From Spirochaetia bacterium (lineage in GTDB: Bacteria; Spirochaetota; Spirochaetia; UBA9216), in contig OY776510.1 of assembly GCA_963675665.1 (NCBI GenBank), positions 800,001 to 864,000 of the forward strand: 64,000 nucleotides of DNA. The letters are read 5' to 3'. Within the stretch, counting starts at the first letter, position 1; each line of letters starts with the position of its first letter. The notes under the pieces were generated by a model that ran no database searches, was not told where the DNA came from, and worked only from the letters and a program-made list of their open reading frames with translations. This document shows, piece after piece, positions 1 to 64,000 of this stretch. Made by a program: the position numbers and the translations under genes.

Positions 1-150
1 TTTCTTTTTTAGTCTCGTCATATTTCAAGCTTTTTCTGTAAGAGATACTGAGCGTATCCGGTTTATTATCCGTATGAAAATATATTGAAAGTATTGCTAT
101 CATATTCTCGGACCCGGAAAAAAAAGGACAATCCGTATGGACATGTATCT

Positions 151-1065
151 TCAATATTCTTTCACCTTTTTTAATTTAGAATCTATAATATTATTTAACC
201 CGTCAGAAAGATCAATTTTTGGTTTCCAGGCAAAATCCTTTAAAATTCTATTACCCGATAAATTATAATTCATTACTTCACCATTTCTATATGGCAAAGC
301 TCCAATATTCAGCAAATTCCGTTTATCTAAAATCTCAGCTATATTTATAGCTATTTCTTTAATCTGGTATTGTTTGTTCGAGCAAATATTATATACCCAA
401 TGTTCCGAAAGCTCTTTCTCAATTAAAATTGATATTATATCAATTAAATCATCAATATATAGAAAATCACGCCATTGCTCACCTTTTGTCATTTTAAATT
501 CTTCATTTTTAATCAAGGTATTAATCATTTGTGGAATAAACATAGTTTCATCCTGATCCGGACCATAAACAACGGATGGTCGCAAATATAAAATAGGAAG
601 ATTATATTCACGTAAATAATAATTACATAAATTAAATAAGCATTGCTTTGAGAAAGAATAAGCATTTATTGGTTTTGTTGGAGTTTCTTCTGTGATAATA
701 CAATCTGTTCTTCCATATTCTTCTGCAGAACCTAAAACAATAATTTTCTTTGTTTTGTTATAATGTTGCATAATATCAAATAGATTAAGGGCACCAATAA
801 AATTAATATTTATAGATTCTAAAAAAACATTATAATCTACTAATCGCTTTTTTATCCCGGCAAGGTGTATTATCATATCTGGTTCTGTTTTATCTATAAT
901 TTTTTCTAATTCATTCTTATTTAATAAATCGACACAATAATGTTGCTGCTTTTCATTATCTGTTTCAATTCTATCAATCGTTATAACAGTATAATTATTA
1001 CGAAGATATTCTGCTAATTTTATTCCTATGTAGCCATTACCCCCAGTAATAAGCACTTTATTCAC
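151..1065 (-). CDS. NAD-dependent nucleotide-sugar epimerase/dehydratase (extended SDR)
   Basis: N-terminal TGGNGYIG, HLAG, YxxSK (YSFSK), VYGP and RDFLYIDD motifs. Confidence 0.9.
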   Translation of the reverse strand: MNKVLITGGNGYIGIKLAEYLRNNYTVITIDRIETDNEKQQHYCVDLLNKNELEKIIDKTEPDMIIHLAGIKKRLVDYNVFLESININFIGALNLFDIMQHYNKTKKIIVLGSAEEYGRTDCIITEETPTKPINAYSFSKQCLFNLCNYYLREYNLPILYLRPSVVYGPDQDETMFIPQMINTLIKNEEFKMTKGEQWRDFLYIDDLIDIISILIEKELSEHWVYNICSNKQYQIKEIAINIAEILDKRNLLNIGALPYRNGEVMNYNLSGNRILKDFAWKPKIDLSDGLNNIIDSKLKKVKEY

Positions 1066-2272
1066 TTATTCCTCCAGTTCCCAACATTTGCTGTTTTTTT
1101 ATAGCCAAATTAACAATAGTTATTGAAAACCAAAACAAAGGCCATGCAAAGAAATCAAAAGCCAGATTGATTATAATGACATATACTAATAAACGATAAT
1201 TATCCTTTAGAACTTTTTTAATAATATATATTAATACACCAAAATATAAAAAGCCCTGTTCTATCACCAAATTTAAAATCCCGGAGCCAAAGCCACGATC
1301 AAAATCTCCAACAAACCCGATGCCATATCCGAATAAGAAAGTTTTTAAATTCATATTTAAAACAAGTTTTATTCCTGCTATATATCTCATAATTCTATCA
1401 TTAATTGAAGAATATCTTAATAAGAGACTACTGCTTATCAACAACAACAATACTACAACTACTGTAAAAAATATTAATAATATTTTTCTTTTTAATGCTC
1501 TATCTGATCTTAAAAAGTCGATACTGTAACTGATAATAACAGAACTTATAATTGCAATAATACCTGTAAAAGAAAAAGTTAATATCACTGATGTGCATAA
1601 CATTAATATAAAGAATCTTCTCTTTCTTTTTGGGAGAATTAATGAATTACAAAATACTAAATTCAATCCCAAGAAGCTTGCAAGGATTCCCGGTTCAGTA
1701 AAAAAACCACACATTCTTGGAACCCGTAAACCTCCAAAATATTTATATATAAAATTTCCAAATATATAGTTTCCATAATATGGATATATTGAATCTTTTA
1801 TTAAAAGATGGTATTTAAACAGCGATGGCATTAAATTTACTATAAAAAAGCCTATTACTAATTGAAACATTAATATCCAAACAAAAAATATATATATTTT
1901 TTTTAAATAATAATCTGTTTCAAAGGATTGCTCTATATATTTATAAATTAATAAAAAAATTAATATTTTATTCGCTCTGGAAACAAAAGTATCAAAAGCA
2001 ATTGATACAAAAAAGATTTTAATAAATATCATTATCAAAAAGAGCAACAATAATATTTTTAATCTTTTATACAGAAAATGAACCAGAAGCAGATATAGTA
2101 CTATAATAAATTCTATACTGATACGAAATAATGGATTTATATAATTTTCAGCAAAGATATAAGGAGGATATATCACAATATAAAAAAGTAATAATAATGA
2201 AAAAAAGTAATTAAAGAACTCTTTTGATTTAAATTTTCGTTTAATTATTTCATTCTCTGCGGTTGAACTCAT
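1058..2272 (-). CDS. putative O-antigen/polysaccharide polymerase (Wzy-like)
   Basis: Many hydrophobic segments, R..GFFTEP motif, LFGYGIG loop; located in a glycan locus. Confidence 0.65.
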   Translation of the reverse strand: MSSTAENEIIKRKFKSKEFFNYFFSLLLLFYIVIYPPYIFAENYINPLFRISIEFIIVLYLLLVHFLYKRLKILLLLFLIMIFIKIFFVSIAFDTFVSRANKILIFLLIYKYIEQSFETDYYLKKIYIFFVWILMFQLVIGFFIVNLMPSLFKYHLLIKDSIYPYYGNYIFGNFIYKYFGGLRVPRMCGFFTEPGILASFLGLNLVFCNSLILPKRKRRFFILMLCTSVILTFSFTGIIAIISSVIISYSIDFLRSDRALKRKILLIFFTVVVVLLLLISSSLLLRYSSINDRIMRYIAGIKLVLNMNLKTFLFGYGIGFVGDFDRGFGSGILNLVIEQGFLYFGVLIYIIKKVLKDNYRLLVYVIIINLAFDFFAWPLFWFSITIVNLAIKKQQMLGTGGISE

Positions 2273-2276
2273 TATA

Positions 2277-4034
2277 TTAAGTTCCTATAAATAGTTCATC
2301 TTTATTGATTTCATTAAGATTACCATTTTTAATTTCATAGATATATTCACAGTTTCGTAAAGTAGAAACTCTATGCGCAACAATTATAATTGTCTTCTTA
2401 TTCATAAGAAAATCAATCGATTGAGAAATTTCCATTTCTGTTTTGGAATCCAATGCAGACGTAGCCTCATCAAACACCAATATCTCAGGGTTCCTATATA
2501 ACGCACGAGCAATACCTATTCTTTGTCTTTGCCCTCCTGATAGCCTAGTTCCCCGATCTCCTATCTTAGTATTTAGACCATCTGGTAAACTCTTTATTAA
2601 ATCATCCAATCTGGCCATCTTTATTACATTCTCTATTTGCTCCTGGTCAATATCACTCTCTTCAATCCCAAAAGCAATATTTGATTTTATACTGTCATCT
2701 GTTAAATAAATATCTTGGGGAACGAACCCTAATATTTTCATCCAGGAATCATGATGTTCCAGAGTACTGTATCCATCAATTAAAATATCACCAGAGGTTG
2801 GATATAATAAGCCAAGAATAATATTCATAAATGTTGTCTTTCCTGAACCAGAAGGGCCAATGAACCCTATTGCCGTGTTACGTTTAATCTTCAGATTAAC
2901 ATTATTTAATACAATATCTCCTTCATGTTTTGGATAATAAAAATCAAGATTCTTGAAATATATTTCTTTTAAATTACCAAAATCAACATTTTTATTTTCC
3001 AATTGTCTAGATATTTTATAATCTTCTAAATTATTAAACGCTTTATAAACGGTATCCAGTGCTACTTTTGAATATCTTATCTGAATAATACCTGCCATCA
3101 AACGATTAATTGCCGGCATTACCTTAAACATTGCCGCACCATACAAGGCTAAAATAGGAAAAAATGTGGTAAAATCTTTATTCCTTGCTATAATTATCAG
3201 AATAAAAACCATCATTACAATGATTGCACTACTTTCAATTATCAATTTTGGTAATTTTCCAACTATATCATTGTAAACAGAACTTTCTCTTAGTTTTTTA
3301 TAACTTTTTCTGCTTTTATTTAAAAAATAACTATACCTGTTCAATATTTTTAAATCTTTAATTCCCCCAATGCCCTGATTTATCCACTTTAATGTTTCGG
3401 ATTCATTTTCTTGCCTTATCTTACCAACTTCAGTTAAACGCTTTCTGATCTTTCTATAAAAAACAAAATTGATAAATCCGAGGATGCCAATAATTGTTAA
3501 CGTCCCTACAGGTTCAGTATATATTAATAACGTAAAAATTAATAATAAAAGAACTCCATCAGTTAGAACCAGAACTAGACAAGTAATAATTCGCTGAAAA
3601 ATAATCGGGATCTCGGTTTTTATATTTCTAACAATAATTGAAGGGTTTTCATTTAGAAAAAAGTAATAATCAGCTTTTAGATAACTATAAAACATTGATA
3701 CTGATAAATTTTCTATACCTCGATAATAGAAATTGTTCTGAAATAGCATAATCAATATTTGTAAAATCGTTTTAATTAAAATAAAAATAATTACAGCTAT
3801 ACATATTACTAACATTTTTTGAGAGAATGTGCTGGTGTTTATTAAAATAAAAAATTGATTCAACAATACATTTTCTTTTAGAATTTCCGGCTGAGTTAAA
3901 ACTTGAAAAATTGGCATAACACCTGCCACCAACAACAACTCTAAAATACTATAAAGAATTGATGTTAATACAAGAGGAATAGTACCTTTAATTTTATCTG
4001 ATTTAACCAGGATATATTTCAGTTTATGGAACAT
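2277..4034 (-). CDS. ABC transporter permease/ATPase, MsbA/PglK-like glycan flippase
   Basis: N-terminal TM domain, Walker A GPSGSGKT, LSGGQRQR, DEATSALD, AHR. Confidence 0.9.
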   Translation of the reverse strand: MFHKLKYILVKSDKIKGTIPLVLTSILYSILELLLVAGVMPIFQVLTQPEILKENVLLNQFFILINTSTFSQKMLVICIAVIIFILIKTILQILIMLFQNNFYYRGIENLSVSMFYSYLKADYYFFLNENPSIIVRNIKTEIPIIFQRIITCLVLVLTDGVLLLLIFTLLIYTEPVGTLTIIGILGFINFVFYRKIRKRLTEVGKIRQENESETLKWINQGIGGIKDLKILNRYSYFLNKSRKSYKKLRESSVYNDIVGKLPKLIIESSAIIVMMVFILIIIARNKDFTTFFPILALYGAAMFKVMPAINRLMAGIIQIRYSKVALDTVYKAFNNLEDYKISRQLENKNVDFGNLKEIYFKNLDFYYPKHEGDIVLNNVNLKIKRNTAIGFIGPSGSGKTTFMNIILGLLYPTSGDILIDGYSTLEHHDSWMKILGFVPQDIYLTDDSIKSNIAFGIEESDIDQEQIENVIKMARLDDLIKSLPDGLNTKIGDRGTRLSGGQRQRIGIARALYRNPEILVFDEATSALDSKTEMEISQSIDFLMNKKTIIIVAHRVSTLRNCEYIYEIKNGNLNEINKDELFIGT

Positions 4035-4067
4035 TTATTTATCCTTAATCATATTAATTTTAACACT

Positions 4068-5336
4068 TTATTTTTCAAAAAAATAATCCTTAATCAAATC
4101 CGGTTTAAACTCTCGCCCCATATAACAATCGAGAAAAGCCTCCGAATCAATATGTAAATTCCCTTTTAAAACTTCATATAATTCACTTTCACTAAAAGTT
4201 GTTATTATGTTTTTATCAGATCCATCAAAAGGTGGTACAATTTTATAATTAAATAAATCATATCCCTTTTTACTACCATGAGGCTCAAAAACAATATAAT
4301 TCTTTCCAACAAGAAGGGTATTAAGAATTACAGTACTTGCAGGACCTATAACAATAGACGAATTATTTAACGATGTTTCTAAATTTAAATTATCAAAAGA
4401 ATAAAATTTTGTATCAATAACTCTCTTATACCATGCAATACTTTCTGAAGGATGCAATCTTAATATCGCACTTTTAACGCCTGCTTTTTTCAATGCGTTC
4501 TTTACAAGTTCTGTATATAAATAACTATTAATACAATGATCAATATTGTTTATTGTACTATCACTTATTGCTCCTGCAGCTACTTTCGTGACGACAAGAA
4601 CATTGCCTGATTCCATTTTAGCATTTTGTTTCTCTCGATTAATCTTAATCCTATCATTTATGGCAGGATGTCCAGTAACAATTATTTTATCACATGCAAC
4701 TCCTGCATCAATATAATTCTTTTTGATACTTTCACCCCAGACAAATAATTTATCCGCTCTATTGTCATCAATATTGTTATATCTTGCAGGGAGGCCATGT
4801 AAAAAAACTGCATTTGGTCTTTCTAATTCTGTAAAAATTTCAATGGATTTTTTCTCAAAAAAAGGAAGATCATATGGAACCAATAAAGCTTTAACATTTT
4901 GTTTATAATAACTATATAAAAAATCATAAATTCGATTTTTTAATAAAAGAAAATCTTCCGAAAAAAAATAATTAATATTATTATTGTTTAAGAAGCTTTT
5001 TAACTTTCTTAAGGATAGATATTTATCATCATACTGCCACGACTCCCAAATCGGTCTTTTAATTATTACACCCTCAAAACAATTAATATTTGATAAATCA
5101 ATATAGCTGTTTGATTGAATAACTTTACTTGTATATATAGGAACTTTTTTAGGATATAATGATAATGTATTTTTTATTACTAATTTTATATGATTCTTAA
5201 TTTTATTATGTATCGGGCGCTTAAAATAATCTCCCGATTGTATAAATTTTCTCGATATTTCATAAGAAAAATCCTTTAACTCTGTTCTCTCTGTATATAG
5301 AGCCTTTAAAGATTCGTTCATTTTATATTTTTCCAT
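4068..5336 (-). CDS. hypothetical protein, putative GT-B nonulosonate transferase
   Basis: HG, VWG, TGHP, RLHP and ST motifs resembling CDP-glycerol/sialyl-transferase-like GT-B proteins; directly follows pseI. Confidence 0.45.
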   Translation of the reverse strand: MEKYKMNESLKALYTERTELKDFSYEISRKFIQSGDYFKRPIHNKIKNHIKLVIKNTLSLYPKKVPIYTSKVIQSNSYIDLSNINCFEGVIIKRPIWESWQYDDKYLSLRKLKSFLNNNNINYFFSEDFLLLKNRIYDFLYSYYKQNVKALLVPYDLPFFEKKSIEIFTELERPNAVFLHGLPARYNNIDDNRADKLFVWGESIKKNYIDAGVACDKIIVTGHPAINDRIKINREKQNAKMESGNVLVVTKVAAGAISDSTINNIDHCINSYLYTELVKNALKKAGVKSAILRLHPSESIAWYKRVIDTKFYSFDNLNLETSLNNSSIVIGPASTVILNTLLVGKNYIVFEPHGSKKGYDLFNYKIVPPFDGSDKNIITTFSESELYEVLKGNLHIDSEAFLDCYMGREFKPDLIKDYFFEK

Positions 5337-6340
5337 TGTAAAGGACTTCCTTTTTTTAAATCACATTCAGCAGTTTTCCCTAAAATCCTTAACATGTGTT
5401 TTGGGTTTAAACCATCACCAGGTCTAATTGATCTAATATTTGTTTCGTTAAATTTATCTCCCTTTTTTATATCCTCTGTTACGAAAAGAGATCTTCTAAA
5501 CTGTCGATTTTTCTTCTTTTCATTATCCAAGCTATAAGATACACTTCCTATTGCCTTTTCTACATTACGAATAGATTCAACCATCTGCTTAAACTGTACA
5601 GGCTCAATAGAAAATTCGGAATCAACACCTCCATTATTACGATCAAGTATAAAATGTTTTTCTATCACCTGGGCACCCATTGCAACAGCTGCAATAGCAA
5701 CATCATTTACTAAAGAATGGTCAGATAATCCTACTTTTACACCAAAAGTCTCCATCATATTTACCATAGTCTTCAGATTAGCATCCGCTATTGGCGCAGG
5801 GTAACTTGAAGTACATTTTAATAATGTTATATCGTTATTGCCAACTTTTCTGCAAGCTTCGACAGCTTTTTGTATTTCACCTATTGTTGCTATTCCTGTC
5901 GACATAATCATAGGCTTTCCCTTCAAGGCTGTATATTCAATAAGAGGTATATCTCCAATCTCAAAAGATGCAATTTTATATGCAGGCATATCCAGTGATT
6001 CTAAAAAATCTACTGCTGTCTTATCGAAAGGCGAGGAAAAACAAATAAGATCTATACTTTCTGCATATTCCTTCAAAGATTCATGCCATTCCCATGGGGT
6101 ATAAGCTTCACTATATAATTTATATAAAGTAGTTCCATCCCACAAAGTGCCATGCTTAATTTGAAAGTATTCATTATCACAGTCAAGAGTTATAGTATCG
6201 GCAGTATATGTCTGGAGTTTTACAGCATCTGCACCAGCTTCTTTCATTGCACATATAGTTTCAATTGCTAATTTATAATCATGTGCATGGTTTGCAGAAA
6301 GTTCTGCAATTATTAACACAGAATTATTTTCTTTTTTCAT
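5318..6340 (-). CDS. pseI: pseudaminic acid synthase
   Basis: IIAELSANH, KLQTYTADTIT, YKIASFE, KCTSSYPAP, GLSDH, IEKHF and SAF tail; start placed at the ATG (6340) behind an AGGAG RBS. Confidence 0.93.
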   Translation of the reverse strand: MKKENNSVLIIAELSANHAHDYKLAIETICAMKEAGADAVKLQTYTADTITLDCDNEYFQIKHGTLWDGTTLYKLYSEAYTPWEWHESLKEYAESIDLICFSSPFDKTAVDFLESLDMPAYKIASFEIGDIPLIEYTALKGKPMIMSTGIATIGEIQKAVEACRKVGNNDITLLKCTSSYPAPIADANLKTMVNMMETFGVKVGLSDHSLVNDVAIAAVAMGAQVIEKHFILDRNNGGVDSEFSIEPVQFKQMVESIRNVEKAIGSVSYSLDNEKKKNRQFRRSLFVTEDIKKGDKFNETNIRSIRPGDGLNPKHMLRILGKTAECDLKKGSPLQWKNIK

Positions 6341-6350
6341 ATACTCTCCT

Positions 6351-8639
6351 TTATGAGCGTTTATCATAATACCAAACCTGCATAAATCCATCTTTATCAA
6401 CAATTGTACTTTCAGGAAGTTCCCAGTATGGGTTCCATTTAATTCTATCATCATATCGATAAGAAGTTTGTAACAAGATTCGACTATCTTCTCTTTTAAT
6501 TATACTTTTTTCATATAATGTTATTTTACCGATATCAGTCATTAACGCTAATTGAGGTTTTGCTCTTCCAGAAAGATATCCTGATGTTGTTAATTGTTTT
6601 ACTAATGATAAACTTTCATCGATTGTTGTTCTAAAATGCTCAGAACCTTTAATTGGAACACAGTGAAAAAGATAATGATTCTCTATTCCGAGATACCTCA
6701 TTTCATCACATACGTTTATTAATTCCTCTACAGAATTATTCACATCCTTTAATAAAACAGTCTGATTATAAATATTCACATATTCTCTAATTTTTAAAAA
6801 TGCTTCTTTTACCTCAGGAAAGAGTTCAACTGAATGATTTATTTGCGTTGCCATTTCAATCTGAAATGAATATTTTCTTTTAAAAAGGGAAAGAATGTTA
6901 TCATTAATTGCTGAGGGTTGATGAATTGGTATTCTGCTTGCGATTCTAACAATTTTTATATTATGAGGATGTCGTTCCAATTCATCTAAAAATCGAATTA
7001 TTTTCGAGGGTACAAGCAGAGGATCTCCTCCTGTAATTAATAATTCCCTAACATCTTCTAATTCTGGTAATTTGCTGATACTTCTAGCAATTCTGTTTAA
7101 ATCATCTTGCGATAACGCGAAAGGCGAATAGAATTGCCGAAGGCAATGTCTACAATTTGCCAGACATTGAAGCATTGGTTCAATAATCAATACTCTTCGA
7201 TATAATCGCTCCAATCCTAATAATCTTTTATTCTCAAACTCAAATAAGGAAGAGGCTTCATAATGTTTCAACATTGATTTTTCATTTCTTCTCTGATCTG
7301 GCGTTGTATTAATATAAAATTGATTTTTTAAAACTCTTTGTACTGTCGAATCAGAATTATTTTCTGCGTGCTTTAATTTATTTTGTACAAAAGGACTTAC
7401 CCTAAAACCAGATGTACCCTTTGCCCTCTTTTTAGAGTCTACTACAACCGTAACAATATCTTCAACTGTATTTATAAAATCTACAGCTTCATTCAAATCA
7501 TTAAATTCAAATGCCACAACACCTAAAGTATTGTCTCCTATAGAAAACTCATTTACTTCATCACCTACTTCAGCAATTTGATGTTCAAAAACAATCTTAT
7601 CAATATATTCAGATTTTACTTCATATCCGTTAAACAAACCTTCTTGGTAACTATTTAAAATGTATGACACTATTGGCTTTCGCGAATATTCTTTTTTAAC
7701 TAAATAACATTCTCCAAAGGCTGAATAAATCGAAGCTTCCGTCATATCAAATCCGGACGATAACTGTATCATATTAGGTACAAATATTCCTCCGTTACGT
7801 AGAGCAATGTCAATAATATAAATATCTTCACCAACTTTAAAGCCATCAAAATTGATACATCCACTATTTAAATTTAATTCAGTAATAATACTTTGAAACT
7901 GTTCATCCAAGTTTCTTTCTACTTCTTCATTAAAGACACCAGGAAAAATTTCGCCTACTGGCACATTAAATTTTGAATTTTTTTTAAAATAATTATGGCC
8001 ATAATAAGAAAATGCAATTTTACCATTTTGAAAGAATACATCTCCATCTAATTCCAACATTGTTTTATTTAATTTTTTCTCAATTATAATCTCTTTTGAC
8101 ATTGAATTATCAATTGCATATTTTAATGCTTTATTTAATTTATCTTGACAATCAATAATAGATTGACCTCTTGATCCTCCAGAATCAACAGGTTTAATAA
8201 TAATCTCTCCAGTCTTTTCCAAAAGATCATAAATATCTTTGACATTGGAATCTTCATTATAAACAATAAATTCTGGATAAGGTAATCCTATCCTTTTCTG
8301 CATATTTCTAAATTTGCCTTTGTCTTGTAATACAATAGCAGCTTCAATCGGATTTCCTGGTAACTGTAGCTTTTCAGCAACAAATGATACTGTTTCTACA
8401 GCCGCATTCGCTGCATATGTCATTATTGCATCAATCTTGTATTCGATAGCTGCCTCTAAAACTTTCTGCTTTTCTATAGTAGAAAGTTTTAAAGATAAAT
8501 CACTATAGCAATGTCCGATCTCTGTTAAATCTTTACTTACCGTTATAACTATGCAACCCAACTCTTTTGCTTTTTTTATTGCAGGTAACTGATAAGGAGA
8601 TGCTCCTAAAAACATTAATCTTTTAAATTTAAACTTCAC
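6351..8639 (-). CDS. ATP-grasp ligase fused to a KamA-family radical SAM 2,3-aminomutase-like domain
   Basis: N-half: LGASPYQLPAIKKAK, DKGKFR, IKPVDSGGSRG, IIEK. C-half: CLANCRHC, LITGGDPL, QINH, NQTVLL, EHFRT, GKI. GTG start with AAGGAG. Confidence 0.85.
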   Translation of the reverse strand: MKFKFKRLMFLGASPYQLPAIKKAKELGCIVITVSKDLTEIGHCYSDLSLKLSTIEKQKVLEAAIEYKIDAIMTYAANAAVETVSFVAEKLQLPGNPIEAAIVLQDKGKFRNMQKRIGLPYPEFIVYNEDSNVKDIYDLLEKTGEIIIKPVDSGGSRGQSIIDCQDKLNKALKYAIDNSMSKEIIIEKKLNKTMLELDGDVFFQNGKIAFSYYGHNYFKKNSKFNVPVGEIFPGVFNEEVERNLDEQFQSIITELNLNSGCINFDGFKVGEDIYIIDIALRNGGIFVPNMIQLSSGFDMTEASIYSAFGECYLVKKEYSRKPIVSYILNSYQEGLFNGYEVKSEYIDKIVFEHQIAEVGDEVNEFSIGDNTLGVVAFEFNDLNEAVDFINTVEDIVTVVVDSKKRAKGTSGFRVSPFVQNKLKHAENNSDSTVQRVLKNQFYINTTPDQRRNEKSMLKHYEASSLFEFENKRLLGLERLYRRVLIIEPMLQCLANCRHCLRQFYSPFALSQDDLNRIARSISKLPELEDVRELLITGGDPLLVPSKIIRFLDELERHPHNIKIVRIASRIPIHQPSAINDNILSLFKRKYSFQIEMATQINHSVELFPEVKEAFLKIREYVNIYNQTVLLKDVNNSVEELINVCDEMRYLGIENHYLFHCVPIKGSEHFRTTIDESLSLVKQLTTSGYLSGRAKPQLALMTDIGKITLYEKSIIKREDSRILLQTSYRYDDRIKWNPYWELPESTIVDKDGFMQVWYYDKRS

Positions 8640-8651
8640 GTATTACTCCTT

Positions 8652-9407
8652 TTATTCTATTATCTTTTTTAATAAAATAATATCTTTTTCGAAATCATCT
8701 AGATTCTCCATACTCTTTTTTCTTGTTTCAAGACTAATCTTTTTTTCTATATTGATAATTTTAAATATTTTTCTAAAATTTAAATTACCTTCTCCAATAT
8801 TTAAATGATCGTCATAAGGAGTCCTGGTATCGGTATCTGATAAATGGTACATCTCTGGAGCTAAAATGTTAAATTCTTTTATATAATTAAAATAATCTTT
8901 ATCATAAAAAATTGCGGCTGCTATCGCATGACCAATATCAAGAACAAATCCTACATTTGCTTCTTCAATAATAAATTTTATCTCATTTGGTTTTGCACCA
9001 ATAAAACTTAAATCCTCTCCAAAAACAATCGCCGGAACATTCTCTATTAATACTCGTTCGTCATTAAATAATAACAATTGTCGAACAGTTTCATCAATAT
9101 CACCATTGGCTTCACTATGTAAAATTATGTAGCGAGCATTTAGATTATCTGTAAAGAATCTAATCTCTTTTAGTATTGAACTATTATAATTTTCAAGATC
9201 TCTATCTGATAGATTAAAACCATATTCCAAATGAGTACCATGTACAATAATGGGGATATTAGTCATTTTCCATAAATTAATAGTCTCAAGACTATTTGGT
9301 ACATAATAAATTTCTAGAAAATTAAAAATTTTTTTTTCATATAAATTTATTATACAATTATAATAATTTATATTTGTAGACCATATTTTTAATCCAAATT
9401 CAGACAT
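8652..9407 (-). CDS. xylose-isomerase/AP-endonuclease-2-like TIM-barrel metalloenzyme
   Basis: IENVP, LDIGH, HLSD, DDHL and LET metal-binding pattern. Confidence 0.75.
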   Translation of the reverse strand: MSEFGLKIWSTNINYYNCIINLYEKKIFNFLEIYYVPNSLETINLWKMTNIPIIVHGTHLEYGFNLSDRDLENYNSSILKEIRFFTDNLNARYIILHSEANGDIDETVRQLLLFNDERVLIENVPAIVFGEDLSFIGAKPNEIKFIIEEANVGFVLDIGHAIAAAIFYDKDYFNYIKEFNILAPEMYHLSDTDTRTPYDDHLNIGEGNLNFRKIFKIINIEKKISLETRKKSMENLDDFEKDIILLKKIIE

Positions 9408-10072
9408 CTAAATAAAACCTCAGCTATAGCCCAATCCTCTAGCGTATCAATATCTCGGACTTTTGTTTCTGGCATTATATATCCATATGCTTTATCTGAT
9501 AATACTGTATCATTTTCTATAAAAGCTGAAATATTAAAAAAATAAAATAGTCCTGCATCGTGATACATTTCTTCTAGATCTTGAGATCTTAAATTGGCAT
9601 TTCTTTCATCATAAAATTTCACAATATTGTTCTTCAATTGAAATGCGCGCTGAATCGGAAAAGGATACTTTACGACAGGAATTACACTGTCATATTCTTC
9701 CAACTTCAAATATGAATCATTTAATATGACAGAATTGATAAATGGTGCTGTAGGTAAAAGACAACAGCAATATTTAAATTGTCTATTTTCATTATAATAA
9801 TATTTTATGACTTCATGTAGAACATCTTCTATAGTAGCAGAATCGTTACTATTAATTTTATTTCTTAGATAGGGAACACTTGCTCCATAACTTTTAGCAA
9901 TCTTAGAAATTTCTAACGTGTCTGTTGAAACCATAACCTCATCAAAAATATTCGAATTTAAAGCTGCTTCAATAGAATATGAAATAATTGGTCTTCCACA
10001 GAATTCCTTTATGTTTTTTTTAGGAATTCGTTTACTCCCACCTCTTGCAGGAATTATACAAATATTACTCAT
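9389..10072 (-). CDS. pseF: pseudaminic acid cytidylyltransferase (copy 2)
   Basis: IIPARGGSKRIPKKNIK, PTAPF, RSQDL, HDAG, DIDT. Confidence 0.9.
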   Translation of the reverse strand: MSNICIIPARGGSKRIPKKNIKEFCGRPIISYSIEAALNSNIFDEVMVSTDTLEISKIAKSYGASVPYLRNKINSNDSATIEDVLHEVIKYYYNENRQFKYCCCLLPTAPFINSVILNDSYLKLEEYDSVIPVVKYPFPIQRAFQLKNNIVKFYDERNANLRSQDLEEMYHDAGLFYFFNISAFIENDTVLSDKAYGYIMPETKVRDIDTLEDWAIAEVLFRCLNLD

Positions 10073-10081
10073 TATAACTGC

Positions 10082-10180
10082 CTATTTAGAATTAATTATA
10101 GTGCTTTTATTGTTTTCGCTTATTTTATCTATGTCCCTTTCTGATAGCTCTGAGAACAAAGACAATGATAAAGCTTGTTT
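10082..10180 (-). pseudogene. C-terminal remnant of a second PseC/DegT aminotransferase
   Basis: Reads KQALSLSLFSELSERDIDKISE..., matching the PseC tail ATLSLPLYPDLIKKEQDLVID; lies directly upstream of pseF copy 2. Confidence 0.6.
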
Positions 10181-10181
10181 T

Positions 10182-10979
10182 TTAGCCTCTAAGATATTTT
10201 TTAAAATCTTCTACAGAGATAGCATTATAGATAGGACTTTTATATCCTTCTGGAATAACATTAATAATTTGTACTCCGTTATTTTCACTTATTTCTTTCA
10301 ATATATTATGTTCATTTTCTGGTTGTTTTATTTCTAAATTTAATACTCTTTTCCTAAATTCTTCTGACTGATAAGGCTCATAAAAATGAAACCACTGATA
10401 TGGTTGAAGAGTATATCCTGCACCAATTAAAAATATTTTATCAAATCCCATATATATAGCAAGGCAGAGAAGGAAATATACTGTTCCTTTCATAAAAGGG
10501 CTTCTTTTACAAAAATCTATTTTTGTTTTTACTGTTATTGGATCTCTACTAGAAGCAAAGAAATACTTCTTAACATTTTTAAGTTCTTTATCATTTCTAA
10601 TATAAAAATAATTTGTATGATTTAATAAAAGTATAGTATCGTTAGAGCAGGCGTGTAATTTTTTTATCATAGTTTTTGAATGCTCTGAAAGATTTGTATA
10701 TCTCATCGTTTTATGAGCATTTTCAATGGAAGAATAGAACAAGGGCTTCATATTCTTAATGTCTTTATGTCGATAAAAATGATTACAAATAAAAGTCTTT
10801 TTATCTTTAAGTAAACTAAGATCGATATCATTTACAACGGGACCTGTTAAAAAAATATAACATTCCTGGTTAATAAATTTATTTTTTAAATTTATATTAT
10901 CTTTTAAAAGAACATAAATAAAAGGAAATGATACAAAATAATATAAATGCTTAATTATTGAAATAACAACTGATCTCAT
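10182..10979 (-). CDS. DUF115/Maf-like putative nonulosonate transferase
   Basis: CYIFLTGP, TFICNHF, LAIYMGFDKIFLIG and HFYE motifs. Confidence 0.7.
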   Translation of the reverse strand: MRSVVISIIKHLYYFVSFPFIYVLLKDNINLKNKFINQECYIFLTGPVVNDIDLSLLKDKKTFICNHFYRHKDIKNMKPLFYSSIENAHKTMRYTNLSEHSKTMIKKLHACSNDTILLLNHTNYFYIRNDKELKNVKKYFFASSRDPITVKTKIDFCKRSPFMKGTVYFLLCLAIYMGFDKIFLIGAGYTLQPYQWFHFYEPYQSEEFRKRVLNLEIKQPENEHNILKEISENNGVQIINVIPEGYKSPIYNAISVEDFKKYLRG

Positions 10980-10995
10980 ATAATCCTATATATCC

Positions 10996-11199
10996 TTAAT
11001 CTGTAGATATTGAAAACAATTCATTGTCGCAATTATTTGGTATGGTATCTGCTATATAGTTTTGTCTTTTAACTGAATCCTCACTACTGTCTATAATAGC
11101 TCTAATACATTCTTTCGCTATATTTATATCTTGATTATAATTAGCTTTAATTCCCGTTATTATAAATTTTTTATCCATCTTCTGTTTCCTTAAATTCAA
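10996..11199 (-). pseudogene. decayed N-terminal fragment of pseI
   Basis: FIITGIKANYNQDINIAKECI...SVKRQNYIADTIPNNCDNELF aligns with the intact PseI N-terminus (IIAELSANHAHD...AVKLQTYTADTITLDCDNEYF). Confidence 0.8.
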
Positions 11200-11233
11200 A
11201 TAGGTATAAAACTATATATTAATTAACTCCCTA

Positions 11234-11650
11234 TTAAATAGGTGGCAAAACAGTAGCATCACCTTCTATAACTATATCGCCGTTAGATTTTCTACAAGTT
11301 GTTTTTAATTTAACAATATTTTTTTCCTGAAATATTTCAATCACTTCAACTTCTGCCCTGATTGTATCACCAATAAAAACAGGTGCTGTAAATTTCAAAT
11401 TCTGTTCATAATATAATGTTCCAATACCTGGTAGTTTTGTTCCTATCACAGTTGAGATTAAACTAGCTGTTAATAATCCATGAGCAATACGGTTTTTAAA
11501 TCTTGATTCCTTACCAATCTCATCGTTAATATGGATCGGATTAAAATCTCCTGATATTCCCGAAAATAAACATATATCTGTTTCCGTTATTGTTTTTCCG
11601 AAAGAGGCTTTATCTCCAATTCTTAATTCATTTATTTTTTTTCCTGTCAT
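11234..11650 (-). CDS. MaoC-family (R)-specific enoyl-CoA hydratase
   Basis: SGDFNPIH, RIAHG, PVFIGDT. Confidence 0.9.
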   Translation of the reverse strand: MTGKKINELRIGDKASFGKTITETDICLFSGISGDFNPIHINDEIGKESRFKNRIAHGLLTASLISTVIGTKLPGIGTLYYEQNLKFTAPVFIGDTIRAEVEVIEIFQEKNIVKLKTTCRKSNGDIVIEGDATVLPPI

Positions 11651-11652
11651 AA

Positions 11653-12192
11653 TTATATAATTCCTATTTTAATATATTCCAGTTTCTTCTTCTTTTCTTC
11701 CCACTCAGCTTTTAGAATTCCCATTCTTACAACATCGAAATATTCATTATTTTTCTTGATTTGTTGCCTAAGAGTCCCTTCGACTGATGCTCCAAAATGT
11801 TCATGGATTTTTACAACTTTCTCATTAAATGATAAAACTTCGCAACACACTTTATTCATATTTAATTTATCAAAACAAAAATCATAATTATTGCATTCTA
11901 TTATCTTACCAACTCCTTTCCCTTGATAACCTCTCTCTGCAATATAATATGCCCAAAAACATGTTTCATTTTTTCTGTCTATAAAATTAACAGAATATAA
12001 CCCAATTGGATTTTTATCATACTCAATTATCCGATATATATTATTATCATCTTTCATACGTGAAAACCATTTCTTTTGATTTTCTAACGTTATATCAGGA
12101 TCAGTATACATATATTTTGTAACCTCTGGCAACATTCGCCAATTCATAATCATTTCTAAATCTGTATCAAAAATTTTTCGGAGTTTAACCAT
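11653..12192 (-). CDS. pseH: UDP-4-amino-4,6-dideoxy-AltNAc N-acyltransferase (GNAT)
   Basis: WRMLPEVTKYMYT, CEVLSFN; typical PseH size, inside the pse cluster. Confidence 0.8.
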   Translation of the reverse strand: MVKLRKIFDTDLEMIMNWRMLPEVTKYMYTDPDITLENQKKWFSRMKDDNNIYRIIEYDKNPIGLYSVNFIDRKNETCFWAYYIAERGYQGKGVGKIIECNNYDFCFDKLNMNKVCCEVLSFNEKVVKIHEHFGASVEGTLRQQIKKNNEYFDVVRMGILKAEWEEKKKKLEYIKIGII

Positions 12193-12199
12193 TCTCCAA

Positions 12200-12620
12200 T
12201 CTCCTTAAATATTTATAATCTAATTTAAAATATAATTATTTGAATTCACTATCCTTTTTGGTCTCAATACTTAATAATTTCTTTCCTGAAATTTTCAAAC
12301 GTTTTTAAAATATTGGGAATTTTCATTATCACAATGTAAAGTACTGCTCAGTTCGAAATTGTAAATATCATCGGAGAATTGATATATTACTAGTAATAAA
12401 TAATTAAATTTACTCAGCAATTCATCCTTATCATACTCCGAAATATTTGCGGTATATATTATTTATCCAATATCAAAATAAAACCACAAGAGATTTTATC
12501 TAAATTTTTTCAGATTTTCGGAAATATCATATGAATTAAAAAAATCCCGATTGACTAATTCAGCAGTTGACTCTATATTATTGTTATTCTTTGGCTATAT
12601 CTTTAATCTAAATAAAATAA
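12200..12620 (-). pseudogene. ORF-less gap at the usual pseG position, possibly a decayed pseG
   Basis: About 430 bp with no ORF between pseF and pseH; only weak fragments (NSYDISENLKK, ILILDK). Confidence 0.25.
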
Positions 12621-12625
12621 GAAAT

Positions 12626-13315
12626 TTAACTATTGAAATTACTCTGAAATTTCAGTTCTGCAAGAGTCCAATCTACATCTTTATCAATATCCTGAACCTC
12701 TAAAGAATCGTATTTAATATACGTTGTTTTGGGAACAATAAGTTTTTTATAATGTAATAACGATACAGTTCTAATAAAATAAAATTGACCTGCATCATGA
12801 TAGCAAGGTTCAAGATCTTGGGATCGTATTGTATAATTCTCCGGCCACTTCATTTGTATGAAACAGCCTTCTGAAATAAATGCTTTCTGAATAGGATACT
12901 CAAATTCAACAATAGGAATTATCGCATTAGCTGAAATTTTCATTAATTTATAATAAGCTTTATTTAATTTATCAGGAGTAATAAATGGTGCTGTCGGTAA
13001 AACACATGAAATAATATCGTATTCTATTCCTCTTAACATATATGAATTTATAACTTCAATCAGAACCTCCGCTAATCCTGCTGTATCATTCGAATTACAA
13101 TGACTTCTTAAAAAAGGAATTTTTGCACCGTATTTTCTTGAAATTCTTGCAATTTCTTCATCATCCGTTGAAACCATAATCTCATCAAAAATATTTGATC
13201 TTATTGCAGCTTCAATTGAATATGCTATTATTGGTTTTCCTAAAAAATCTTTTATATTCTTTCTGGGAATTCTTTTACTACCGCCTCGAGCAGGAATTAC
13301 ACAAAGTTTTTTCAT
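12626..13315 (-). CDS. pseF: pseudaminic acid cytidylyltransferase (copy 1)
   Basis: VIPARGGSKRIPRKNIK, PTAPF, RSQDL, HDAGQFY, QDID. Confidence 0.92.
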   Translation of the reverse strand: MKKLCVIPARGGSKRIPRKNIKDFLGKPIIAYSIEAAIRSNIFDEIMVSTDDEEIARISRKYGAKIPFLRSHCNSNDTAGLAEVLIEVINSYMLRGIEYDIISCVLPTAPFITPDKLNKAYYKLMKISANAIIPIVEFEYPIQKAFISEGCFIQMKWPENYTIRSQDLEPCYHDAGQFYFIRTVSLLHYKKLIVPKTTYIKYDSLEVQDIDKDVDWTLAELKFQSNFNS

Positions 13316-14464
13316 TTATACCCTACATATCGAAATGATTTTGTCGATAACTAAATCCTGTTCTTTTTTAATCAAATCAGGATATAACGGTAAACTTAGT
13401 GTCGCTTCATAATAATCTCTTGCATTTGGAGTATCATCAATTGTTGTCTTATAATTTTTCATATAATAAGGCTGAGAATTTACAGGGATATAATGAACTT
13501 GAGTTCCTATTCCTTCTTCAATTAGTTTAGTCATAAACTCAGAACGAGTAATATTCAATTCCTTAAAATTTATTTGAACAACATAAAGATGAAAACAGCT
13601 ATCTAGGAAATTCTCCTCATAGGGACAAATTATTGAACTAATAGAGGAAAATGCATTATTATAACGTCTTACTATTTCACGCCTTTTCTTTTTAAAAGAA
13701 TCAAGTTTATGTAATTGATTAATCCCGAGTGCTGCCTGCAACTCAGTCATCCGATAGTTACGACCAAGAATCTTCATTTCATAATACCAAGGCCCTGGAT
13801 TTTTTTCTAATAGTTCTGGTTTCTTTGTTATTCCATGATTTCTTAAAAGCAATAGTTGTTCATATAACATTTCATCATTTGTAGTAATAGCTCCACCTTC
13901 TGCTGTCGTTATTGTTTTCACAGGATGAAATGAGAAAACCGTCATGTCTGAATATTTACAACTTCCAACTCGATCACCGTCTTTATAGTTTGAACCAATT
14001 GCGTGCGAAGCATCCTCAATAATTCGTAAATTATTACCTTCTGTAATTTTTTTAAGGATTGGCATATTACAAGGTTGTCCTGCAAAATGAACAGGTATTA
14101 GCAACCTTGTTTTTATACTTATTTTGGATTTAACTGATTCTGGAGAAATATTATATGTTTTTTTATCAATATCTGCAAAAACAGGAACAATATCATTATA
14201 AATCATAGAGTTCGATGTCGCAACAAACGTATTTGGTGTTGTGATCCCTTCACAACCTTTTTCCAACATTAAAGCAGCAACAGAAATATCCAGAGCTGCT
14301 GTTCCATTTGAAACAACCACACAATATTTTGATCCGCAATACTGAGCAATTTTTTTTTCAAATTCTTCCACAACCGGCCCTTGTGTTAAATATGCTGCCT
14401 TTAAAATTTCTGTTACAGATTCAATATCTTGTTTATCAATTGACTGTTTTCCATATGAAATCAT
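13316..14464 (-). CDS. pseC: UDP-4-amino-4,6-dideoxy-AltNAc transaminase
   Basis: ISYGKQSI, LTQGP, EDASHA, FSFHPVKTITTAEGG, QVHYIPV. Confidence 0.93.
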   Translation of the reverse strand: MISYGKQSIDKQDIESVTEILKAAYLTQGPVVEEFEKKIAQYCGSKYCVVVSNGTAALDISVAALMLEKGCEGITTPNTFVATSNSMIYNDIVPVFADIDKKTYNISPESVKSKISIKTRLLIPVHFAGQPCNMPILKKITEGNNLRIIEDASHAIGSNYKDGDRVGSCKYSDMTVFSFHPVKTITTAEGGAITTNDEMLYEQLLLLRNHGITKKPELLEKNPGPWYYEMKILGRNYRMTELQAALGINQLHKLDSFKKKRREIVRRYNNAFSSISSIICPYEENFLDSCFHLYVVQINFKELNITRSEFMTKLIEEGIGTQVHYIPVNSQPYYMKNYKTTIDDTPNARDYYEATLSLPLYPDLIKKEQDLVIDKIISICRV

Positions 14465-14466
14465 AT

Positions 14467-15465
14467 TCAAACCTTAACCATTCTTTCCAATTCATTATCT
14501 ATCCAGACTTTTAACTCTTCTTGTGTCATCCACTTTTTATTATTACTGCTAGTATAAGAAAATCCTTCCGGAACTCTTTGTCCGTCTTTAATCCTATTTG
14601 CATCCTCTGACCACTTATGAATTGATGGTAATATTTTATAATATCCTTCATACTCATAAGTAAACATTGAATCTTCAGTACTAATCATTATTTCATGTAA
14701 CTTTTCACCAGGACGAATTCCAACATACTGGATTTCAGCTTCTGGAGCTATTGTCTTGGCTAAATCAATTACTTTCATTGAAGGAATTTTCTTTACATAG
14801 ATTTCTCCACCTTCGGCATCTTTAAAAGCTTTCCAGACCAGTTCCACACCTTGATCCAATGTAATCATAAATCTTGTCATTCTTTTATCCGTTACCGGTA
14901 AAATTCCTGTGTTTTTTAATTTCATAAAAAATGGTATTACCGATCCGCGACTTCCCATTACATTACCATAACGAACAACAGAAAATCTTGTACCGTGTTC
15001 ACCTGAATATGAATTTCCAGCAACAAAAAGTTTATCTGAAGCTAATTTCGTTGCTCCATATAAGTTAATCGGATTGCATGCCTTATCAGTACTTAATGCT
15101 ACAACTCTCTTAATATTTTTATCTATACATGCGTCTATTAAATTCATTGCACCAGTTATATTTGTTTTTATACACTCAAAAGGATTATATTCTGCTGTTG
15201 GTACTATTTTAGTTGCGGCGGCATGCACTACATAATCAACACCATCTAATGCCCGATATAATCTATCTTTATCACGTATATCACCAATAAAAAATCTTAA
15301 TCGTTTATCATTATTAAATCGTGCATTCATATTCCATTGTTTCATTTCATCTCTAGAATAAATAATAATCTTCTTTGGATTATATCTCTCCAATGTCATT
15401 TCAATAAATTTATGCCCGAAAGACCCTGTCCCTCCAGTAATTAGAATAGTTGAATTTGTTAACAT
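14467..15465 (-). CDS. pseB: UDP-GlcNAc 4,6-dehydratase (inverting)
   Basis: ITGGTGSFG, SRDEMKQ, VPTAEYNP, STDKA, YGATK, RYGNVMGSRGS, RPGEKLHE; GGAG RBS before ATG 15465. Confidence 0.95.
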   Translation of the reverse strand: MLTNSTILITGGTGSFGHKFIEMTLERYNPKKIIIYSRDEMKQWNMNARFNNDKRLRFFIGDIRDKDRLYRALDGVDYVVHAAATKIVPTAEYNPFECIKTNITGAMNLIDACIDKNIKRVVALSTDKACNPINLYGATKLASDKLFVAGNSYSGEHGTRFSVVRYGNVMGSRGSVIPFFMKLKNTGILPVTDKRMTRFMITLDQGVELVWKAFKDAEGGEIYVKKIPSMKVIDLAKTIAPEAEIQYVGIRPGEKLHEIMISTEDSMFTYEYEGYYKILPSIHKWSEDANRIKDGQRVPEGFSYTSSNNKKWMTQEELKVWIDNELERMVKV

Positions 15466-15491
15466 ACTGTTCTCCATAAACATCAGTTTCA

Positions 15492-15590
15492 TTATTTTCT
15501 AAAAAATTTATTAATTAATAATTCTAATAAAAACCCTACGACCAATGATATAATAATAATAAAGATTGTTATATCAAAAAAAGCTTCCAT
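15492..15590 (-). CDS. putative 32-aa single-pass membrane peptide
   Basis: MEAFFDITIFIIIISLVVGFLLELLINKFFRK*: one hydrophobic helix with a basic tail; below the ORF-track cutoff. Confidence 0.35.
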   Translation of the reverse strand: MEAFFDITIFIIIISLVVGFLLELLINKFFRK

Positions 15591-15604
15591 AAATATAACC
15601 TATG

Positions 15605-16000
15605 TTACCCTTCCCATTTAAATAAAACAGAGGTATACAATAAACCTCAGCCAAAACCTACAAAAACAATTTTATCACCTTTTTTAGTCTTCTACTTCCA
15701 AAAAGTGTAATAATGACTGTGTACCTGAAGTATTTGTGTATTGTTACAAGATTCGTTGAATTTCAGTATAGCATGATGGTTTACTGAATTCGTAAACAAA
15801 TATAACATTTCGCAATGCGTCATAAGTAATATATATTTCATGATCATTGTTTGCCTAATGCTCTAAAACAATTCGCCATTCTTTAACCCTATTTTGTTAT
15901 AACTCCATTTATCTGAAGTGTCCAGAGAATGCTTCAATTCCTTAATTCTGATAACTAATATTGATATATAGAATCCAGTTCAAATAATGCCAATATTTAA
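15605..16000 (-). pseudogene. fabH (3-oxoacyl-ACP synthase III) relic with large internal deletion
   Basis: N-part NIGII*TGFY...LDTSDKWSYNKIG, middle YTNTSG, C-part KKGDKIVFVGFG*GLLYTSVLFKW*. Confidence 0.75.
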
Positions 16001-16228
16001 AAAGAAACTCCTAAGGTCTCTTACGAGCACAACAAGATTACTCTCACTCAAATATACAATATGAAGCTTTTTGGATTACAAATAAATATTTCTTTGACAA
16101 CCGCCTGACCAATTGTCCCGGCACCACCGGACAATAAAGGAGGAGTTATTTACTTCATCATCCAAAAAATAAAATTATTTTTAATGTCCGCATTAAGGAG
16201 TGGAGATCTTCTTCCAATTATCTTCAAA
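16001..16228 (-). pseudogene. frameshifted 5' fragment of a UDP-GlcNAc 4,6-dehydratase (polysaccharide biosynthesis protein)
   Basis: Across frameshifts reads LKIIGRRSPLLNADI / DEVNNSSFIV / GGAGTIGQAVVKEIFICNPK / LHIVYLSESNLVVLVRDLRS. Confidence 0.7.
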
Positions 16229-17266
16229 GATCCCCGTGTTATCCATATCCCCAGAAAGTTTTTCTGCGCCCGGACCATATCCATAAACCGGCACATCAAC
16301 TTCTGTATGATAATCCGTCCTCCAGGCAACTGTCGGAAGAGTTCCTTCTCCGTTGTTATTTATAACATCCAGTCCGCCTGTTTCATGATCGGCAGTTACA
16401 ATAAGCAAAATATCGTCCCGGGACCCAATCCAGTCAAGAACATCCTGTGCTGCATCAGAAAAAGCCTTTACCTCGAGCAGCATACGTTGTAAATCATTGG
16501 AATGACACGCATGATCTATCCGTCCGCCCTCAATCATCAGAAAAAACCCGTTATTGTTTTCATCAAGCAGATCGAGTGCTTTTAACAACATCTCTGAAAG
16601 CGTCGGATACTCACCCAAACCGTCATAAACATAAGGCATATGACCGTCGCCGAAAAGACCGCAAACCAATTCGCCCGACAGCGCATTCATTTCATCTTCG
16701 TTGGCGACGCTTTTGTAACCGGAAGTCTGCAACCATGCCATATCGATTCCGGCCGATGATCCGCCTCCGCCGAATACAACATTCGGTTTTGTCACAGTAA
16801 AAATTTCATCCGCAATCTGTGAATAATTAATCCGGCTGACATTATGCGAAGTAAAAGCTGCAGGGGTAGCATGAGAAACCATGGCTGTTGTCACAACACC
16901 CACGCTCTTGCCTTCTGATTTATACTGCTCAAGCACTGTTTCAAGATTACTGCCGTCGCCGGGAATCGCTTTGCTGATTACTCCGTTATTTACCTTCTGC
17001 CCGGTTGCCATGGCAGTTGCGGCAGCAGCGGAGTCGGTTATGCTGCTGTTTGCCGAGTATGTTGAAACAGAACCCTTTACAGGCAAAGATTCAAAACTCA
17101 TTTTGCCCTCTTCGCCGTAATAGTAAAAACTTGCAGCTTTAACCTGCTCATAGCCCATTCCGTCGCCAATCATCAGAATGACAGAAACAGGTGGATCAAA
17201 CCAGCTGCATGAAAAAAGAAACAGGCAGAGTGCCGATATGAATAAAAGCTTTTTAAAAGCTTTCAT
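16193..17266 (-). CDS. phoA: alkaline phosphatase, lipoprotein
   Basis: Lipobox FLFSC, IGDGMG, TDSAA, HATPA, EGGRIDH, TADHETGG. Confidence 0.92.
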   Translation of the reverse strand: MKAFKKLLFISALCLFLFSCSWFDPPVSVILMIGDGMGYEQVKAASFYYYGEEGKMSFESLPVKGSVSTYSANSSITDSAAAATAMATGQKVNNGVISKAIPGDGSNLETVLEQYKSEGKSVGVVTTAMVSHATPAAFTSHNVSRINYSQIADEIFTVTKPNVVFGGGGSSAGIDMAWLQTSGYKSVANEDEMNALSGELVCGLFGDGHMPYVYDGLGEYPTLSEMLLKALDLLDENNNGFFLMIEGGRIDHACHSNDLQRMLLEVKAFSDAAQDVLDWIGSRDDILLIVTADHETGGLDVINNNGEGTLPTVAWRTDYHTEVDVPVYGYGPGAEKLSGDMDNTGIFEDNWKKISTP

Positions 17267-17284
17267 AGTCAGTTTATTCCCCTA

Positions 17285-17414
17285 AGAGGGGGCAGCGGAA
17301 CGACGCAAGGCGGCCCCCGGCGGAGGGGACGAAGCCGGATACAGGGCTGCCGGTTGGTAATTCACAGGAACTGTGTATTACCATGCGGCTGGAGCGCGGG
17401 GGAGACTTCCCCCG
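17285..17414. repeat. GC-rich multi-hairpin intergenic element
   Basis: Stems GGGGGC..GCCCCC, TGGTAATTCACA-GGAAC-TGTGTATTACCA and CGGGGGAG-AC-TTCCCCCG. Confidence 0.5.
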
Positions 17415-17415
17415 T

Positions 17416-18276
17416 CTACAACTCCCCGGCTTCTTTAATTCCCAGAAACCTGAAGATTTCCAGGGTGGCGCGAGATTTATTGAGCGTATAAAAATGTATG
17501 CCGTCGACGTTGTTTTCAAGCAGGTCGAGGCTCTGGTGCGTTGCCCAGTGAATACCGACACGCTCGGCGGCCTCATCCGTTGTTGTGCGGTTCATCGCCT
17601 TAATGAGTCCGGCCGGAATTCGTGCGCCGAGAGACAACTCAGCTATCCGTTCCATATTGCTCTTTGAAACAACCGGCATGATTCCCGCCTTGACAGGCAC
17701 ATTGATGCCCGCAATCTCGCAGCGCTCGCGGAAGTCGTAAAAATCGCGGTTGTCGAAGAAGAGCTGGGTGCATATGTAATCGGCGCCGCAGTCTACCTTC
17801 CTTTTAAGGTTATCGAGTTCAACAAGCCGGTTGGGCGTTGCCGGATGGCCTTCCGGAAAACCCGCCACTCCCACATTCATATGCGGGTAATTTTTCTTTA
17901 TAAACTCAACAAGTTCAGCCGCATATGTAAACCCGTTTGCAGGCGGCATGAAGTCAATCCCGCCGTTGGGAGGATCGCCGCGCAGGGCAAGTATATCGTG
18001 AATACCGAGCCGGTCATATTCATCAAGCAGGGCCTTTATCTCGGTCCGATCCATTCCCACGCATGTAAGATGACTTACTATCTTGAGAGGGGTTTCTTTC
18101 TTCAACCTCAGGATCGTGTCCTTGGTCAAATCGCGGGAAGAGCCCCCGGCGCCGAAGGTCATGCTTATATAGGAAGGGTTCAGCGGCATAAAGTCGGTTT
18201 TAACGCGCTCTATCAGATTATCCGAACCTTTCTGTGTTTTGGGAGGAAAGAATTCAAAACTTATTGTCGATTTCAT
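17416..18276 (-). CDS. metF: 5,10-methylenetetrahydrofolate reductase
   Basis: SFEFFPPK, TFGAGGS, HLTC, LALRGD, TQLFFD, HFYTLN. Confidence 0.95.
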   Translation of the reverse strand: MKSTISFEFFPPKTQKGSDNLIERVKTDFMPLNPSYISMTFGAGGSSRDLTKDTILRLKKETPLKIVSHLTCVGMDRTEIKALLDEYDRLGIHDILALRGDPPNGGIDFMPPANGFTYAAELVEFIKKNYPHMNVGVAGFPEGHPATPNRLVELDNLKRKVDCGADYICTQLFFDNRDFYDFRERCEIAGINVPVKAGIMPVVSKSNMERIAELSLGARIPAGLIKAMNRTTTDEAAERVGIHWATHQSLDLLENNVDGIHFYTLNKSRATLEIFRFLGIKEAGEL

Positions 18277-18447
18277 AAAAATAACTTCATTTCACATTGA
18301 TTACGAATAAAAATATGATTCAGCACTTGCTGAGCCCAACGGCAATGCAAAACGGCTTCGCTTCGCTGCAGATGTTTTGCTTCACCGTTGGGCCCCGCAG
18401 CTGCGTCATACGCTTGTAATCAATGTAAAAGCTGTTCTCTCCTGTTT

Positions 18448-18816
18448 TTATTTAATAGGAAGAATTTTAACTCTGGACCGATTCTCATCAACCGTTATAA
18501 TTGCACCGGTTTTCAATTCATGATGGAAATCTTTTAATACCTTAAGAATCTCATTTATAAATAATTCTGTATACATATTTTGAGTTCTAACCTGAAGAAC
18601 ACTTGGTTTATTTGCTTTTGTCAATGCAAGCATAATTCCAAAATCCAAATCATGTGTAAAAACAATAAAATCATTATCTATTGCATAATCAAAGATCTCT
18701 GAATCCAGAGCATCAAATCTGCCTACAGAAGACCAGTGGGTAGCTTCATATCCATTCATCTCTAAAATTTTCGCCAATTCAGGAGATAAATTCATGTCAA
18801 GAAGGATTTTTAACAT
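18448..18816 (-). CDS. DUF5615 PIN-like toxin
   Basis: ILLDMNLSP, DSEI, FTHDLDFG. Confidence 0.85.
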   Translation of the reverse strand: MLKILLDMNLSPELAKILEMNGYEATHWSSVGRFDALDSEIFDYAIDNDFIVFTHDLDFGIMLALTKANKPSVLQVRTQNMYTELFINEILKVLKDFHHELKTGAIITVDENRSRVKILPIK

Positions 18817-19043
18817 TAAATTGCTAATAAAACCTCAATCTCTTCAGAACGCCATGCTGCATATTCTAGAGCAGCTTTGATATCAGCCTCTTCAAGATAA
18901 GGATACTTTTCAATAATCTCTTTTTGAGAAAAACCGTTGGCAACCAAGCCAACAACAGTTCCGGCCGTTACCCGCAGATCCCGAATACAGGGTCTCCCCC
19001 CCATTCGTTGCGGATTAAATGTTATTCTTTCAATATTTTTCAT
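18816..19043 (-). CDS. DUF433 antitoxin
   Basis: RITFNPQRMGGRPCIRDLRV...YPYLEEADIKAALEYA; coupled to the PIN gene. Confidence 0.88.
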   Translation of the reverse strand: MKNIERITFNPQRMGGRPCIRDLRVTAGTVVGLVANGFSQKEIIEKYPYLEEADIKAALEYAAWRSEEIEVLLAI

Positions 19044-19088
19044 AACTATAATATACAACCATTATTGCTCTTTTCATAGTTGCTTCTG

Positions 19089-19126
19089 AATCAAACAAAC
19101 ACATCCTGCAGAAACAGGCCGCCGTC
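19089..19126. repeat. 38-bp direct repeat, copy 1 (duplicate of the marR 3' end)
   Basis: aatcaaacaaacacatcctgcagaaacagg(c/a)cgccgtc also occurs at 19897-19934, 1 mismatch. Confidence 0.9.
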
Positions 19127-19131
19127 CTTTT

Positions 19132-19536
19132 TTAATCTGTAAAATCAACCTTTATATTCAATTCTTTACTTATCCGGCTTATTAAATCTTCAGTAAATTC
19201 AAGAATACTTTTAATTTCCTGCTTTTCGGGCAGGATCCTCTCTGAAACAGGATATGCTTCTGAAATATGATAGTCTGTTGCAATCGATAAATATCTTGAC
19301 TCGGTTTCATTAAGAATTATCTCTGTTTCAACATAATCAAATAGCTCAAATAAATCATGTGTTTTCAGTATTTTTTTATTTCTGTAAGCTGAAAAAGATT
19401 TCAGCGCAATCTCAATTGAATAGTGTAATTCAACTGCAATTACATCGGTATAATGATTTGCATTAAATAAAAGTCTGGCGGAACTAAAATGATGCCAAGC
19501 CTTTACAAGCCATTCTCTAGCTGCGGCTTCGTTCAT
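19132..19536 (-). CDS. HEPN domain protein
   Basis: EWLVKA, HYSIEIALK, KTHDL, AYP; overlaps the MNT gene. Confidence 0.85.
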   Translation of the reverse strand: MNEAAAREWLVKAWHHFSSARLLFNANHYTDVIAVELHYSIEIALKSFSAYRNKKILKTHDLFELFDYVETEIILNETESRYLSIATDYHISEAYPVSERILPEKQEIKSILEFTEDLISRISKELNIKVDFTD

Positions 19537-19852
19537 ATATTATTCTGCCTTTTTGCACAATATCAACTTTGTAAAAATAATCTTTCCGTTTATTTGAATC
19601 GGTAAACGGACCGGATAAAATATCAAAACCAATTTTATATTTAGAAACCAACTGCCTTAGTTTCAGTCTGGCGTCAATCCGATAGTCTCTTAGCCTTTTT
19701 GCGTCCAAACCATCCTTGAAAATAAACAGATCAATATCGCTGTCTTCATCCGGCTTTCCATAAGCATAACTTCCGAATAATACTATTTTATCAGGTTCAA
19801 GAGATTTCAGATTCTCAATAATTTCAGGTTTAATTTTCTCAATATCAATCAT
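19517..19852 (-). CDS. minimal nucleotidyltransferase (MNT) antitoxin
   Basis: LFGSYAYG...SDIDL; start moved to MIDIEK. Confidence 0.85.
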   Translation of the reverse strand: MIDIEKIKPEIIENLKSLEPDKIVLFGSYAYGKPDEDSDIDLFIFKDGLDAKRLRDYRIDARLKLRQLVSKYKIGFDILSGPFTDSNKRKDYFYKVDIVQKGRIIYERSRS

Positions 19853-19898
19853 ATCTATTGTTATTATATCTCTCAAACTATGCAATTTAAAGCAGAAA

Positions 19899-20405
19899 TC
19901 AAACAAACACATCCTGCAGAAACAGGACGCCGTCTTTCTTTTCCGCAGCATCGGGAATATAGGTCTCTGCATACAGCATGAACGTTTTATCATTAATATC
20001 ATTGTCGCTTCGCACAAGTTTAAGGTTGTGCTGCATACAAAGATATTCGACAATAAAGTCCACATCGCTTGATCCTATCAGAACAAGACCGTTATAACCG
20101 CTTGTCTGAATCTGCAAAATCAGCTGCTCTATCTTGTCCTTATACTCGGCTACGTTTTTCAGTGTACGTTTAAAATAACGGTAACTGCGCCGCGTTATCT
20201 CTTCCATTCCCGCCGGCGTAACTGCATAACGAATATTCCGGTTGTTGACCTTTCTGATTGTAAGCCATCCCTTCTGAACCAGCCGTTTTAATACGGCATT
20301 AGTCATGCCGAGAGACATTCCGGAGTTGCGTGCAAGTTCTCTCTGGCTCAGGCTTGAAGAGTTATTATTAATGTTTGTGAGAATTTCTAGTTCTTTTTCG
20401 TTCAT
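19899..20405 (-). CDS. winged-helix MarR-like regulator (EPS-associated type)
   Basis: SQRELA..GMSLGMTNAVLKRLVQKG, YAVTPAG. Confidence 0.85.
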   Translation of the reverse strand: MNEKELEILTNINNNSSSLSQRELARNSGMSLGMTNAVLKRLVQKGWLTIRKVNNRNIRYAVTPAGMEEITRRSYRYFKRTLKNVAEYKDKIEQLILQIQTSGYNGLVLIGSSDVDFIVEYLCMQHNLKLVRSDNDINDKTFMLYAETYIPDAAEKKDGVLFLQDVFV

Positions 20406-20611
20406 GGATTAGATTTTCAAAAATGCACAGCAGGGCCGGTCCGTCCAAATCATATTTTTTTGATACGGATTGCTTCAGTAAGGCATATCATATTGCCTCA
20501 GTCTGTCCGGATAATTCAGTTTGTGTTTCTCCGGACATCAGCCCAAAACCTGCACAGTCGCCGCCGAAACTGGCTGAAAGGCATAAGGATTGGTATAACC
20601 ATCAACTTTTG

Positions 20612-20721
20612 TGTTCGTTGCGTGAACAATTATATACCCAATACGGATTATTTCAAGCGGATTAGATAAAATAGTGGCAAATTTATACTGTTTTTGCATG
20701 TTTTTGTTCGAATCTTGAACA
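20612..20721 (-). promoter_or_regulatory. sigma70 promoter bracketed by two TGTTCG-N5-TGAACA operators
   Basis: Palindromes at 20612-20628 and 20705-20721; minus-strand TTGAAA (20651-56) and TATAAT (20629-34). Confidence 0.6.
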
Positions 20722-20731
20722 AACGAGAGCG

Positions 20732-21310
20732 TTATTTTCCTTCAGCAGATAAAAACAGCTCCTTAAGAGAAAGAACAAACCCGTCGAGCACACGGCTTTC
20801 AAGATTTTCATTAGTGGAAAGATGTTCCGGCTTAAGGAATTTATCGCCGGAACGGGTAAACTGCATTACTTCAGGCAGATCCGGATTAATTATCCAGTAT
20901 TCTCGTACTCCGTGTTTTTCATAAATAAGTCTTTTTTCCGTCTCGTCTTTATAGGCAGTTGATTCGGACAGTATTTCTACAACCAGATCCGGGGCGCCGT
21001 TGCAGCCTTTTTCATCTATCTTGTCTTTATCACAAACAACAAGCAGATCAGGCTGAACAACGGTTTCTTCATCAAGTTTAACATCAAAGGGCGCTGAAAA
21101 GGCCTCGCATTTTTTCCCTTTCAGAAAATCATAAATATGATTAAAAATAAATCCTGAAAGTCTTTGATGTGCTGTTTTCGGTGCCGGGCTCATGCTGTAC
21201 GCAACACCGTTAATAAGCTCCCACCGTTCGTTATTCGGCCAATTGAGATAATCCGAATAAGTGTACTTTTCGTTTTTCTTGGGGCTTGTGCCCGGGAGAT
21301 AATCAGCCAT
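20732..21310 (-). CDS. Uma2 family restriction-endonuclease-like protein
   Basis: WELINGVAY.MSPAP, VQPDL, PDLVVEILS, YEKHGVREYWI. Confidence 0.9.
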   Translation of the reverse strand: MADYLPGTSPKKNEKYTYSDYLNWPNNERWELINGVAYSMSPAPKTAHQRLSGFIFNHIYDFLKGKKCEAFSAPFDVKLDEETVVQPDLLVVCDKDKIDEKGCNGAPDLVVEILSESTAYKDETEKRLIYEKHGVREYWIINPDLPEVMQFTRSGDKFLKPEHLSTNENLESRVLDGFVLSLKELFLSAEGK

Positions 21311-21340
21311 ATGAATATTATAACTGTAAATTACGGTATT

Positions 21341-21701
21341 TTACAACACAAAGCGCCGCCATTCCGCCCGGGCCCCCTGAAAATTGATTAAATAACCCAA
21401 TCTATACCCGCTAATATGAAGATAATTTAGAAGTTGTGCTTCATGTGCAGAATTGAAAGCCTTAACTGATTTGAGCTCAAGAATTACCTTGTTTTCAACT
21501 GTTAAATCTGCGTAGTATTCACCAACCTGTTCTTTTTTATAGAACACATTAAACGGCGCATTATAAGTAACTGAAAGCCCCAGAGTTTTAAGCTCATAAA
21601 ATAACGCATTATGATAACACTGTTCAAGAAGGCCATCCTAAAGATTTATGCACCTTTATAACCGCATCGATAATCTGTTTTGAAATTGCCGGATACAACA
21701 T
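21341..21701 (-). pseudogene. GxxExxY (PD-(D/E)xK) nuclease, frameshifted
   Basis: MLYPAISKQIIDAVIKVHKSLG, frameshift near 21636, then GLLEQCY...YADL.VENKVILELK...QLLNYL. Confidence 0.8.
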
Positions 21702-21958
21702 ACCCTCACCTCCTGTTTTTAGTTTACAGGAAACCTGAAAACGACGAAGACTCAAGGCTTTGAAAATGAGAAACATTTTCAAACTTGCTTCAGCCTTGAA
21801 TCTGAGGAGTGAAAGGTAAAATTAAAAAGACAGGAGAAAAAATATAAACTTCTGTCGTGTTTAATCATTTTGTCCATAAAGCATATTTACGGCTATATTT
21901 GAAAATCATCATTTTTTAATTAAAACAGTCGTGGCTATATAAATATCATGAATTTAAA

Positions 21959-23770
21959 TCACCAGGCCTTGAAAATAACGCCTTTTTCCTGAAGCTTCTG
22001 TATCACTATCTCGCAGGCTTCGGACGCCGCCTGGCCATCCGTGAAATAATAATCATAGTTGATATCCGTGGTAACTTCCCGTCCGACCCAGAGCGTTTCG
22101 ATATTCTCGGGATCAACTACAGTTTTTATAATTTCCAGTTCTTCCTGGTTTAAATCTATCGCTGTTACTATCAGGATCAGGCCCGTGTCCATCAACAGAT
22201 ATGAAACCTCGGCAAGGCGCCTTATATGTTCGCGTCTTGTTTCCCCGTTTCCTCCGGCGTTCTTGATATCGGCATCAACGCCGTACAGCACATTTCCGAT
22301 TCCAAGAAAATATACATACTTGCCGTTATTAAACAACTGTTCTTCCAGCTGCTTTGCAATCGTCTTTTTTCCGGTGTCTTTGCCGCCTGTAATGATAATC
22401 AGGTGCTGCTTCTGGTTATACCTGCCGGCACGATCCGATGGGTTTATAAAACTTTTTTCCCACTTGAAATTACGCAGCATTACCTTGTCGCGAATTTCAG
22501 CGCTGCTGTCGGGAAGGTCTTCACGTATAATGCCGCCCCCGGCTATTTCGTATTCATCAACTATTACAAAGCGGCCGGTTCCTTCAAATTCCGAGGCCAG
22601 ATCAAAAGCCGCCGGACTTTTGAGTTTCAGAATACATTCCGCCACATCGTTACGGTTTATCTGTTTCGGTTTCTCATTTACACCGAGATTCGAGGCGTCG
22701 ATAACAACGGAAATTTCTTCAACACGGGCCGGAATTTTAAGCGTTCCGCACTTAAACAGGTATTCACGATCGGTTGTCAACGGTTTTCGGCCGAGCCAGA
22801 AAAGATTCACCCTGAGCCTGCTTGATACCCGTGGCGCCTGCTCATCGGCCTTTACGGCGATCTCTCCCCGGCGGATATAAATCTGTTCTTCAAGCGTGAA
22901 CGCAACGGCCTGACCTTCACTGACATGCGATCTTTCTTCGGAAACATTGAACTCCTCAAAGCTGCCGACCCGGCTTCGTTTACCCGAAGGATAAAAAACA
23001 ACCTCGTCGCCCAAACTGAGACGGCCGGTTTCAACCGTTCCCGCAACAACGCGGCGGCTATCGCCGAAACCGGTAAATTTATAGATATCCTGAACAGGCA
23101 TTCTGAACGGTTTGCCTGATTTTTCAGCTTCCTTTTTAAAACCGTCGAGAGATTCAAGCACGGTCGCGCCGTTGTACCAGCCCATATTACCGCCGAGTGA
23201 TGCTACCGAATCTCCCTTCATCCCGCTCACCGGGATAAAATCAGCAGCCTCTGCGCCCATTTCAGACAGAAAACTGCTGTATTCTTTCCTGATCTGACGG
23301 AACACGGCTTCGTCATACCCGACAAGGTCCATCTTGTTTACCAGAACTACAATCTGTTTTATGCCCAGCATCGAAATCATGTAGCCGTGACGGCGGGAAT
23401 TTTCCTGTACACCCTCATCTGCATCAATAACAAGAAGCGCGCATTCGGCCCGGCTGGCGCCGGTTACCATGTTTTTCAGGAACTCAATGTGACCGGGAGC
23501 ATCAATAATAATGTAATCCCGTTTCGCCGTTTTAAAAAAAACCCTGGCTGCATCGATAGTGATACCCTGCGCCTGTTCGTCTTTCAGCGCGTCAAGCAGA
23601 AAAGCATACTCAAACGGCTTTGAATTGCGTTCGCAGTTAGCCCGCACAGCCTCAAGTTTTCCGTTCGGAAGGCTGTTTGTATCTGCCAGCAGTCGCCCTA
23701 TTACGGTGCTTTTGCCGTGATCAACATGACCGGCTATTACAATATTCATCTGTTGTCGCAGCTCTTTCAT
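21959..23770 (-). CDS. cysN: sulfate adenylyltransferase large subunit with degenerate APS-kinase domain
   Basis: [23 protein letters not shown]; C-terminal kinase-like domain with altered P-loop GGKDTGK. Confidence 0.9.
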
Positions 23771-24651
23771 TACATGTAACCCCCGCGGCGCAGCGTCTCA
23801 AGGCCTCCGCCGTCTTCCTTGTCCTGCTCACGGCCGGATCTCTCCGCAATATTGGTCAATTTGCCTGTCGACAATTCCTCTATTATTTCATCTACATTAC
23901 GTGCTTCGCTCTCTATCGGCGAGGTACAGGGCCAGCAGCCTAGACTGCGGTACCGTTTTCCGTCGCCCTGGTTGTAATACAGAGAGACAGTAGGAATGTT
24001 TTCCCTTTTTATGTATTCCCAGATATTCAACTCCGTCCAGTCGAGAAGAGGATGAACACGTACATGAGTGCCCGGAGCAAAGTCCGTTTTAAACTGGTTC
24101 CAGAACTCCGGAGGCTGATCTCCGACATCCCATTCGTTTTGTTCGTCGCGCGGCGAAAAATAACGTTCCTTGCTTCGGGACCCTTCTTCGTCGGCGCGGG
24201 CGCCTACTATTACCCCGGTGTAAGCTTCGGTATTTGAGTCCGTCTCATAAGCGCCCCTGTCGTGGTTCATCCTGAACCGTCTTCCGGTCCCGTCAAGTGT
24301 GCGTCGGAGAGCTTCCGTTTTTAACAGGGAACAGCATGTTACACGGTCGACGTTGCCGTCGGGAAAAGTCCTCTTTTCCTCAAGGGCAAGACTGTTTTCT
24401 CCGTAAACCATGTTAAGACCCCATTCCAGGGCCAGCCTGTCGCGGTATTCGATCATCTCGGGAATTTTGTAATGCGTATCAATATGAACCAGCGGAAAGG
24501 GCACATGCCCGAGAAACGCCTTGCGTGCTAGCCAGAGAAGCACTGTGCTGTCCTTCCCGATTGACCAGAGCATTGCGAGATTTTTAAAATTTGCATAGGA
24601 TTCGCGCAGAATATATATACTCGTCTGTTCAAGATGCTCAAGATAATCCAA
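23770..24651 (-). CDS. cysD: sulfate adenylyltransferase small subunit
   Basis: [25 protein letters not shown] end; TTG start after AAGGAG. Confidence 0.93.
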
Positions 24652-24703
24652 TACCTTCTCCTTCCGTATCAACGTCCCGCATGAACACGGGCCGGGATTT
24701 AAA

Positions 24704-25297
24704 TTACATGGAAATATTTTTAATTACTTCATTAAAAACCAGTTCCACAGCCTCATCGACCGAAGTCAGAGACGTATCAATGGTTATTTCGGGCTCCTCG
24801 GGCGGTTCGTAAGGGGCGGATATTCCCGTAAACTCCTCAATCCCGCCTGCTCGCGCTTTTTTATAAAGGCCTTTGGGATCTCTTGATTCCGCTGTTTCGA
24901 GCGGACAGGAAATATAAACTTCAAAAAATCTGCCGTCAGGAACCTTTTTTCTTGCTGCCGCACGATCGCTTCGATAGGGAGAAATGAAAGCCGTAATTAC
25001 TGCAAGACCTGCGTCTGCAAATAAAGCTGCTGCTTCTCCTATCCTTCGAATGTTCTCGGCCCGGGCTTCAGGCGAAAAACCCAGGTCCGAGTTCAGCCCG
25101 CAACGTATATTGTCCCCGTCGAGAACATAGGTATGAATACCGGCCCTGTTCAGCCTGAGATCAAGCGCGTGGGCTATCGTTGATTTTCCCGAGCCGGAGA
25201 GACCGGTAAACCAAAGAACAAGGCCCTTGTGTCCGTTCAGTTTTTCCCGCATCTCTGCAGTAACGCTGAAATGGTGCGGAATAATATTTTTACCCAT
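24704..25297 (-). CDS. cysC: adenylyl-sulfate kinase
   Basis: [35 protein letters not shown]. Confidence 0.95.
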
Positions 25298-25416
25298 AAA
25301 ATAATCCTGTAAGCAGGATTATAACAAAGATGAAAAATATTCAACAGGTGTTTTATAAATTTCTGTTTAATAATCTCAACCTTGAAAAAAAGGTTTTTTT
25401 CGGACATATTTAAGCA

Positions 25417-26397
25417 ATGGATAAACTGCAGGTATACGGAATCGGAAACGTTCTTATTGATATTGTATCGGGGGCAGCGGACGAAGACCTTGCCCGGTTA
25501 GGGCTTGATAAGGGAATCATGAAGCTTGTTGAGGGAAAGGAGCGCGACCGCATTGTTGAGTTCATCAGCAGCCGAAACAGCGAATACCATTGCGGCGGCT
25601 CCGCGCCGAATACGATTATATCCCTTGCACAGCTCGGTATTAAAACTGCTCTTTCCGGAAAGATCGGCCGGGATGATTTCGGCGACCGCTATGAGAAACA
25701 GCTGGCTGAACATGGTGTACAGTCCTTTCTTGTCAGGGCCGACGGCAATACCGGGTCCAGCATTATTCTTGTCAGTCCCGATTCGGAACGAACCATGAAT
25801 ACAAGCCTTGAAAACAATCAGAAATACAATAAAGACGATGTTCAGGAGGATGCCGTACGCAATGCCCGGTACCTTTATTTTACCGGGTATATGTGGGACA
25901 CGGACAGCCAGAAGAAAGCCCTTCTTAAAGCAATTGCAATAGCGGAAGAAGCCGGCACAAAGATTGTTTTTGACGCTGCCGACCCCTTTGCCGTAAAGCG
26001 CAGCGCTGGCGAATTCTGCAGGCTGATAGAAAAACACTTCGATATTGTTCTTGCAAACGCTGAAGAGGCGCGCCTGATGTTCGGCAGCGGGGATTTAACA
26101 TTCTGCACCGAAAAGCTCGCCTCTATCTGTGATATTGCTGTTGTGAAGAACGGTTCTGCCGGATCGATGGTGAAATCCGGCGGGAATTCGTTTGATATCC
26201 CCGTATACAAGGCCAATGCCGTAGACACTACCGGCGCCGGAGACATATACGCAGCGGGCTTTCTTTACGGCCTTTGCAGCGGAAAAACCCTGGCGGAAAG
26301 CGGAAACATTGCCTCAAAACTTGCCGCCGGCATTGTTGAACAGACAGGCGCCCAGTTTTCCGCTGAAAAGATAGAAGAAATCAGAAAAAGGCTCTGA
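25417..26397 (+). CDS. PfkB-family kinase (adenosine kinase-like)
   Basis: GIGNVLID, GGSAPNT, DTTGAGDIYAAGF. Confidence 0.85.
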   Translation: MDKLQVYGIGNVLIDIVSGAADEDLARLGLDKGIMKLVEGKERDRIVEFISSRNSEYHCGGSAPNTIISLAQLGIKTALSGKIGRDDFGDRYEKQLAEHGVQSFLVRADGNTGSSIILVSPDSERTMNTSLENNQKYNKDDVQEDAVRNARYLYFTGYMWDTDSQKKALLKAIAIAEEAGTKIVFDAADPFAVKRSAGEFCRLIEKHFDIVLANAEEARLMFGSGDLTFCTEKLASICDIAVVKNGSAGSMVKSGGNSFDIPVYKANAVDTTGAGDIYAAGFLYGLCSGKTLAESGNIASKLAAGIVEQTGAQFSAEKIEEIRKRL

Positions 26398-26401
26398 AGT
26401 A

Positions 26402-28300
26402 ATCGAGTAGGCAGAAATCAATAAATTTCTGCCTCTCACACCACCGTACGTACCGTTCGGTATACGGCGGTTCAACCAAATAGACTGTGGTACCTCAAAT
26501 CAAGTACCACCCGATCAGCCTCCATGCGTTTCGTATGGAGTTTCTTGTAGAAATCCAGAGCATCTAACAACCCAAAGTGATTATGAATTATATCGTTCTT
26601 CAACAGAGGATTCATAACACCGGCCATTTTCCAATAAGAGTTGCTTCCAAGTTTCCAATGGCTCAGAACAGAATCACTAACGCCTAATTGTCTCAAACGA
26701 TGTTTTCTATTCCTTCCGGTTTTCCACTGTTTCCAAAGATATTGGCGAATGCGTCTTCTTGTCCACTCCACCAACCTTTCGAGGTAGTTTTTCATGGAGC
26801 TTCTTGCGAAGTATCCTATCCATCCTCTGAACATGCTGTTAAGCTCTTTAATAACCGTTTCAATCTTTACTCCTCTGTTACGTCGGGTAATTAGTCTGAT
26901 ACGGTCTTCGAGCTTCTTAAGTTTCTTCTTTTGAGGATAGACTATTCCTAATATTTCCTGTTTCCCGTAGGTCAAGAAGGTGAATCCGAGGAAGGAAGAG
27001 CCCGCGGCTTTTCGCGCCTCTGTCTTTTCCATATTCACTTTAAGTTTTAATTTTCGCTCAAGATAGCTTTTCACACTATCTCTCACCCGGTAAGAAGACC
27101 TCTTGCTCTTTGTGAAGATGTTACAGTCATCTGCGTACCTGACAAAACGTAATCCCCGCTTTTCCAATTCCTTGTCATACGGGGTTAGATAAATATTTGA
27201 CAGTAGTGGAGACAGCGGTCCCCCCTGAGGTGTTCCCAAGGCTGTGGCCATCATACTTCCATCCGTCATCACTCCGCTTTTTAAGAATACGTAGATGAGC
27301 CTCCTGATGTCCTTATCGTCCATGTGTTTGTCTATCAAACTCATTAGGATGTCATGGTTTACAGTGTCGAAGAACTTGGATAAATCCAAATCAACTACAT
27401 GGGTGTATCCTTCGGACATGTAGGTCTGGGCGAGTCGAACCGCATCTTCTGCGCTTCTGTTCGGTCGAAACCCAAAACTAAAGTCGCTGAAAGTCGGTTC
27501 AAACACCGGAGTTAAAACCTGAACCATAGCCTGTTGGATTACACGGTCTATTACCGTGGGGATCCCCAGAAGTCGTACGCCCCCGTTGTCTTTTGGTATT
27601 TCTACTCGCAGTACTGGTTTTGGTTTGTACTTCCTGCTCAAAATCTGCCTGCATATTTCAGGATAGTTCGCCTCGAAGTATTTCGGGAGTTCTTCTACTC
27701 CCATTCCATCCACTCCACAGGCACCTTTATTTGCCATCACCTTTCTGACAGCTTCCTGAATATTTGCAGGGGAAATCAGTTGTTCGCATAGATTGGTATT
27801 CGGTATTAACTTGTCGTCCTTTCTCATGTGTTCCTTTCTACTCTGAATTATCCCCTGTGAAGACTTTTTTTTTCGTCGTTCGGATTATCAGGTAGGCCTT
27901 TCCGCTTTGAAAGGTATTTGATTGTTCAGCCCTTCATGATGTTTCCTCATCACTACTATGGCTTCTGCTGACTTCTCATGGCAAGCTTTACTCCGTCTAT
28001 AATAAGCGATATTGCAGCCTAAGACGTCCATGAGACCTCCCCCGTTAAGGATAATGACTTTCCTTCCATGTAACCGCCACATTTACTTCATCAGTTGTAG
28101 TGCGGATTTCGTCACTTTTAGCAAACTCGTCCACTGATAAAGCCTTATATGTGATTTCTGTTCGTCGGTTCGGAAATTTGCCTCATGCTTCCTTCAGACC
28201 CAGCCTCACGACTACGCCCTTGCTGTCAGCTAACAGTTTCTTTAACACTACCACCTGTAACGGACTCTCACCGTCAAGTCATTACCCATGCAGGGCAAAC
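26402..28300 (-). mobile_element. group IIC intron (full length, about 1.9 kb)
   Basis: 5' GTTTG at 28300 directly after a terminator; short DV gaaccgccgtataccgaacggtacgtacggtggtgtgag; DVI hairpin ending ...actcgAT at 26402. Confidence 0.92.
26472..27827 (-). CDS. ltrA: group II intron reverse transcriptase/maturase (no endonuclease domain)
   Basis: RLLGIPT..DR, SFGFRP, DLSKFFD, GTPQGGPLSP, RYADD, RGWIGYF. Confidence 0.95.
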   Translation of the reverse strand: MRKDDKLIPNTNLCEQLISPANIQEAVRKVMANKGACGVDGMGVEELPKYFEANYPEICRQILSRKYKPKPVLRVEIPKDNGGVRLLGIPTVIDRVIQQAMVQVLTPVFEPTFSDFSFGFRPNRSAEDAVRLAQTYMSEGYTHVVDLDLSKFFDTVNHDILMSLIDKHMDDKDIRRLIYVFLKSGVMTDGSMMATALGTPQGGPLSPLLSNIYLTPYDKELEKRGLRFVRYADDCNIFTKSKRSSYRVRDSVKSYLERKLKLKVNMEKTEARKAAGSSFLGFTFLTYGKQEILGIVYPQKKKLKKLEDRIRLITRRNRGVKIETVIKELNSMFRGWIGYFARSSMKNYLERLVEWTRRRIRQYLWKQWKTGRNRKHRLRQLGVSDSVLSHWKLGSNSYWKMAGVMNPLLKNDIIHNHFGLLDALDFYKKLHTKRMEADRVVLDLRYHSLFG

Positions 28301-28337
28301 TAAAAAAACCGCCGTAAGCCCTGGCTTGCGGCGGTTG
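28301..28337 (-). terminator. intrinsic terminator of aspS, also the intron target
   Basis: aaccgccgcaagc-cagg-gcttacggcggtt followed by a T run. Confidence 0.85.
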
Positions 28338-28392
28338 AAATCATACGAAAGTATTTTGTTTTTTCTGTAAACTGCTGTCTTTAGAAATACCC

Positions 28393-30168
28393 TTAATCTT
28401 CTTCGATGACCGACAGCTCAAGACCCAGCTCTTCAAGCTGTTCGTCCGAAACAGTTCCCGGCGCTTCCGACATCAGGCATGTGGCTTTCTGAGTTTTCGG
28501 AAAAGCGATAACGTCGCGGATTGAATCTGTTCCCAGAAACAGCATCATTATCCTGTCCAGACCGAGGGCAAGTCCCGCATGCGGCGGCGCGCCGAACTTG
28601 AGAGCATCCAGCAGAAAACCGAATTTTTCCTTTGCGTCCTCGTCGCCGATTCCGAGCAGACTGAAAATCTTCTGCTGCATTTCCCCGTCGTGGATTCTCA
28701 CCGATCCTCCGCCGATCTCGTTTCCGTTGAGAACAAGGTCGTAGGCGTTGGTTTTAACAGCAAAAACATCAGTATCAAGAAGGTGTTCGTCTTCAGGCCG
28801 CGGGGCAGTAAACGGGTGGTGTACCGAGGTGGGATTTCCTTCATCGTCTTTTTCAAACAGCGGAAAATCTATAACCCAGCTGTAGTTCAGTTCTTTTTCA
28901 TCAATAAGACCGAGTTTTTTACCCATCAGATCGCGCAGCGCCGCAAGGCTCTGGCAGACAACCTTTTCCTGGTCCGCAAGAAAAATCAGAACGTCGCCTG
29001 TTTCAGCGCCTGTTTTTTCAAAAAGAGCCGTTTTTTCCTCTTCGCTGAAAAACTTGACAATCGGAGACTGCGGTCCGTCTGCATTCATCTTAATCCATGC
29101 AACACCCTTGGCACGGTAGTTCTTTACATAGGGAGTCATATCGTCCAGGTCTTTTCTGCTTAGTTTATCCGCCGCGCCTTTAAGGTTAATTGATCTGACA
29201 AATCCTCCGGCGGCAATGGCGTTTTTAAATACTCCGAAACCGGAATCCTTAAATACATCCGAACATTCTATAATTTCAAGATCGAATCTCAAATCCGGCG
29301 CGTCGCAGCCGTATTTCAGCATGGCTTCGTCATATGTGATCCGCGGAAGCGGAAGCTTGAGGTCCCTGTCGAACAGGTCTTTCATCAGGCTTTTGAAAAG
29401 CCCTTCGAGCATTCCCATAATATCATCTCGGTTGACGAACGACAGTTCAAGGTCAACCTGGGTAAACTCGGGCTGCCTGTCGGCACGCAGGTCTTCATCG
29501 CGGAAACAGCGGGCAATCTGAAAATATCGGTCGAACCCCGCAACCATCAGGATCTGTTTAAACTGCTGAGGAGACTGCGGCAGCGCATAAAAACTTCCCG
29601 GGTTGACCCGGCTCGGAACCAGGTAGTCGCGTGCCCCTTCGGGGGTTGATTTTGTGAGAATGGGCGTTTCAACCTCGACAAATTCATTATCAAGAAAATA
29701 GTTTCTGATCATCCCGGTGACTTTGCTTCTGAAAATCATGTTCTGTTGGAGTCTTTTTCCCCGCAGATCCAGGTAACGGTGCACGAGTCTTGTTTCGGCA
29801 TTAACTTCTTCAGAATGCTGGATATCAAACGGCGGGGTTGCCGATTTATTAAGAAGCTCGAAGCTTTTTACGTACACTTCGATTTCGCCGGTATCCATGT
29901 TCGGATTCGCCATACCTTCCGGACGGGGTCTGACCTCTCCTTCAATAGCAATAACAAACTGGCTGCGAAGCGTATGGGCAACAGCATGCGCATCGGGCGC
30001 AACCTGCGGATCAAAAACAATCTGGGTAAGGCCCCACCTGTCGTAAAGATCAATGAAGGCAACTCCGCCGTGATCGCGGTAATTCTCTACCCATCCGCTC
30101 AGGATAACATCATTACCCTGATTCTTTATTCTTAACTCACCGCAATTATGCGTTCTTTTAAGTTTCAT
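28393..30168 (-). CDS. aspS: aspartyl-tRNA synthetase
   Basis: RTHNCGEL, TPEGARDYLVPSR, LPQSPQ, FRDEDLRADRQPEF, HHPFT, GAPPHAG. Confidence 0.97.
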   Translation of the reverse strand: MKLKRTHNCGELRIKNQGNDVILSGWVENYRDHGGVAFIDLYDRWGLTQIVFDPQVAPDAHAVAHTLRSQFVIAIEGEVRPRPEGMANPNMDTGEIEVYVKSFELLNKSATPPFDIQHSEEVNAETRLVHRYLDLRGKRLQQNMIFRSKVTGMIRNYFLDNEFVEVETPILTKSTPEGARDYLVPSRVNPGSFYALPQSPQQFKQILMVAGFDRYFQIARCFRDEDLRADRQPEFTQVDLELSFVNRDDIMGMLEGLFKSLMKDLFDRDLKLPLPRITYDEAMLKYGCDAPDLRFDLEIIECSDVFKDSGFGVFKNAIAAGGFVRSINLKGAADKLSRKDLDDMTPYVKNYRAKGVAWIKMNADGPQSPIVKFFSEEEKTALFEKTGAETGDVLIFLADQEKVVCQSLAALRDLMGKKLGLIDEKELNYSWVIDFPLFEKDDEGNPTSVHHPFTAPRPEDEHLLDTDVFAVKTNAYDLVLNGNEIGGGSVRIHDGEMQQKIFSLLGIGDEDAKEKFGFLLDALKFGAPPHAGLALGLDRIMMLFLGTDSIRDVIAFPKTQKATCLMSEAPGTVSDEQLEELGLELSVIEED

Positions 30169-30287
30169 TATATATCCTTATAAACAAAACCACAGAAAAG
30201 TTATACGCGGTTTTGCTTTTTGAGTTTTTCTTTCAGTAAATCCTGATAAATGAAGTTTATTCTACAAAAAAACTCCATAGATGTAAA

Positions 30288-31724
30288 TCAGCTTAATAAC
30301 TTGCTGATTAAAGCCTGTACAGACTGCGGATCCGCAGTACCCCTGGTTGCCGCCATTACCTTGCCCACAATAAATCCCCGCGGTTTCTGATCTCCGCCTT
30401 TTATCTGTTCAACTGCTTTGGGGTTTTCTTCCAGTATCTGCTGTATTATTTTCTCCAGATCGCCGTCGTCGGCGGTGTTTTCCCAGCCTTTTTCGCTGAC
30501 TATTTTATCCGGGTCCCTGTCTTCATCAAAAACCGCCTGAAGAGTCTGAGCGGCTATCTTGCCGTGTATTTTATTATCCGCAAGCATTGCAAGCAGTTTT
30601 GTCAGCCTTCCGGCCGAGAGCATGCATTGTTCGCTGCCGAGATCGGCTTTCGACATATTCCGGCTGTTCAGTTCTTTTGCTACATTGCCCATAATCCATT
30701 TTGCGGCGGTTTTGGCGTCGGCTCCCATTCCGACAACCTGCTCAAAATAATCGGCTGCTGATTTTTCCTCTGCTATATAATCAGCCTGATCAGCTGTAAG
30801 TGAATATTCATCAGCAAACCTCTGTTTTCGTGCCAGTGGAAGTTCTACCTGCGCCTCTTCTATCATTTTAAAGAAATTTTCGTCCGGTCTGAACGGAGGA
30901 AGATCCGGTTCGGGAAAATACCGGTAATCATGGGCCTGTTCTTTAGTCCGCATGCTTTCCGTTACCGACCGGGCTTCGTCCCATAGGCGGGTTTCCTGGA
31001 TGATTGTCCCGCCGCTTTTAAGAACTTTTTCCTGGCGTTTCCGTTCATACTGGAGAGCCTTCCTGACAAAACGCGACGAGTTCAGGTTTTTTATCTCCAC
31101 CTTGCGTCCGAGCCCCTTTCCCGGTTCATTTATCGAGATGTTCGCATCGCAGCGCATGGACCCTTCTTCCATATTTCCGTCGCATACGCCCAGGTGCCTG
31201 ACGGCCCTCCTGAAGGCCTGAAGGAAGTCTTCCGCCTCCTGCGGCTCTTTGAATTCCGGTTCGGTTACTATTTCGAGAAGACATGTTCCGGCCCGGTTAT
31301 AATCGCAGAAGGAGCGTCCTCCCTGGTGAATCATCTTTCCGGCGTCTTCTTCAAGATGTATTTCATGAAATTTGATTCTTTTGATTTCATCTCCGCTTTC
31401 ATATTCGAAGAACCCGTTGCGCCCGAACGGTTTTTCAAACTGGGATATCTGATAATTCTTGGTCAAATCAGGATAGAAATAATTCTTGCGCTCGAACATT
31501 CCTTCTTTGGCCAGATCGCAGTTCATCGCCCTGCAGACAATATACGAAAGCCTGACTGCATGTTCATTCAGAGCGGGAAGCACGCCGGGGTACCCGAGGC
31601 AGACCGGACAGACGTTACTGTTGGGTTTGTCGCCGAATTTCGACCTGCATCCGCAGAAGATTTTGGTTTCTGTAAGCAGCTGAATATGTATTTCAAGCCC
31701 GATAAAGGTATCGTAAGCAGCCAT
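30288..31724 (-). CDS. gatB: Asp/Glu-tRNA amidotransferase subunit B
   Basis: IGLEIH, RKNYFYPD, EEDAGK, RCDANIS, YRYFPEPDL. Confidence 0.97.
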   Translation of the reverse strand: MAAYDTFIGLEIHIQLLTETKIFCGCRSKFGDKPNSNVCPVCLGYPGVLPALNEHAVRLSYIVCRAMNCDLAKEGMFERKNYFYPDLTKNYQISQFEKPFGRNGFFEYESGDEIKRIKFHEIHLEEDAGKMIHQGGRSFCDYNRAGTCLLEIVTEPEFKEPQEAEDFLQAFRRAVRHLGVCDGNMEEGSMRCDANISINEPGKGLGRKVEIKNLNSSRFVRKALQYERKRQEKVLKSGGTIIQETRLWDEARSVTESMRTKEQAHDYRYFPEPDLPPFRPDENFFKMIEEAQVELPLARKQRFADEYSLTADQADYIAEEKSAADYFEQVVGMGADAKTAAKWIMGNVAKELNSRNMSKADLGSEQCMLSAGRLTKLLAMLADNKIHGKIAAQTLQAVFDEDRDPDKIVSEKGWENTADDGDLEKIIQQILEENPKAVEQIKGGDQKPRGFIVGKVMAATRGTADPQSVQALISKLLS

Positions 31725-33040
31725 TATTTCACCTCCCTTTTCCGCGGGCAAACCGCAGGCGGAAGATCTTCGGCCAGCTTTTCGGCGGCCCTGAAGATTC
31801 TTTCCTCGGCAAAAACCGGCCCCATAAGCTGCATACCCACCGGCAGACCGTTTTCAACCGATACGGGCACGGACATTGCCGGCATCCCGGACAGGTTTGC
31901 GGCAACGGTAAATTTGTCTGCAAGTTTCTGTTGAAACTGGGTCAGGCTCCGGTCGCCGTGTTTGAATGCTGCAGTCGGAAATGCCGGAAGCATAATCAGA
32001 TCAGCGGTTTCAAATACACCGTCAAATTCGTTTCTTACGGCTGTTCTTATCTTTTGCGCCCTTGTGTAATACTGGTCCTGAAAACCGGAGCGCAGCACGT
32101 AGGTGCCGAGAAGTATGCGGAGTTTTACTTCATCGCCGAACCCCTCGTCGCGGGATTTTCTGACCAGATCTTCAAAACCCGCCGCTTCGGCGGAGCGGTG
32201 CCCGTAGCGGACCCCGTTGTACCGGGCGAGGTTGGCGCTTGCTTCGGCCATCGCGATTGTATAATAGGCCGCAATACCGTAATCAAGCATCGGAAGTTCA
32301 ATCTCACTGACGGCGTATCCGGCCTTTTTCAGGCCGTCTACAGCCTTTCCGTATGCGGCTTCCACCTCCGGTTTCAGCCCCAGATCTCCGGATAAAACGG
32401 CAACGGTTGAGGTTTCGTCGGTTGCCGGTATATGTTTGATTGAAGTCTGGTCAGCATCATCCTTTCCCTTAATCACTTCAAAAACACGGCGGGTTGTTCC
32501 AACACTGTCGGCCAGCACTCCGCAGACTTCAAGCGAGGATGCGTACGCTACCAGCCCGAAACGCGAGACAACACCGTATGTGGGTTTCAGACCGTAAACA
32601 CCGCAGAAAGACGCTGGCTGGCGGATTGATCCGCCGGTGTCGGTTCCGAGCGCGAAAGGAACCAGCCCTGCGGCAACCGCCGCCGCCGACCCGCCGCTGG
32701 AACCTCCGCAGACACGTTCCGTGTCCCAGGGATTATTGGTTACGGCAAGCGCCGAATTGTCTGTCGACGAACCCATTCCGAATTCGTCCAGGTTGGTCTT
32801 TCCGATGCAGACTGCACCCGCTTCCTTTAATTTTTTAACCGCTGTAGCATCATAAGGCGAGACAAAGTTCTCAAGCATCTTCGAGCCGCAGGTAAGATGC
32901 ATTCCTTCAACTGCAATATTGTCTTTTACTCCGAAAGTCATTCCCGAAAGAGGCTTCCCGGCTGCGGAACCGGCAGCGCCGTCGGGTGCAAATTCGAGAA
33001 AACTGTGAATTTCTCTATCCAGTTTCTTTATATCTGTCAT
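31724..33040 (-). CDS. gatA: Asp/Glu-tRNA amidotransferase subunit A
   Basis: KTNLDEFGMGSS, GGSSGGSAA, DTGGSIRQPA. Confidence 0.96.
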   Translation of the reverse strand: MTDIKKLDREIHSFLEFAPDGAAGSAAGKPLSGMTFGVKDNIAVEGMHLTCGSKMLENFVSPYDATAVKKLKEAGAVCIGKTNLDEFGMGSSTDNSALAVTNNPWDTERVCGGSSGGSAAAVAAGLVPFALGTDTGGSIRQPASFCGVYGLKPTYGVVSRFGLVAYASSLEVCGVLADSVGTTRRVFEVIKGKDDADQTSIKHIPATDETSTVAVLSGDLGLKPEVEAAYGKAVDGLKKAGYAVSEIELPMLDYGIAAYYTIAMAEASANLARYNGVRYGHRSAEAAGFEDLVRKSRDEGFGDEVKLRILLGTYVLRSGFQDQYYTRAQKIRTAVRNEFDGVFETADLIMLPAFPTAAFKHGDRSLTQFQQKLADKFTVAANLSGMPAMSVPVSVENGLPVGMQLMGPVFAEERIFRAAEKLAEDLPPAVCPRKREVK

Positions 33041-33062
33041 TTATATACCCTGTAATGGTTTA

Positions 33063-33341
33063 TTAAAGTACGTTGGGAATTACTATGAAATTGTCTTCGT
33101 TTTCAGGGGCCCGGGAGACAAGCTCTTCCTGATTATTATTGGGGTTCGGATTATCTGCTCTGAGTGCGTTTTCGCGTACAAGAGCATGAGTGGTGGGTGT
33201 GAGATTACTTACATCAACTTCGTTCATCATTTCGAAGTAATCCAGCATTTCCGATACGGCGGTCCTTAACCGACCTTCCTCTTCCGCCGACAGGGCCAGC
33301 TGGGCCTGCGTCGCGGTTATCAATAGATCATCCTTTTCCAT
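33063..33341 (-). CDS. gatC: Asp/Glu-tRNA amidotransferase subunit C
   Basis: Size, position before gatA, VDVSNLTPTTH..LRAD, FIVIPNVL; start at MEKDD. Confidence 0.88.
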   Translation of the reverse strand: MEKDDLLITATQAQLALSAEEEGRLRTAVSEMLDYFEMMNEVDVSNLTPTTHALVRENALRADNPNPNNNQEELVSRAPENEDNFIVIPNVL

Positions 33342-33475
33342 AGTAACGAATTTGGCATAATGGGGTATTAGTGTCAAGTCGAAGAAAAAAACAAAAGAAT
33401 ATGCAAATAATTTCTTTTTTGTTATAATTTTACCAATTAAACACTATTTCAAATTTATTTAATAAGGAAAGAATT

Positions 33476-34276
33476 ATGAAAAAATTTATTGGTCTTCTAA
33501 TGATAATTTCAACATCATTAGTCTTTTTCGGATGCGCATCGGGAGAAGCGGAAATTCTCTCGTTTGATCTCAGGGGTGCGATACTGGTCGGGGATCCGGT
33601 AATAGACGCAACGGCAAGAACTGTAGAGGTTTCGGTACAACCTGTAGACCTTTCATCGGTAACCCCGTCTGTAACAGTATCAGAAGGCGCCACATACAAA
33701 GCTGCCGAACTGTCCGACGGAAAAGAAGTAACTTATACGGTGATTGCTGAAAACGGGTCCGAGGTTGAGTGGAAAATTACGGTCACAATTGCTCCCGGCA
33801 TCTTTTTTACCTATGATGGGACAGAGGTTGTTTTAACGAAGGGCGTTGTAGATTCCGACAACAGTACACATAACGAAACCATTGGCAACAATGTTCCATT
33901 CGGCGGTTATGTTACCGATGATAACCGAACAACTTGTATTGCTCTTAAAGAAAAAATGGAATTTTCGGCAACCCAAATAACATGTGAGTATTGTGCTTTT
34001 GTAATTAACGGTAAAGAACCAGGTGATGCAGCTTCCGATCTTTATCTTTTCATATATGAAACAGCAGAGGCTTCATCTCCCGAAATCCAAATCTATATGG
34101 ATAATGATAATGACGTTACCTTCAATATCAGCGAATACGGCGATGTCGGAGAATACATCAGGGGAACATTCTCCTGTACCGACGCCGATTATACCGAGGA
34201 TGAAACAACCGGAGACGATGTAGAAATCACAAACGGACGGTTCAAGATACTAAGGCTGGAGGATGATATTGAATAA
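33476..34276 (+). CDS. acidic lipoprotein with Ig-like (DUF5018-like) domain
   Basis: Lipobox FFGC; EILSF...VTVSEGAT...VTYTVIAENG motif. Confidence 0.6.
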   Translation: MKKFIGLLMIISTSLVFFGCASGEAEILSFDLRGAILVGDPVIDATARTVEVSVQPVDLSSVTPSVTVSEGATYKAAELSDGKEVTYTVIAENGSEVEWKITVTIAPGIFFTYDGTEVVLTKGVVDSDNSTHNETIGNNVPFGGYVTDDNRTTCIALKEKMEFSATQITCEYCAFVINGKEPGDAASDLYLFIYETAEASSPEIQIYMDNDNDVTFNISEYGDVGEYIRGTFSCTDADYTEDETTGDDVEITNGRFKILRLEDDIE

Positions 34277-34329
34277 CGGTTAATCATTTATTTAACCTTG
34301 AATACCGACACCTTTTTCTATAGGGTGTC

Positions 34330-35238
34330 ATGATGAGCTGGTATGCTTTCATTCAGAAATATTTCGGTGCTTTTTTCGCAGCCGGCCTTGCTCTCGGGTT
34401 GTTTTTTCCTGATTTTTTCAGTCCGGTTTCAGAGCGGGTGGTTTTAATTCTCGGGACTGTTATGACTATGATCTTTCTGACGATTGATCTTAAAAGTGTA
34501 ATATTGAATTTGAAACGTTTTCATCATATCGGAGCCGCATTGTTTGTATCGAAAGCAGTTTTCCCGCTGCTGATTTACCTTGCCGCCCGCCCGCTTGGAG
34601 AACCTGTTTCAATCGGGGTTCTGCTGCTCTGTTTAACGCCTTTTGCAGCTGTTTCTCCCACAATAACAAGAATAATAGGCGGCGATACCGAATTTATTAT
34701 AATCTGCCAGGTTTTGCTTACTCTTCTTTCTCCGTTTTATATGCCGGCGCTTTTACTGCTCTATGCCGGGGCCGTAATTGAACTCGACATACTGCAAATG
34801 ATGAAAACCCTTGTTTTTCTTATTCTGATACCTTTCGGAATTTCTCTTGTACTGAGGCCACTTTTAAAAAAAGCTGTTGAGCGTACAAAAAAATATTATG
34901 GAGCTTTTACCATTATTCTTATTTCTGTTTTGCTTTCCGGTCTGCTTTCGGGAGCTTCCGAACCTATTACCGCCAACCCGCTTCGGGCGCTTCCGCTGGC
35001 AGGTCTTGCTGTCGGGCTCGGGGTTATCCTGTCGGCGGCAGGGTGGTTCGGATTTTTCTTTCTTGACAGAAAAAAACGCATTGGGCTTTCAGCGGCAAAC
35101 CTTTATATGAATGTTGGTCTTACCGCGGTAATAGCCGCCGGTTTTTTCGGCGCTGAAACAATGCTGTTTATTCTTCTGTATGAACTTCCGGCAAACCTTC
35201 TTCCGGCTGCATTAGGCAGAATTTTTAAAGATAAATAA
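34330..35238 (+). CDS. bile acid:sodium symporter family transporter
   Basis: Polytopic membrane protein, TPFAAVSP, N.GL motif. Confidence 0.7.
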   Translation: MMSWYAFIQKYFGAFFAAGLALGLFFPDFFSPVSERVVLILGTVMTMIFLTIDLKSVILNLKRFHHIGAALFVSKAVFPLLIYLAARPLGEPVSIGVLLLCLTPFAAVSPTITRIIGGDTEFIIICQVLLTLLSPFYMPALLLLYAGAVIELDILQMMKTLVFLILIPFGISLVLRPLLKKAVERTKKYYGAFTIILISVLLSGLLSGASEPITANPLRALPLAGLAVGLGVILSAAGWFGFFFLDRKKRIGLSAANLYMNVGLTAVIAAGFFGAETMLFILLYELPANLLPAALGRIFKDK

Positions 35239-35240
35239 AA

Positions 35241-35891
35241 TCAGAACAGGGGCTTTTCCCTGTTGGGATCCCCTATTGAACGCAGAGTTTTTCCGGACGG
35301 GTTCAACAGCGTCCGCCGGCCTTTCAGGGATCGCGAAATCGTCAGGCGATCGGCATATTCCAGGTCTCCGCCGGCAGGAAGCCCTGAAGCCAGCTGTGAA
35401 ATTCTGAGTCCTGAATCTTTCAAAAGATTAACCAGATACAGCGCGGTAGTTTCACCCTCCACTGTCGGATTTGTCGCAATAATCAGTTCGCTGACTTTTT
35501 CGTGTTTTAATCTGTGTAACAGTTTTCCAATTGTAAGTTCTTCCGGGCCCTTTCCGTCTATCGGCGAAATTACACCGCCGAGAACATGATATAAACCTTT
35601 GAAATCTCCCGTCGGTTCAATAGTGCTTATATCTTCCGGCTGTTCAACAACGCAGATCAGGCTGCGGTCCCGGTTGTGATCGGAACATATCGGGCAGGGA
35701 GAATCCTCTGTATAATTACCGCAGATTTCACAGAATTTTACGCGCTCTTTGAGTCCGGCTATCTGAGAGGAAAGATCCTGCACCCAGTAATCTTCCGCCT
35801 TAAGCAGGTAATGTGCAACGCGACGGGCGCTTTTCGACCCTATTCCGGGAAGTTTTGAAAGACTTTTAACAAGTTGATCGAGCGGATTCAT
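35241..35891 (-). CDS. recR: recombination protein RecR
   Basis: LPGIGSKSARR, C4 zinc finger, ATNPTVEGETTA. Confidence 0.96.
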   Translation of the reverse strand: MNPLDQLVKSLSKLPGIGSKSARRVAHYLLKAEDYWVQDLSSQIAGLKERVKFCEICGNYTEDSPCPICSDHNRDRSLICVVEQPEDISTIEPTGDFKGLYHVLGGVISPIDGKGPEELTIGKLLHRLKHEKVSELIIATNPTVEGETTALYLVNLLKDSGLRISQLASGLPAGGDLEYADRLTISRSLKGRRTLLNPSGKTLRSIGDPNREKPLF

Positions 35892-35910
35892 CCTAATCTC
35901 CGGCTGATGG

Positions 35911-36228
35911 TTACATTCCCATCATTTCCGGCGGAAGGTTCAAATCTCCGGCTATCGAGGCTGCTTCTGATTGAATTTTCGCCTTTATCTTGTTCGAAGC
36001 GTCTGTAAAAGCGGAAAGAACCAGATCTTCAATAAGTTCCGGATCTTCAGGATCAATTACTTCTTTTGCTATTTTCACATCAAGAACCGAATATTGTCCC
36101 GTTAACACCACTTTAACCATTCCGCCGCCGGATTCTCCTTCGGCGGTTACTTCATTAAGTTTATTCTGCATCTCCTGCATTTTAGACTGCATACCCTGCA
36201 GATTTTTTATCATATCCATCGGATTCAT
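35911..36228 (-). CDS. ybaB: nucleoid-associated protein YbaB/EbfC
   Basis: GESGGGMVKV, EDLV; lies between dnaX and recR. Confidence 0.93.
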   Translation of the reverse strand: MNPMDMIKNLQGMQSKMQEMQNKLNEVTAEGESGGGMVKVVLTGQYSVLDVKIAKEVIDPEDPELIEDLVLSAFTDASNKIKAKIQSEAASIAGDLNLPPEMMGM

Positions 36229-36250
36229 ATTTACTCCTACAAAAACTGCT

Positions 36251-36461
36251 TGCCACGGACGGCAGGTTACGGAGAATGAAGTTTAAAAGTCTTATTTTTA
36301 AACTTCAAGATAAAAAAGAACATGGATGTTCTTTTTTTATCCGTCCTGCAAAAAATCCCTGCCATGGATGGCAGGTTACAGTGAATGAAGTTTAAAAAGT
36401 CTTATTTTTAAACTTCAAGATAAAAAAAGAACACGGATGTTCTTTTTTTATCCGTCCTGCA
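36251..36461. repeat. tandem pair of about 100-bp triple-hairpin elements
   Basis: Units 36251-36350 and 36360-36461 are nearly identical; each ends in a copy of the dnaX 3' end. Confidence 0.9.
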
Positions 36462-38013
36462 CAATTTCACCGCGAAAAACCTTCTTAACCGCATCAACCT
36501 GTTTGTTCAGATTATGCTGTCCTTCATCGATTTCCCTTGTTTTACCTGTCTGAACAACTTCAACTTCGATAATAAACTTTTTGCCTGTAATATCCGTTAA
36601 CGCGTCCTGAATAATGTTTCGATCGTTTTTTACAACCGATGCGGTATAGCCGTTATCAAAAGAAAAACTTATACTGTCGCCGGATTGCCGCCAGCCGACA
36701 GCCTGGTCTATTGATGCTGCAAGAGTCAGTTTCTTTTTACGTATTGCATTAAGCACCGCGTCCCTCTGTTCCGATGTCAGTCCGGTTTCAGAATGATGAA
36801 TTTCCGGTTGGACAGATTCGGTAACAAAAGGATTTTCGTTTTCATCTTCCGCTTTTTCTTCAAATTCTCCGGCGGCAATATTCTGTTTTAATTTTTCCAG
36901 TCTGTCATAAACCTCTGCAGGCGAAATCCATGCAGCAAGATCGGATAATTGCGCAAGGACCAGTTCAAGTTCAAACCTCGGATTAATTGAATAACGGACA
37001 TCCCTGTAAAATGAAAAAATCAGTTCGAGAGCTTTTTCAAGCTGGCTCTTGTTGAAAGCGTTCACGGTTGTTTCTGAATAACGCGCGCGGGCATATCCAA
37101 GCAATGATTCTTTTTCTATTCCGCAGCGTATAAATAAAAGGCTCCTGAAGTATTCGGCCAAATCCACAGCAAATTGTTCAATTGAGACTCCGCCTGCAAT
37201 TATTTCAGAACTCAGTTCCATGACCTTTACGGAACTGCGGGAAGCCATTGCTTCAACTATGACATTCATACTGTCGAGACCGACAAGACCAAGCTTTTCC
37301 CGAATCTTTTCCAGGGTAACCGTACCGTCTGAAAATGCCGCAACCTGGTCAAAGAGGGTATAGGCGTCGCGCATGGAACCGGTTGCTTCTTTGGCAATCC
37401 AGAACAGCGCATCGTCTTCCGCGTCTATTTTCAGCTCTTCAGCCGCCAGCTGAAGGCTGTTTTTTATTTCCTCAAGTGAAATAAGCCTGAAATTAAACTG
37501 CTGGCAGCGGCTTCTTATTGTAGCAGGGACCTTGTGGATTTCGGTTGTTGCAAAGATAAAGATAATATATGGCGGCGGTTCTTCTATTGTTTTTAAAAGC
37601 GCATTAAACGCCGAATTAGACAGCATATGAACTTCGTCTATTATGTACACTTTATAGCGGCAGGAATTGGGCGCGAAAAGAACTTCATCCTTAATCTCGC
37701 GGATGTCGTTGACCGAGGTATTCGAAGCACCGTCAATCTCTATTACATCGAGAGCATTGCCGCGCGCAATTTCCGTACAGGCAGAACATTTTCCGCAGGG
37801 TGTCGGAGTAGGTCCTTCTTCACAGTTAACCGCCCGGGCCAGAATACGTGCGGCCGAGGTTTTTCCGACGCCGCGCGGACCCGAAAAAAGATACGCATGG
37901 GCTATTCGGCCTGCCTTTATTGAATTCTTTATTGTTGATACGACGAATTCCTGGCCGACAAGATCTTCGAACATGCCGGGACGCCGCCGCGTTGCTGTTA
38001 CTTCATATGCCAT
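36448..38013 (-). CDS. dnaX: DNA polymerase III subunit gamma/tau
   Basis: HAYLFSGPRGVGKT, EIDGASN, IDEVHML, TIRSRC; start at MAYEV. Confidence 0.96.
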   Translation of the reverse strand: MAYEVTATRRRPGMFEDLVGQEFVVSTIKNSIKAGRIAHAYLFSGPRGVGKTSAARILARAVNCEEGPTPTPCGKCSACTEIARGNALDVIEIDGASNTSVNDIREIKDEVLFAPNSCRYKVYIIDEVHMLSNSAFNALLKTIEEPPPYIIFIFATTEIHKVPATIRSRCQQFNFRLISLEEIKNSLQLAAEELKIDAEDDALFWIAKEATGSMRDAYTLFDQVAAFSDGTVTLEKIREKLGLVGLDSMNVIVEAMASRSSVKVMELSSEIIAGGVSIEQFAVDLAEYFRSLLFIRCGIEKESLLGYARARYSETTVNAFNKSQLEKALELIFSFYRDVRYSINPRFELELVLAQLSDLAAWISPAEVYDRLEKLKQNIAAGEFEEKAEDENENPFVTESVQPEIHHSETGLTSEQRDAVLNAIRKKKLTLAASIDQAVGWRQSGDSISFSFDNGYTASVVKNDRNIIQDALTDITGKKFIIEVEVVQTGKTREIDEGQHNLNKQVDAVKKVFRGEIVQDG

Positions 38014-38083
38014 ATGCGGAATTGTACATGATAATCGGGGAGGTATCAATGTGAGATTGTAATAAATGGTTTGAAAATAAAAA

Positions 38084-38185
<102 letters not shown>

Positions 38186-38191
38186 AATATA

Positions 38192-38276
38192 CGGAGAGAG
38201 GGGGATTCGAACCCCCGGTACCTTTCGATACACACGCTTTCCAAGCGTGCGCCTTCGACCGCTCGGCCATCTCTCC
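38192..38276 (-). tRNA. tRNA-Ser(GGA)
   Basis: Cloverleaf with long variable arm, anticodon loop TT-GGA-AA, GGTTCGAATCC. Confidence 0.95.
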
Positions 38277-38330
38277 TGAAGGTTATTTTTTACTGTTTCA
38301 GGTTGAACATAAACCGTAAACAGTGCTGAT

Positions 38331-38460
38331 CGGAGAGACAGGGATTCGCCTTCCGGCTCCACACATCCCGTGCGTATCCTTCAGGCCGCCTCTTTCGCTG
38401 GCGGCCGGCATCCGTGCCGTCCTCTCCTCGCCGGCTCGGCGCTCATTCGGTTCGAATCCC
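38331..38460 (-). repeat. tRNA-linked repeat carrying an 18-bp copy of the tRNA-Ser(CGA) 3' end
   Basis: cggagagacagggattcg at 38331-38348 equals 38516-38533; GC-rich hairpins lie between GGGATTCG and CGAATCCC. Confidence 0.8.
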
Positions 38461-38515
38461 GTATAAACTATATTAAAGTATTAATAAAATATAATACTTT
38501 AAACAGTTGTTTCTT

Positions 38516-38603
38516 CGGAGAGACAGGGATTCGAACCCTGGGTACAGACGAGCTGTACAACGGCTTTCGAGGCCGCCCGATTCAACCACTCTCGCATCTC
38601 TCC
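38516..38603 (-). tRNA. tRNA-Ser(CGA)
   Basis: Anticodon arm GCGGC-CT-CGA-AA-GCCGT, long variable arm. Confidence 0.95.
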
Positions 38604-38628
38604 CTGAAACCCCGTAAGGGAAAAAAAG

Positions 38629-38702
38629 TATACCCAAGAGGACTCGAACCTCCGACCTTTAGGTCCGCAACCTAACGCTCTATCCAACTGAGCTATGGGT
38701 AC
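38629..38702 (-). tRNA. tRNA-Arg(GCG)
   Basis: GTACCCATAGCTCAGTTGGATAGAGC, anticodon arm TTAGG-TT-GCG-GA-CCTAA. Confidence 0.93.
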
Positions 38703-38859
38703 CTGTAAAACTTTCAAAAATCGGTTATTTTTGAAAGTTTTTTGAATTAAAACGACCTGAAGACAGAACGTTTTAATTCCAAGTTCTTCCGGTAGAACCG
38801 TTAAAAATTGAAATTTTTAACGGGCCTTCGGAATTATAACACAAAAATATATAAAAAAA

Positions 38860-38946
38860 CGGAGAGGGAGGGATTCGAACCCTCGGTACCGTTGCCAGTA
38901 CAACTCCTTAGCAGGGAGCCCGATTCAACCACTCTCGCACCTCTCC
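38860..38946 (-). tRNA. tRNA-Ser(GCT)
   Basis: Anticodon arm GCTCC-CT-GCT-AA-GGAGT. Confidence 0.95.
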
Positions 38947-38968
38947 GGTTAAACCAAATATAAAAATA

Positions 38969-39053
38969 CGGAGAAGGTGGGATTCGAACCCACGGAACCT
39001 TTCGGCTCAACGGTTTTCAAGACCGCCTCCTTCGACCGCTCGGACACCTCTCC
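38969..39053 (-). tRNA. tRNA-Ser(TGA)
   Basis: Anticodon arm GCGGT-CT-TGA-AA-ACCGT. Confidence 0.95.
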
Positions 39054-39130
39054 ATCATGATATCAAATATCAGTGGACTTAATATATTTATCGATATGGA
39101 TTTTGTCAATAGGATACAAAAATGACGTTT

Positions 39131-40000
39131 TTACCCTTCGACTATATCCAGAAGCCGTTCAAGATCATCCATTGAGAAATAGGATATTTCAATTTTCCCT
39201 TTCTGAAGAGATCCTGTTATATTTACTTTGGTTCCAAATATATCGATAAATTTTTCTTCAATACTTTTAAGCTCCGGATCGGCGTCATGCCCGGAACCTG
39301 ATTTAACTGTTTTTTTTGCTGTCGCCGGTTTACTTCCGGAAACAGAAAATGCTTCGGCTTCCCTGACTGACAGACCGTTCGTTATTATCCGCCTGTGCAA
39401 GTCTTCCATCTGCTCCTCAGTATCCAGCGCCAGAATTGCCCTGGCATGCCCGGCAGAAATTGCACCCTTTGCAAGTGTTGTCTGTATATTTTCCGGTAAC
39501 TTCAGAAGCCTCAGGCTGTTGGCAATTGTAGATCTGTTTTTACCAACCTTGACTGCAACCTCTTCCTGGTTCAGATTGCCCCGCTCCATAAGGTCACGGT
39601 AAGCAACAGCTTCTTCTATCGGGTTAAGATCTTCCCGCTGAATATTCTCAATCAGTGCTATTTCGAGTTTTTCATTTTCAGTAAAGTCTTTTACTATAAC
39701 CGGAATTTCGCTTAACCCGGCAATGCCGGCCGCCCTGAATCGTCTTTCGCCGGCAATAATAGTATAAGAATTTCCTTTCTGCTCAACCAATATCGGCTGG
39801 ATAATTCCTTTCTCACTTATCGACGCGGCAAGTTCTTTAAGGCTGTGCTGATCAAATGTCTTCCTGGGCTGATCCGGATTACCGCTTACCATTTCAATAT
39901 TAACATTGAGTATTACATCTTTGTTATTATCTTCCAGGGCCGAATCGCCGGAGCCAATCAACGCGCTCATTCCTTTTCCCAGAGCCGGACGTTTAGACAC
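39131..40000 (-). CDS. parB: chromosome partitioning protein ParB
   Basis: ALGKGMSALI, NPDQPRK, IAGERRFRA, LIENIQREDLNPIE; GTG start overlaps the parA stop. Confidence 0.95.
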   Translation of the reverse strand: MSKRPALGKGMSALIGSGDSALEDNNKDVILNVNIEMVSGNPDQPRKTFDQHSLKELAASISEKGIIQPILVEQKGNSYTIIAGERRFRAAGIAGLSEIPVIVKDFTENEKLEIALIENIQREDLNPIEEAVAYRDLMERGNLNQEEVAVKVGKNRSTIANSLRLLKLPENIQTTLAKGAISAGHARAILALDTEEQMEDLHRRIITNGLSVREAEAFSVSGSKPATAKKTVKSGSGHDADPELKSIEEKFIDIFGTKVNITGSLQKGKIEISYFSMDDLERLLDIVEG

Positions 40001-40751
40001 GGTTAAGCACCTCCTGAGCAAGTCGTTCGTAACTTCTTGCTCCGATACAGGTTTTATCATAAAGGTTCACCGGAACACCGTGCGAAGGCGCTTCCGACAA
40101 CCTGATATTTCGGGGAATAATCGTCCTGAAAACCTTGTCCTTGAAATAGCCTGAAACTTCCTGTACAACCTCGTTTGCAAGCCGTGTTCGCGAGTCATAC
40201 ATTGTAAATAGAATTCCGTCTACAACAAGGTTTCGGTTTAATTCCTTCTGAACGGATTTAACGGTCTGAAGAAGTAAACTTAACCCTTCGAGCGCGAAAT
40301 ACTCACACTGAAGCGGAATTATTACTGAGTCCGCTGCAGTTAACCCGTTAAGGGTTAATATTCCCAGCGAAGGCGGACAATCTATAAATAAATAATCATA
40401 GTTTTTCCGTATATCCTTAATGCTGTTTTTCAGATAGAATTCCCTGTCTTTAAAATTTATTAACTCTACATTTGCGCCGGTCAGGTTAATATTTGAAGAG
40501 AGAATATCCATTCCCTCCATGGCGCTCTTTTGAAGCGCGCTTTCAGCATCAGTCTTTCCTACTATTACTTCATATATTCCCGGCTTGTTACGATCAGCTC
40601 CAACACAGCTGGAGAGATTTCCCTGCGGATCGAAATCAATTAAAAGAACCTTTTTACCGGCCTCTGCTATATATGCTCCAAGATTGGCAGCTGTTGTTGT
40701 TTTACCGACACCGCCCTTCTGATTGGCGAATACTACCGTTTTTCCATCCAT
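39993..40751 (-). CDS. parA: chromosome partitioning ATPase ParA/Soj
   Basis: NQKGGVGKTTT, DPQGN, IDCPPSLG, LSEAPSHG. Confidence 0.96.
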   Translation of the reverse strand: MDGKTVVFANQKGGVGKTTTAANLGAYIAEAGKKVLLIDFDPQGNLSSCVGADRNKPGIYEVIVGKTDAESALQKSAMEGMDILSSNINLTGANVELINFKDREFYLKNSIKDIRKNYDYLFIDCPPSLGILTLNGLTAADSVIIPLQCEYFALEGLSLLLQTVKSVQKELNRNLVVDGILFTMYDSRTRLANEVVQEVSGYFKDKVFRTIIPRNIRLSEAPSHGVPVNLYDKTCIGARSYERLAQEVLNRV

Positions 40752-40934
40752 AGCAGATATATTATACTTAAATGAAAATTTGTGTAAGGGGGATTTCTCC
40801 GAATTGTTGACCTTAGCTGTTCAGAATAGTAATATATAGTAACAGGATCTATCAATATAATCCTGCTGTTGATCTGTTTTGTAAAACAAACTTTGGTGTT
40901 TTCCATAGCAGGTAGTTTTTATAGGAGTAAACTA

Positions 40935-41156
40935 ATGAAAGAACAGGTAATTGCGGCACTTGAAGATGTTCGACCGTCGCTTCAGGCGGACGGCGGAGAT
41001 ATAGAATTTGTCGACGTGACAGAAGACGGAATAGTATCCGTTAAACTGAAGGGCGCATGTAACGGTTGCCCTATGGCAAAAATGACCCTGAAACAGGGTG
41101 TCGAACGATACCTTAAAGAGCAGATACCGAATGTTAAAGAGGTTGTTGAAGCCTGA
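40935..41156 (+). CDS. NifU/NfuA C-terminal domain protein
   Basis: VRPSLQADGGD, GACNGCP; AGGAG RBS. Confidence 0.9.
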   Translation: MKEQVIAALEDVRPSLQADGGDIEFVDVTEDGIVSVKLKGACNGCPMAKMTLKQGVERYLKEQIPNVKEVVEA

Positions 41157-41159
41157 ATT

Positions 41160-41197
41160 AAAGAGCTTTTCGAAAAATCGAAAAGCTCTTTTTTTTG
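41160..41197 (+). terminator. intrinsic terminator
   Basis: aaagagcttttcga-aaaa-tcgaaaagctcttt plus T run. Confidence 0.75.
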
Positions 41198-41343
41198 TTT
41201 GTTGATTTACCATAATTGGGGTATAAATTAAGATACCGGTTTTGGAATTACAAATTTCTACGATTTTTGAAATTCCCTCAATTAATTTAACTTTTAGACA
41301 AATTCAGCCGTTAATGAATTTGATCTATACAGAAATTCTGTAA

Positions 41344-42405
41344 ATGGGGAAAATAGTGAGTTCTGGAAATTACAGCTTCAATCAGCTTATAATAGATATC
41401 CCAAAGACAGAAATCCACCTCCATCTTGAAGGTTTGATAAGCGTCGATACAATATGGAAACTGATACAGGAGAACAAGCTCCAGTTTGACGGCAGTGACT
41501 CAAAAGCCAATCTTAAAAAACGTTTTGCCGTAAAAAGCCTTGATGAGTTTATTGATCTTTTTATAAATGTAATACAGGCCAGTTTTGTCAAAGAACAGGA
41601 TATTGTATATCTGATAGAAGATGCACAGGAATATCTGAAGCGGAACGGAATTGTACATGCAGAGATTTTTTTTGCTCCTTCAAAATTCCTTCAATCAGGG
41701 TTTTCTTACCCGCATATGGCTGATATCCTCGAAGCCGGCTCCAAAAAGATTTTCGAAGAGTCCGGAATCACCGTAAATTTTATCATTGACGTATCAAGAA
41801 CTTTCGGCCCCGAAAACGCTGAAAAGAATCTTGATCTGGTTCTTGAAAATCCCCGCAGCAGCATTATCGGCATAGGGCTCGGCGGAGCGGAAAGCTCCGG
41901 TCCGGCGGAAGAGTACAAAGCTGTTTTTTCACGTGCTGTAGAAAACAATCTTTATGTGGTTGCTCATGCCGGCGAAGATGTAGGACCCGAGTCTATCTGG
42001 AACGCCATCAACTTTCTTAAGATAACAAGAATCGGACATGGAATAAGTGCAATTGAAGACCGGAAATTAATGGATTATCTGAAAGAAAAACAGATTCCTC
42101 TTGAGATTTGTCCGACGAGCAACCTTTTTACAAGAAAATATGTTTCTAAAATACAGAATCATCCTATTAAACAATTCTACGATAACGGTATATATGTCAC
42201 ACTCAATTCAGATGACCCTACGCTTTTCGGCTCAACTCTAACTGAAGAATACATTATGCTTTATGAGTCCGGCATATTCACTGATGATGAACTTTTCAAT
42301 ATTATCAAAAACACAATCTTTGCTGCTTTTATTACTGAAAAACGAAAAGAAGCTATCTGGAACGATGCTGAAAAACTGATAAAAAAATACAAATCAGGTA
42401 ACTAA
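41344..42405 (+). CDS. add: adenosine deaminase
   Basis: PKTEIHLHLEG, AHAGE, RIGHG, EICPTSN, NSDDP. Confidence 0.9.
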   Translation: MGKIVSSGNYSFNQLIIDIPKTEIHLHLEGLISVDTIWKLIQENKLQFDGSDSKANLKKRFAVKSLDEFIDLFINVIQASFVKEQDIVYLIEDAQEYLKRNGIVHAEIFFAPSKFLQSGFSYPHMADILEAGSKKIFEESGITVNFIIDVSRTFGPENAEKNLDLVLENPRSSIIGIGLGGAESSGPAEEYKAVFSRAVENNLYVVAHAGEDVGPESIWNAINFLKITRIGHGISAIEDRKLMDYLKEKQIPLEICPTSNLFTRKYVSKIQNHPIKQFYDNGIYVTLNSDDPTLFGSTLTEEYIMLYESGIFTDDELFNIIKNTIFAAFITEKRKEAIWNDAEKLIKKYKSGN

Positions 42406-42417
42406 TCTGATAAATTT

Positions 42418-42461
42418 TGTTTCACGTGAAACAAAAAAGGCAGAACGTTTCACGTGAAACA
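42418..42461. promoter_or_regulatory. two parS centromere sites
   Basis: TGTTTCACGTGAAACA (42418-33) and CGTTTCACGTGAAACA (42446-61). Confidence 0.92.
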
Positions 42462-42491
42462 TTCTGCCTGAAAATTTTAATCTTTCAAAAA

Positions 42492-44930
42492 TCAATTAGT
42501 ATCATCATTCTCCATGATAACTCTGGCTACACCAATTACTGAATCCGGTTTGTTTATATTAACAACCCTGACCCCCTGAGCATTTTTACCCATAACCGAT
42601 ATTTTATTAAGAGCCAATTTAAGCGTATTGCCCTGTGATGTTATACAAACCAGTTCATCTTCCTCTCTTACGGCAAGGACGCCTATAAGCTCTCCTGTTT
42701 TTTCAGTTACCCTGTAGGCTTTCTGTCCCCGGGTTCCTCTTCCGTGCGGATTAAACTGATCATAGTTTGTACGTTTGCCGTACCCGTACTCACTGATAAC
42801 GAACATCATCTCGCCTTCTTTTACGCTTAAAAATCCCGCCAGCTCGTCATCACCGCTGAGTTTTATACCCGTAACGCCCCTTGTCGCACGGCCCATGGTT
42901 CTGACTGCATTCTCGTTGAATCTCAAAGCGTTGCCTTTCTTTGTCACCAGGAATACATCATCATTTCCCGATGTAAGAACCGCATCTACAAGAGAATCTC
43001 CCGAATCAAGTTTTACTGCTATAATTCCCCGTGTTTTGGCGTTTGTAAAATCCGAAGTTTTAACCTTTTTTACTATCCCGTTTCTGGTTCCCATAAAGAT
43101 AAATTCTTTGTCGGAAAACCCTTTCAATGAGACAATAGCCTTAATTTCTTCATCAGGAGAGATTGAAAGAAGCGCCTTTATCTGGGTTCCCCTGGCAGCC
43201 CTGGAGCCTTCAGGTATTTCATGTATTTTCATCCAGTACGATTTACCAATGCTGGTAATAAACATGATGTAATCATGGGTGGATCCGACAAAAAGATGTT
43301 CGATAAAATCATCGTTTTTCAGATTTGCCGAAGAAGAGCCTTTTCCTCCGCGTCCCTGGTTTTTATATGCTGTTACCGGAAGTCGCTTTATAAAACCCTT
43401 GCCTGATATAAGGACAACCATGTCCTCTTCTTTTATCATATCCTCTATATCTATTTTTTCGGCTTCTTCAAGTACAATCTCGGTAGCCCGCTTATTACCG
43501 TATTTTTCGGACAGCTCTCCCATTTCGGTCTTTATAACGCCAAGAATTTTCTGACCATCGGATAGTAAATCTTCAAGATATGCAATAAGAGCCTTCAGCT
43601 CAGCCAGTTCATCAAGAATCTTCTGGGTTTCAAGACTGGTAAGTTTCTGCAGCCTCATGTCGAGTATTGCCTGTGCCTGTATCTCGGAAAGATCAAATGT
43701 CTCTCGGAGTCTGGTACGGGCAATATCTACCGATTGCGAACTCTTTATTATCGCTATTACTTCGTCAATATTATCAAGCGCAATCTTCAAACCAAGCAGG
43801 ATATGTTCCCGCTCCTTTGCTTTCTTCAGATCAAACCGTGTTCGTCGTGTGATTACCTCTTGCCGGTGCTCGACAAAATAATGTATCTGATCTTTCAGCG
43901 TCAGAAGCTTCGGCCTGCCGTCTACCAGCGCCAGGGCATTTACATTGAAGTTCTGCTGTAATTGTGTGTTGCTGAAAAGCCTGTTTAAAACAACCCGCGG
44001 TATTGCGCCGCGTTTAAGCTCTATAACAATTCTTATTCCGTCACGGTCAGATTCATCCCGTAAATCCGAGATTCCCTGCAGTTTCTTGTCCGCTACAAGA
44101 TCCGCTATTCTTGTAATAAGGGTTACCTTGTTAACGGCATAAGGAATTTCGGTTACAATAATTATATCCTTGCCTTTCTTTGTCGTTTCAAGGTTGCACT
44201 TTGCGCGCATTGTTATTTTTCCGCGACCGGTTTTGTAAGCCCTTATTATTCCGGACTTACCGAAAATCAGCGCACCTGTCGGGAAATCCGGCCCGCTTAC
44301 ATATTTCATCAGCCCGTCTATTGTAATATCAGGATCGTCTATATATGCCTGAATTGCTGCAGAGACCTCTTCAAGATTATGCGGCGGCATATTGGTTGCC
44401 ATACCTACTGCAATACCGCTTGCCCCGTTTATCAGAAGATTCGGTATGGCTGCAGGCAGGACAGACGGTTCAATCATCGAATCGTCATAATTAGGAACAA
44501 AGTCGACTGTTTCTTTCCTGATGTCATTTATCATGTCATCGGCTATCTTCTGCAGCTTTGCCTCGGTATAACGCATGGCTGCAGGCGGATCTCCGTCAAT
44601 TGAGCCGAAATTACCCTGTCCGTTAACCATCGGGTATCGCATTGAGAATTCCTGTGCCAGTCTCACCAATGCATCATATATCGACTGATCCCCGTGCGGG
44701 TGATATTTACCAAGAACGTCCCCGACTATTCTTCCGCATTTTTTAAACGTTCTGTCGGAGCGCAGTCCCATTTCATACATTGAGTATAAAATTCTTCGAT
44801 GAACCGGCTTTAAACCGTCGCGTACATCCGGGAGAGCCCGGCTTACAATAACTGACATCGCATAGTTCAGATAAGAGGTTTTCATCTCATCTTCAATTGC
44901 TATGGGTATTACTTTTCCTGTCGTCTCCAA
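42492..44930 (-). CDS. gyrA: DNA gyrase subunit A
   Basis: [29 protein letters not shown], GyrA box QGRGGKG. Confidence 0.97.
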
Positions 44931-45096
44931 AGTTAGACTCCACTATTATTTTTAGACACCGTTAACGCTTTTTTTCTTCGTTACCCGGTTTTTTCACTAA
45001 CCCGAAACGAACCCGGATTTCTCCGTTTTCGGTTCGGGGTTTGAAGTATTCCGGCCCAACCGGGATACTTTAAAAAGAAAGCATGCAGGGCTTTCT

Positions 45097-47100
<2,004 letters not shown>

Positions 47101-47198
47101 TCAATATGATATTTTCTTGCAATGAGATAGACTATGGATTAAAATGCTCTTCTACGGCTTTTAATATTTTTGTTTTCTTTGTTCAGAGTAATTTATAT

Positions 47199-47405
47199 TG
47201 TGTATAACTTGTGTATAACTTTTATGAAAATGAAAATCACAGGTTTTTTCTTCTTAAGTGAAGATATATATATAAATTTTTTTAATATAGTTTTATAAAG
47301 TATTATATTATAATGATTTATATCATTCTTGGTCTAAGAGTGCCTGTTTTTTTTGATAAAAGCCTATTTTTAACATTACTTTAACATTGATCTGCTTGTG
47401 GATAA
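47199..47405. other. oriC part 1: DnaA boxes upstream of dnaA
   Basis: TGTGTATAA at 47199 and 47210, TGTGGATAA at 47397; AT-rich. Confidence 0.8.
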
Positions 47406-47429
47406 GCTGTTAATAAAGGAACTTTTTCT

Positions 47430-48842
47430 ATGAAAAATGAAGAAAATTGGGATTGGACCGGTTTCTGGACTGAAACACTGAATCAGATTCGTGATGAAAT
47501 CACGGAGCAGGAATGGGTTATGTGGTTCAGCAGTCTGGAATATCTTTCGGGTTCGGAAGAATCAGTGACTATTGCTGTTCCGTCTTCCTTTTATAAAAAC
47601 CAAATCTCGCAACGATACGGAACAATGCTGTCGGATACAATCGAAAATATATGCGGCCGTAACCTTAAAATAGAATTCGTCGTATCGGAAATTAAGACTT
47701 CCCTGAAAAACCAGAATGCAAATTCGGATAAAACCGAAATAAAAAACGAAAATGTTAAACCTCAGCAAAAAGCGAAGAATACTGCAAAAACCGGTATGGC
47801 CAGAAGCCATAGTCAGCTTAATCCTGATTATACCTTTGAATCATTTGTTATCGGCGATAATAATTCATTTGCTGCAAATGCGGCATATGCCATTTCCAAA
47901 AATCCGGGAACTGCATATAATCCCTGTCTTTTTTACGGCGGCGTAGGACTGGGAAAAACACATCTTATCCAGTCCATCGGGCATTCCGTTTATAAAGACA
48001 GTCCTGATCTCAAAATTGTCTATGTGACCGCTGAATCGTTTACCAACGAATTTCTTGATATGCTTGGCAAAAAGAACATGCATCAATTTAAAAACAAATA
48101 CCGGTCGGTTGATGTTCTGCTCATAGATGATATTCATTTTCTGCAAAAAAAAGAAGGAACCCAGGAAGAACTGTTTCATACCTTCAATGCTCTTTATGAA
48201 TCAAAAAAACAAATTGTCTTTACATGCGACCGACCTGTCTCCGAATTAAAGAATCTGACCGACAGGCTTCGCAGCCGGTTTGAACGCGGTTTGAATGTTG
48301 ATCTTAAACCGCCGGATCTTGAAACGCGCCAGGCTATTCTGATCAAAAAGATGGAAAACCGTAACATCTCAATATCCAAAGACGTAATTGAACTCATATG
48401 TCAGAATATAACTACCAACGTAAGAGATTTGGAATCGGCCCTTCTTAAACTTGTAGCATATGCCGAGCTGGTTCATAAGGATATAACTGTAGACATAGCT
48501 AAGGAACAGCTTAAAGACCATTTTACCGATTCCGTCCAGATAAACATTTCGGTTGATCTTATTCAGAAAATTGTCTCTGATTATTTCAATGTGAGCACGG
48601 CAGATCTTAAAAGTAAAAAACGTACAAAAGCCGTTACAACACCGAGACAGATTGCCATGTTTATACTCAGGGAACTTACCGAATACTCAACCACCGAAAT
48701 AGGTTATGAATTCGGTGGTCGCGATCATACGACTGTTATGCATGCATGCCAAAGAATAGAAAGCAGAATGAAAACTGATCCTACGCTTGAACCGACTATA
48801 AATAATATTATAAGAACTGTTAAAGATGACATAAAAAACTAG
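47430..48842 (+). CDS. dnaA: chromosomal replication initiator
   Basis: YNP, GGVGLGKTHL, LLIDDI, RLRSRF, FGGRDHTTVMHA. Confidence 0.98.
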   Translation: MKNEENWDWTGFWTETLNQIRDEITEQEWVMWFSSLEYLSGSEESVTIAVPSSFYKNQISQRYGTMLSDTIENICGRNLKIEFVVSEIKTSLKNQNANSDKTEIKNENVKPQQKAKNTAKTGMARSHSQLNPDYTFESFVIGDNNSFAANAAYAISKNPGTAYNPCLFYGGVGLGKTHLIQSIGHSVYKDSPDLKIVYVTAESFTNEFLDMLGKKNMHQFKNKYRSVDVLLIDDIHFLQKKEGTQEELFHTFNALYESKKQIVFTCDRPVSELKNLTDRLRSRFERGLNVDLKPPDLETRQAILIKKMENRNISISKDVIELICQNITTNVRDLESALLKLVAYAELVHKDITVDIAKEQLKDHFTDSVQINISVDLIQKIVSDYFNVSTADLKSKKRTKAVTTPRQIAMFILRELTEYSTTEIGYEFGGRDHTTVMHACQRIESRMKTDPTLEPTINNIIRTVKDDIKN

Positions 48843-48848
48843 AAAAAC

Positions 48849-49020
48849 TGTGAATATATTGTTTATGAATTGATAAAAATCTATTATTCTGTGTATAAAC
48901 TGAATAAACTGTTTATAATTTCTTTGTTCTTTCAGTTTATTATTTTATTATATGTTAAAGTTTTAATCGGCTTGTTAACATATTAGCAGATACTACTAAT
49001 ACTATTACTATTATTAATAT
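48849..49020. other. oriC part 2: DnaA boxes, DnaA-trios and unwinding region
   Basis: TGTGTATAA 48890, TGTTTATAA 48910, trinucleotide run tactactaatactattactattattaa 48991-49017. Confidence 0.75.
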
Positions 49021-49062
49021 AAAGTATGTATTAGAGAACAACGCTTTATCGGGAGATTTTAT

Positions 49063-50166
49063 ATGAAATTTACATGTGAAAAAAACAATCTTACCAAAGA
49101 AATTTCAATAGCACAGGAAATTATATCTTCTAAAAATGCATTATCAATACTTTCAAACGTTCTTCTTGAAGCTGAAAATAATACTCTTACCATAAAGGCT
49201 ACCGATTTAAAAGTTGGTTTTGAAACAAACATACCGGTTGATATTTCAGTTCCCGGAAGTACTACAGTTTATTGCGACAAGTTTTTAAGTATTTTACGTT
49301 CTCTTCCTGATGGAGATATAGAATTCGAACTGAAAGACGGAAAGCTGTTTATCAAACCTCTGTTTAAAAAAATTAATTTTCAGCTTAAAAGTATTGCATC
49401 CGAACAATATCCTGAAATGCAGAAAATCTCCGAAGAAAGCTATTTTGTTATTCCCCAGGCTGATTTGATTGAAATGATTGGTCAGACAATATTTGCTGTA
49501 TCCGACGATGAAACCAGATATTTTATGAACGGTGTTTTCATGGAAAATATAGAGGGTAATCTTATTATGGTTGCAACAGACGGCCGAAGACTCTCGTATA
49601 TCAAAAAAAATACTTCAGGTACGGTTAATCCGTTTAACGGGGTAATTATACCGCCGAAAGTTTTACAGCTGGTAAGCAAACAGAGCAGCGGAGAAGGAAC
49701 TATTCAGGTTGCCGTTACCGAAAAAAGCATCTTCTTTAAATTTGATAATCAGACTATTTCATCAAGCCTTATTGAGGGACAATTTCCCAATTATAGTCGT
49801 GTTATACCTGAAAGTCAGAATTTTGAAGTAACCGTCAAGCGAGAGGAGCTTATTGAAGCAGTAAAACGCGTATCTCTTCTTGTAGAAAATAAATCAAGAA
49901 GAATTTTTCTCAATATTACCAACGGAATGATTGAGTTAAATTCAGAAGAAAGCGAGATAGGTGTTGCTACCGAAGAAATAGAATGCGCTTACGAAGGAAA
50001 CGATACATTATTAGCGCTTAATTATTCTTATCTTATCGATCCTCTTCGCGTTATTGAAAATGAAAATATCAAACTGCTGTTTACTGAATCAAATAAAGCA
50101 ATAACTCTTCAGTCTTCAGAAGAATCTGATTACTTTCATATTGTTATGCCTATGCAGCTTGATTAA
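49063..50166 (+). CDS. dnaN: DNA polymerase III beta clamp
   Basis: ATDL, DETRYFMNG, ATDGRRL, GQFPNY, VMPM. Confidence 0.97.
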   Translation: MKFTCEKNNLTKEISIAQEIISSKNALSILSNVLLEAENNTLTIKATDLKVGFETNIPVDISVPGSTTVYCDKFLSILRSLPDGDIEFELKDGKLFIKPLFKKINFQLKSIASEQYPEMQKISEESYFVIPQADLIEMIGQTIFAVSDDETRYFMNGVFMENIEGNLIMVATDGRRLSYIKKNTSGTVNPFNGVIIPPKVLQLVSKQSSGEGTIQVAVTEKSIFFKFDNQTISSSLIEGQFPNYSRVIPESQNFEVTVKREELIEAVKRVSLLVENKSRRIFLNITNGMIELNSEESEIGVATEEIECAYEGNDTLLALNYSYLIDPLRVIENENIKLLFTESNKAITLQSSEESDYFHIVMPMQLD

Positions 50167-51270
50167 ATGGGATTTTCTTCTGTAAGGACCTACCAGTTCA
50201 GAAATCTGGAGGATTCCGAGATAATTTTTTCTGATAAAGATATATACCTGGTAGGAGAAAACGGGCAGGGTAAAACAAATTTTATTGAGTCTGTCTATCT
50301 TCTTTGTGTAGGTTCTTCTTTCAGAACAAAGAATGAATCTTTTTTGTTAAAAAACGGCTGTAATGAAATGTCGATAGCAGGTAATTTTAACGAAGATGAG
50401 AGAAAAAGAAAGGTTATTCTGAAGATAGAAAATAAAAAGAAGACGATTTTTATCGACGGAAAACGAATAAAAGACAGAAAAGAATTACTTCGGGATTTTC
50501 CCTGTATAGCCTTTACTCATGATGATATTAATTTTGTAAACGGTACTCCGGCAGCACGCAGACAATTTATAAATCAGACTATAAGCATGTTCGACGAAAC
50601 ATATATTGATTCGCTTCGAACATACAATCGTGTAATAAAACTCAGAAACCGAATTCTCAAAGAACGGAAACCGGGTTTGCTTGATGTTTACGATTACCAG
50701 GCTGCTGAAGCCGGTATGGAATTACAGCGTAAACGGACGGAACTTATGGATGAGTATAATACAGTGTTTACTTATCTGTACCGAAGTATTTCAGGTACTG
50801 ATTTGAAACTTGCTGTAAAATATTCTCCGTCATGGAAAATTAAATCCGGAAACAGCACAGATGATGTTATCGGTTTATTGTATGAATTCAGAAACAGAGA
50901 CTTGATGTACGGAACTTCAACATCCGGCCCGCACCGGGACAGAATAGGTTTTTATGCTGACGGCAAAAATTTTGCCGCTACTGCATCCACCGGACAGATC
51001 AGGCTGATATCTCTGGTTCTCAGGGCATCCCAGGCTGCATATACCGCGGAAAAAAGCGAAAAAAAGCCTGTCCTGCTGCTGGATGATGTTTTACTTGAAA
51101 TGGATCTCAATAAAAGAAAGCGTTTTCTTGAATTTCTGCCCGAATACAGGCAGGCTTTTTTTACTTTTCTTCCCGACGAGGGACTTGTAAACAGCCGTAT
51201 AAACGGCCCGCTGTATCATGTAAATGCAGGAATTATAACCAGGAAGGACATAAATGAAAAAAGCTGCTGA
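50167..51270 (+). CDS. recF: DNA replication/repair protein RecF
   Basis: FRNL, GENGQGKTN, GPHRD, STGQ, LLLDDV. Confidence 0.95.
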   Translation: MGFSSVRTYQFRNLEDSEIIFSDKDIYLVGENGQGKTNFIESVYLLCVGSSFRTKNESFLLKNGCNEMSIAGNFNEDERKRKVILKIENKKKTIFIDGKRIKDRKELLRDFPCIAFTHDDINFVNGTPAARRQFINQTISMFDETYIDSLRTYNRVIKLRNRILKERKPGLLDVYDYQAAEAGMELQRKRTELMDEYNTVFTYLYRSISGTDLKLAVKYSPSWKIKSGNSTDDVIGLLYEFRNRDLMYGTSTSGPHRDRIGFYADGKNFAATASTGQIRLISLVLRASQAAYTAEKSEKKPVLLLDDVLLEMDLNKRKRFLEFLPEYRQAFFTFLPDEGLVNSRINGPLYHVNAGIITRKDINEKSC

Positions 51271-51535
51271 TATTATCAATGCCATGATGGACGGACTGTT
51301 TCAAAACAATGCCCAGCGGGAAGCTGCTACCTTATTTTCAGCCTGGAGTGAAATAGCCGGAATAGATGAAGGTTCACATTCGCAAATTGAAGAGATTGAA
51401 AACGGTATTGTTTTTGTAAGGGTAGATCATCCGGGATGGCTTCAAAAGCTTGAATTTAAAAAAGCGGGCATTCTTTCAAAATTGAAGAAAAACTACCCGG
51501 AATTATCCATCAGAAACATCAGGTTTCTCCTGTAG
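51254..51535 (+). CDS. DUF721/DciA family protein
   Basis: Follows recF; WSEIAG, VDHPGWLQKL. Confidence 0.8.
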   Translation: MKKAADIINAMMDGLFQNNAQREAATLFSAWSEIAGIDEGSHSQIEEIENGIVFVRVDHPGWLQKLEFKKAGILSKLKKNYPELSIRNIRFLL

Positions 51536-51627
51536 ATATTGACACTGCATGCATTTAAAACGTATACTACAGCACCCTAATTATAAGAAATAATATAATG
51601 ATTTATATAGATTAAGGAGCATCTCTG

Positions 51628-51783
51628 ATGAAGAGGACATATCAGCCCAGCAGGGTTAAAAGAAACAGGAAATTCGGCTTTCGTTCAAGAATGAAAACAA
51701 AGGGCGGCAGAGCTGTTCTTATGCGCCGAAGACGGAAAGGAAGAAAAAAACTTTCAGTTGCTGATGAGAAAAAGCCTTACTAA
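51628..51783 (+). CDS. rpmH: 50S ribosomal protein L34 (absent from the ORF track)
   Basis: [51 protein letters not shown]; AAGGAG RBS. Confidence 0.97.
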
Positions 51784-52141
51784 GTCGGAGCGACTTGGTA
51801 AACTTTCGGATATTAGAAGGACGTTTGCTTCCGGAAAAAGATACAGTATTCCGGGGGCAAAGCTGGTGTTTGTCGACAATAAACTGGATTATTCCCGGTT
51901 TATGGTTACTCTGGTAAAAAAATACGGCAATTCAATCCATCGGAACAGGGCCAAACGGATAGCCAGAGAGATTTTCAGACTTAATAAGCACCTGCTTAAG
52001 CCGGGGTATGATATAGTTTTGATTTTTTTTCCTGATAAAGACATATACTCTATCAGAGAAAAACAGATGTTTAAACTATTTAAAAAAGCCGGGCTTTACT
52101 CCGACGGAGGACAATGGAATCAGCATGAAAAGACCGGTTAA
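51764..52141 (+). CDS. rnpA: ribonuclease P protein component
   Basis: [21 protein letters not shown]. Confidence 0.92.
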
Positions 52142-52346
52142 ATTCATTTTAATTGGTATTATTAAACTTTACAGGAAATTCATATCCCCAATGCTTCCTG
52201 ATTCATGCCGGTTTACACCTACCTGTTCCAAATATGCAATTACAGCTATTGAGAAATACGGACCCGGAAAAGGCAGCTGGCTTGCTGTTAGAAGGATTTT
52301 AAGATGTCATCCTTTTAATCCAGGAGGTTATGATCCGGTTCCCTGA
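52125..52346 (+). CDS. yidD: membrane protein insertion efficiency factor
   Basis: [27 protein letters not shown]. Confidence 0.95.
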
Positions 52347-52377
52347 ATAAAGTTTTCCACGAAGACCAAAAGGAGAA

Positions 52378-54228
52378 ATGATGGATAAAAGAACACTTAT
52401 AGCAGTAGTTCTTTCTACAATTGTAATAACAGCTGGATTCATGATCCAGGCGAAATTTTTTCCGCCGCCGGAGCAGCCGGTGGAAAGTGCAGCAGCAGTT
52501 GAACAGACAATCGCTGTTGAAGAAACAGTTAAAGCAGCTCCGAGACAGCAGGCTGCATCATCTGATGAACTTAAACTTGATTTGGATTCCGTAATAGAAG
52601 AGCAGATCATAGAAGCTGAAACAAACAGGTTTTATATTACCTTTTCCAATAAAGGCGGTGTTATTACTTCTTTAAAGCTTAAAGAACATATGGATAACAA
52701 TGAGCCGCTTGAAATGATTTTTCGTAATGAACAGCAGGATGCAGCTTTTGAAATTGCATTCGGCGGGTACGATGCTGTTCCTCTGAGCGATACTTTCGAA
52801 TATCACCAGATAGACCAATATACATTCCGGTTTTCAAAGCCTTTTCTTGCCCCTGCTGATACTGACGGTAAACGCTACCCTTTCACGCTTATAAAAACCT
52901 ATAAGTTTACCGCAGATGATTACATGATGGAGCTTCGGGTAGGAATTGAAAATTCTATCAACAGGATTCCTGCGCTGAATTTCGACGGTTATTCATACAG
53001 TTTAACGTTTGGTCCCCAGATAGGACCTGAATTTACCGAGCTTGACAACAGGTATTTTTACCGCAGATTTTATTCCTATAACGGCGGTAAAAAGGCAGAT
53101 ACCGTTAAAGTCAAAGACGGCTTTACTGAACTTGAAGACAGGGTAACCTGGACAGCATTAACCGGGAAGTACTTTTCGGCAATTGCCATCCCTGACGCTA
53201 CTGATTATGTCATCACCCTGACTGAAGAAAAAGAAGAAAGTTCGCTGCCGCAATCCAATAAAATTGTCTTTTCAAGGCCTCCGATAAAAAGTTCAAATAA
53301 CGAAGATGTTTTTAAATTCTATTTCGGTCCAAGATTGAATAGATATCTTCAGCCGTATAACAATGCCGATGAAAACGGTTTTGCAATGAAGGATCTGAAT
53401 CTTGATGAAGTAGTAGATTCCAGTTCTCTTCTGGGGTGGCTTGAGTGGCTGCTGCAAAAAGGGCTTGCTCTTATTTATCAATTTCTGCCGAACTACGGTA
53501 TTGCAATAATTCTTCTCACTATAGTCATCAAGATTGTGCTGTTTCCGCTTACCAGAAAGAGTACGCAGTCTACAGCAAGAATGTCGGCGCTGGCACCAAA
53601 GATGGAAGAATTAAAGGCACAGTACAAGGACCAGCCCGATAAGCTTAACAGGGCCATGTCCGAAATGTACAAGAAAGAAGGCGTCAGTCCAATGGGAGGC
53701 TGTCTGCCAATGCTAATTCAGTTTCCGTTTTTTATTGCCATGTACGGGCTTCTGAACAAGTATTTCGAGTTTCGCGGTGCAGTTTTTATTCCGGGATGGA
53801 TTACAGACCTTGCCGCGCCGGAATCAGTTTATCATTTCGCATTTACAGTTCCGCTTGTAAACTGGTCCGATATCAGGCTTCTGCCGATAATATTCGTAGG
53901 ATCGCAGATCCTGAGCACAAAGATTATGCAGAGCAACCAGACAAGCGCCGCCGGAAATCAGAGTTCAATGAAAATGATGATGTACGGCATGCCGATAATG
54001 TTCTTCTTTATTCTTTATAATGCGCCGTCGGGACTGCTTGTATACTGGATTTGCTCAAACGTTTTTTCCATGCTTCAGCAGATGTATACAAACAGGCATC
54101 TGAAACCAGCTGCTGCGGGCGACGGAAAAGCAGGCGCTGATTTTAAAATAGTCGGCAAGGATGAAACAGCAGAACAGAAACAGAAGGTTGTTCCGCCTCC
54201 GAAAAAAAAGAAAAAGAAGAAGAAATAG
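52378..54228 (+). CDS. yidC: membrane protein insertase
   Basis: NYGIAIILLT, GGCLPMLIQFP, WITDL, PSGLLVYW. Confidence 0.96.
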   Translation: MMDKRTLIAVVLSTIVITAGFMIQAKFFPPPEQPVESAAAVEQTIAVEETVKAAPRQQAASSDELKLDLDSVIEEQIIEAETNRFYITFSNKGGVITSLKLKEHMDNNEPLEMIFRNEQQDAAFEIAFGGYDAVPLSDTFEYHQIDQYTFRFSKPFLAPADTDGKRYPFTLIKTYKFTADDYMMELRVGIENSINRIPALNFDGYSYSLTFGPQIGPEFTELDNRYFYRRFYSYNGGKKADTVKVKDGFTELEDRVTWTALTGKYFSAIAIPDATDYVITLTEEKEESSLPQSNKIVFSRPPIKSSNNEDVFKFYFGPRLNRYLQPYNNADENGFAMKDLNLDEVVDSSSLLGWLEWLLQKGLALIYQFLPNYGIAIILLTIVIKIVLFPLTRKSTQSTARMSALAPKMEELKAQYKDQPDKLNRAMSEMYKKEGVSPMGGCLPMLIQFPFFIAMYGLLNKYFEFRGAVFIPGWITDLAAPESVYHFAFTVPLVNWSDIRLLPIIFVGSQILSTKIMQSNQTSAAGNQSSMKMMMYGMPIMFFFILYNAPSGLLVYWICSNVFSMLQQMYTNRHLKPAAAGDGKAGADFKIVGKDETAEQKQKVVPPPKKKKKKKK

Positions 54229-54322
54229 AAATATGATTTCTATTTCTTCTTTAGGAGATTTTGCTGCGCAAAACTCCACGAAGTTTAATTAGAGCAAGTC
54301 ATGTCTCTAAGGAGTTTTATAT

Positions 54323-54970
54323 ATGTTCAGGGAATTTGAAGGAAAAACAGAAAAGGAGGCAATTGATAAAGCAGTAGAAGAATTAGGAATAGACAGGGAA
54401 GAGTTCGATGTCGAGATAGTAAACAAACCGAAATCCGGCATTTTCAGAAAAGGGAATGTTAAAATCAAGGTTTATATCGGCGAAGCTGATGAAGAACCGA
54501 AAACCGTTGATGATTTCGAACATAAAGTTATTGAATATCTCGAAACCCTTATTTCCAAAATGGGATTCCCCGGTAAAGGCCGAGTAGCCTTCAGGGAAGA
54601 AAGCAAGATTGGTATCGAAATTGAGTCGGAATATACCGGCATTCTGATCGGCAGAAAGGGAAAAAACCTGGATTCAATTCAGCTGTTGCTGAATGTTTAC
54701 GCAGGAAGACTGGGCAGCGACTGCAGAGTAATAATCGATGCGGAAAACTACAGGGAACGCAGGGAAGAAAACCTTGTAAGAATGGCCAGAAAGAGCGCCG
54801 AACAGGTTAGAAGAACAAGAGGCTCAAGACTTCTCGAACCGATGAATCCGTTTGAACGCAGACTTGTTCACACAACACTTAATGAACTGACGGATATAGA
54901 TACGATAAGCGAAGGAGACGGATTATACAAACAGATCCGTGTGCTCTACCGCGGAGACGTCAGAGAATAG
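54323..54970 (+). CDS. jag: Jag/EloR RNA-binding protein (KH + R3H)
   Basis: LIGRKGKNLDSIQ, ENYRERRE, LEPMNPFERRLVH. Confidence 0.93.
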   Translation: MFREFEGKTEKEAIDKAVEELGIDREEFDVEIVNKPKSGIFRKGNVKIKVYIGEADEEPKTVDDFEHKVIEYLETLISKMGFPGKGRVAFREESKIGIEIESEYTGILIGRKGKNLDSIQLLLNVYAGRLGSDCRVIIDAENYRERREENLVRMARKSAEQVRRTRGSRLLEPMNPFERRLVHTTLNELTDIDTISEGDGLYKQIRVLYRGDVRE

Positions 54971-55074
54971 ATAAAAATTACTGCTTAATACCGGAAAGAC
55001 TATCCGGTTATCGATTGTCCGGCTGAAAAGTGCCGTAAAGGGGGTGTCCAAAATGGTTTTGGATATCCCCTTTC

Positions 55075-56142
55075 TTATATTGCTTCGTGACTGTCGGCAT
55101 GGTGTTTTTCAAGAAGAAGCGAAATAACAATCAGTACTACCCATATTATGATGGTTATATCGATAAAAAATGTATTGCCGCTCATTGACCATAAAAATAC
55201 TGAAAGGCCTAGAAGAATGCTGACCGAATAAAGAGTTAACAGAATCTGCCTTGTTGAAAAATTCCTGTCCATAAGTTTGTGATGCAGATGTTCGCGGTCG
55301 GGATGAAACGGCGACTGCTTTCTTCTGAGTCTTCTGAGCATTGAGGTAAGAGTATCAATTACAGGAATAAACAGGATGCTTATTGAAATTATCAGCGTCA
55401 TATCGGAATGGTAATTTATTTCCAGAAAAGGAAGACTTGCAATGGCAAAACCAAGAAAAAGAGCACCGGAGTCGCCGATGAATATTTTTGCCGGCGGAAA
55501 ATTGAATACAAGAAAACCCACCAGAGAACCGAAAAGCGAAAATGAAATTAATGCTGTTACAGGATAACCCAGCGCAATAGATATTATAGATAAAAACAGC
55601 GCCGCTATTGCAGAAATTCCGCCGCTGAGACCGTCCATGCCGTCAATAAGGTTAACAGCATTACAGGCGCCGATTATCCATACTGCAGCGAGAACATAGC
55701 CCAGAATGCCTATATCAAGAGTTACATTAATAAAAGGAATATGAAGCAGCGACATGGATCTGTTCGGCAGAATAATCATCAGGGTAGCTATTATCTGTAC
55801 AATAAATTTGTATCTCGGCCTGATGTTCCTGAAATCATCAATTAACCCGATAATATGAACAAGCGCAAAAGCTGCAAGAAAAATTATCAACCGACGGCAG
55901 GGAAAATCAGTCATTAAACCGGTTTTACAGCCAAGTATAAGAAGTCCTGCAATCAGGCCTGCAAGCATTGAATAAAAAACAGCCAGACCGGCAAGTCTTG
56001 ATATGTTTCCGGTATGAATTTTACGCTCGTCTATTATATCAAACCACTTATTTTTTATACTCAGCCTTATAAGAACCGGAATTAATATCACGCAAACTAC
56101 AAATGAAAGAACCCCGGCAGAGATCAGCATTATTTCGAACAT
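55075..56142 (-). CDS. undecaprenyl-phosphate GlcNAc-1-phosphate transferase (WecA/TagO, GT4/MraY family)
   Basis: RKIH, GLIDD, NAVNLIDGMDGL, FNFPPAKIFIGDSG, DREHLHH. Confidence 0.9.
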   Translation of the reverse strand: MFEIMLISAGVLSFVVCVILIPVLIRLSIKNKWFDIIDERKIHTGNISRLAGLAVFYSMLAGLIAGLLILGCKTGLMTDFPCRRLIIFLAAFALVHIIGLIDDFRNIRPRYKFIVQIIATLMIILPNRSMSLLHIPFINVTLDIGILGYVLAAVWIIGACNAVNLIDGMDGLSGGISAIAALFLSIISIALGYPVTALISFSLFGSLVGFLVFNFPPAKIFIGDSGALFLGFAIASLPFLEINYHSDMTLIISISILFIPVIDTLTSMLRRLRRKQSPFHPDREHLHHKLMDRNFSTRQILLTLYSVSILLGLSVFLWSMSGNTFFIDITIIIWVVLIVISLLLEKHHADSHEAI

Positions 56143-56260
56143 GACTAATGATAAAACACCCTTAAGGCAGTGTCAATGAGGTTCAGCTAACGGTTTATTA
56201 CTTGTTAATAATCAATTATATTATTATATTAATCTAACGAGTAAAAAACGGAGAGAAATT

Positions 56261-57691
56261 TTGGAATACAAGATAAAAGATATCAGCCTGGCGGAATGGG
56301 GCAGAAAGGAAATCGAAATAGCCGAGCATGAAATGCCCGGACTCATGTCCATCAGGGAAAAATTTGCGGCTGAAAAACCGCTGAAAGACGTAAGGATTAC
56401 CGGCTCGCTTCACATGACGATTCAGACGGCGGTTCTGATCGAAACCCTTACAGAGTTGGGCGCGGATGTTCGCTGGGCCAGCTGTAATATCTTTTCAACC
56501 CAGGACCACGCAGCCGCGGCTATTGTCGTCGGAAGACCCGAAAGCGGCGGAACGGAGAAAAATCCCAAAGGAGTACCTGTCTTTGCCTGGAAAGGGGAAA
56601 CCCTTGAGGAGTACTGGGACTGCACCCTTGATGCGTTGAGTTTTCCCGGCGGAAAAGGCCCCAACCAGATAGTTGACGACGGAGGTGATGCCACTCTGCT
56701 TGTACACAAAGGTTATGAACTTGAAAACGGTTCCGACTGGGTAAAACAGCCCGGTAAAAAACATGAAGAACAGGTTATTAAAAACCTTCTCAAGTCTATT
56801 AATGAAAAAAACAATAATTTTTTCAGTTCAATGGTAAAAGATATCAGGGGCTGTTCTGAAGAAACAACCACGGGTGTACACAGGCTGTACCATATGATGG
56901 ACGAAGGCAGCCTGCTTTTTCCGGCAATCAATGTTAACGATTCGGTAACAAAGAGCAAATTCGACAACCTCTACGGCTGTCGTGAATCACTGGCCGACGG
57001 CATCAAGCGTGCAACCGATGTAATGATAGCCGGAAAGGTGGTTGTAGTCTGCGGATACGGAGATGTAGGAAAAGGTTGCGCCCAGTCAATGCGTGGAATA
57101 GGGGCCAGGGTAGTAATAACCGAAATAGATCCCATATGCGCGCTGCAGGCGGCAATGGAAGGCTTTGAAGTAAAAACGGTAGAAGACACTCTGGGGACCG
57201 GAGATATCTATGTGACAACAACCGGAAACAGGGACGTAATAACAGCTGAACACATGGCCGGAATGAAAAACCAGGCAATAGTATGCAACATCGGCCATTT
57301 CGACAATGAGATCCAGGTAGACGAATTAAACGAATGGCCCGGCGTCAAAAAGATGAACGTTAAACCCCAGGTCGACAAATACATCTATGACGACGGCCAC
57401 GAGATTTTTCTCCTTGCCGAGGGGCGGCTGGTAAATCTGGGCTGTGCCACGGGGCACCCGTCGTTTGTAATGTCCAACTCGTTTTCAAACCAGACGCTTG
57501 CGCAGATTGATCTCAACAGTAATAATTACAAAATCGGGGTATACAGACTGTCGAAGAAGCTTGATGAAGAAGTTGCCCGGGCTCATCTTGACAAGATAGG
57601 TGTAAAACTTACGACTCTCTCAAAAGAGCAGGCTGATTATATCGGAGTTTCGGTGGAAGGTCCGTATAAGCCGGAACATTATCGTTATTGA
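56261..57691 (+). CDS. ahcY: adenosylhomocysteinase
   Basis: [38 protein letters not shown]. Confidence 0.97.
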
Positions 57692-57805
57692 GATTATAAA
57701 ATGAAGTACAACCTTCCCCGGTCCTTTGCTTGCTTGAACCGGGGAATGAGGGTTTACTAATATATTTTTTTGTCGGGCCGCCTTGGCCCGTGCAATCTAA
57801 GGAGT

Positions 57806-57889
57806 AATAAAAAATAACCTCCATGTTATTTTTTATTTTGAAGTTTGAAAATTCTTTCAAACTTCATCTCCGTAACCGCTTCCATGCGG
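57806..57889 (-). repeat. third (inverted) copy of the triple-hairpin element
   Basis: Reverse complement ccgcatggaagcggttacggagatgaagttt...aaacttca...taacatggaggtta matches the units at 36251 and 36360. Confidence 0.8.
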
Positions 57890-57910
57890 AGAATTTAAGG
57901 AGAAGAAAAT

Positions 57911-59074
57911 ATGGAAAACAGAAACTACCTCTTTACGTCAGAGTCTGTCAGCGAAGGCCATCCCGACAAACTTTGCGACCAGGTCTCGGATGCGATACTT
58001 GACGCATGCCTGACAGATGACCCGCAGTCCAGGGTAGCCTGTGAAACGTTCACTACTACCGGAATGGTTCTGGTGGGCGGTGAAATCACAACAAACACCT
58101 ACGTTGATGTTCAGGAAGTCGCCAGGGGCGTCGCCCGGAAGATCGGTTATGTTAAACCCGAATACGGCCTTGATTATGAGTCGATGGCAGTATTGAATAC
58201 AATCCACAGCCAGTCGCCGGATATCTCACAGGGCGTCACCGACGGGGAAGGACTGTTCAAGGAACAGGGCGCCGGCGACCAGGGCATGATGTTCGGTTTT
58301 GCATGCCGTGAAACCCCGCAGCTGATGCCTGCGCCCGTGATGTTTTCGCACCAGATTCTTCTGAAAGCAACCGAGCTTCGGAAGGGCGGAAAACTCCCAT
58401 GGCTGAGGCCCGATTCAAAAAGCCAGGTAACGATAGAATATGACGGATTTGTACCGAAGCGGATCGATACGGTTGTTGTAAGTCATCAGCATGATGAAGA
58501 TATTTCTTATGAAGAGCTTAAGAACGATATAATCGGAAAGATAATCAAACCGGTGCTCGAACCGACCGGGCTTCTTGCGGACGATACGAAGTTCTTCATT
58601 AACCCGACAGGCCGGTTCGTAATAGGCGGCCCCCACGGAGACTCGGGACTTACAGGCCGCAAGATTATAGTAGATACCTACGGCGGAATGGGCCGGCACG
58701 GCGGCGGCGCGTTCAGCGGAAAAGACCCGTCGAAGGTAGACAGGTCCGCAGCCTACATGGCAAGGTATGTAGCCAAAAATATCGTTGCGGCGGAGCTCTG
58801 CGAACGCTGCGAGGTTGAGCTGGCATACGCGATAGGCGTACCCTACCCCGTTTCGGTTATGGTCGACACCTTCGGTACCGGGCGGGTCCCGGAATCAAAA
58901 ATAGAGGCCGCTGTTGAAAAGGTTTTCGATTTAAGCCCGGCGGGAATCATAAAAACCCTTGATCTGAAAAAGCCGATCTACCAGGAAACTGCCGCCTACG
59001 GCCACTTCGGCCGCGATATTTTTTCGTGGGAAAAAACCGACAAAGCTGCAGCTCTTCAGAATGAAATAGGCTGA
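57911..59074 (+). CDS. metK: S-adenosylmethionine synthetase
   Basis: [28 protein letters not shown]. Confidence 0.98.
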
Positions 59075-59341
59075 AGTTATTGGAACCCGCAGCAGTATAA
59101 ATACCTGCTGCGGTTATTTTTATTGCTTTTATGTAACCTTTTTTTTGGTAAATTGCTTGTTTTTATGTTTGAACGGGAGTAAACTGTTGTTAATGGAAAA
59201 GGCCTGTACAGCCGATACATTTAAAAGCATGATTTCAATGTCGGCGTCTTTGCCGTTTTTTTGGAAAAAACATCTCTTTTTTAACAATAATTTAAAAATA
59301 AGGAGTCGCTTTTCATAAATAGGTTAATAACCGATATTTTC

Positions 59342-59377
59342 TTGACAGCTAAAAATGGGGTTGTTATAATTACCCCA
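59342..59377 (+). promoter_or_regulatory. consensus sigma70 promoter with an inverted repeat around the -10
   Basis: TTGACA-17-TATAAT; TGGGGT/ACCCCA flank the -10 box. Confidence 0.75.
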
Positions 59378-59446
59378 AAAAATATTAAAACGGGATATTA
59401 ACAGACCGTTGGTCTGATCCCAAAAACACGGAGGAAGTGAATTAAT

Positions 59447-61270
59447 ATGAAAAAAATAGCACTTGTCCTTGCTGTACTTCTTTGCGCGTTGCCGATGATG
59501 GCATTCGCAGAAATCGCAGTATCCGGTTCTGTTAGTTTCTCAATCGGTAACTCAGACGAAACAGATCCTACGCTGCCGGCATTTTCAGGTAGCAGTTCCG
59601 TAACAGGTTCTGTTACAATCGCTACTGACGACGAAAAGGTTGTTGCTTCCGCAACATTCGACCTTCTCCCGACAGTAACCACCACTTATACAGGGTATTC
59701 AAACGATTACTACTATAACTGGGATGCAGGCCTTACCAACTTTGGTCTTGATTATGTGAATTATCTTTCACTCTCAACAGCAGTAGATTTTTATAACGAT
59801 CATGCTGATGATGAAACAGCTGTTGCTGAAGTTACAATCTGGACAGCAACAACCGAAGCTGATCTTCAGGCTGAATTAAAAGACGGCACAGCTCTTGACC
59901 TTCTTGCTTCAGACGATGACGCAGGCGATATAACAATCAAAGATGCTGTAGATGCTGACGCTGAAACAGATGAATTTGTATGGTCAGTTGCAAATTCCGC
60001 TTCAGTTAATACAATCAATGGTGCTTTCCAAGGTGAGTTATTTCTTCAGGTAACTGATGCAATTGAGAAAATTCTTGACGAAGCTTCTACCGATACCAAA
60101 GCTGACTTGACGGCCGGCGGTATTGTTCTTACTAACTTTGATGTTCAGAGTACTGTAACTAATAATATGTTTGATTATCTTAGCGGTTTAGTCACTTATG
60201 ATATAATCAAAGACTGGACTGCAGATGATAAAGCCGTTGTTCTGGCTGCTCTTGATTTAGAAATGGCATACAACAACATGGGTGTTCCTGATGAGACTCC
60301 TACAGTTGAATCAGCACTTTCATTTGTTGAAAGCGCATCTCTTGCATTCAACAATGTTGGCGGGATTGTAGATATCGTTTGTAATTTGAAAGGTACACAC
60401 GTTACTGCAGGCGCTATCTCTGTTGACGAAGCCGGACATCAGGATGACGCTGTAAGCGGATATCCTTCACTGATGATAGGCCTTTCTTCAGGTGTTGTTG
60501 AAGGTCTTAACGCGGGCGTTACCCTCTACATCGACGACAACGGCATGCAGGATGCAGTTTCAGACACATGGTACACATGGCTTGATGAAACCGACGATAT
60601 GGAAGAGCCAGTTTACGGTCTCGGCGTCAGCGGCGGTTACACAACTACAGTAGGCGATATGACAGTAGGCGCATCAGCAACCCTCGGTCTCTATGACCTG
60701 ATGGGCGGTGATGATCTTGCTTATGCTTTCTCAGTAGCTCCTTCATTCAGCGGAATGGGCGCAAATGTAGCTGTAGAATTCGATTACGGCCTTGACATGA
60801 TGTACCTGATGGCTGCTGTAGACTACACAATAATGGGTCTTACTCCTTCCGTAGCTTTCCACTACCTCGCGGCGGACGGCGACTATAACCTCGCATACAA
60901 TGATGATCCTGCAAGCGTAATGGCTGATTTCAAAGCTGCCGACGGTATGCTTCTTGAAGCCGGTCTTGCAGCCGACCTTTCCGAACTTATCGGAATGGGC
61001 GTATCTGTAAGCGGCGGGATGGACTACGGTCTGACCAGCTCTGAACTTGCATGGAATGCAGGCCTGTCTGTTGCAGGTCTTGTTGAAGGCCTTACAGTCG
61101 GATTCGACTGTGACGCTGACAGCGTTGAAGGCTCAACCTTCGACTATGCAGTAAGCGCGTCTTACGCATACAGCATTGCAACACTGTCCTTCTCACTCGG
61201 AAGCGACTACAACAGCGGTGACGATGCTAACTACACTTCATGGAGCGTAGGAACATCAGTATCCTTCTAA
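59447..61270 (+). CDS. secreted acidic protein, probable outer-membrane beta-barrel (Msp/porin-like)
   Basis: Signal peptide ending AFA, amphipathic beta-strands in the C-half, terminal WSVGTSVSF, strong promoter and terminator. Confidence 0.6.
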   Translation: MKKIALVLAVLLCALPMMAFAEIAVSGSVSFSIGNSDETDPTLPAFSGSSSVTGSVTIATDDEKVVASATFDLLPTVTTTYTGYSNDYYYNWDAGLTNFGLDYVNYLSLSTAVDFYNDHADDETAVAEVTIWTATTEADLQAELKDGTALDLLASDDDAGDITIKDAVDADAETDEFVWSVANSASVNTINGAFQGELFLQVTDAIEKILDEASTDTKADLTAGGIVLTNFDVQSTVTNNMFDYLSGLVTYDIIKDWTADDKAVVLAALDLEMAYNNMGVPDETPTVESALSFVESASLAFNNVGGIVDIVCNLKGTHVTAGAISVDEAGHQDDAVSGYPSLMIGLSSGVVEGLNAGVTLYIDDNGMQDAVSDTWYTWLDETDDMEEPVYGLGVSGGYTTTVGDMTVGASATLGLYDLMGGDDLAYAFSVAPSFSGMGANVAVEFDYGLDMMYLMAAVDYTIMGLTPSVAFHYLAADGDYNLAYNDDPASVMADFKAADGMLLEAGLAADLSELIGMGVSVSGGMDYGLTSSELAWNAGLSVAGLVEGLTVGFDCDADSVEGSTFDYAVSASYAYSIATLSFSLGSDYNSGDDANYTSWSVGTSVSF

Positions 61271-61289
61271 TTTAATTAGAAACTGTTAC

Positions 61290-61318
61290 GGCCCCGGGTT
61301 TACCCGGGGCTTTTTTTT
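61290..61318 (+). terminator. intrinsic terminator
   Basis: ggccccggg-ttta-cccggggc plus T8. Confidence 0.85.
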
Positions 61319-61333
61319 GGATATGATACCGTT

Positions 61334-62002
61334 ATGAAAAGACTTACAATTGCATTAATCCTTCTGCTGACGTCCGCTTTTTTTGCCGCTGCGCAGAGCG
61401 TAACCGTGGACTTCAAGATAGTCGGGCATGAGGTGAACTTCATGAAGCTTCAGGGTACGGTCCAGGCTGAGGTCGACAGGGGGTACACGCCGATAGGATT
61501 GTCCGGCTACGACGACAAGCTTTACGTTCTGTATCTGAGCGACAACGTAATCCGCTCGAAGGCCTGGCAGGTGGCGCGCTACCAAACTATCCAGGAACTG
61601 GACAAAAGAATAGCCGAAAAAATCTCCGACGGCTGGTTTCCCGCGGGCTATTCGTCGCTGAAGGGAGATCTGTACGCGCTGTTTCTTGAAAGCGACTATA
61701 AGGCTACATATTACAAGGCAAAGGAATCGAAAATCGACGACGAATCGCTTAAGGATGAGTTCGGTCCTTTTCTGAGAACGGGAACCATTCCGATGGATTT
61801 TGATATTATCGGCGATGTTCAGCTTTACCTGTCCGCCCAGATGGCCAATATGCCGGCAAGCGACTGGAAACAGGTTGCATTCGACTTTGAAAGCGAAACG
61901 CTGAACCAGCAGATAACTGAGGAAATGAAAGGTCGTTACCTGCCATGGGGAATGGACATTACCGAGGGGATTCTGAGAATAAGCTTTTTAAAATTCAAAT
62001 AA
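61334..62002 (+). CDS. secreted hypothetical protein with internal repeats
   Basis: Signal peptide; four roughly 50-aa units ending GYTPIG / GWFPAG / GTIPMD / RYLPWG. Confidence 0.6.
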   Translation: MKRLTIALILLLTSAFFAAAQSVTVDFKIVGHEVNFMKLQGTVQAEVDRGYTPIGLSGYDDKLYVLYLSDNVIRSKAWQVARYQTIQELDKRIAEKISDGWFPAGYSSLKGDLYALFLESDYKATYYKAKESKIDDESLKDEFGPFLRTGTIPMDFDIIGDVQLYLSAQMANMPASDWKQVAFDFESETLNQQITEEMKGRYLPWGMDITEGILRISFLKFK

Positions 62003-62104
62003 ACTTTTATCTGATTGCGCCGGGAAAAGAAAATTCCCGAAACACAAAAAAGGCCGCGATTCTGTTATGGAATACGGCCTTTTAATATTTATCTTTGTAA
62101 AGTT

Positions 62105-62950
62105 CTACAGCCCGCGTTCCTTTTTGATCTGGTCCCAGGCGTTCTGTATTTCGAGGAATTTCTGTTTTGCAACCTTCTGAAATTCTTCGGGCAGGCCTTT
62201 TGCCGAAACCTTGTCCGGGTGGTACTCGTTTACCAGTTTGCGGTAAGCGCGCTTGAGCTTGTCGTCGCTGTCGGACGGGCTGCAGCCGAGCACGGAATAG
62301 GCGGCGCCCGAAGAAAAGCCCCCAGAAGCCCCGTAACGGCTCTGTGAGCCGTCGTAACGGCCGCCGGCATATTTGGACTTGATTCGTGAATAAACGCTGT
62401 CGTCAAGGTGGAAAATATGAAGCCCGTCGACAATAAGGGTTTCTTCCTCGGCGCTGATGCCGTTGTCTTCTGTCGCTACCCTTACCATTATATCGATCAT
62501 CAGTTCAAGCAACTGCGGCTGAAACCGGAACTCACGGTAGAACTGGTTGGCAAACTGGTAAAATGTTTCAGATGAATTGACTGCAGTGTCGAAGATTCTG
62601 AAAGCGCTCTGTTTGGTAACGGCATCCAGGTTAAGATCGCGATCCATGAATTCTTCAATCTTACGGCGTTCCTTTTCCGAGACGTTGCCGTCTACGGCGC
62701 AGAGTTTCGCCAGCATTGAAAATGCCCCGACAAAGAATGTCATCTGGTTATGCTGGCTGCGGTTCATTCTGCCGCCGTACCAGTTCGAGAAACGGTCTCC
62801 TCCCTGAAAATTATCGTCCTTTTCGCCGAAACCTATTCGGGCGGCGCCGCCGGAAATGAAACCACCGAAAGCGGCGCCTGCTATGGCGCCGAGAGGTCCG
62901 CCTAAAAATAAACCTATGGTTCCGCCTATTATTGCGCCTAAACAGCTCAT
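62105..62950 (-). CDS. djlA: DjlA-like co-chaperone (TerB-like + J domain)
   Basis: N-terminal GGPLGA anchor, AKL..VDG, C-terminal YHPDK J domain. Confidence 0.85.
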   Translation of the reverse strand: MSCLGAIIGGTIGLFLGGPLGAIAGAAFGGFISGGAARIGFGEKDDNFQGGDRFSNWYGGRMNRSQHNQMTFFVGAFSMLAKLCAVDGNVSEKERRKIEEFMDRDLNLDAVTKQSAFRIFDTAVNSSETFYQFANQFYREFRFQPQLLELMIDIMVRVATEDNGISAEEETLIVDGLHIFHLDDSVYSRIKSKYAGGRYDGSQSRYGASGGFSSGAAYSVLGCSPSDSDDKLKRAYRKLVNEYHPDKVSAKGLPEEFQKVAKQKFLEIQNAWDQIKKERGL

Positions 62951-62965
62951 GATTTGCCTGCCGTA

Positions 62966-64000
62966 TTATAGTTTATCGATCAGCATGGAACATTTACCGG
63001 AAGGAATCGGTAGTGTCTTTTTCTTGTGCTCATCAAGTATATTGATTGTGAAATAGTATAGTTTCTCTGATTCAAGTCTTATTTCCCATCCCCGTCCGCT
63101 TTTATTGCTGAGAATGGTTATAAGGTTCCGCTTAAGGGAAAGGTTTTCTATCCCCATTATTTCAAGCGTAGGCATTATCCAGTCGACAGTTTTTCGCGGA
63201 AGGCTGATGTACAGACCTAGCACGTTTTCAACAATCAGGGTTACCGTTGCAATTGAGGTATAGGCAAGAAAAACCGGTTTGGGAAAATCTTTCAGGGTGC
63301 GGCTGACGGCGGGACCGTCCGAATTCGGTTTATACGCCTCGTAGATATCACCCTTTTTATCGCCTTCCGGATGAAGGGTATCAAGCATAAAATAAAGATG
63401 CCTGATGGAGCATTCGCGTGCAAGCTCATAACGGGCATATTTTTCAAGCCCCTTGATTACCATAAATGTAAACGGTGAATAAACAGATCCGCGGCAGCCG
63501 TCGCCGTCTTCGGTATAGTCCGGTTCCGAGGTTGCCAGCGACGGAAAGGGGTTATCGGTACCGAAAGATTCGGGATCCTTTAAATGATCGATTAACGTGT
63601 TCGCACGATCCTCGTTAGGAATTTCAGCAAGCAGCGTCCAGAACGATGCAATTGTCTTTATTTTAACCTGCTGCTCATCCTTGTCGAGATCGTAGTAGAT
63701 ACCTTCTTCATCGTTCCACATTAATGATGAAATTCTGGTTTTAAGGGAAAAATACTTGCGTTTGTATTTAAAGCTCATTTCCTTGTCGTTAAGGATGTCG
63801 CCGATCTCGGACATATAAAGGGCGTTTACAGCCTGCTGCGAATTGAAATCAACCGGGTAGTAAACATTAACACGCGGGCTGTTAACCATTGTTGTCGCCT
63901 CAATCGGTACATTGTAAAGCCCGTTTTCCTTTTTGAATGTCTGTTCCACCCAATGAAAATATTTTTCCAGGTATACGACTATTTCTTTGAGCCTTTTTTT
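62966..64000 (-). CDS. (alpha/alpha)6 glycoside hydrolase (GH63/trehalase-like), 5' end outside the window
   Basis: Frame stays open to the window edge; NSPR, MWNDEEGIYYD, RGSVY, EAY motifs. Confidence 0.7.
   Translation of the reverse strand, partial: KKRLKEIVVYLEKYFHWVEQTFKKENGLYNVPIEATTMVNSPRVNVYYPVDFNSQQAVNALYMSEIGDILNDKEMSFKYKRKYFSLKTRISSLMWNDEEGIYYDLDKDEQQVKIKTIASFWTLLAEIPNEDRANTLIDHLKDPESFGTDNPFPSLATSEPDYTEDGDGCRGSVYSPFTFMVIKGLEKYARYELARECSIRHLYFMLDTLHPEGDKKGDIYEAYKPNSDGPAVSRTLKDFPKPVFLAYTSIATVTLIVENVLGLYISLPRKTVDWIMPTLEIMGIENLSLKRNLITILSNKSGRGWEIRLESEKLYYFTINILDEHKKKTLPIPSGKCSMLIDKL

Follow-up and report, generated by a model that had tools for sequence, protein, structure and literature searches.

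Introduction

Lysine 2,3-aminomutase (LAM) of Clostridium subterminale binds the substrate carboxylate through Arg134, holds its PLP cofactor on Lys337 and grips the lysine side chain with Asp293 and Asp330. To our knowledge, lysine, glutamate and arginine are the only curated specificities in this enzyme family, and every characterised member, the arginine enzyme BlsG included, is a 2,3-aminomutase. One member, EpmB, passes its beta-amino acid product to the dedicated ligase EpmA in the beta-lysylation of EF-P. In the biosynthesis of pseudaminic acid (Pse), PseH takes acetyl-CoA as its donor, and we know of no ATP-grasp enzyme that acylates a Pse precursor.

Two engineered substitutions, D331G and D339H, presumably fall at the LAM Asp330 position, judging from their numbering. 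They are the active-site changes of the alanine 2,3-aminomutases made at Cargill from the Bacillus subtilis enzyme (D331G) and the Porphyromonas gingivalis enzyme (D339H), as given in the relevant part of PMC9850924, and an enzyme that loses the aspartate at this position can therefore move toward small neutral substrates. The part of PMC3965090 that covers this family states that two LAM aspartates bind lysine and that glutamate 2,3-aminomutase has Lys and Asn instead; there, the SFLD authors also note that unannotated clusters among the PLP-dependent radical-SAM enzymes are likely to have new functions.

Here a stretch of 64,000 nucleotides from a Spirochaetia bacterium (contig OY776510.1), called the window below, was analysed around a gene that fuses an ATP-grasp ligase to a relative of LAM. 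The gene product is probably responsible for both the formation of an unusual beta-amino acid and its attachment to a cell-surface sugar. With moderate confidence, we read the fusion as a two-domain enzyme of Pse tailoring, in which the beta-amino acid made by a 2,3-aminomutase of new specificity would be used by the ligase for N-acylation of a Pse precursor.

Results

The fused gene stands in a pseudaminic acid locus

The fused ORF (6351..8639, minus strand) has a GTG start and encodes 762 aa. Its N-terminal part is an ATP-grasp domain (aa 1-400; 7440..8639, minus strand) and its C-terminal part is a KamA-like radical-SAM/PLP aminomutase domain (aa 403-762; 6354..7433, minus strand). A search for relatives gave 56 full-length proteins of 750-999 aa, with 41-66% identity and 97-100% coverage. 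A gene with 65% identity is carried by an Oceanispirochaeta strain, a cultured relative.

The gene stands among PseB, PseC, PseH, PseF and PseI genes in a low-GC island; no tRNA was found at the boundary of this island. PseB, PseC, PseH, two copies of PseF and PseI lie on one strand with short gaps or overlaps, at 5318-15492 of the window. PseI, the pseudaminic acid synthase (5318..6340, minus strand), scores 506 bits versus 340 on TIGR03586. The match begins at aa 46 of a longer ORF, and translation probably begins with the ATG at 6340, which was reported as overlapping the stop codon of the fusion. On the other side, 12 nt upstream of the fusion, lies a xylose-isomerase-like TIM-barrel protein (8652..9407, minus strand; PF01261), a homologue of which is likewise the immediate upstream neighbour of the fusion in locus L001. 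It is followed by the second PseF copy, a cytidylyltransferase (9389..10072, minus strand; TIGR03584, 283 bits versus 205.7), a MaoC-like hydratase (11234-11650, minus strand) and a PseH-like GNAT protein above its NCBIfam equivalog cut-off (11653-12192, minus strand). The first PseF copy, PseC and PseB (12626..15492, minus strand) are all above their NCBIfam equivalog cut-offs as well. No match to a PseG or a GT28 model was seen for any protein of the window, and three ORFs are without a family.

An earlier sequence-only reading of this DNA dealt with 6420-7260 (minus strand), which corresponds to residues ~461-740 in the C-terminal half of the ORF; the N-terminal ATP-grasp fusion and the pseudaminic-acid gene context were missed by it. 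In view of this context, the likely role is a glycan-tailoring step and not that of a free-standing catabolic or biotechnological enzyme.

The N-terminal half has an ATP-grasp fold

In a phmmer comparison with PDB sequences, the N-terminal half matched 4dim from aa 4 to aa 398 (E 1.2e-14), so that the whole ATP-grasp fold is covered. The L-amino acid ligase 3vot (E 3.9e-05) and D-Ala-D-Ala ligases (E 0.001) were matched more weakly. All matches of this half to the Pfam ATP-grasp families were under the gathering cut-offs, including PF14397 (23.8 bits versus 31.4), PF07478 (19.2 versus 24) and PF02786 (18.0 versus 19.8). Among 55 fused homologues there is no variation at K149, D152, E187, E196, D198, N263, D265, R281, G283 and G284.

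The aminomutase domain keeps the catalytic motifs of LAM

Residues 473-722 align to residues 106-354 of 2a5h, the C. subterminale LAM (phmmer, E 1.3e-24). The CxxxCxxC motif of the [4Fe-4S] cluster (7143..7166, minus strand) is invariant in homologues, with C492, C496 and C499 at the positions of C125, C129 and C132 of 2a5h. G537-G538-D539-P540 (7020..7031, minus strand) corresponds to G170-G171-D172-A173 of LAM. The sequence-only reading had held, from an alignment by eye, that the Arg of HCLR and the Lys of DIGK are kept, and the alignment to 2a5h bears this out. R501 (7137..7139, minus strand), predicted to bind the alpha-carboxylate, is at Arg134, and K705 (6525..6527, minus strand) is at the PLP-binding Lys337. 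Among the 256 members of the clade described below, the R501 column contains R in 244, K in 2 and a gap in 10, and K705 is K in all 256.

The AF2 model of the domain (pLDDT 90.8, pTM 0.90) was searched with Foldseek. The best match was 2a5h (E 3.9e-20, TM 0.63-0.64), and the second was viperin (1.8e-06).

The domain scores below every curated model of the family

On the KamA family model TIGR00238, the domain scores 138.9 bits (E 1.8e-40), which is under the curated cut-off of 199.2. The cut-offs of the equivalog models were also not reached: the window protein scores 131.2 versus 650 for glutamate 2,3-aminomutase (TIGR04368), 123.2 versus 369.3 for EpmB (TIGR03821), 122.1 versus 600 for arginine 2,3-aminomutase (TIGR04468) and 113.2 versus 525.4 for lysine 2,3-aminomutase (TIGR03820). 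Four scanned clade members (P0090, L013, L058 and L023) gave about 100-150 bits on every KamA-family model, none reaching the cut-offs, with 119-141 bits on TIGR00238. The cut-off of TIGR04468 was reached by no sequence in the set, the best being L074 with 358 bits versus 600. In a quick maximum-likelihood tree of 71 rows, the clade has an SH-aLRT of 99, and the fused forms are one clade (100) nested among stand-alone forms. By its profile scores and its place in the tree, the clade is a distinct subfamily of KamA-family PLP/radical-SAM proteins. The members found are annotated only as 'hypothetical', 'radical SAM protein' or, automatically, 'lysine 2,3-aminomutase'.

Both lysine-binding aspartates are replaced throughout a clade

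Translation confirmed the four motifs HCLR, FHCV, PQLALM and DIGK with their codons. It had been proposed that YQCD of LAM becomes FHCV and PTFVVD becomes PQLALM, which makes both Asp positions hydrophobic, and every alignment agrees: V661 (6657..6659, minus strand) is at the position of Asp293 and M700 (6540..6542, minus strand) at that of Asp330. These columns were unchanged in three further alignments (MAFFT, hmmalign). The loop from M700 to K705 is 2 residues shorter than that from D330 to K337 of 2a5h. A clade-specific tyrosine, Y624 (6768..6770, minus strand), which is Y in 249 of the 256 members, takes the place of LAM Gly256.

Within the 55 fused homologues, V661 is invariant and M700 is conserved at 90% or more. 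In a wider set, which was collected by similarity to the query and is not an unbiased sample, 256 of the 407 aligned relatives with both columns filled have V or I at the first and M, L or I at the second, and they share the shortened loop. Controls gave other pairs. P0064 and P0078, which pass the NCBIfam cut-off for lysine 2,3-aminomutase, have D/D; P0076, which passes the glutamate 2,3-aminomutase model (680 versus 650), has K/N; and E. coli EpmB has D/E. The multiple alignment with LAM, glutamate aminomutase and EpmB, which had been named as part of the check, sets V/M apart from all three, and the difference from the Lys/Asn pattern of glutamate 2,3-aminomutase, as claimed earlier, holds. 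Seen across these alignments, the pocket replacement is a signature of the clade, more than chance.

The clade also has invariant charged residues of its own (E477, E595, R648 and K694) and a conserved C-terminal extension (Y727, R732, W735, N736 and P742). In lysine enzymes the E595 column contains W, Y or V, and the E477 column V, I or T.

One could regard the aminomutase domain as a decayed, non-catalytic relic in which the missing aspartates simply mark a loss of function, as might be suggested by the score under the KamA family cut-off. The cluster cysteines, the glycines of the SAM motif, R501 and K705 are nevertheless conserved, the new pocket residues are themselves conserved over 256 sequences from many phyla, and the structural model is confident, which together make such decay extremely improbable.

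Because V661 and M700, together with Y624, replace both lysine-binding aspartates, the substrate would be neither lysine nor a glutamate bound in the K/N manner. A neutral substrate for the domain is plausible from the pocket residues, and the likeliest candidates are uncharged L-amino acids, probably with a small or an aliphatic side chain. Example conversions for such a substrate are L-alanine to beta-alanine, 2-aminobutyrate to 3-aminobutyrate and leucine to beta-leucine.

A substrate that is still basic (lysine, ornithine, diaminobutyrate or arginine), with its side chain held by other acids such as E595 or D702, appears very improbable. In its favour, E595 and E477 are clade-invariant acids without a counterpart in lysine enzymes, D702 is an Asp in 203 of the 256 clade members, and many members are automatically annotated as lysine 2,3-aminomutase. 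However, those names are based on family-level similarity only, both classical positions are hydrophobic clade-wide where acids are retained in EpmB and in the sequences above the lysine cut-off, and in the AF2 model E595 sits in the middle of a strand, four residues before its end. As for D702, the D of TDIGK, the sequence-only reading had considered its presence in the pocket a refuting case. That case is weakened, as the residue is D in only 203 of the 256 clade members and S, A, Y, E, G or Q in the rest, with changes to S, A, Y or G seen within the fused family itself.

Conversion of L-glutamate to beta-glutamate, with the gamma-carboxylate bound differently from the K/N type and beta-glutamyl or a derivative then ligated, is unlikely, although several observations are in its favour. 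The glutamate model is the best-scoring equivalog for the window protein, far under its cut-off, a carboxylate might in principle be held by the conserved His655, His659 and Tyr624, and a related sugar of Clostridium botulinum flagellin carries a glutamyl-type N-acyl group. Against it, neither Lys nor Asn is present at the two columns, and K/N is what the sole sequence above the cut-off of that model shows.

Two ligase systems alternate around the aminomutase

The clade spans many phyla, and its loci include some labelled Pelagibacteraceae, Nitrosopumilus, Omnitrophota, Hydrogenedentota and Streptomyces. At least one Pse-like gene was found in the fetched flanks of 35 of 65 clade loci, and a NeuB/PseI-like gene in 22. 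Since the fetched flanks of the other 30 loci contain no Pse-like gene, and some clade loci are PKS/NRPS or peptide-ligase loci, the sugar link fails for the clade as a whole.

In locus L032 the gene order is PseB, PseC, methyltransferase, PseF-like, methyltransferase, WbqC-like, PseG-like, fusion and PseI, the immediate upstream neighbour of the fusion being GT28-like. The fusion occupies the expected place of PseH in this locus, because there is no GNAT between. In the window, the acceptor amine is not set by such an empty slot, because the PseH-like GNAT is also present.

Most clade members are stand-alone proteins. In these relatives, a PaaK-like adenylating ligase and a hexapeptide acyltransferase take the place of the ATP-grasp domain, usually directly upstream of the aminomutase. 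The PaaK-like AMP-ligase is present in 24 of the 65 loci, the hexapeptide acyltransferase in 28, and both in 23. No PaaK-like ligase was found in the ten loci where an ATP-grasp is fused or a separate neighbour (L001-L005, L007, L029, L032, L039 and L040). Stand-alone pairing with ATP-grasp proteins is also seen in Streptomyces, where the aminomutase is accompanied by a PGM1-like ATP-grasp ligase in L013 and by an ATP-grasp_4 protein and an L-amino-acid-ligase-like protein in L056. That two unrelated systems of acyl activation take turns beside one aminomutase is a clear non-orthologous replacement. The adenylation enzyme that adjoins the aminomutase in L058 was considered as a clue to a beta-amino acid and set aside: in the PDB it is closest to ordinary adenylation domains of NRPS enzymes (linear gramicidin synthase, 1.9e-111), and the beta-aminoacyl-ACP synthetase chain 7dq5 reached only 2.4e-34.

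This arrangement bears on the order of the two reactions. The ATP-grasp domain might act first and join an amino acid to the sugar via its side chain, after which isomerisation would follow, or the domain might perform another PLP-radical reaction. A side chain in amide linkage would also be at home in a distal pocket that is hydrophobic and uncharged, a two-domain fusion permits either order, and the clade has a conserved C-terminal extension of its own. Nevertheless, the adenylating ligase and acyl-CoA-type acyltransferase beside most members fit a free acid whose activation follows isomerisation, the retention of R501 and K705 is what the head group of a free alpha-amino acid would call for, and the common chemistry of the characterised family speaks against another reaction; we consider both variants improbable.

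The actinomycete loci bear on the glutamate alternative, which they favour in that clade members are found in PKS/NRPS loci (L054 and L063). In the portion of PMC11284099 that treats it, the radical-SAM protein IdnL4 is needed, on genetic evidence, to make the 3-aminobutyrate unit that incednine derives from beta-glutamate, with in vitro activity unseen. The name IdnL4 was absent from the 126 proteins of a homologue search started from a Saccharopolyspora member, and the available portions of PMC11284099, PMC10662134 and PMC9169493 do not give its pocket residues. In contrast to the incednine system, no PLP decarboxylase of that type was found beside the clade members in L054, L049, L063, L062 and L056, in a search where ORF calling in high-GC DNA was noisy and many ORFs had no Pfam match.

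Discussion

From the domains, motifs and gene context, we infer the following chemistry for the uncharged-substrate enzyme. The [4Fe-4S] cluster on C492, C496 and C499 would cleave SAM, the alpha-amine of the substrate would form an aldimine with the PLP held by K705, and R501 would hold the substrate carboxylate while the amine shifts from C2 to C3. The ATP-grasp domain would then convert the beta-amino acid to an acyl phosphate at its carboxylate and transfer it to an amine of a Pse precursor; the 4-amino group that PseC installs (later N7 of Pse) is the most likely acceptor. PseI and PseF could then complete a CMP-activated N-(beta-aminoacyl)-Pse, and this sugar may go into a surface polysaccharide for which the PglK-like ABC transporter would be the exporter. 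A full-text search, partly judged on abstracts, found no paper that connects Pse or other nonulosonic acids with a beta-aminoacyl group or a 2,3-aminomutase; the two papers in which an aminomutase came up deal with other enzymes.

We tentatively suggest that in this clade nature has a radical-SAM 2,3-aminomutase for uncharged amino acids, the first of its kind, and that it supplies an undescribed N-(beta-aminoacyl) decoration of Pse and related nonulosonic acids as well as beta-amino acid units of small actinomycete peptides or polyketides. If so, the neutral-amino-acid aminomutase would be a fourth specificity class of the enzyme family, beside those for lysine, glutamate and arginine. It would also be a natural starting point for beta-amino-acid biocatalysis, which according to the relevant part of PMC9850924 has so far been based on engineered lysine enzymes. 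For glycobiology, a new acyl decoration on pseudaminic-type sugars is predicted, with a gene signature consisting of the aminomutase with an ATP-grasp, or with a PaaK-like ligase and hexapeptide transferase, beside NeuB/PseI. This signature is found in abundant but poorly studied microbes, and the alternation of ligases around one aminomutase makes the pathway directly testable.

ATP-grasp amide ligases such as 3vot and the PGM1-type enzymes join an acyl group to an amine; the acceptor proposed here is drawn from gene context alone. Amines are also acylated by PseH and by the hexapeptide N-acyltransferases of nonulosonic and amino-sugar pathways, but PseH draws on acetyl-CoA. The sfm cluster of Shewanella contains an ATP-grasp gene but lacks an aminomutase. 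EpmB (YjeK) of E. coli belongs to the same family and follows the same logic of aminomutase plus ligase; however, its columns are acidic, its ligase is a tRNA-synthetase paralogue encoded by a separate gene, and the target is a protein and not a sugar. Neither efp nor epmA is a neighbour among the translated ORFs of the window (1-24000).

Glutamate 2,3-aminomutase (TIGR04368) has the same catalytic motifs and differs at the two pocket columns, K/N against V/M. LAM (KamA/AblA, 2a5h) has the fold, the CxxxCxxC motif, the equivalents of Arg134 and Lys337 and the GGD motif in common with the window protein, yet the identity is only about 21-27%. Asp293 is changed to Val, Asp330 to Met, Gly256 to Tyr and Tyr287 to His, and LAM has neither the C-terminal extension of the clade nor the ATP-grasp fusion, and its loop before the PLP lysine is the longer one. 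The alanine 2,3-aminomutase of Cargill is a laboratory mutant of the lysine enzyme with one key change, whereas the clade described here is natural and old, with both aspartates replaced and further changes in the pocket.

An ATP-grasp–aminomutase fusion with a replaced pocket

The aminomutase-like stretch noted earlier at 6420-7260 corresponds on translation to residues ~461–740 of one long minus-strand ORF (6351-8639, 762 aa, GTG start), which contains two domains. The N-terminal half (residues 1–400) is an ATP-grasp domain, located by phmmer against PDB sequences. It matches 4dim over residues 4–398 (E 1.2e-14), the L-amino acid ligase 3vot (E 3.9e-05) and D-Ala-D-Ala ligases (E 0.001); all matches to Pfam ATP-grasp families were below cut-offs. 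The C-terminal half (residues ~403–762) is a KamA-family radical-SAM domain by TIGR00238 (E 1.8e-40). The sole close structural neighbour of its AF2 model (pLDDT 90.8, pTM 0.90) is the solved C. subterminale lysine 2,3-aminomutase (LAM, 2a5h; E 3.9e-20, TM 0.63), followed by viperin (1.8e-06).

HMMER alignment of this domain with 2a5h (E 1.3e-24) pairs C492/C496/C499 with C125/C129/C132, R501 with R134, V661 with D293, M700 with D330 and K705 with K337, the M700-to-K705 spacing being two residues shorter than D330-to-K337. In LAM, we take Arg134 to bind the substrate alpha-carboxylate and Lys337 to bind PLP. Identical pocket columns (those of Asp293 and Asp330) were obtained from three independent alignments. 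The motifs cited by the sequence-only reading (HCLR, FHCV, PQLALM and DIGK) lie where it placed them, and the alignment agrees with it that the Arg and PLP Lys equivalents are retained and that both lysine-binding Asp are replaced by hydrophobic residues. The fusion has the catalytic features of the KamA family and, judged by sequence, should work like an aminomutase of that family.

The pocket replacement in relatives

A word-indexed search returned 56 full-length fused relatives (750–999 aa, 41–66% identity), all unnamed or automatically named. Across the 55 fused proteins that were aligned, V661, R501, K705 and all three cysteines do not vary, and M700 is kept in at least 90%. Such residue conservation makes it very unlikely that the domain is dead.

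The relatives sharing [V/I] and [M/L/I] at the pocket columns are called the clade here. Exhaustive phmmer searching with the domain as query, over 1.84 billion representatives, gave 2076 proteins at E ≤ 0.001 (34 at E ≤ 1e-30), and scanning a single genome per species gave 78 loci, 65 of them in the clade. Most of these 65 encode a stand-alone protein of ~360–420 aa with 35–48% identity to the window's domain. When 434 sequences were aligned to one profile, both pocket columns were filled in 407: [V/I] + [M/L/I] with a short loop in 256, D/D with a long loop in 57, K/[N/T] in 14 and other combinations in 80, a split that is uninformative on the family at large because the sequences were gathered by similarity to the query. 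In a quick maximum-likelihood tree (71 rows, four of them flagged as long; LG+G4 with SH-aLRT support only), the clade had a support of 99 and was nested in a wider short-loop KamA-like group (99), separate from the lysine and glutamate enzymes; ten fused sequences formed a single clade (100) inside the stand-alone forms. The pocket replacement is a feature of the clade, not an accident.

The clade also has residues of its own that differ from the lysine enzymes (H459, E477, R478, Y504, E595, Y624, R648, H655, H659, P662, K694, T701 and Y709), where 2a5h has Gly256 in place of Y624 and Tyr287 in place of H655, and a peculiar C-terminal extension (Y727, R732, W735, N736 and P742). Our conjecture is that the pocket could be made smaller and greasy by Tyr624 together with the bulkier V661 and M700.

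Further domain fusions of KamA-like proteins were P0013 (999 aa), with an additional formyltransferase-type domain (PF00551), P0211 (651 aa) and P0248/P0260/P0266/P0303 (822–850 aa). The ~830-aa group carries S/A at the pocket columns and matched the query in two stretches. In P0223, V replaces the PLP lysine (GV for GK), and this relative is possibly inactive. The aminomutase at locus L065:9923-11016 is split over two overlapping ORFs, likely by a frameshift or assembly error.

The fusion lies in a pseudaminic acid island

From position 1 to ~16100–16200, the window has 26–34% GC, versus 43–58% in the next 2 kb and 35–49% in the rest. The edge of this island is sharp near 16100–16200, just upstream of PseB, and its left end lies beyond the window; no tRNA was found in window positions 1–30000. 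The island resembles a glycan cluster gained by horizontal transfer. All of its genes are on the minus strand and are transcribed in the order PseB (14467-15492), PseC (13316-14470), a first PseF (12626-13315), a PseH-like GNAT (11653-12192), a MaoC-like hydratase (11234-11650), a 265-aa ORF (10182-10979), a second PseF (9389-10072), a xylose-isomerase-like TIM barrel (8652-9407), the fusion, PseI (5318-6340), a 422-aa ORF (4068-5336), a PglK-like ABC exporter (2277-4034), a multi-pass membrane protein recognized by eye (1058-2272, 404 aa) and an NAD-dependent epimerase/dehydratase (151-1065). PseB, PseC, both PseF and PseI are above their equivalog cut-offs and the GNAT is above that of PseH; neither Pfam nor NCBIfam gave a match for the 265-, 422- and 404-aa proteins. 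Between the TIM-barrel gene and the fusion downstream of it are 12 nt, and the stop codon of the fusion overlaps the likely start of PseI. PseG was not identified among the window's genes; its role may fall to one of the three ORFs without a family match or to the TIM-barrel protein.

The two PseF (CMP-pseudaminic acid synthetase) paralogues may activate two differently acylated pseudaminic acid (Pse) forms. The MaoC-like (R)-hydratase, directly downstream of the PseH-like GNAT, suggests a hydroxyacyl donor (e.g. 3-hydroxybutyryl) for a second N-acyl group; a MaoC homologue was found in none of the 65 related loci. The TIM barrel recurs next to the fused gene (window; L001:7034-7822) or near PseI (L018:18906-19682), and in L001 the gene that follows PseI weakly matches Capsule_synth. 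Beyond the island, a HEPN-domain-like protein (19132-19536) and a minimal nucleotidyltransferase-like protein (19517-20065, motif GSYAYG...DSDIDL), recognized by eye from translations, would form a toxin-antitoxin-like module. An additional 122-aa ORF lies at 18448-18816, and host-GC genes assigned by eye encode an alkaline phosphatase (16193-17266), a MetF-like reductase (17416-18276), a CysN/CysC fusion (21959-23770) and CysD (23770-24672).

Two activating systems alternate beside the aminomutase

In 35 of the 65 clade loci, the fetched flanks contain one or more genes resembling the Pse proteins of the window; a NeuB/PseI-like gene occurs in 22. Neighbour clustering found a ~440-aa PaaK-like adenylating ligase (AMP-binding + AMP-binding_C_2) beside the stand-alone aminomutase in 24 of the 65 loci, a ~300-aa hexapeptide acyltransferase in 28, and both together in 23, usually in the order ligase, acyltransferase, aminomutase, then often NeuB/PseI. 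The PaaK-like ligase was absent from all ten loci with an ATP-grasp domain fused or as a separate neighbour (L001–L005, L007, L029, L032, L039 and L040). Two unrelated carboxylate-activating, amine-joining systems alternate beside the same aminomutase, and this is our main reason for proposing the aminomutase product as the acyl donor.

Locus L032 has the order PseB, PseC, methyltransferase, PseF-like, methyltransferase, WbqC-like, PseG-like, fusion, PseI. No GNAT was found from PseB to PseI, so the fusion occupies the usual place of PseH; as a lead only, since the window has a PseH-like gene, this would make the 4-amino group of the PseC product the acceptor.

Other settings were found in actinomycetes. 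In Streptomyces L013, the aminomutase is accompanied by a PGM1-like ATP-grasp ligase and an MFS exporter. An MFS exporter also occurs in L056, together with an ATP-grasp protein, an L-amino-acid-ligase-like protein and a TauD-like oxygenase. L054 and L063 are loci of the PKS or NRPS type. The sugar and actinomycete settings together suggest that the building block of the clade is always ligated onward, and not always to a sugar.

The compact Streptomyces cassette (L013:10007-13620; also L012, L014 and L027) is a candidate small beta-amino-acid peptide cluster. A Pelagibacteraceae locus (L058:2368-18324) shows a third mode of handling the aminomutase product. Besides the aminomutase it encodes PseB, PseC, PseI, a GNAT, an aldo-keto reductase and a cytidylyltransferase-aminotransferase fusion, as well as an NRPS-type adenylation enzyme, a TauD oxygenase and proteins resembling an aminoglycoside N-acetyltransferase and a DUF4910 aminopeptidase.

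Proposed reaction and substrate

The cluster, SAM, PLP and alpha-carboxylate motifs, the replaced pocket, the fusion and its context are all in place. The aminomutase domain would act on a free L-amino acid whose side chain is uncharged, shifting its 2-amino group to position 3; the ATP-grasp domain would convert the beta-amino acid into an acyl phosphate and amidate a Pse precursor with it, and PseI and PseF would finish the nucleotide sugar. It is improbable that the two domains act in reverse order or that the radical chemistry differs. Alanine 2,3-aminomutases engineered from lysine enzymes have D331G or D339H in the active site (PMC9850924), which by its numbering we take to be the Asp330 position; losing this aspartate can thus admit a small neutral substrate.

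Glutamate is the main rival substrate. Some clade members are located in PKS loci, and genetic evidence links the radical-SAM protein IdnL4, which has no reported in vitro activity, to the making of beta-glutamate for incednine (PMC11284099); the partner decarboxylase of the incednine pathway was not found in the five scanned actinomycete loci. Less likely is a basic substrate gripped by different acidic residues (E595, D702). The sequence-only reading had named the D of TDIGK, the motif holding D702 and K705, as an example of an acidic residue that would speak against it if placed in the pocket. This objection still stands but is weakened, because a residue essential for a charged side chain is expected to be invariant, whereas position 702 is D in 203 of 256 clade sequences, with S, A, Y, E, G or Q in the rest (D, S, A or G within the fused family).

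Comparison with known aminomutases

Lysine is bound by two aspartates, and the glutamate enzyme has Lys and Asn there to bind glutamate, according to the SFLD paper (PMC3965090); the pocket residues of our reference sequences agree with the literature. P0064 and P0078, which exceed the lysine 2,3-aminomutase model, carry D/D, P0076, which exceeds the glutamate 2,3-aminomutase model (680 vs 650), carries K/N, and E. coli EpmB carries D/E. In contrast, the fusion carries V/M, a departure from the glutamate pattern that the sequence-only reading had already proposed. Searches of openly accessible full texts found no description of the clade, the fusion or beta-aminoacyl nonulosonic acids, and the SFLD authors regard unannotated clusters in the subgroup as candidates for new functions (PMC3965090). 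The fusion lacks the pocket residues of the lysine, glutamate and EpmB enzymes and scores below the cut-offs of every named member family (113–131 bits for the glutamate, EpmB, arginine and lysine equivalog models, cut-offs 369–650), and also below that of the general family model TIGR00238 (138.9 bits, under 199.2). On these grounds we rate its specificity class as uncharacterised, and both the domain fusion and the pathway context as new.

Follow-up and report, generated by a model that had tools for sequence, protein, structure and literature searches.

A single gene of a Spirochaetia genome joins an ATP-grasp ligase domain to a KamA-type radical-SAM aminomutase domain within a pseudaminic acid (Pse) locus. 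The reading which we favour, with a confidence only a little better than even, is that of a bifunctional Pse-tailoring enzyme, which would make a beta-amino acid and N-acylate a Pse precursor with that same compound. The surface decoration predicted from this fusion is probably undescribed.

The fused gene and its Pse locus

The window analysed here is a stretch of 64,000 nucleotides (contig OY776510.1, positions 800,001 to 864,000). The features of the locus are as follows:

2277..4034, minus strand: PglK/MsbA-like ABC exporter (profile matches)
4068..5336, minus strand: 422-aa protein, no family assigned in profile searches
5318..6340, minus strand: PseI, pseudaminic acid synthase (TIGR03586, 506.1 bits, cut-off 340.25)
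6351..8639, minus strand: ATP-grasp::KamA fusion gene, 762 aa, GTG start, stop codon 6351-6353
6354..7403, minus strand: KamA-type radical-SAM/PLP aminomutase domain of the fusion, residues ~413-762, with C492/C496/C499, R501, GGDP 537-540 and K705
7440..8639, minus strand: ATP-grasp, L-amino-acid-ligase-like domain of the fusion, residues 1-400 (PDB profile and fold matches)
8652..9407, minus strand: TIM barrel, xylose-isomerase-like (AP_endonuc_2; PF01261, 47.9 bits, cut-off 31.1), directly upstream of the fusion
9389..10072, minus strand: PseF copy 2, CMP-pseudaminic acid synthetase (TIGR03584, 283.2 bits, cut-off 205.7)
10182..10979, minus strand: 265-aa protein with weak WaaZ and MptE/Maf-like matches only
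11008..11211, minus strand: second pseI, truncated remnant (tblastn with the PseI of the window, 40% identity, residues 27-99, E 3.7e-9)
11234..11650, minus strand: MaoC-type (R)-specific enoyl-CoA hydratase (PF01575, 92.1 bits)
11653..12192, minus strand: PseH, GNAT N-acetyltransferase (TIGR03585, 115.9 bits, cut-off 93.1)
12626..13315, minus strand: PseF copy 1 (TIGR03584, 258.5 bits)
13316..14470, minus strand: PseC, maker of the UDP-4-amino sugar, the proposed acceptor (TIGR03588, 468.5 bits, cut-off 423.5)
14467..15492, minus strand: PseB (TIGR03589, 550 bits, cut-off 407.75)

The first-pass annotation had described one uninterrupted reading frame of 762 aa, an ATP-grasp module of about 400 aa followed by a KamA-like module with a set of named motifs, and pseF2/TIM barrel and pseI as the neighbours on either side. 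This description holds throughout. The frame has zero internal stops, stops occur throughout the plus-strand reading of the same interval, and both neighbours are confirmed by family profile matches. All of the motifs are present in the translation, namely CLANCRHC (residues 492-499), GGDPL (537-541), NQTVLL (625-630), HFRT (668-671) and GK (704-705). A stop or misassembly at the domain junction, named there as a refuting observation, is rejected: the frame is unbroken, and full-length homologues share the linker and are colinear across it.

The ribosome-binding site of the fusion, AAGGAG, is found 6 nt upstream of the GTG, 12 nt past the stop of the TIM-barrel gene. On the 3' side of the fusion stop an AGGAG precedes the true PseI start, the ATG at 6340, which lies 10 nt past that stop. 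The fusion is translationally coupled between the TIM-barrel gene and pseI.

PseB, PseC, PseH, PseI and both PseF proteins score over their NCBIfam equivalog cut-offs. PseH is the canonical enzyme for the very step which we propose for the fusion, and the MaoC-type hydratase may supply a 3-hydroxyacyl-CoA donor. PseG gave no NCBIfam match among the 14 locus proteins, and tblastn with four PseG queries against positions 1-16500 reached a best E of 0.83. The 422-aa gene (4068-5336) was considered as PseG and rejected, being unrelated to it. The TIM barrel is possibly a stand-in for the missing enzyme; it and PseG never occur together in the loci examined. It also has weak EndoIV and CbiR phosphodiesterase matches, and searches with it gave only generic names in the atlas and only uncharacterised proteins among PDB sequences. 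As a weak lead, the 265-aa protein is a possible ulosonic-acid transferase. The pseI remnant marks the junction of two Pse modules; the locus is a mosaic, and this sugar-coat locus is horizontally acquired.

Two divergent domains in one polypeptide

Both domains are divergent, since every family score stays under the curated cut-off. For the N-terminal domain the Pfam gathering score was not reached for any ATP-grasp family (best ATPgrasp_ST, 23.8 bits versus 31.4), and its assignment is therefore based on PDB profile and fold matches. In single-sequence searches the ATP-grasp structure 4DIM aligned to residues 4-398 with E 1.3e-14 and 3VOT matched with E 3.9e-5; with a profile from 39 homologues these values became 7.5e-45 and 3.1e-20. 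Foldseek gave the N-domain TM scores on the target of 0.84 for 3VOT_B, 0.81 for 4DIM and 0.80 for PurT, and a TM of 0.78 for RizA; the atlas search returned generic names only. Nine residues (K149, D152, E187, E196, L197, D265, R281, G283 and G284), the ATP- and Mg-binding positions of ATP-grasp enzymes, are invariant in 39 fusions, and the R-x-G-G stretch lines up with its counterpart in 3VOT.

The C-terminal domain is matched by the KamA family model TIGR00238 (NCBIfam) over residues 403-698 with E 1.8e-40 and 138.9 bits, below the cut-off of 199.2, and lysine 2,3-aminomutase (LAM, 2A5H) aligns to residues 473-722 with E 1.3e-24. Its CxxxCxxC motif, that of the [4Fe-4S]/SAM cluster, comprises C492, C496 and C499, which are kept in 61/62 subfamily and 11/11 LAM-like sequences and are invariant in the 39 fusions. 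R501 aligns to R134 of LAM, the alpha-carboxylate-binding arginine, and K705 to K337, the PLP-binding lysine; the arginine is kept in 61 and the lysine in 60 of the 62 subfamily sequences. The whole catalytic set, C492/C496/C499, R501, GGD and K705, is kept in 60-62 of the 62. Among the Foldseek matches listed 2A5H is absent and all top matches are ATP-grasp enzymes, so that the KamA assignment rests on sequence. On this basis the C-terminal domain is probably a 2,3-aminomutase.

The subfamily forms a divergent KamA branch, split from the LAM-like sequences with support 100. The fusion stays under the cut-offs of the AblA model (113.2 bits versus 525.4, equivalog), the EpmB model (123.2 bits versus 369.3, equivalog; E 1.1e-35) and the glutamate 2,3-aminomutase model TIGR04368 (131.2 bits versus 650), and the LAM_C domain (PF12544) has no match in the protein. 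The column of LAM Cys268, a Zn ligand, holds Ser636 in the window protein. D293 and D330 of LAM, the Asp pair holding the lysine epsilon-ammonium, are replaced in the subfamily by V or I (position 661, V38/I21 of 62) and by M or L (position 700, M48/L12 of 62). In glutamate 2,3-aminomutases the two specificity columns carry Lys/Asn; in the first of them K is found in 9/11 LAM-like comparison sequences. Judged by these columns, the predicted substrate pocket is neither of the lysine type nor of the glutamate type. An attempt to name the substrate from them excludes the LAM and glutamate patterns and leads to nothing narrower. An aspartate two residues past the D330 column, D702, is kept in 56/62 sequences, so that a cationic substrate retains some probability.

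Full-length coverage (>=97% of the query) was found for 56 of 88 returned proteins, the window's own included; the other 55 are 41-66% identical to the fusion. A homologue in an Oceanispirochaeta isolate, P0003, shares 65% identity with it. In the closest eight homologues the linker is colinear and carries the conserved stretch AKGT..G(F/I/M)R(V/I)S(P/S)F. The fused forms make up one clade with support 100 (8 fused rows in the tree) and come from at least 7 phyla. A plasmid search gave no fused form, with 0/30 records covering >=80% of the query. The AlphaFold2 model has a mean pLDDT of 85.7, mostly >80 across residues 1-400 and low only at 404-412, 444-463 and 493-495. The fusion is real and not an assembly artefact.

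Loci and partner enzymes of the KamA subfamily

A survey of 78 loci, 66 with the KamA subfamily and 12 with outgroup KamA, covered genomes other than that of the window. The expected tie of homologues to glycan loci stands for about half of the subfamily: a PseB, PseC, PseI or PseF homologue is found in 35/66 loci versus 0/12 of the outgroup, and a NeuB/PseI homologue in 22/66 versus 0/12. A Pse-type gene is absent from the other 31, and in seven proteobacterial loci glycan context is wholly absent.

The subfamily is associated with four different carboxylate-activating partners: a fused or adjacent ATP-grasp protein, a PaaK-like ligase, an adenylation enzyme and a PGM1-like ATP-grasp protein. 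In 23 of the 66 loci a PaaK-like ligase and an LpxD/NeuD-like LbH sugar N-acyltransferase lie within 3.5 kb. Three loci combine an amino-acid adenylation enzyme (TIGR01733, 325.7 bits, cut-off 317.4) with an AAC(3)-like N-acyltransferase. The PGM1-like partner is found in three Streptomyces loci (L013, L014, L026), where this peptide ligase and an MFS exporter accompany the KamA protein without sugar genes. KamA and ATP-grasp are encoded in this order by separate genes in L007, L029 and L040, and other fusions are LbH::KamA (P0092) and formyltransferase::ATP-grasp::KamA (P0012). Three apparent reverse-order fusions, KamA::ATP-grasp, with two-stretch matches (P0095, P0107, P0181) are actually tandem double ATP-grasp proteins. 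The module is also found in a Pelagibacteraceae genome (L058) and a Nitrosopumilus genome (L036); the clade ranges from Omnitrophota and Nitrospirota to these two lineages.

The genomic context of the fused forms was seen for those in reference genomes, which gave 7 fused loci. The gene order is PseB-PseC-PseF-TIM-fusion-PseI in L001, PseB-PseC-...-PseG-fusion-PseI in L032, PseG-fusion-PseI in L002 and PseI-fusion in L005. No GNAT was found in L001, L002 and L032, where the fusion takes the usual pseH slot. A PseI homologue is absent from 3/7 of the fused loci (L003, L004, L039), and L004 and L039 carry, in place of Pse genes, a WecF-like transferase and DegT, which belong to amino-sugar metabolism of another kind. 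In two loci (L027, L058) a PseH-like GNAT lies beside the KamA module. PIG-L de-N-acetylases adjoin the PaaK-LbH-KamA module in L009, L020, L024 and L050, a hint that N5 may be the target in these loci. As a prediction from gene content, comparative genomics strongly favours a route in which the aminomutase product would be activated at its carboxyl group and passed on to an amino sugar.

Proposed function, alternatives and related systems

The two activities, the sequence in which they act, the acceptor and the product are all predictions, as follows. The KamA domain, with [4Fe-4S], SAM and PLP, would act on an alpha-amino acid and shift its amino group from C2 to C3, a reaction proposed because of its family membership. 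The ATP-grasp domain would then activate the carboxylate of the beta-amino acid as acyl phosphate, and the activated acid would be coupled to an amine on a Pse precursor. The likeliest acceptor is the 4-amino group carried by the PseC product (UDP-4-amino-4,6-dideoxy-beta-L-AltNAc). With this acceptor the fusion would do the job of PseH, a beta-aminoacyl group replacing acetyl. The TIM barrel as possible PseG substitute, PseI and PseF copy 2 would finish and CMP-activate Pse5Ac7(beta-aminoacyl). In the window the canonical PseH pathway is probably active alongside this branch, which would explain the two PseF genes and the mosaic locus; alternatively, PseH may cap the new free amine.

That a beta-amino acid is ligated to the amino-sugar nucleotide, as claimed in the first-pass annotation, agrees with the domains, the motifs, the Pse context and the couplings to non-homologous activators and N-acyltransferases. 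Its claim that N7 is acylated without GNAT chemistry fits L001, L002 and L032 and is complicated by the PseH and MaoC genes of the window, by the GNATs of L027 and L058 and by the 31 loci without a Pse-type gene. Given the PseH, MaoC and GNAT genes, N7 may perhaps simply be acetylated and the beta-aminoacyl group be placed elsewhere.

A corresponding alternative, unlikely but to be taken seriously, keeps the two activities and changes the acceptor, with PseH acetylating N7. Candidate acceptors are N5 after de-N-acetylation, an ester-forming hydroxyl, a different amino sugar in the repeat unit and Pse that is already complete. The PseH of the window, scoring over its equivalog cut-off, points in this direction, as do the GNATs of L027 and L058, the PIG-L neighbours of the PaaK-LbH-KamA module and the two fused loci with WecF-like transferase and DegT. 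It is countered by the position of the fusion between PseC or PseG and PseI in L001, L002 and L032, where neither a GNAT nor a deacetylase was found, and by the window, in which no PIG-L homologue was found. We regard a reversed order of the steps as improbable, in which the sugar amine would first receive an alpha-amino acid from the ATP-grasp domain and the sugar-bound aminoacyl group would then be isomerised to the beta form by the KamA domain. A fused protein would hold such an intermediate close to both sites, and the subfamily-specific R692 and K694 (each 58/62) could bind a nucleotide diphosphate. However, the arginine equivalent to LAM R134 suits a free carboxylate, the adenylation-enzyme or CoA-ligase partners of other architectures also need a free acid, and the characterised KamA enzymes known to us all act on free amino acids.

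It is quite improbable that the product is a free beta-amino-acid dipeptide or another small compound, for instance an osmolyte or antibiotic, and the position in the Pse locus incidental. The Streptomyces loci, the 31 loci without Pse genes and the dipeptide-ligase function of the closest characterised ATP-grasp enzymes would fit such a product. They are opposed by the translational coupling within TIM-fusion-PseI in the window, by the recurrence of this order in L001 and of related ones in L002, L032 and L005, and by partner enzymes elsewhere that are of sugar N-acyltransferase types. That the gene is decaying, or that assembly or annotation produced it as an artefact, is hardly credible: sub-cut-off scores of both domains and a mosaic locus with a pseI remnant could suggest it, but 55 further homologues, full-length and colinear across the linker, invariant catalytic residues, a confident two-domain model, a Shine-Dalgarno site and coupling to the neighbours argue against it.

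The fusion may be one form of a widespread, undescribed modification system, a tentative view to which we give slightly less than even weight. The beta-amino acid of the KamA clade would be N-linked to Pse/Leg-type and other 4-amino-6-deoxy surface sugars, and the ligation would have been solved in at least three non-homologous ways (ATP-grasp; CoA ligase and LbH; adenylation enzyme and AAC(3)-like protein), the fusion replacing PseH and the TIM barrel perhaps PseG. The predicted product would be a nonulosonic acid with a free amine or a further-capped beta-aminoacyl group. How antibodies, phages and lectins recognise nonulosonic acids is shaped by variation in their N-acyl groups. Those listed to date in one source (PMC8157484) include formyl, glyceryl, hydroxybutyryl, lactoyl, glutamyl and similar groups. 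A beta-aminoacyl group would, if true, be a new chemical class on these sugars, possibly positively charged, and oxygen-sensitive radical-SAM chemistry would enter the synthesis of surface sugars. The carriers include abundant environmental lineages (Pelagibacteraceae, Nitrosopumilus), whose surface glycans are hardly known. For the chemo-enzymatic synthesis of modified Pse sugars, one polypeptide that makes and installs the beta-amino acid would serve as a compact tool, and a PseG replacement by the TIM barrel, if true, would mean that the Pse pathway can be completed in a second way.

That no such fusion had been characterised in glycan biosynthesis, as the first-pass annotation supposed, agrees with searches of full-text literature, whose retrieved passages link neither an aminomutase nor ATP-grasp nor a beta-aminoacyl group to Pse or other nonulosonic acids; a survey of ATP-grasp amidoligases (Iyer et al. 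2009) may bear on novelty. The 'aminomutase' of an LPS locus is, in the passage concerned (PMC3694923), the unrelated glutamate-1-semialdehyde 2,1-aminomutase, and the mention of 'ATP-grasp' found in PMC3765264 is in the reference list only. An ATP-grasp 'amino acyl ligase' of Clostridium acetobutylicum, CA_C2189, lies in a nonulosonate locus and is predicted to modify a NeuB-type sugar (PMC4000134, Table 2). It resembles the fusion by its description in that table, but is not fused to an aminomutase and is uncharacterised.

With KamA of Clostridium subterminale (2A5H) and TIGR00238 the fusion shares the aligned CxxxCxxC motif, GGD, PLP lysine and carboxylate arginine. It differs from LAM by V/I at the Asp293 column, M/L at the Asp330 column together with a conserved Asp two residues later, Ser at the Cys268 column, the missing LAM_C, the family score below cut-off and the fused ligase. 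L-amino acid ligases (BL00235/3VOT, RizA/4WD3, BacD/YwfE) are the best matches of the N-domain among characterised enzymes and share a D/E-x-x-x-R-x-G-G motif. The identity is 17%, and these enzymes join two free alpha-amino acids, whereas the predicted donor of the fusion is a beta-amino acid and its predicted acceptor a sugar amine. PseH of the PseBCHGIF pathway has the same proposed substrate, the PseC product, and its position is taken by the fusion in L001, L002 and L032. Its fold and chemistry are unrelated, acetyl-CoA standing against ATP and a predicted acyl phosphate, and PseH is also present in the window.

The pairs EpmB/EpmA, for beta-lysylation of EF-P, and AblA/AblB, for N-acetyl-beta-lysine, likewise consist of a KamA-type aminomutase and a dedicated partner which uses the beta-amino acid at once. 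In these pairs a separately encoded tRNA-synthetase paralogue or GNAT takes the partner's role and acts on a protein lysine or on the amino acid itself, whereas the present aminomutase has its ATP-grasp ligase on the same chain and lies in a glycan locus. A KamA-type product amide-linked to a sugar amine is known from blasticidin S, in which beta-arginine from BlsG occupies the cytosinine 4-amino group, and from streptothricin, with beta-lysine on gulosamine, and the BlsG model TIGR04468 matches the fusion with E 2.6e-35. These compounds differ in being actinomycete secondary metabolites, not surface glycans or nonulosonic acids, and are made with other ligation machinery.

The fused gene and its island

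The gene is encoded on the minus strand as a single open reading frame of 762 codons with a GTG start; the plus strand across the same coordinates contains many stops and no open frame. The uninterrupted 762-aa fused ORF claimed by the first-pass annotation is thereby confirmed on the minus strand, and all motifs listed there were found in the translation and are invariant in 39 full-length homologues. The genes of the locus discussed below are:

5318-6340 (-): PseI
6351-8639 (-): ATP-grasp::KamA fusion
8652-9407 (-): xylose-isomerase-like TIM barrel
9389-10072 (-): PseF2
11008-11211 (-): remnant of a second pseI
11234-12192 (-): PseH followed directly by a MaoC (R)-enoyl-CoA hydratase
12626-13315 (-): PseF1

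An AAGGAG site lies 6 nt upstream of the fusion GTG and the stop of the TIM-barrel gene 12 nt upstream, while the TAA stop of the fusion is followed by AGGAG and then by the ATG at 6340, from which pseI actually starts. Due to the short spacing and these two sites, TIM barrel, fusion and pseI are translationally coupled. All 14 genes between 151 and 15492 are on the minus strand. The G+C content of the sugar locus (1-16000) is 27-31%, in contrast to mostly 38-49% from about 16 kb on (16000-64000); the locus is thus a foreign, horizontally acquired island, and it extends past the left edge of the window. Elsewhere in the window we observed:

18448-21310 (-): toxin-antitoxin-type small genes (DUF5615 with DUF433, HEPN with nucleotidyltransferase) and a Uma2 endonuclease, G+C 36-39%
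21959-25297 (-): sulfate-activation genes (CysN-like, CysD, CysC), near the sugar locus
26472-27827 (-): group II intron reverse transcriptase/maturase (TIGR04416, 409.4 bits)
42492-51270: replication-origin region, gyrA and gyrB diverging from dnaA, dnaN and recF, with parA and parB close by
55075-56142 (-): WecA/MraY-type initiating transferase, more distant from the sugar locus

Residues 403-698 match the KamA family of NCBIfam (E 1.8e-40) with 138.9 bits, which falls short of the 199.2 set for the family and is far under the equivalog cut-offs for the lysine, glutamate, arginine and EpmB enzymes. The lysine 2,3-aminomutase (LAM) structure 2A5H aligns with residues 473-722 (E 1.3e-24; E 3.4e-38 with a profile of the 39 homologues). 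Both 4DIM, an uncharacterised ATP-grasp structure, and the L-amino acid ligase BL00235 align with the whole of residues 4-398. The AlphaFold2 model has a mean pLDDT of 85.7 and is weak only in the linker (404-412, 444-463) and the cluster loop (493-495); in Foldseek its N-domain is most similar to the L-amino acid ligase 3VOT_B (TM on target 0.84), followed by 4DIM (0.81), PurT (0.80) and RizA (0.78).

Aligned with 2A5H, the cluster cysteines prove to be conserved, as do R501 (LAM R134) and K705 (LAM K337). The column of LAM Asp293 is occupied by Val (38) or Ile (21) in the 62 subfamily sequences and that of Asp330 by Met (48) or Leu (12), with an Asp two residues on in 56 of the 62. Nine of 11 LAM-like comparison sequences carry Lys at the Asp293 column, which is the glutamate-aminomutase pattern; the residue roles are adopted from the LAM literature. 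Specific for the subfamily are R692 and K694 (58/62 each) and H655 (62/62). Neither the Zn-site cysteine (2A5H alignment) nor the LAM_C domain (Pfam) was found in the fusion. Given these absences and the replaced columns, the enzyme is not a typical aminomutase of either the lysine or the glutamate type.

Partners of the KamA subfamily and descent of the fusion

A scan in which each species was represented by one genome gave 601 matching stretches, and 556 of them could be confirmed as relatives. From the best 80 came 78 loci, 66 of the same KamA subfamily and 12 with more distant KamA proteins (outgroup); the genome of the window is not among them. Neighbours were annotated by local clustering, Pfam and NCBIfam, and genes lying no more than 3.5 kb from KamA were counted as partners.

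Partners of KamA in the 66 subfamily loci (from the best 80 of 556 relatives)
PaaK-like CoA ligase and LpxD/NeuD-type LbH acyltransferase: 23/66
PaaK-like ligase or LbH, one without the other: 4/66
Fused ATP-grasp: 7/66
Separate genes, KamA then ATP-grasp, order opposite to the fusion (L007, L029, L040): 3/66
Weak and distant ATP-grasp match (L059): 1/66
AAC(3)-like N-acyltransferase and amino-acid adenylation enzyme (including a Pelagibacteraceae genome): 3/66
AMP-binding enzyme without other partner: 4/66
PGM1-like peptide-ligase ATP-grasp (Streptomyces): 3/66
No recognisable partner: 18/66

The adenylation enzyme beside the AAC(3)-like gene exceeds the TIGR01733 cut-off (325.7 versus 317.4 bits), and an MFS exporter follows the PGM1-like gene in L014, L026 and the merged ORF of L013. 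Other fused proteins are an LpxD-like LbH::KamA (P0092, 651 aa), an ArnA/Fmt-like formyltransferase::ATP-grasp::KamA (P0012, 999 aa) and a Wzx flippase joined to an ATP-grasp of the N-domain family (P0149, 903 aa). The recurrent partners and the other fusions suggest that the product of the KamA clade is repeatedly passed to a carboxylate-activating enzyme, and the same partners that the activated product would then mostly reach a sugar N-acylating enzyme. A DUF4910/DUF2172 peptidase-like protein recurs near KamA in five loci (L046, L048, L055, L057, L058); a passage of PMC4000134 proposes a role of this family in modified-sugar synthesis.

A word-indexed protein search with the fusion returned 88 proteins. 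Query coverage is at least 97% in 56 of them, including that of the window (753-999 aa, 41-66% identity); none of the 56 bears a functional name, the labels being "hypothetical", "lysine 2,3-aminomutase" or "ATP-grasp domain-containing". The eight nearest homologues are colinear across the linker, which itself contains a conserved stretch. An exhaustive search yielded 7031 matches with E ≤ 1e-3, among them 306 with E ≤ 1e-30; at 50% clustering just two representatives were full-length, so the fused form is a small family within two large ones. In a quick maximum likelihood tree of the KamA domain (69 rows; four rows below 300 aa left out) the subfamily is split from LAM- and glutamate-aminomutase-like sequences with a support of 100, and all eight fused rows group together in a single clade, also with 100. 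This clade takes in Saganbacteria, Kiritimatiellota, Ignavibacteriota, Planctomycetota, Nitrospirota, Verrucomicrobiota and one deltaproteobacterium, which indicates a single fusion event with later dispersal by transfer. The fusion is real and old.

Pseudaminic acid context and the putative acceptor

Among the loci from the best 80 of 556 relatives, at least one PseB, PseC, PseI or PseF homologue occurs in 35 of 66 subfamily loci versus none of the 12 outgroup loci, and a NeuB/PseI homologue in 22 versus none. Four of the seven fused loci have pseI adjoining the fusion (L001, L002, L005, L032). L039 contains a DegT aminotransferase, and L004, a 5-kb contig, a nucleotidyltransferase and a WecF-like transferase for a 4-amino-6-deoxy sugar; no gene of these four kinds was found among the annotated neighbours in L003. 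The strongest indication comes from the gene orders, which are PseB, PseC, PseF, TIM barrel, fusion, PseI in L001; PseB, PseC, Pse-associated methylase, cytidylyltransferase, methylase, WbqC, PseG, fusion, PseI in L032; and PseG, fusion, PseI in L002. No GNAT was found in these three loci. By gene order this is the canonical six-step pathway with the fusion in the PseH slot, and mainly for that reason the 4-amino group of the PseC product is favoured as the predicted acceptor. In L005 (2755-5271) the fusion is directly followed by WbuX, HisH and a WbuZ/HisF-like gene, an acetamidino-forming set; the sugar may carry an acetamidino group besides.

The TIM-barrel gene immediately precedes the fusion or pseI in the window, in L001 (7034-7819) and in L018 (18903-19679). 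PseG is absent from these three loci, and the TIM barrel from six loci with PseG. The TIM barrel, for which weak matches to EndoIV and the CbiR phosphodiesterase were obtained, may stand in for the UDP-sugar hydrolase PseG as a non-orthologous replacement.

Comparative genomics lends good support to the outline of the first-pass proposal, in which the fusion would make a beta-amino acid and ligate it to the amino-sugar nucleotide. The further suggestion there of N7 as the acceptor without GNAT chemistry is complicated by the genuine PseH beside the MaoC hydratase in the window locus itself. The PseH-MaoC pair hints at a 3-hydroxyacyl donor, e.g. 3-hydroxybutyryl, for the GNAT. A PseH-like GNAT is also retained beside the KamA module in L027 and L058. 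In L009, L020, L024 and L050 the gene immediately ahead of the PaaK-LbH-KamA module, adjoining the PaaK-like gene, encodes a de-N-acetylase of the PIG-L family, which would suit an exchange of an existing N-acetyl, on the other nitrogen, for the new acyl group. Pse-type genes are absent from 31 of the 66 subfamily loci (best 80 of 556), and no glycan context was seen in the proteobacterial L025, L030, L033, L035, L038, L045 and L052.

The remnant of the second pseI (68 codons, between MaoC and a 265-aa gene) shares 40% identity with the intact PseI over residues 27-99 of the latter (E 3.7e-9) and marks the window locus as a mosaic of two joined Pse modules, one with PseB, PseC, PseF1, PseH, MaoC and the remnant, the other with the 265-aa gene, PseF2, TIM barrel, fusion and PseI. 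Both PseF paralogues exceed the equivalog cut-off, which suggests CMP-activation of two different Pse derivatives. The presence of two PseF genes and of two alternative enzymes for acylation fits two parallel branches that start from a single PseC product; it is equally possible that PseH caps the new amine which the fusion would introduce.

Comparison with known systems

A sugar locus on plasmid pBhyoB78 of Brachyspira hyodysenteriae (5035-7268) encodes a stand-alone ATP-grasp with 29% identity to the N-domain of the fusion; it is flanked by genes for a radical SAM/SPASM protein, an acetyltransferase and a DegT aminotransferase. For Clostridium acetobutylicum a passage of PMC4000134 gives, by annotation, an "ATP-grasp amino acyl ligase" adjoining a NeuB-type gene. 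A full-text literature search retrieved neither an aminomutase in nonulosonate synthesis nor a beta-aminoacyl nonulosonate; one review on ATP-grasp amidoligases was outside its scope. N-acyl tailoring of nonulosonic acids is already known; new are the predicted chemistry and the enzyme architecture. Blasticidin S and streptothricin contain beta-arginyl and beta-lysyl amino sugars, respectively, and the chemistry of the predicted product resembles them. As in the EpmB/EpmA and AblA/AblB pairs, the aminomutase would supply a dedicated user enzyme. Unlike these pairs and the two antibiotics, however, the fusion is found in a cell-surface nonulosonate pathway and carries its ATP-grasp ligase fused to the aminomutase.
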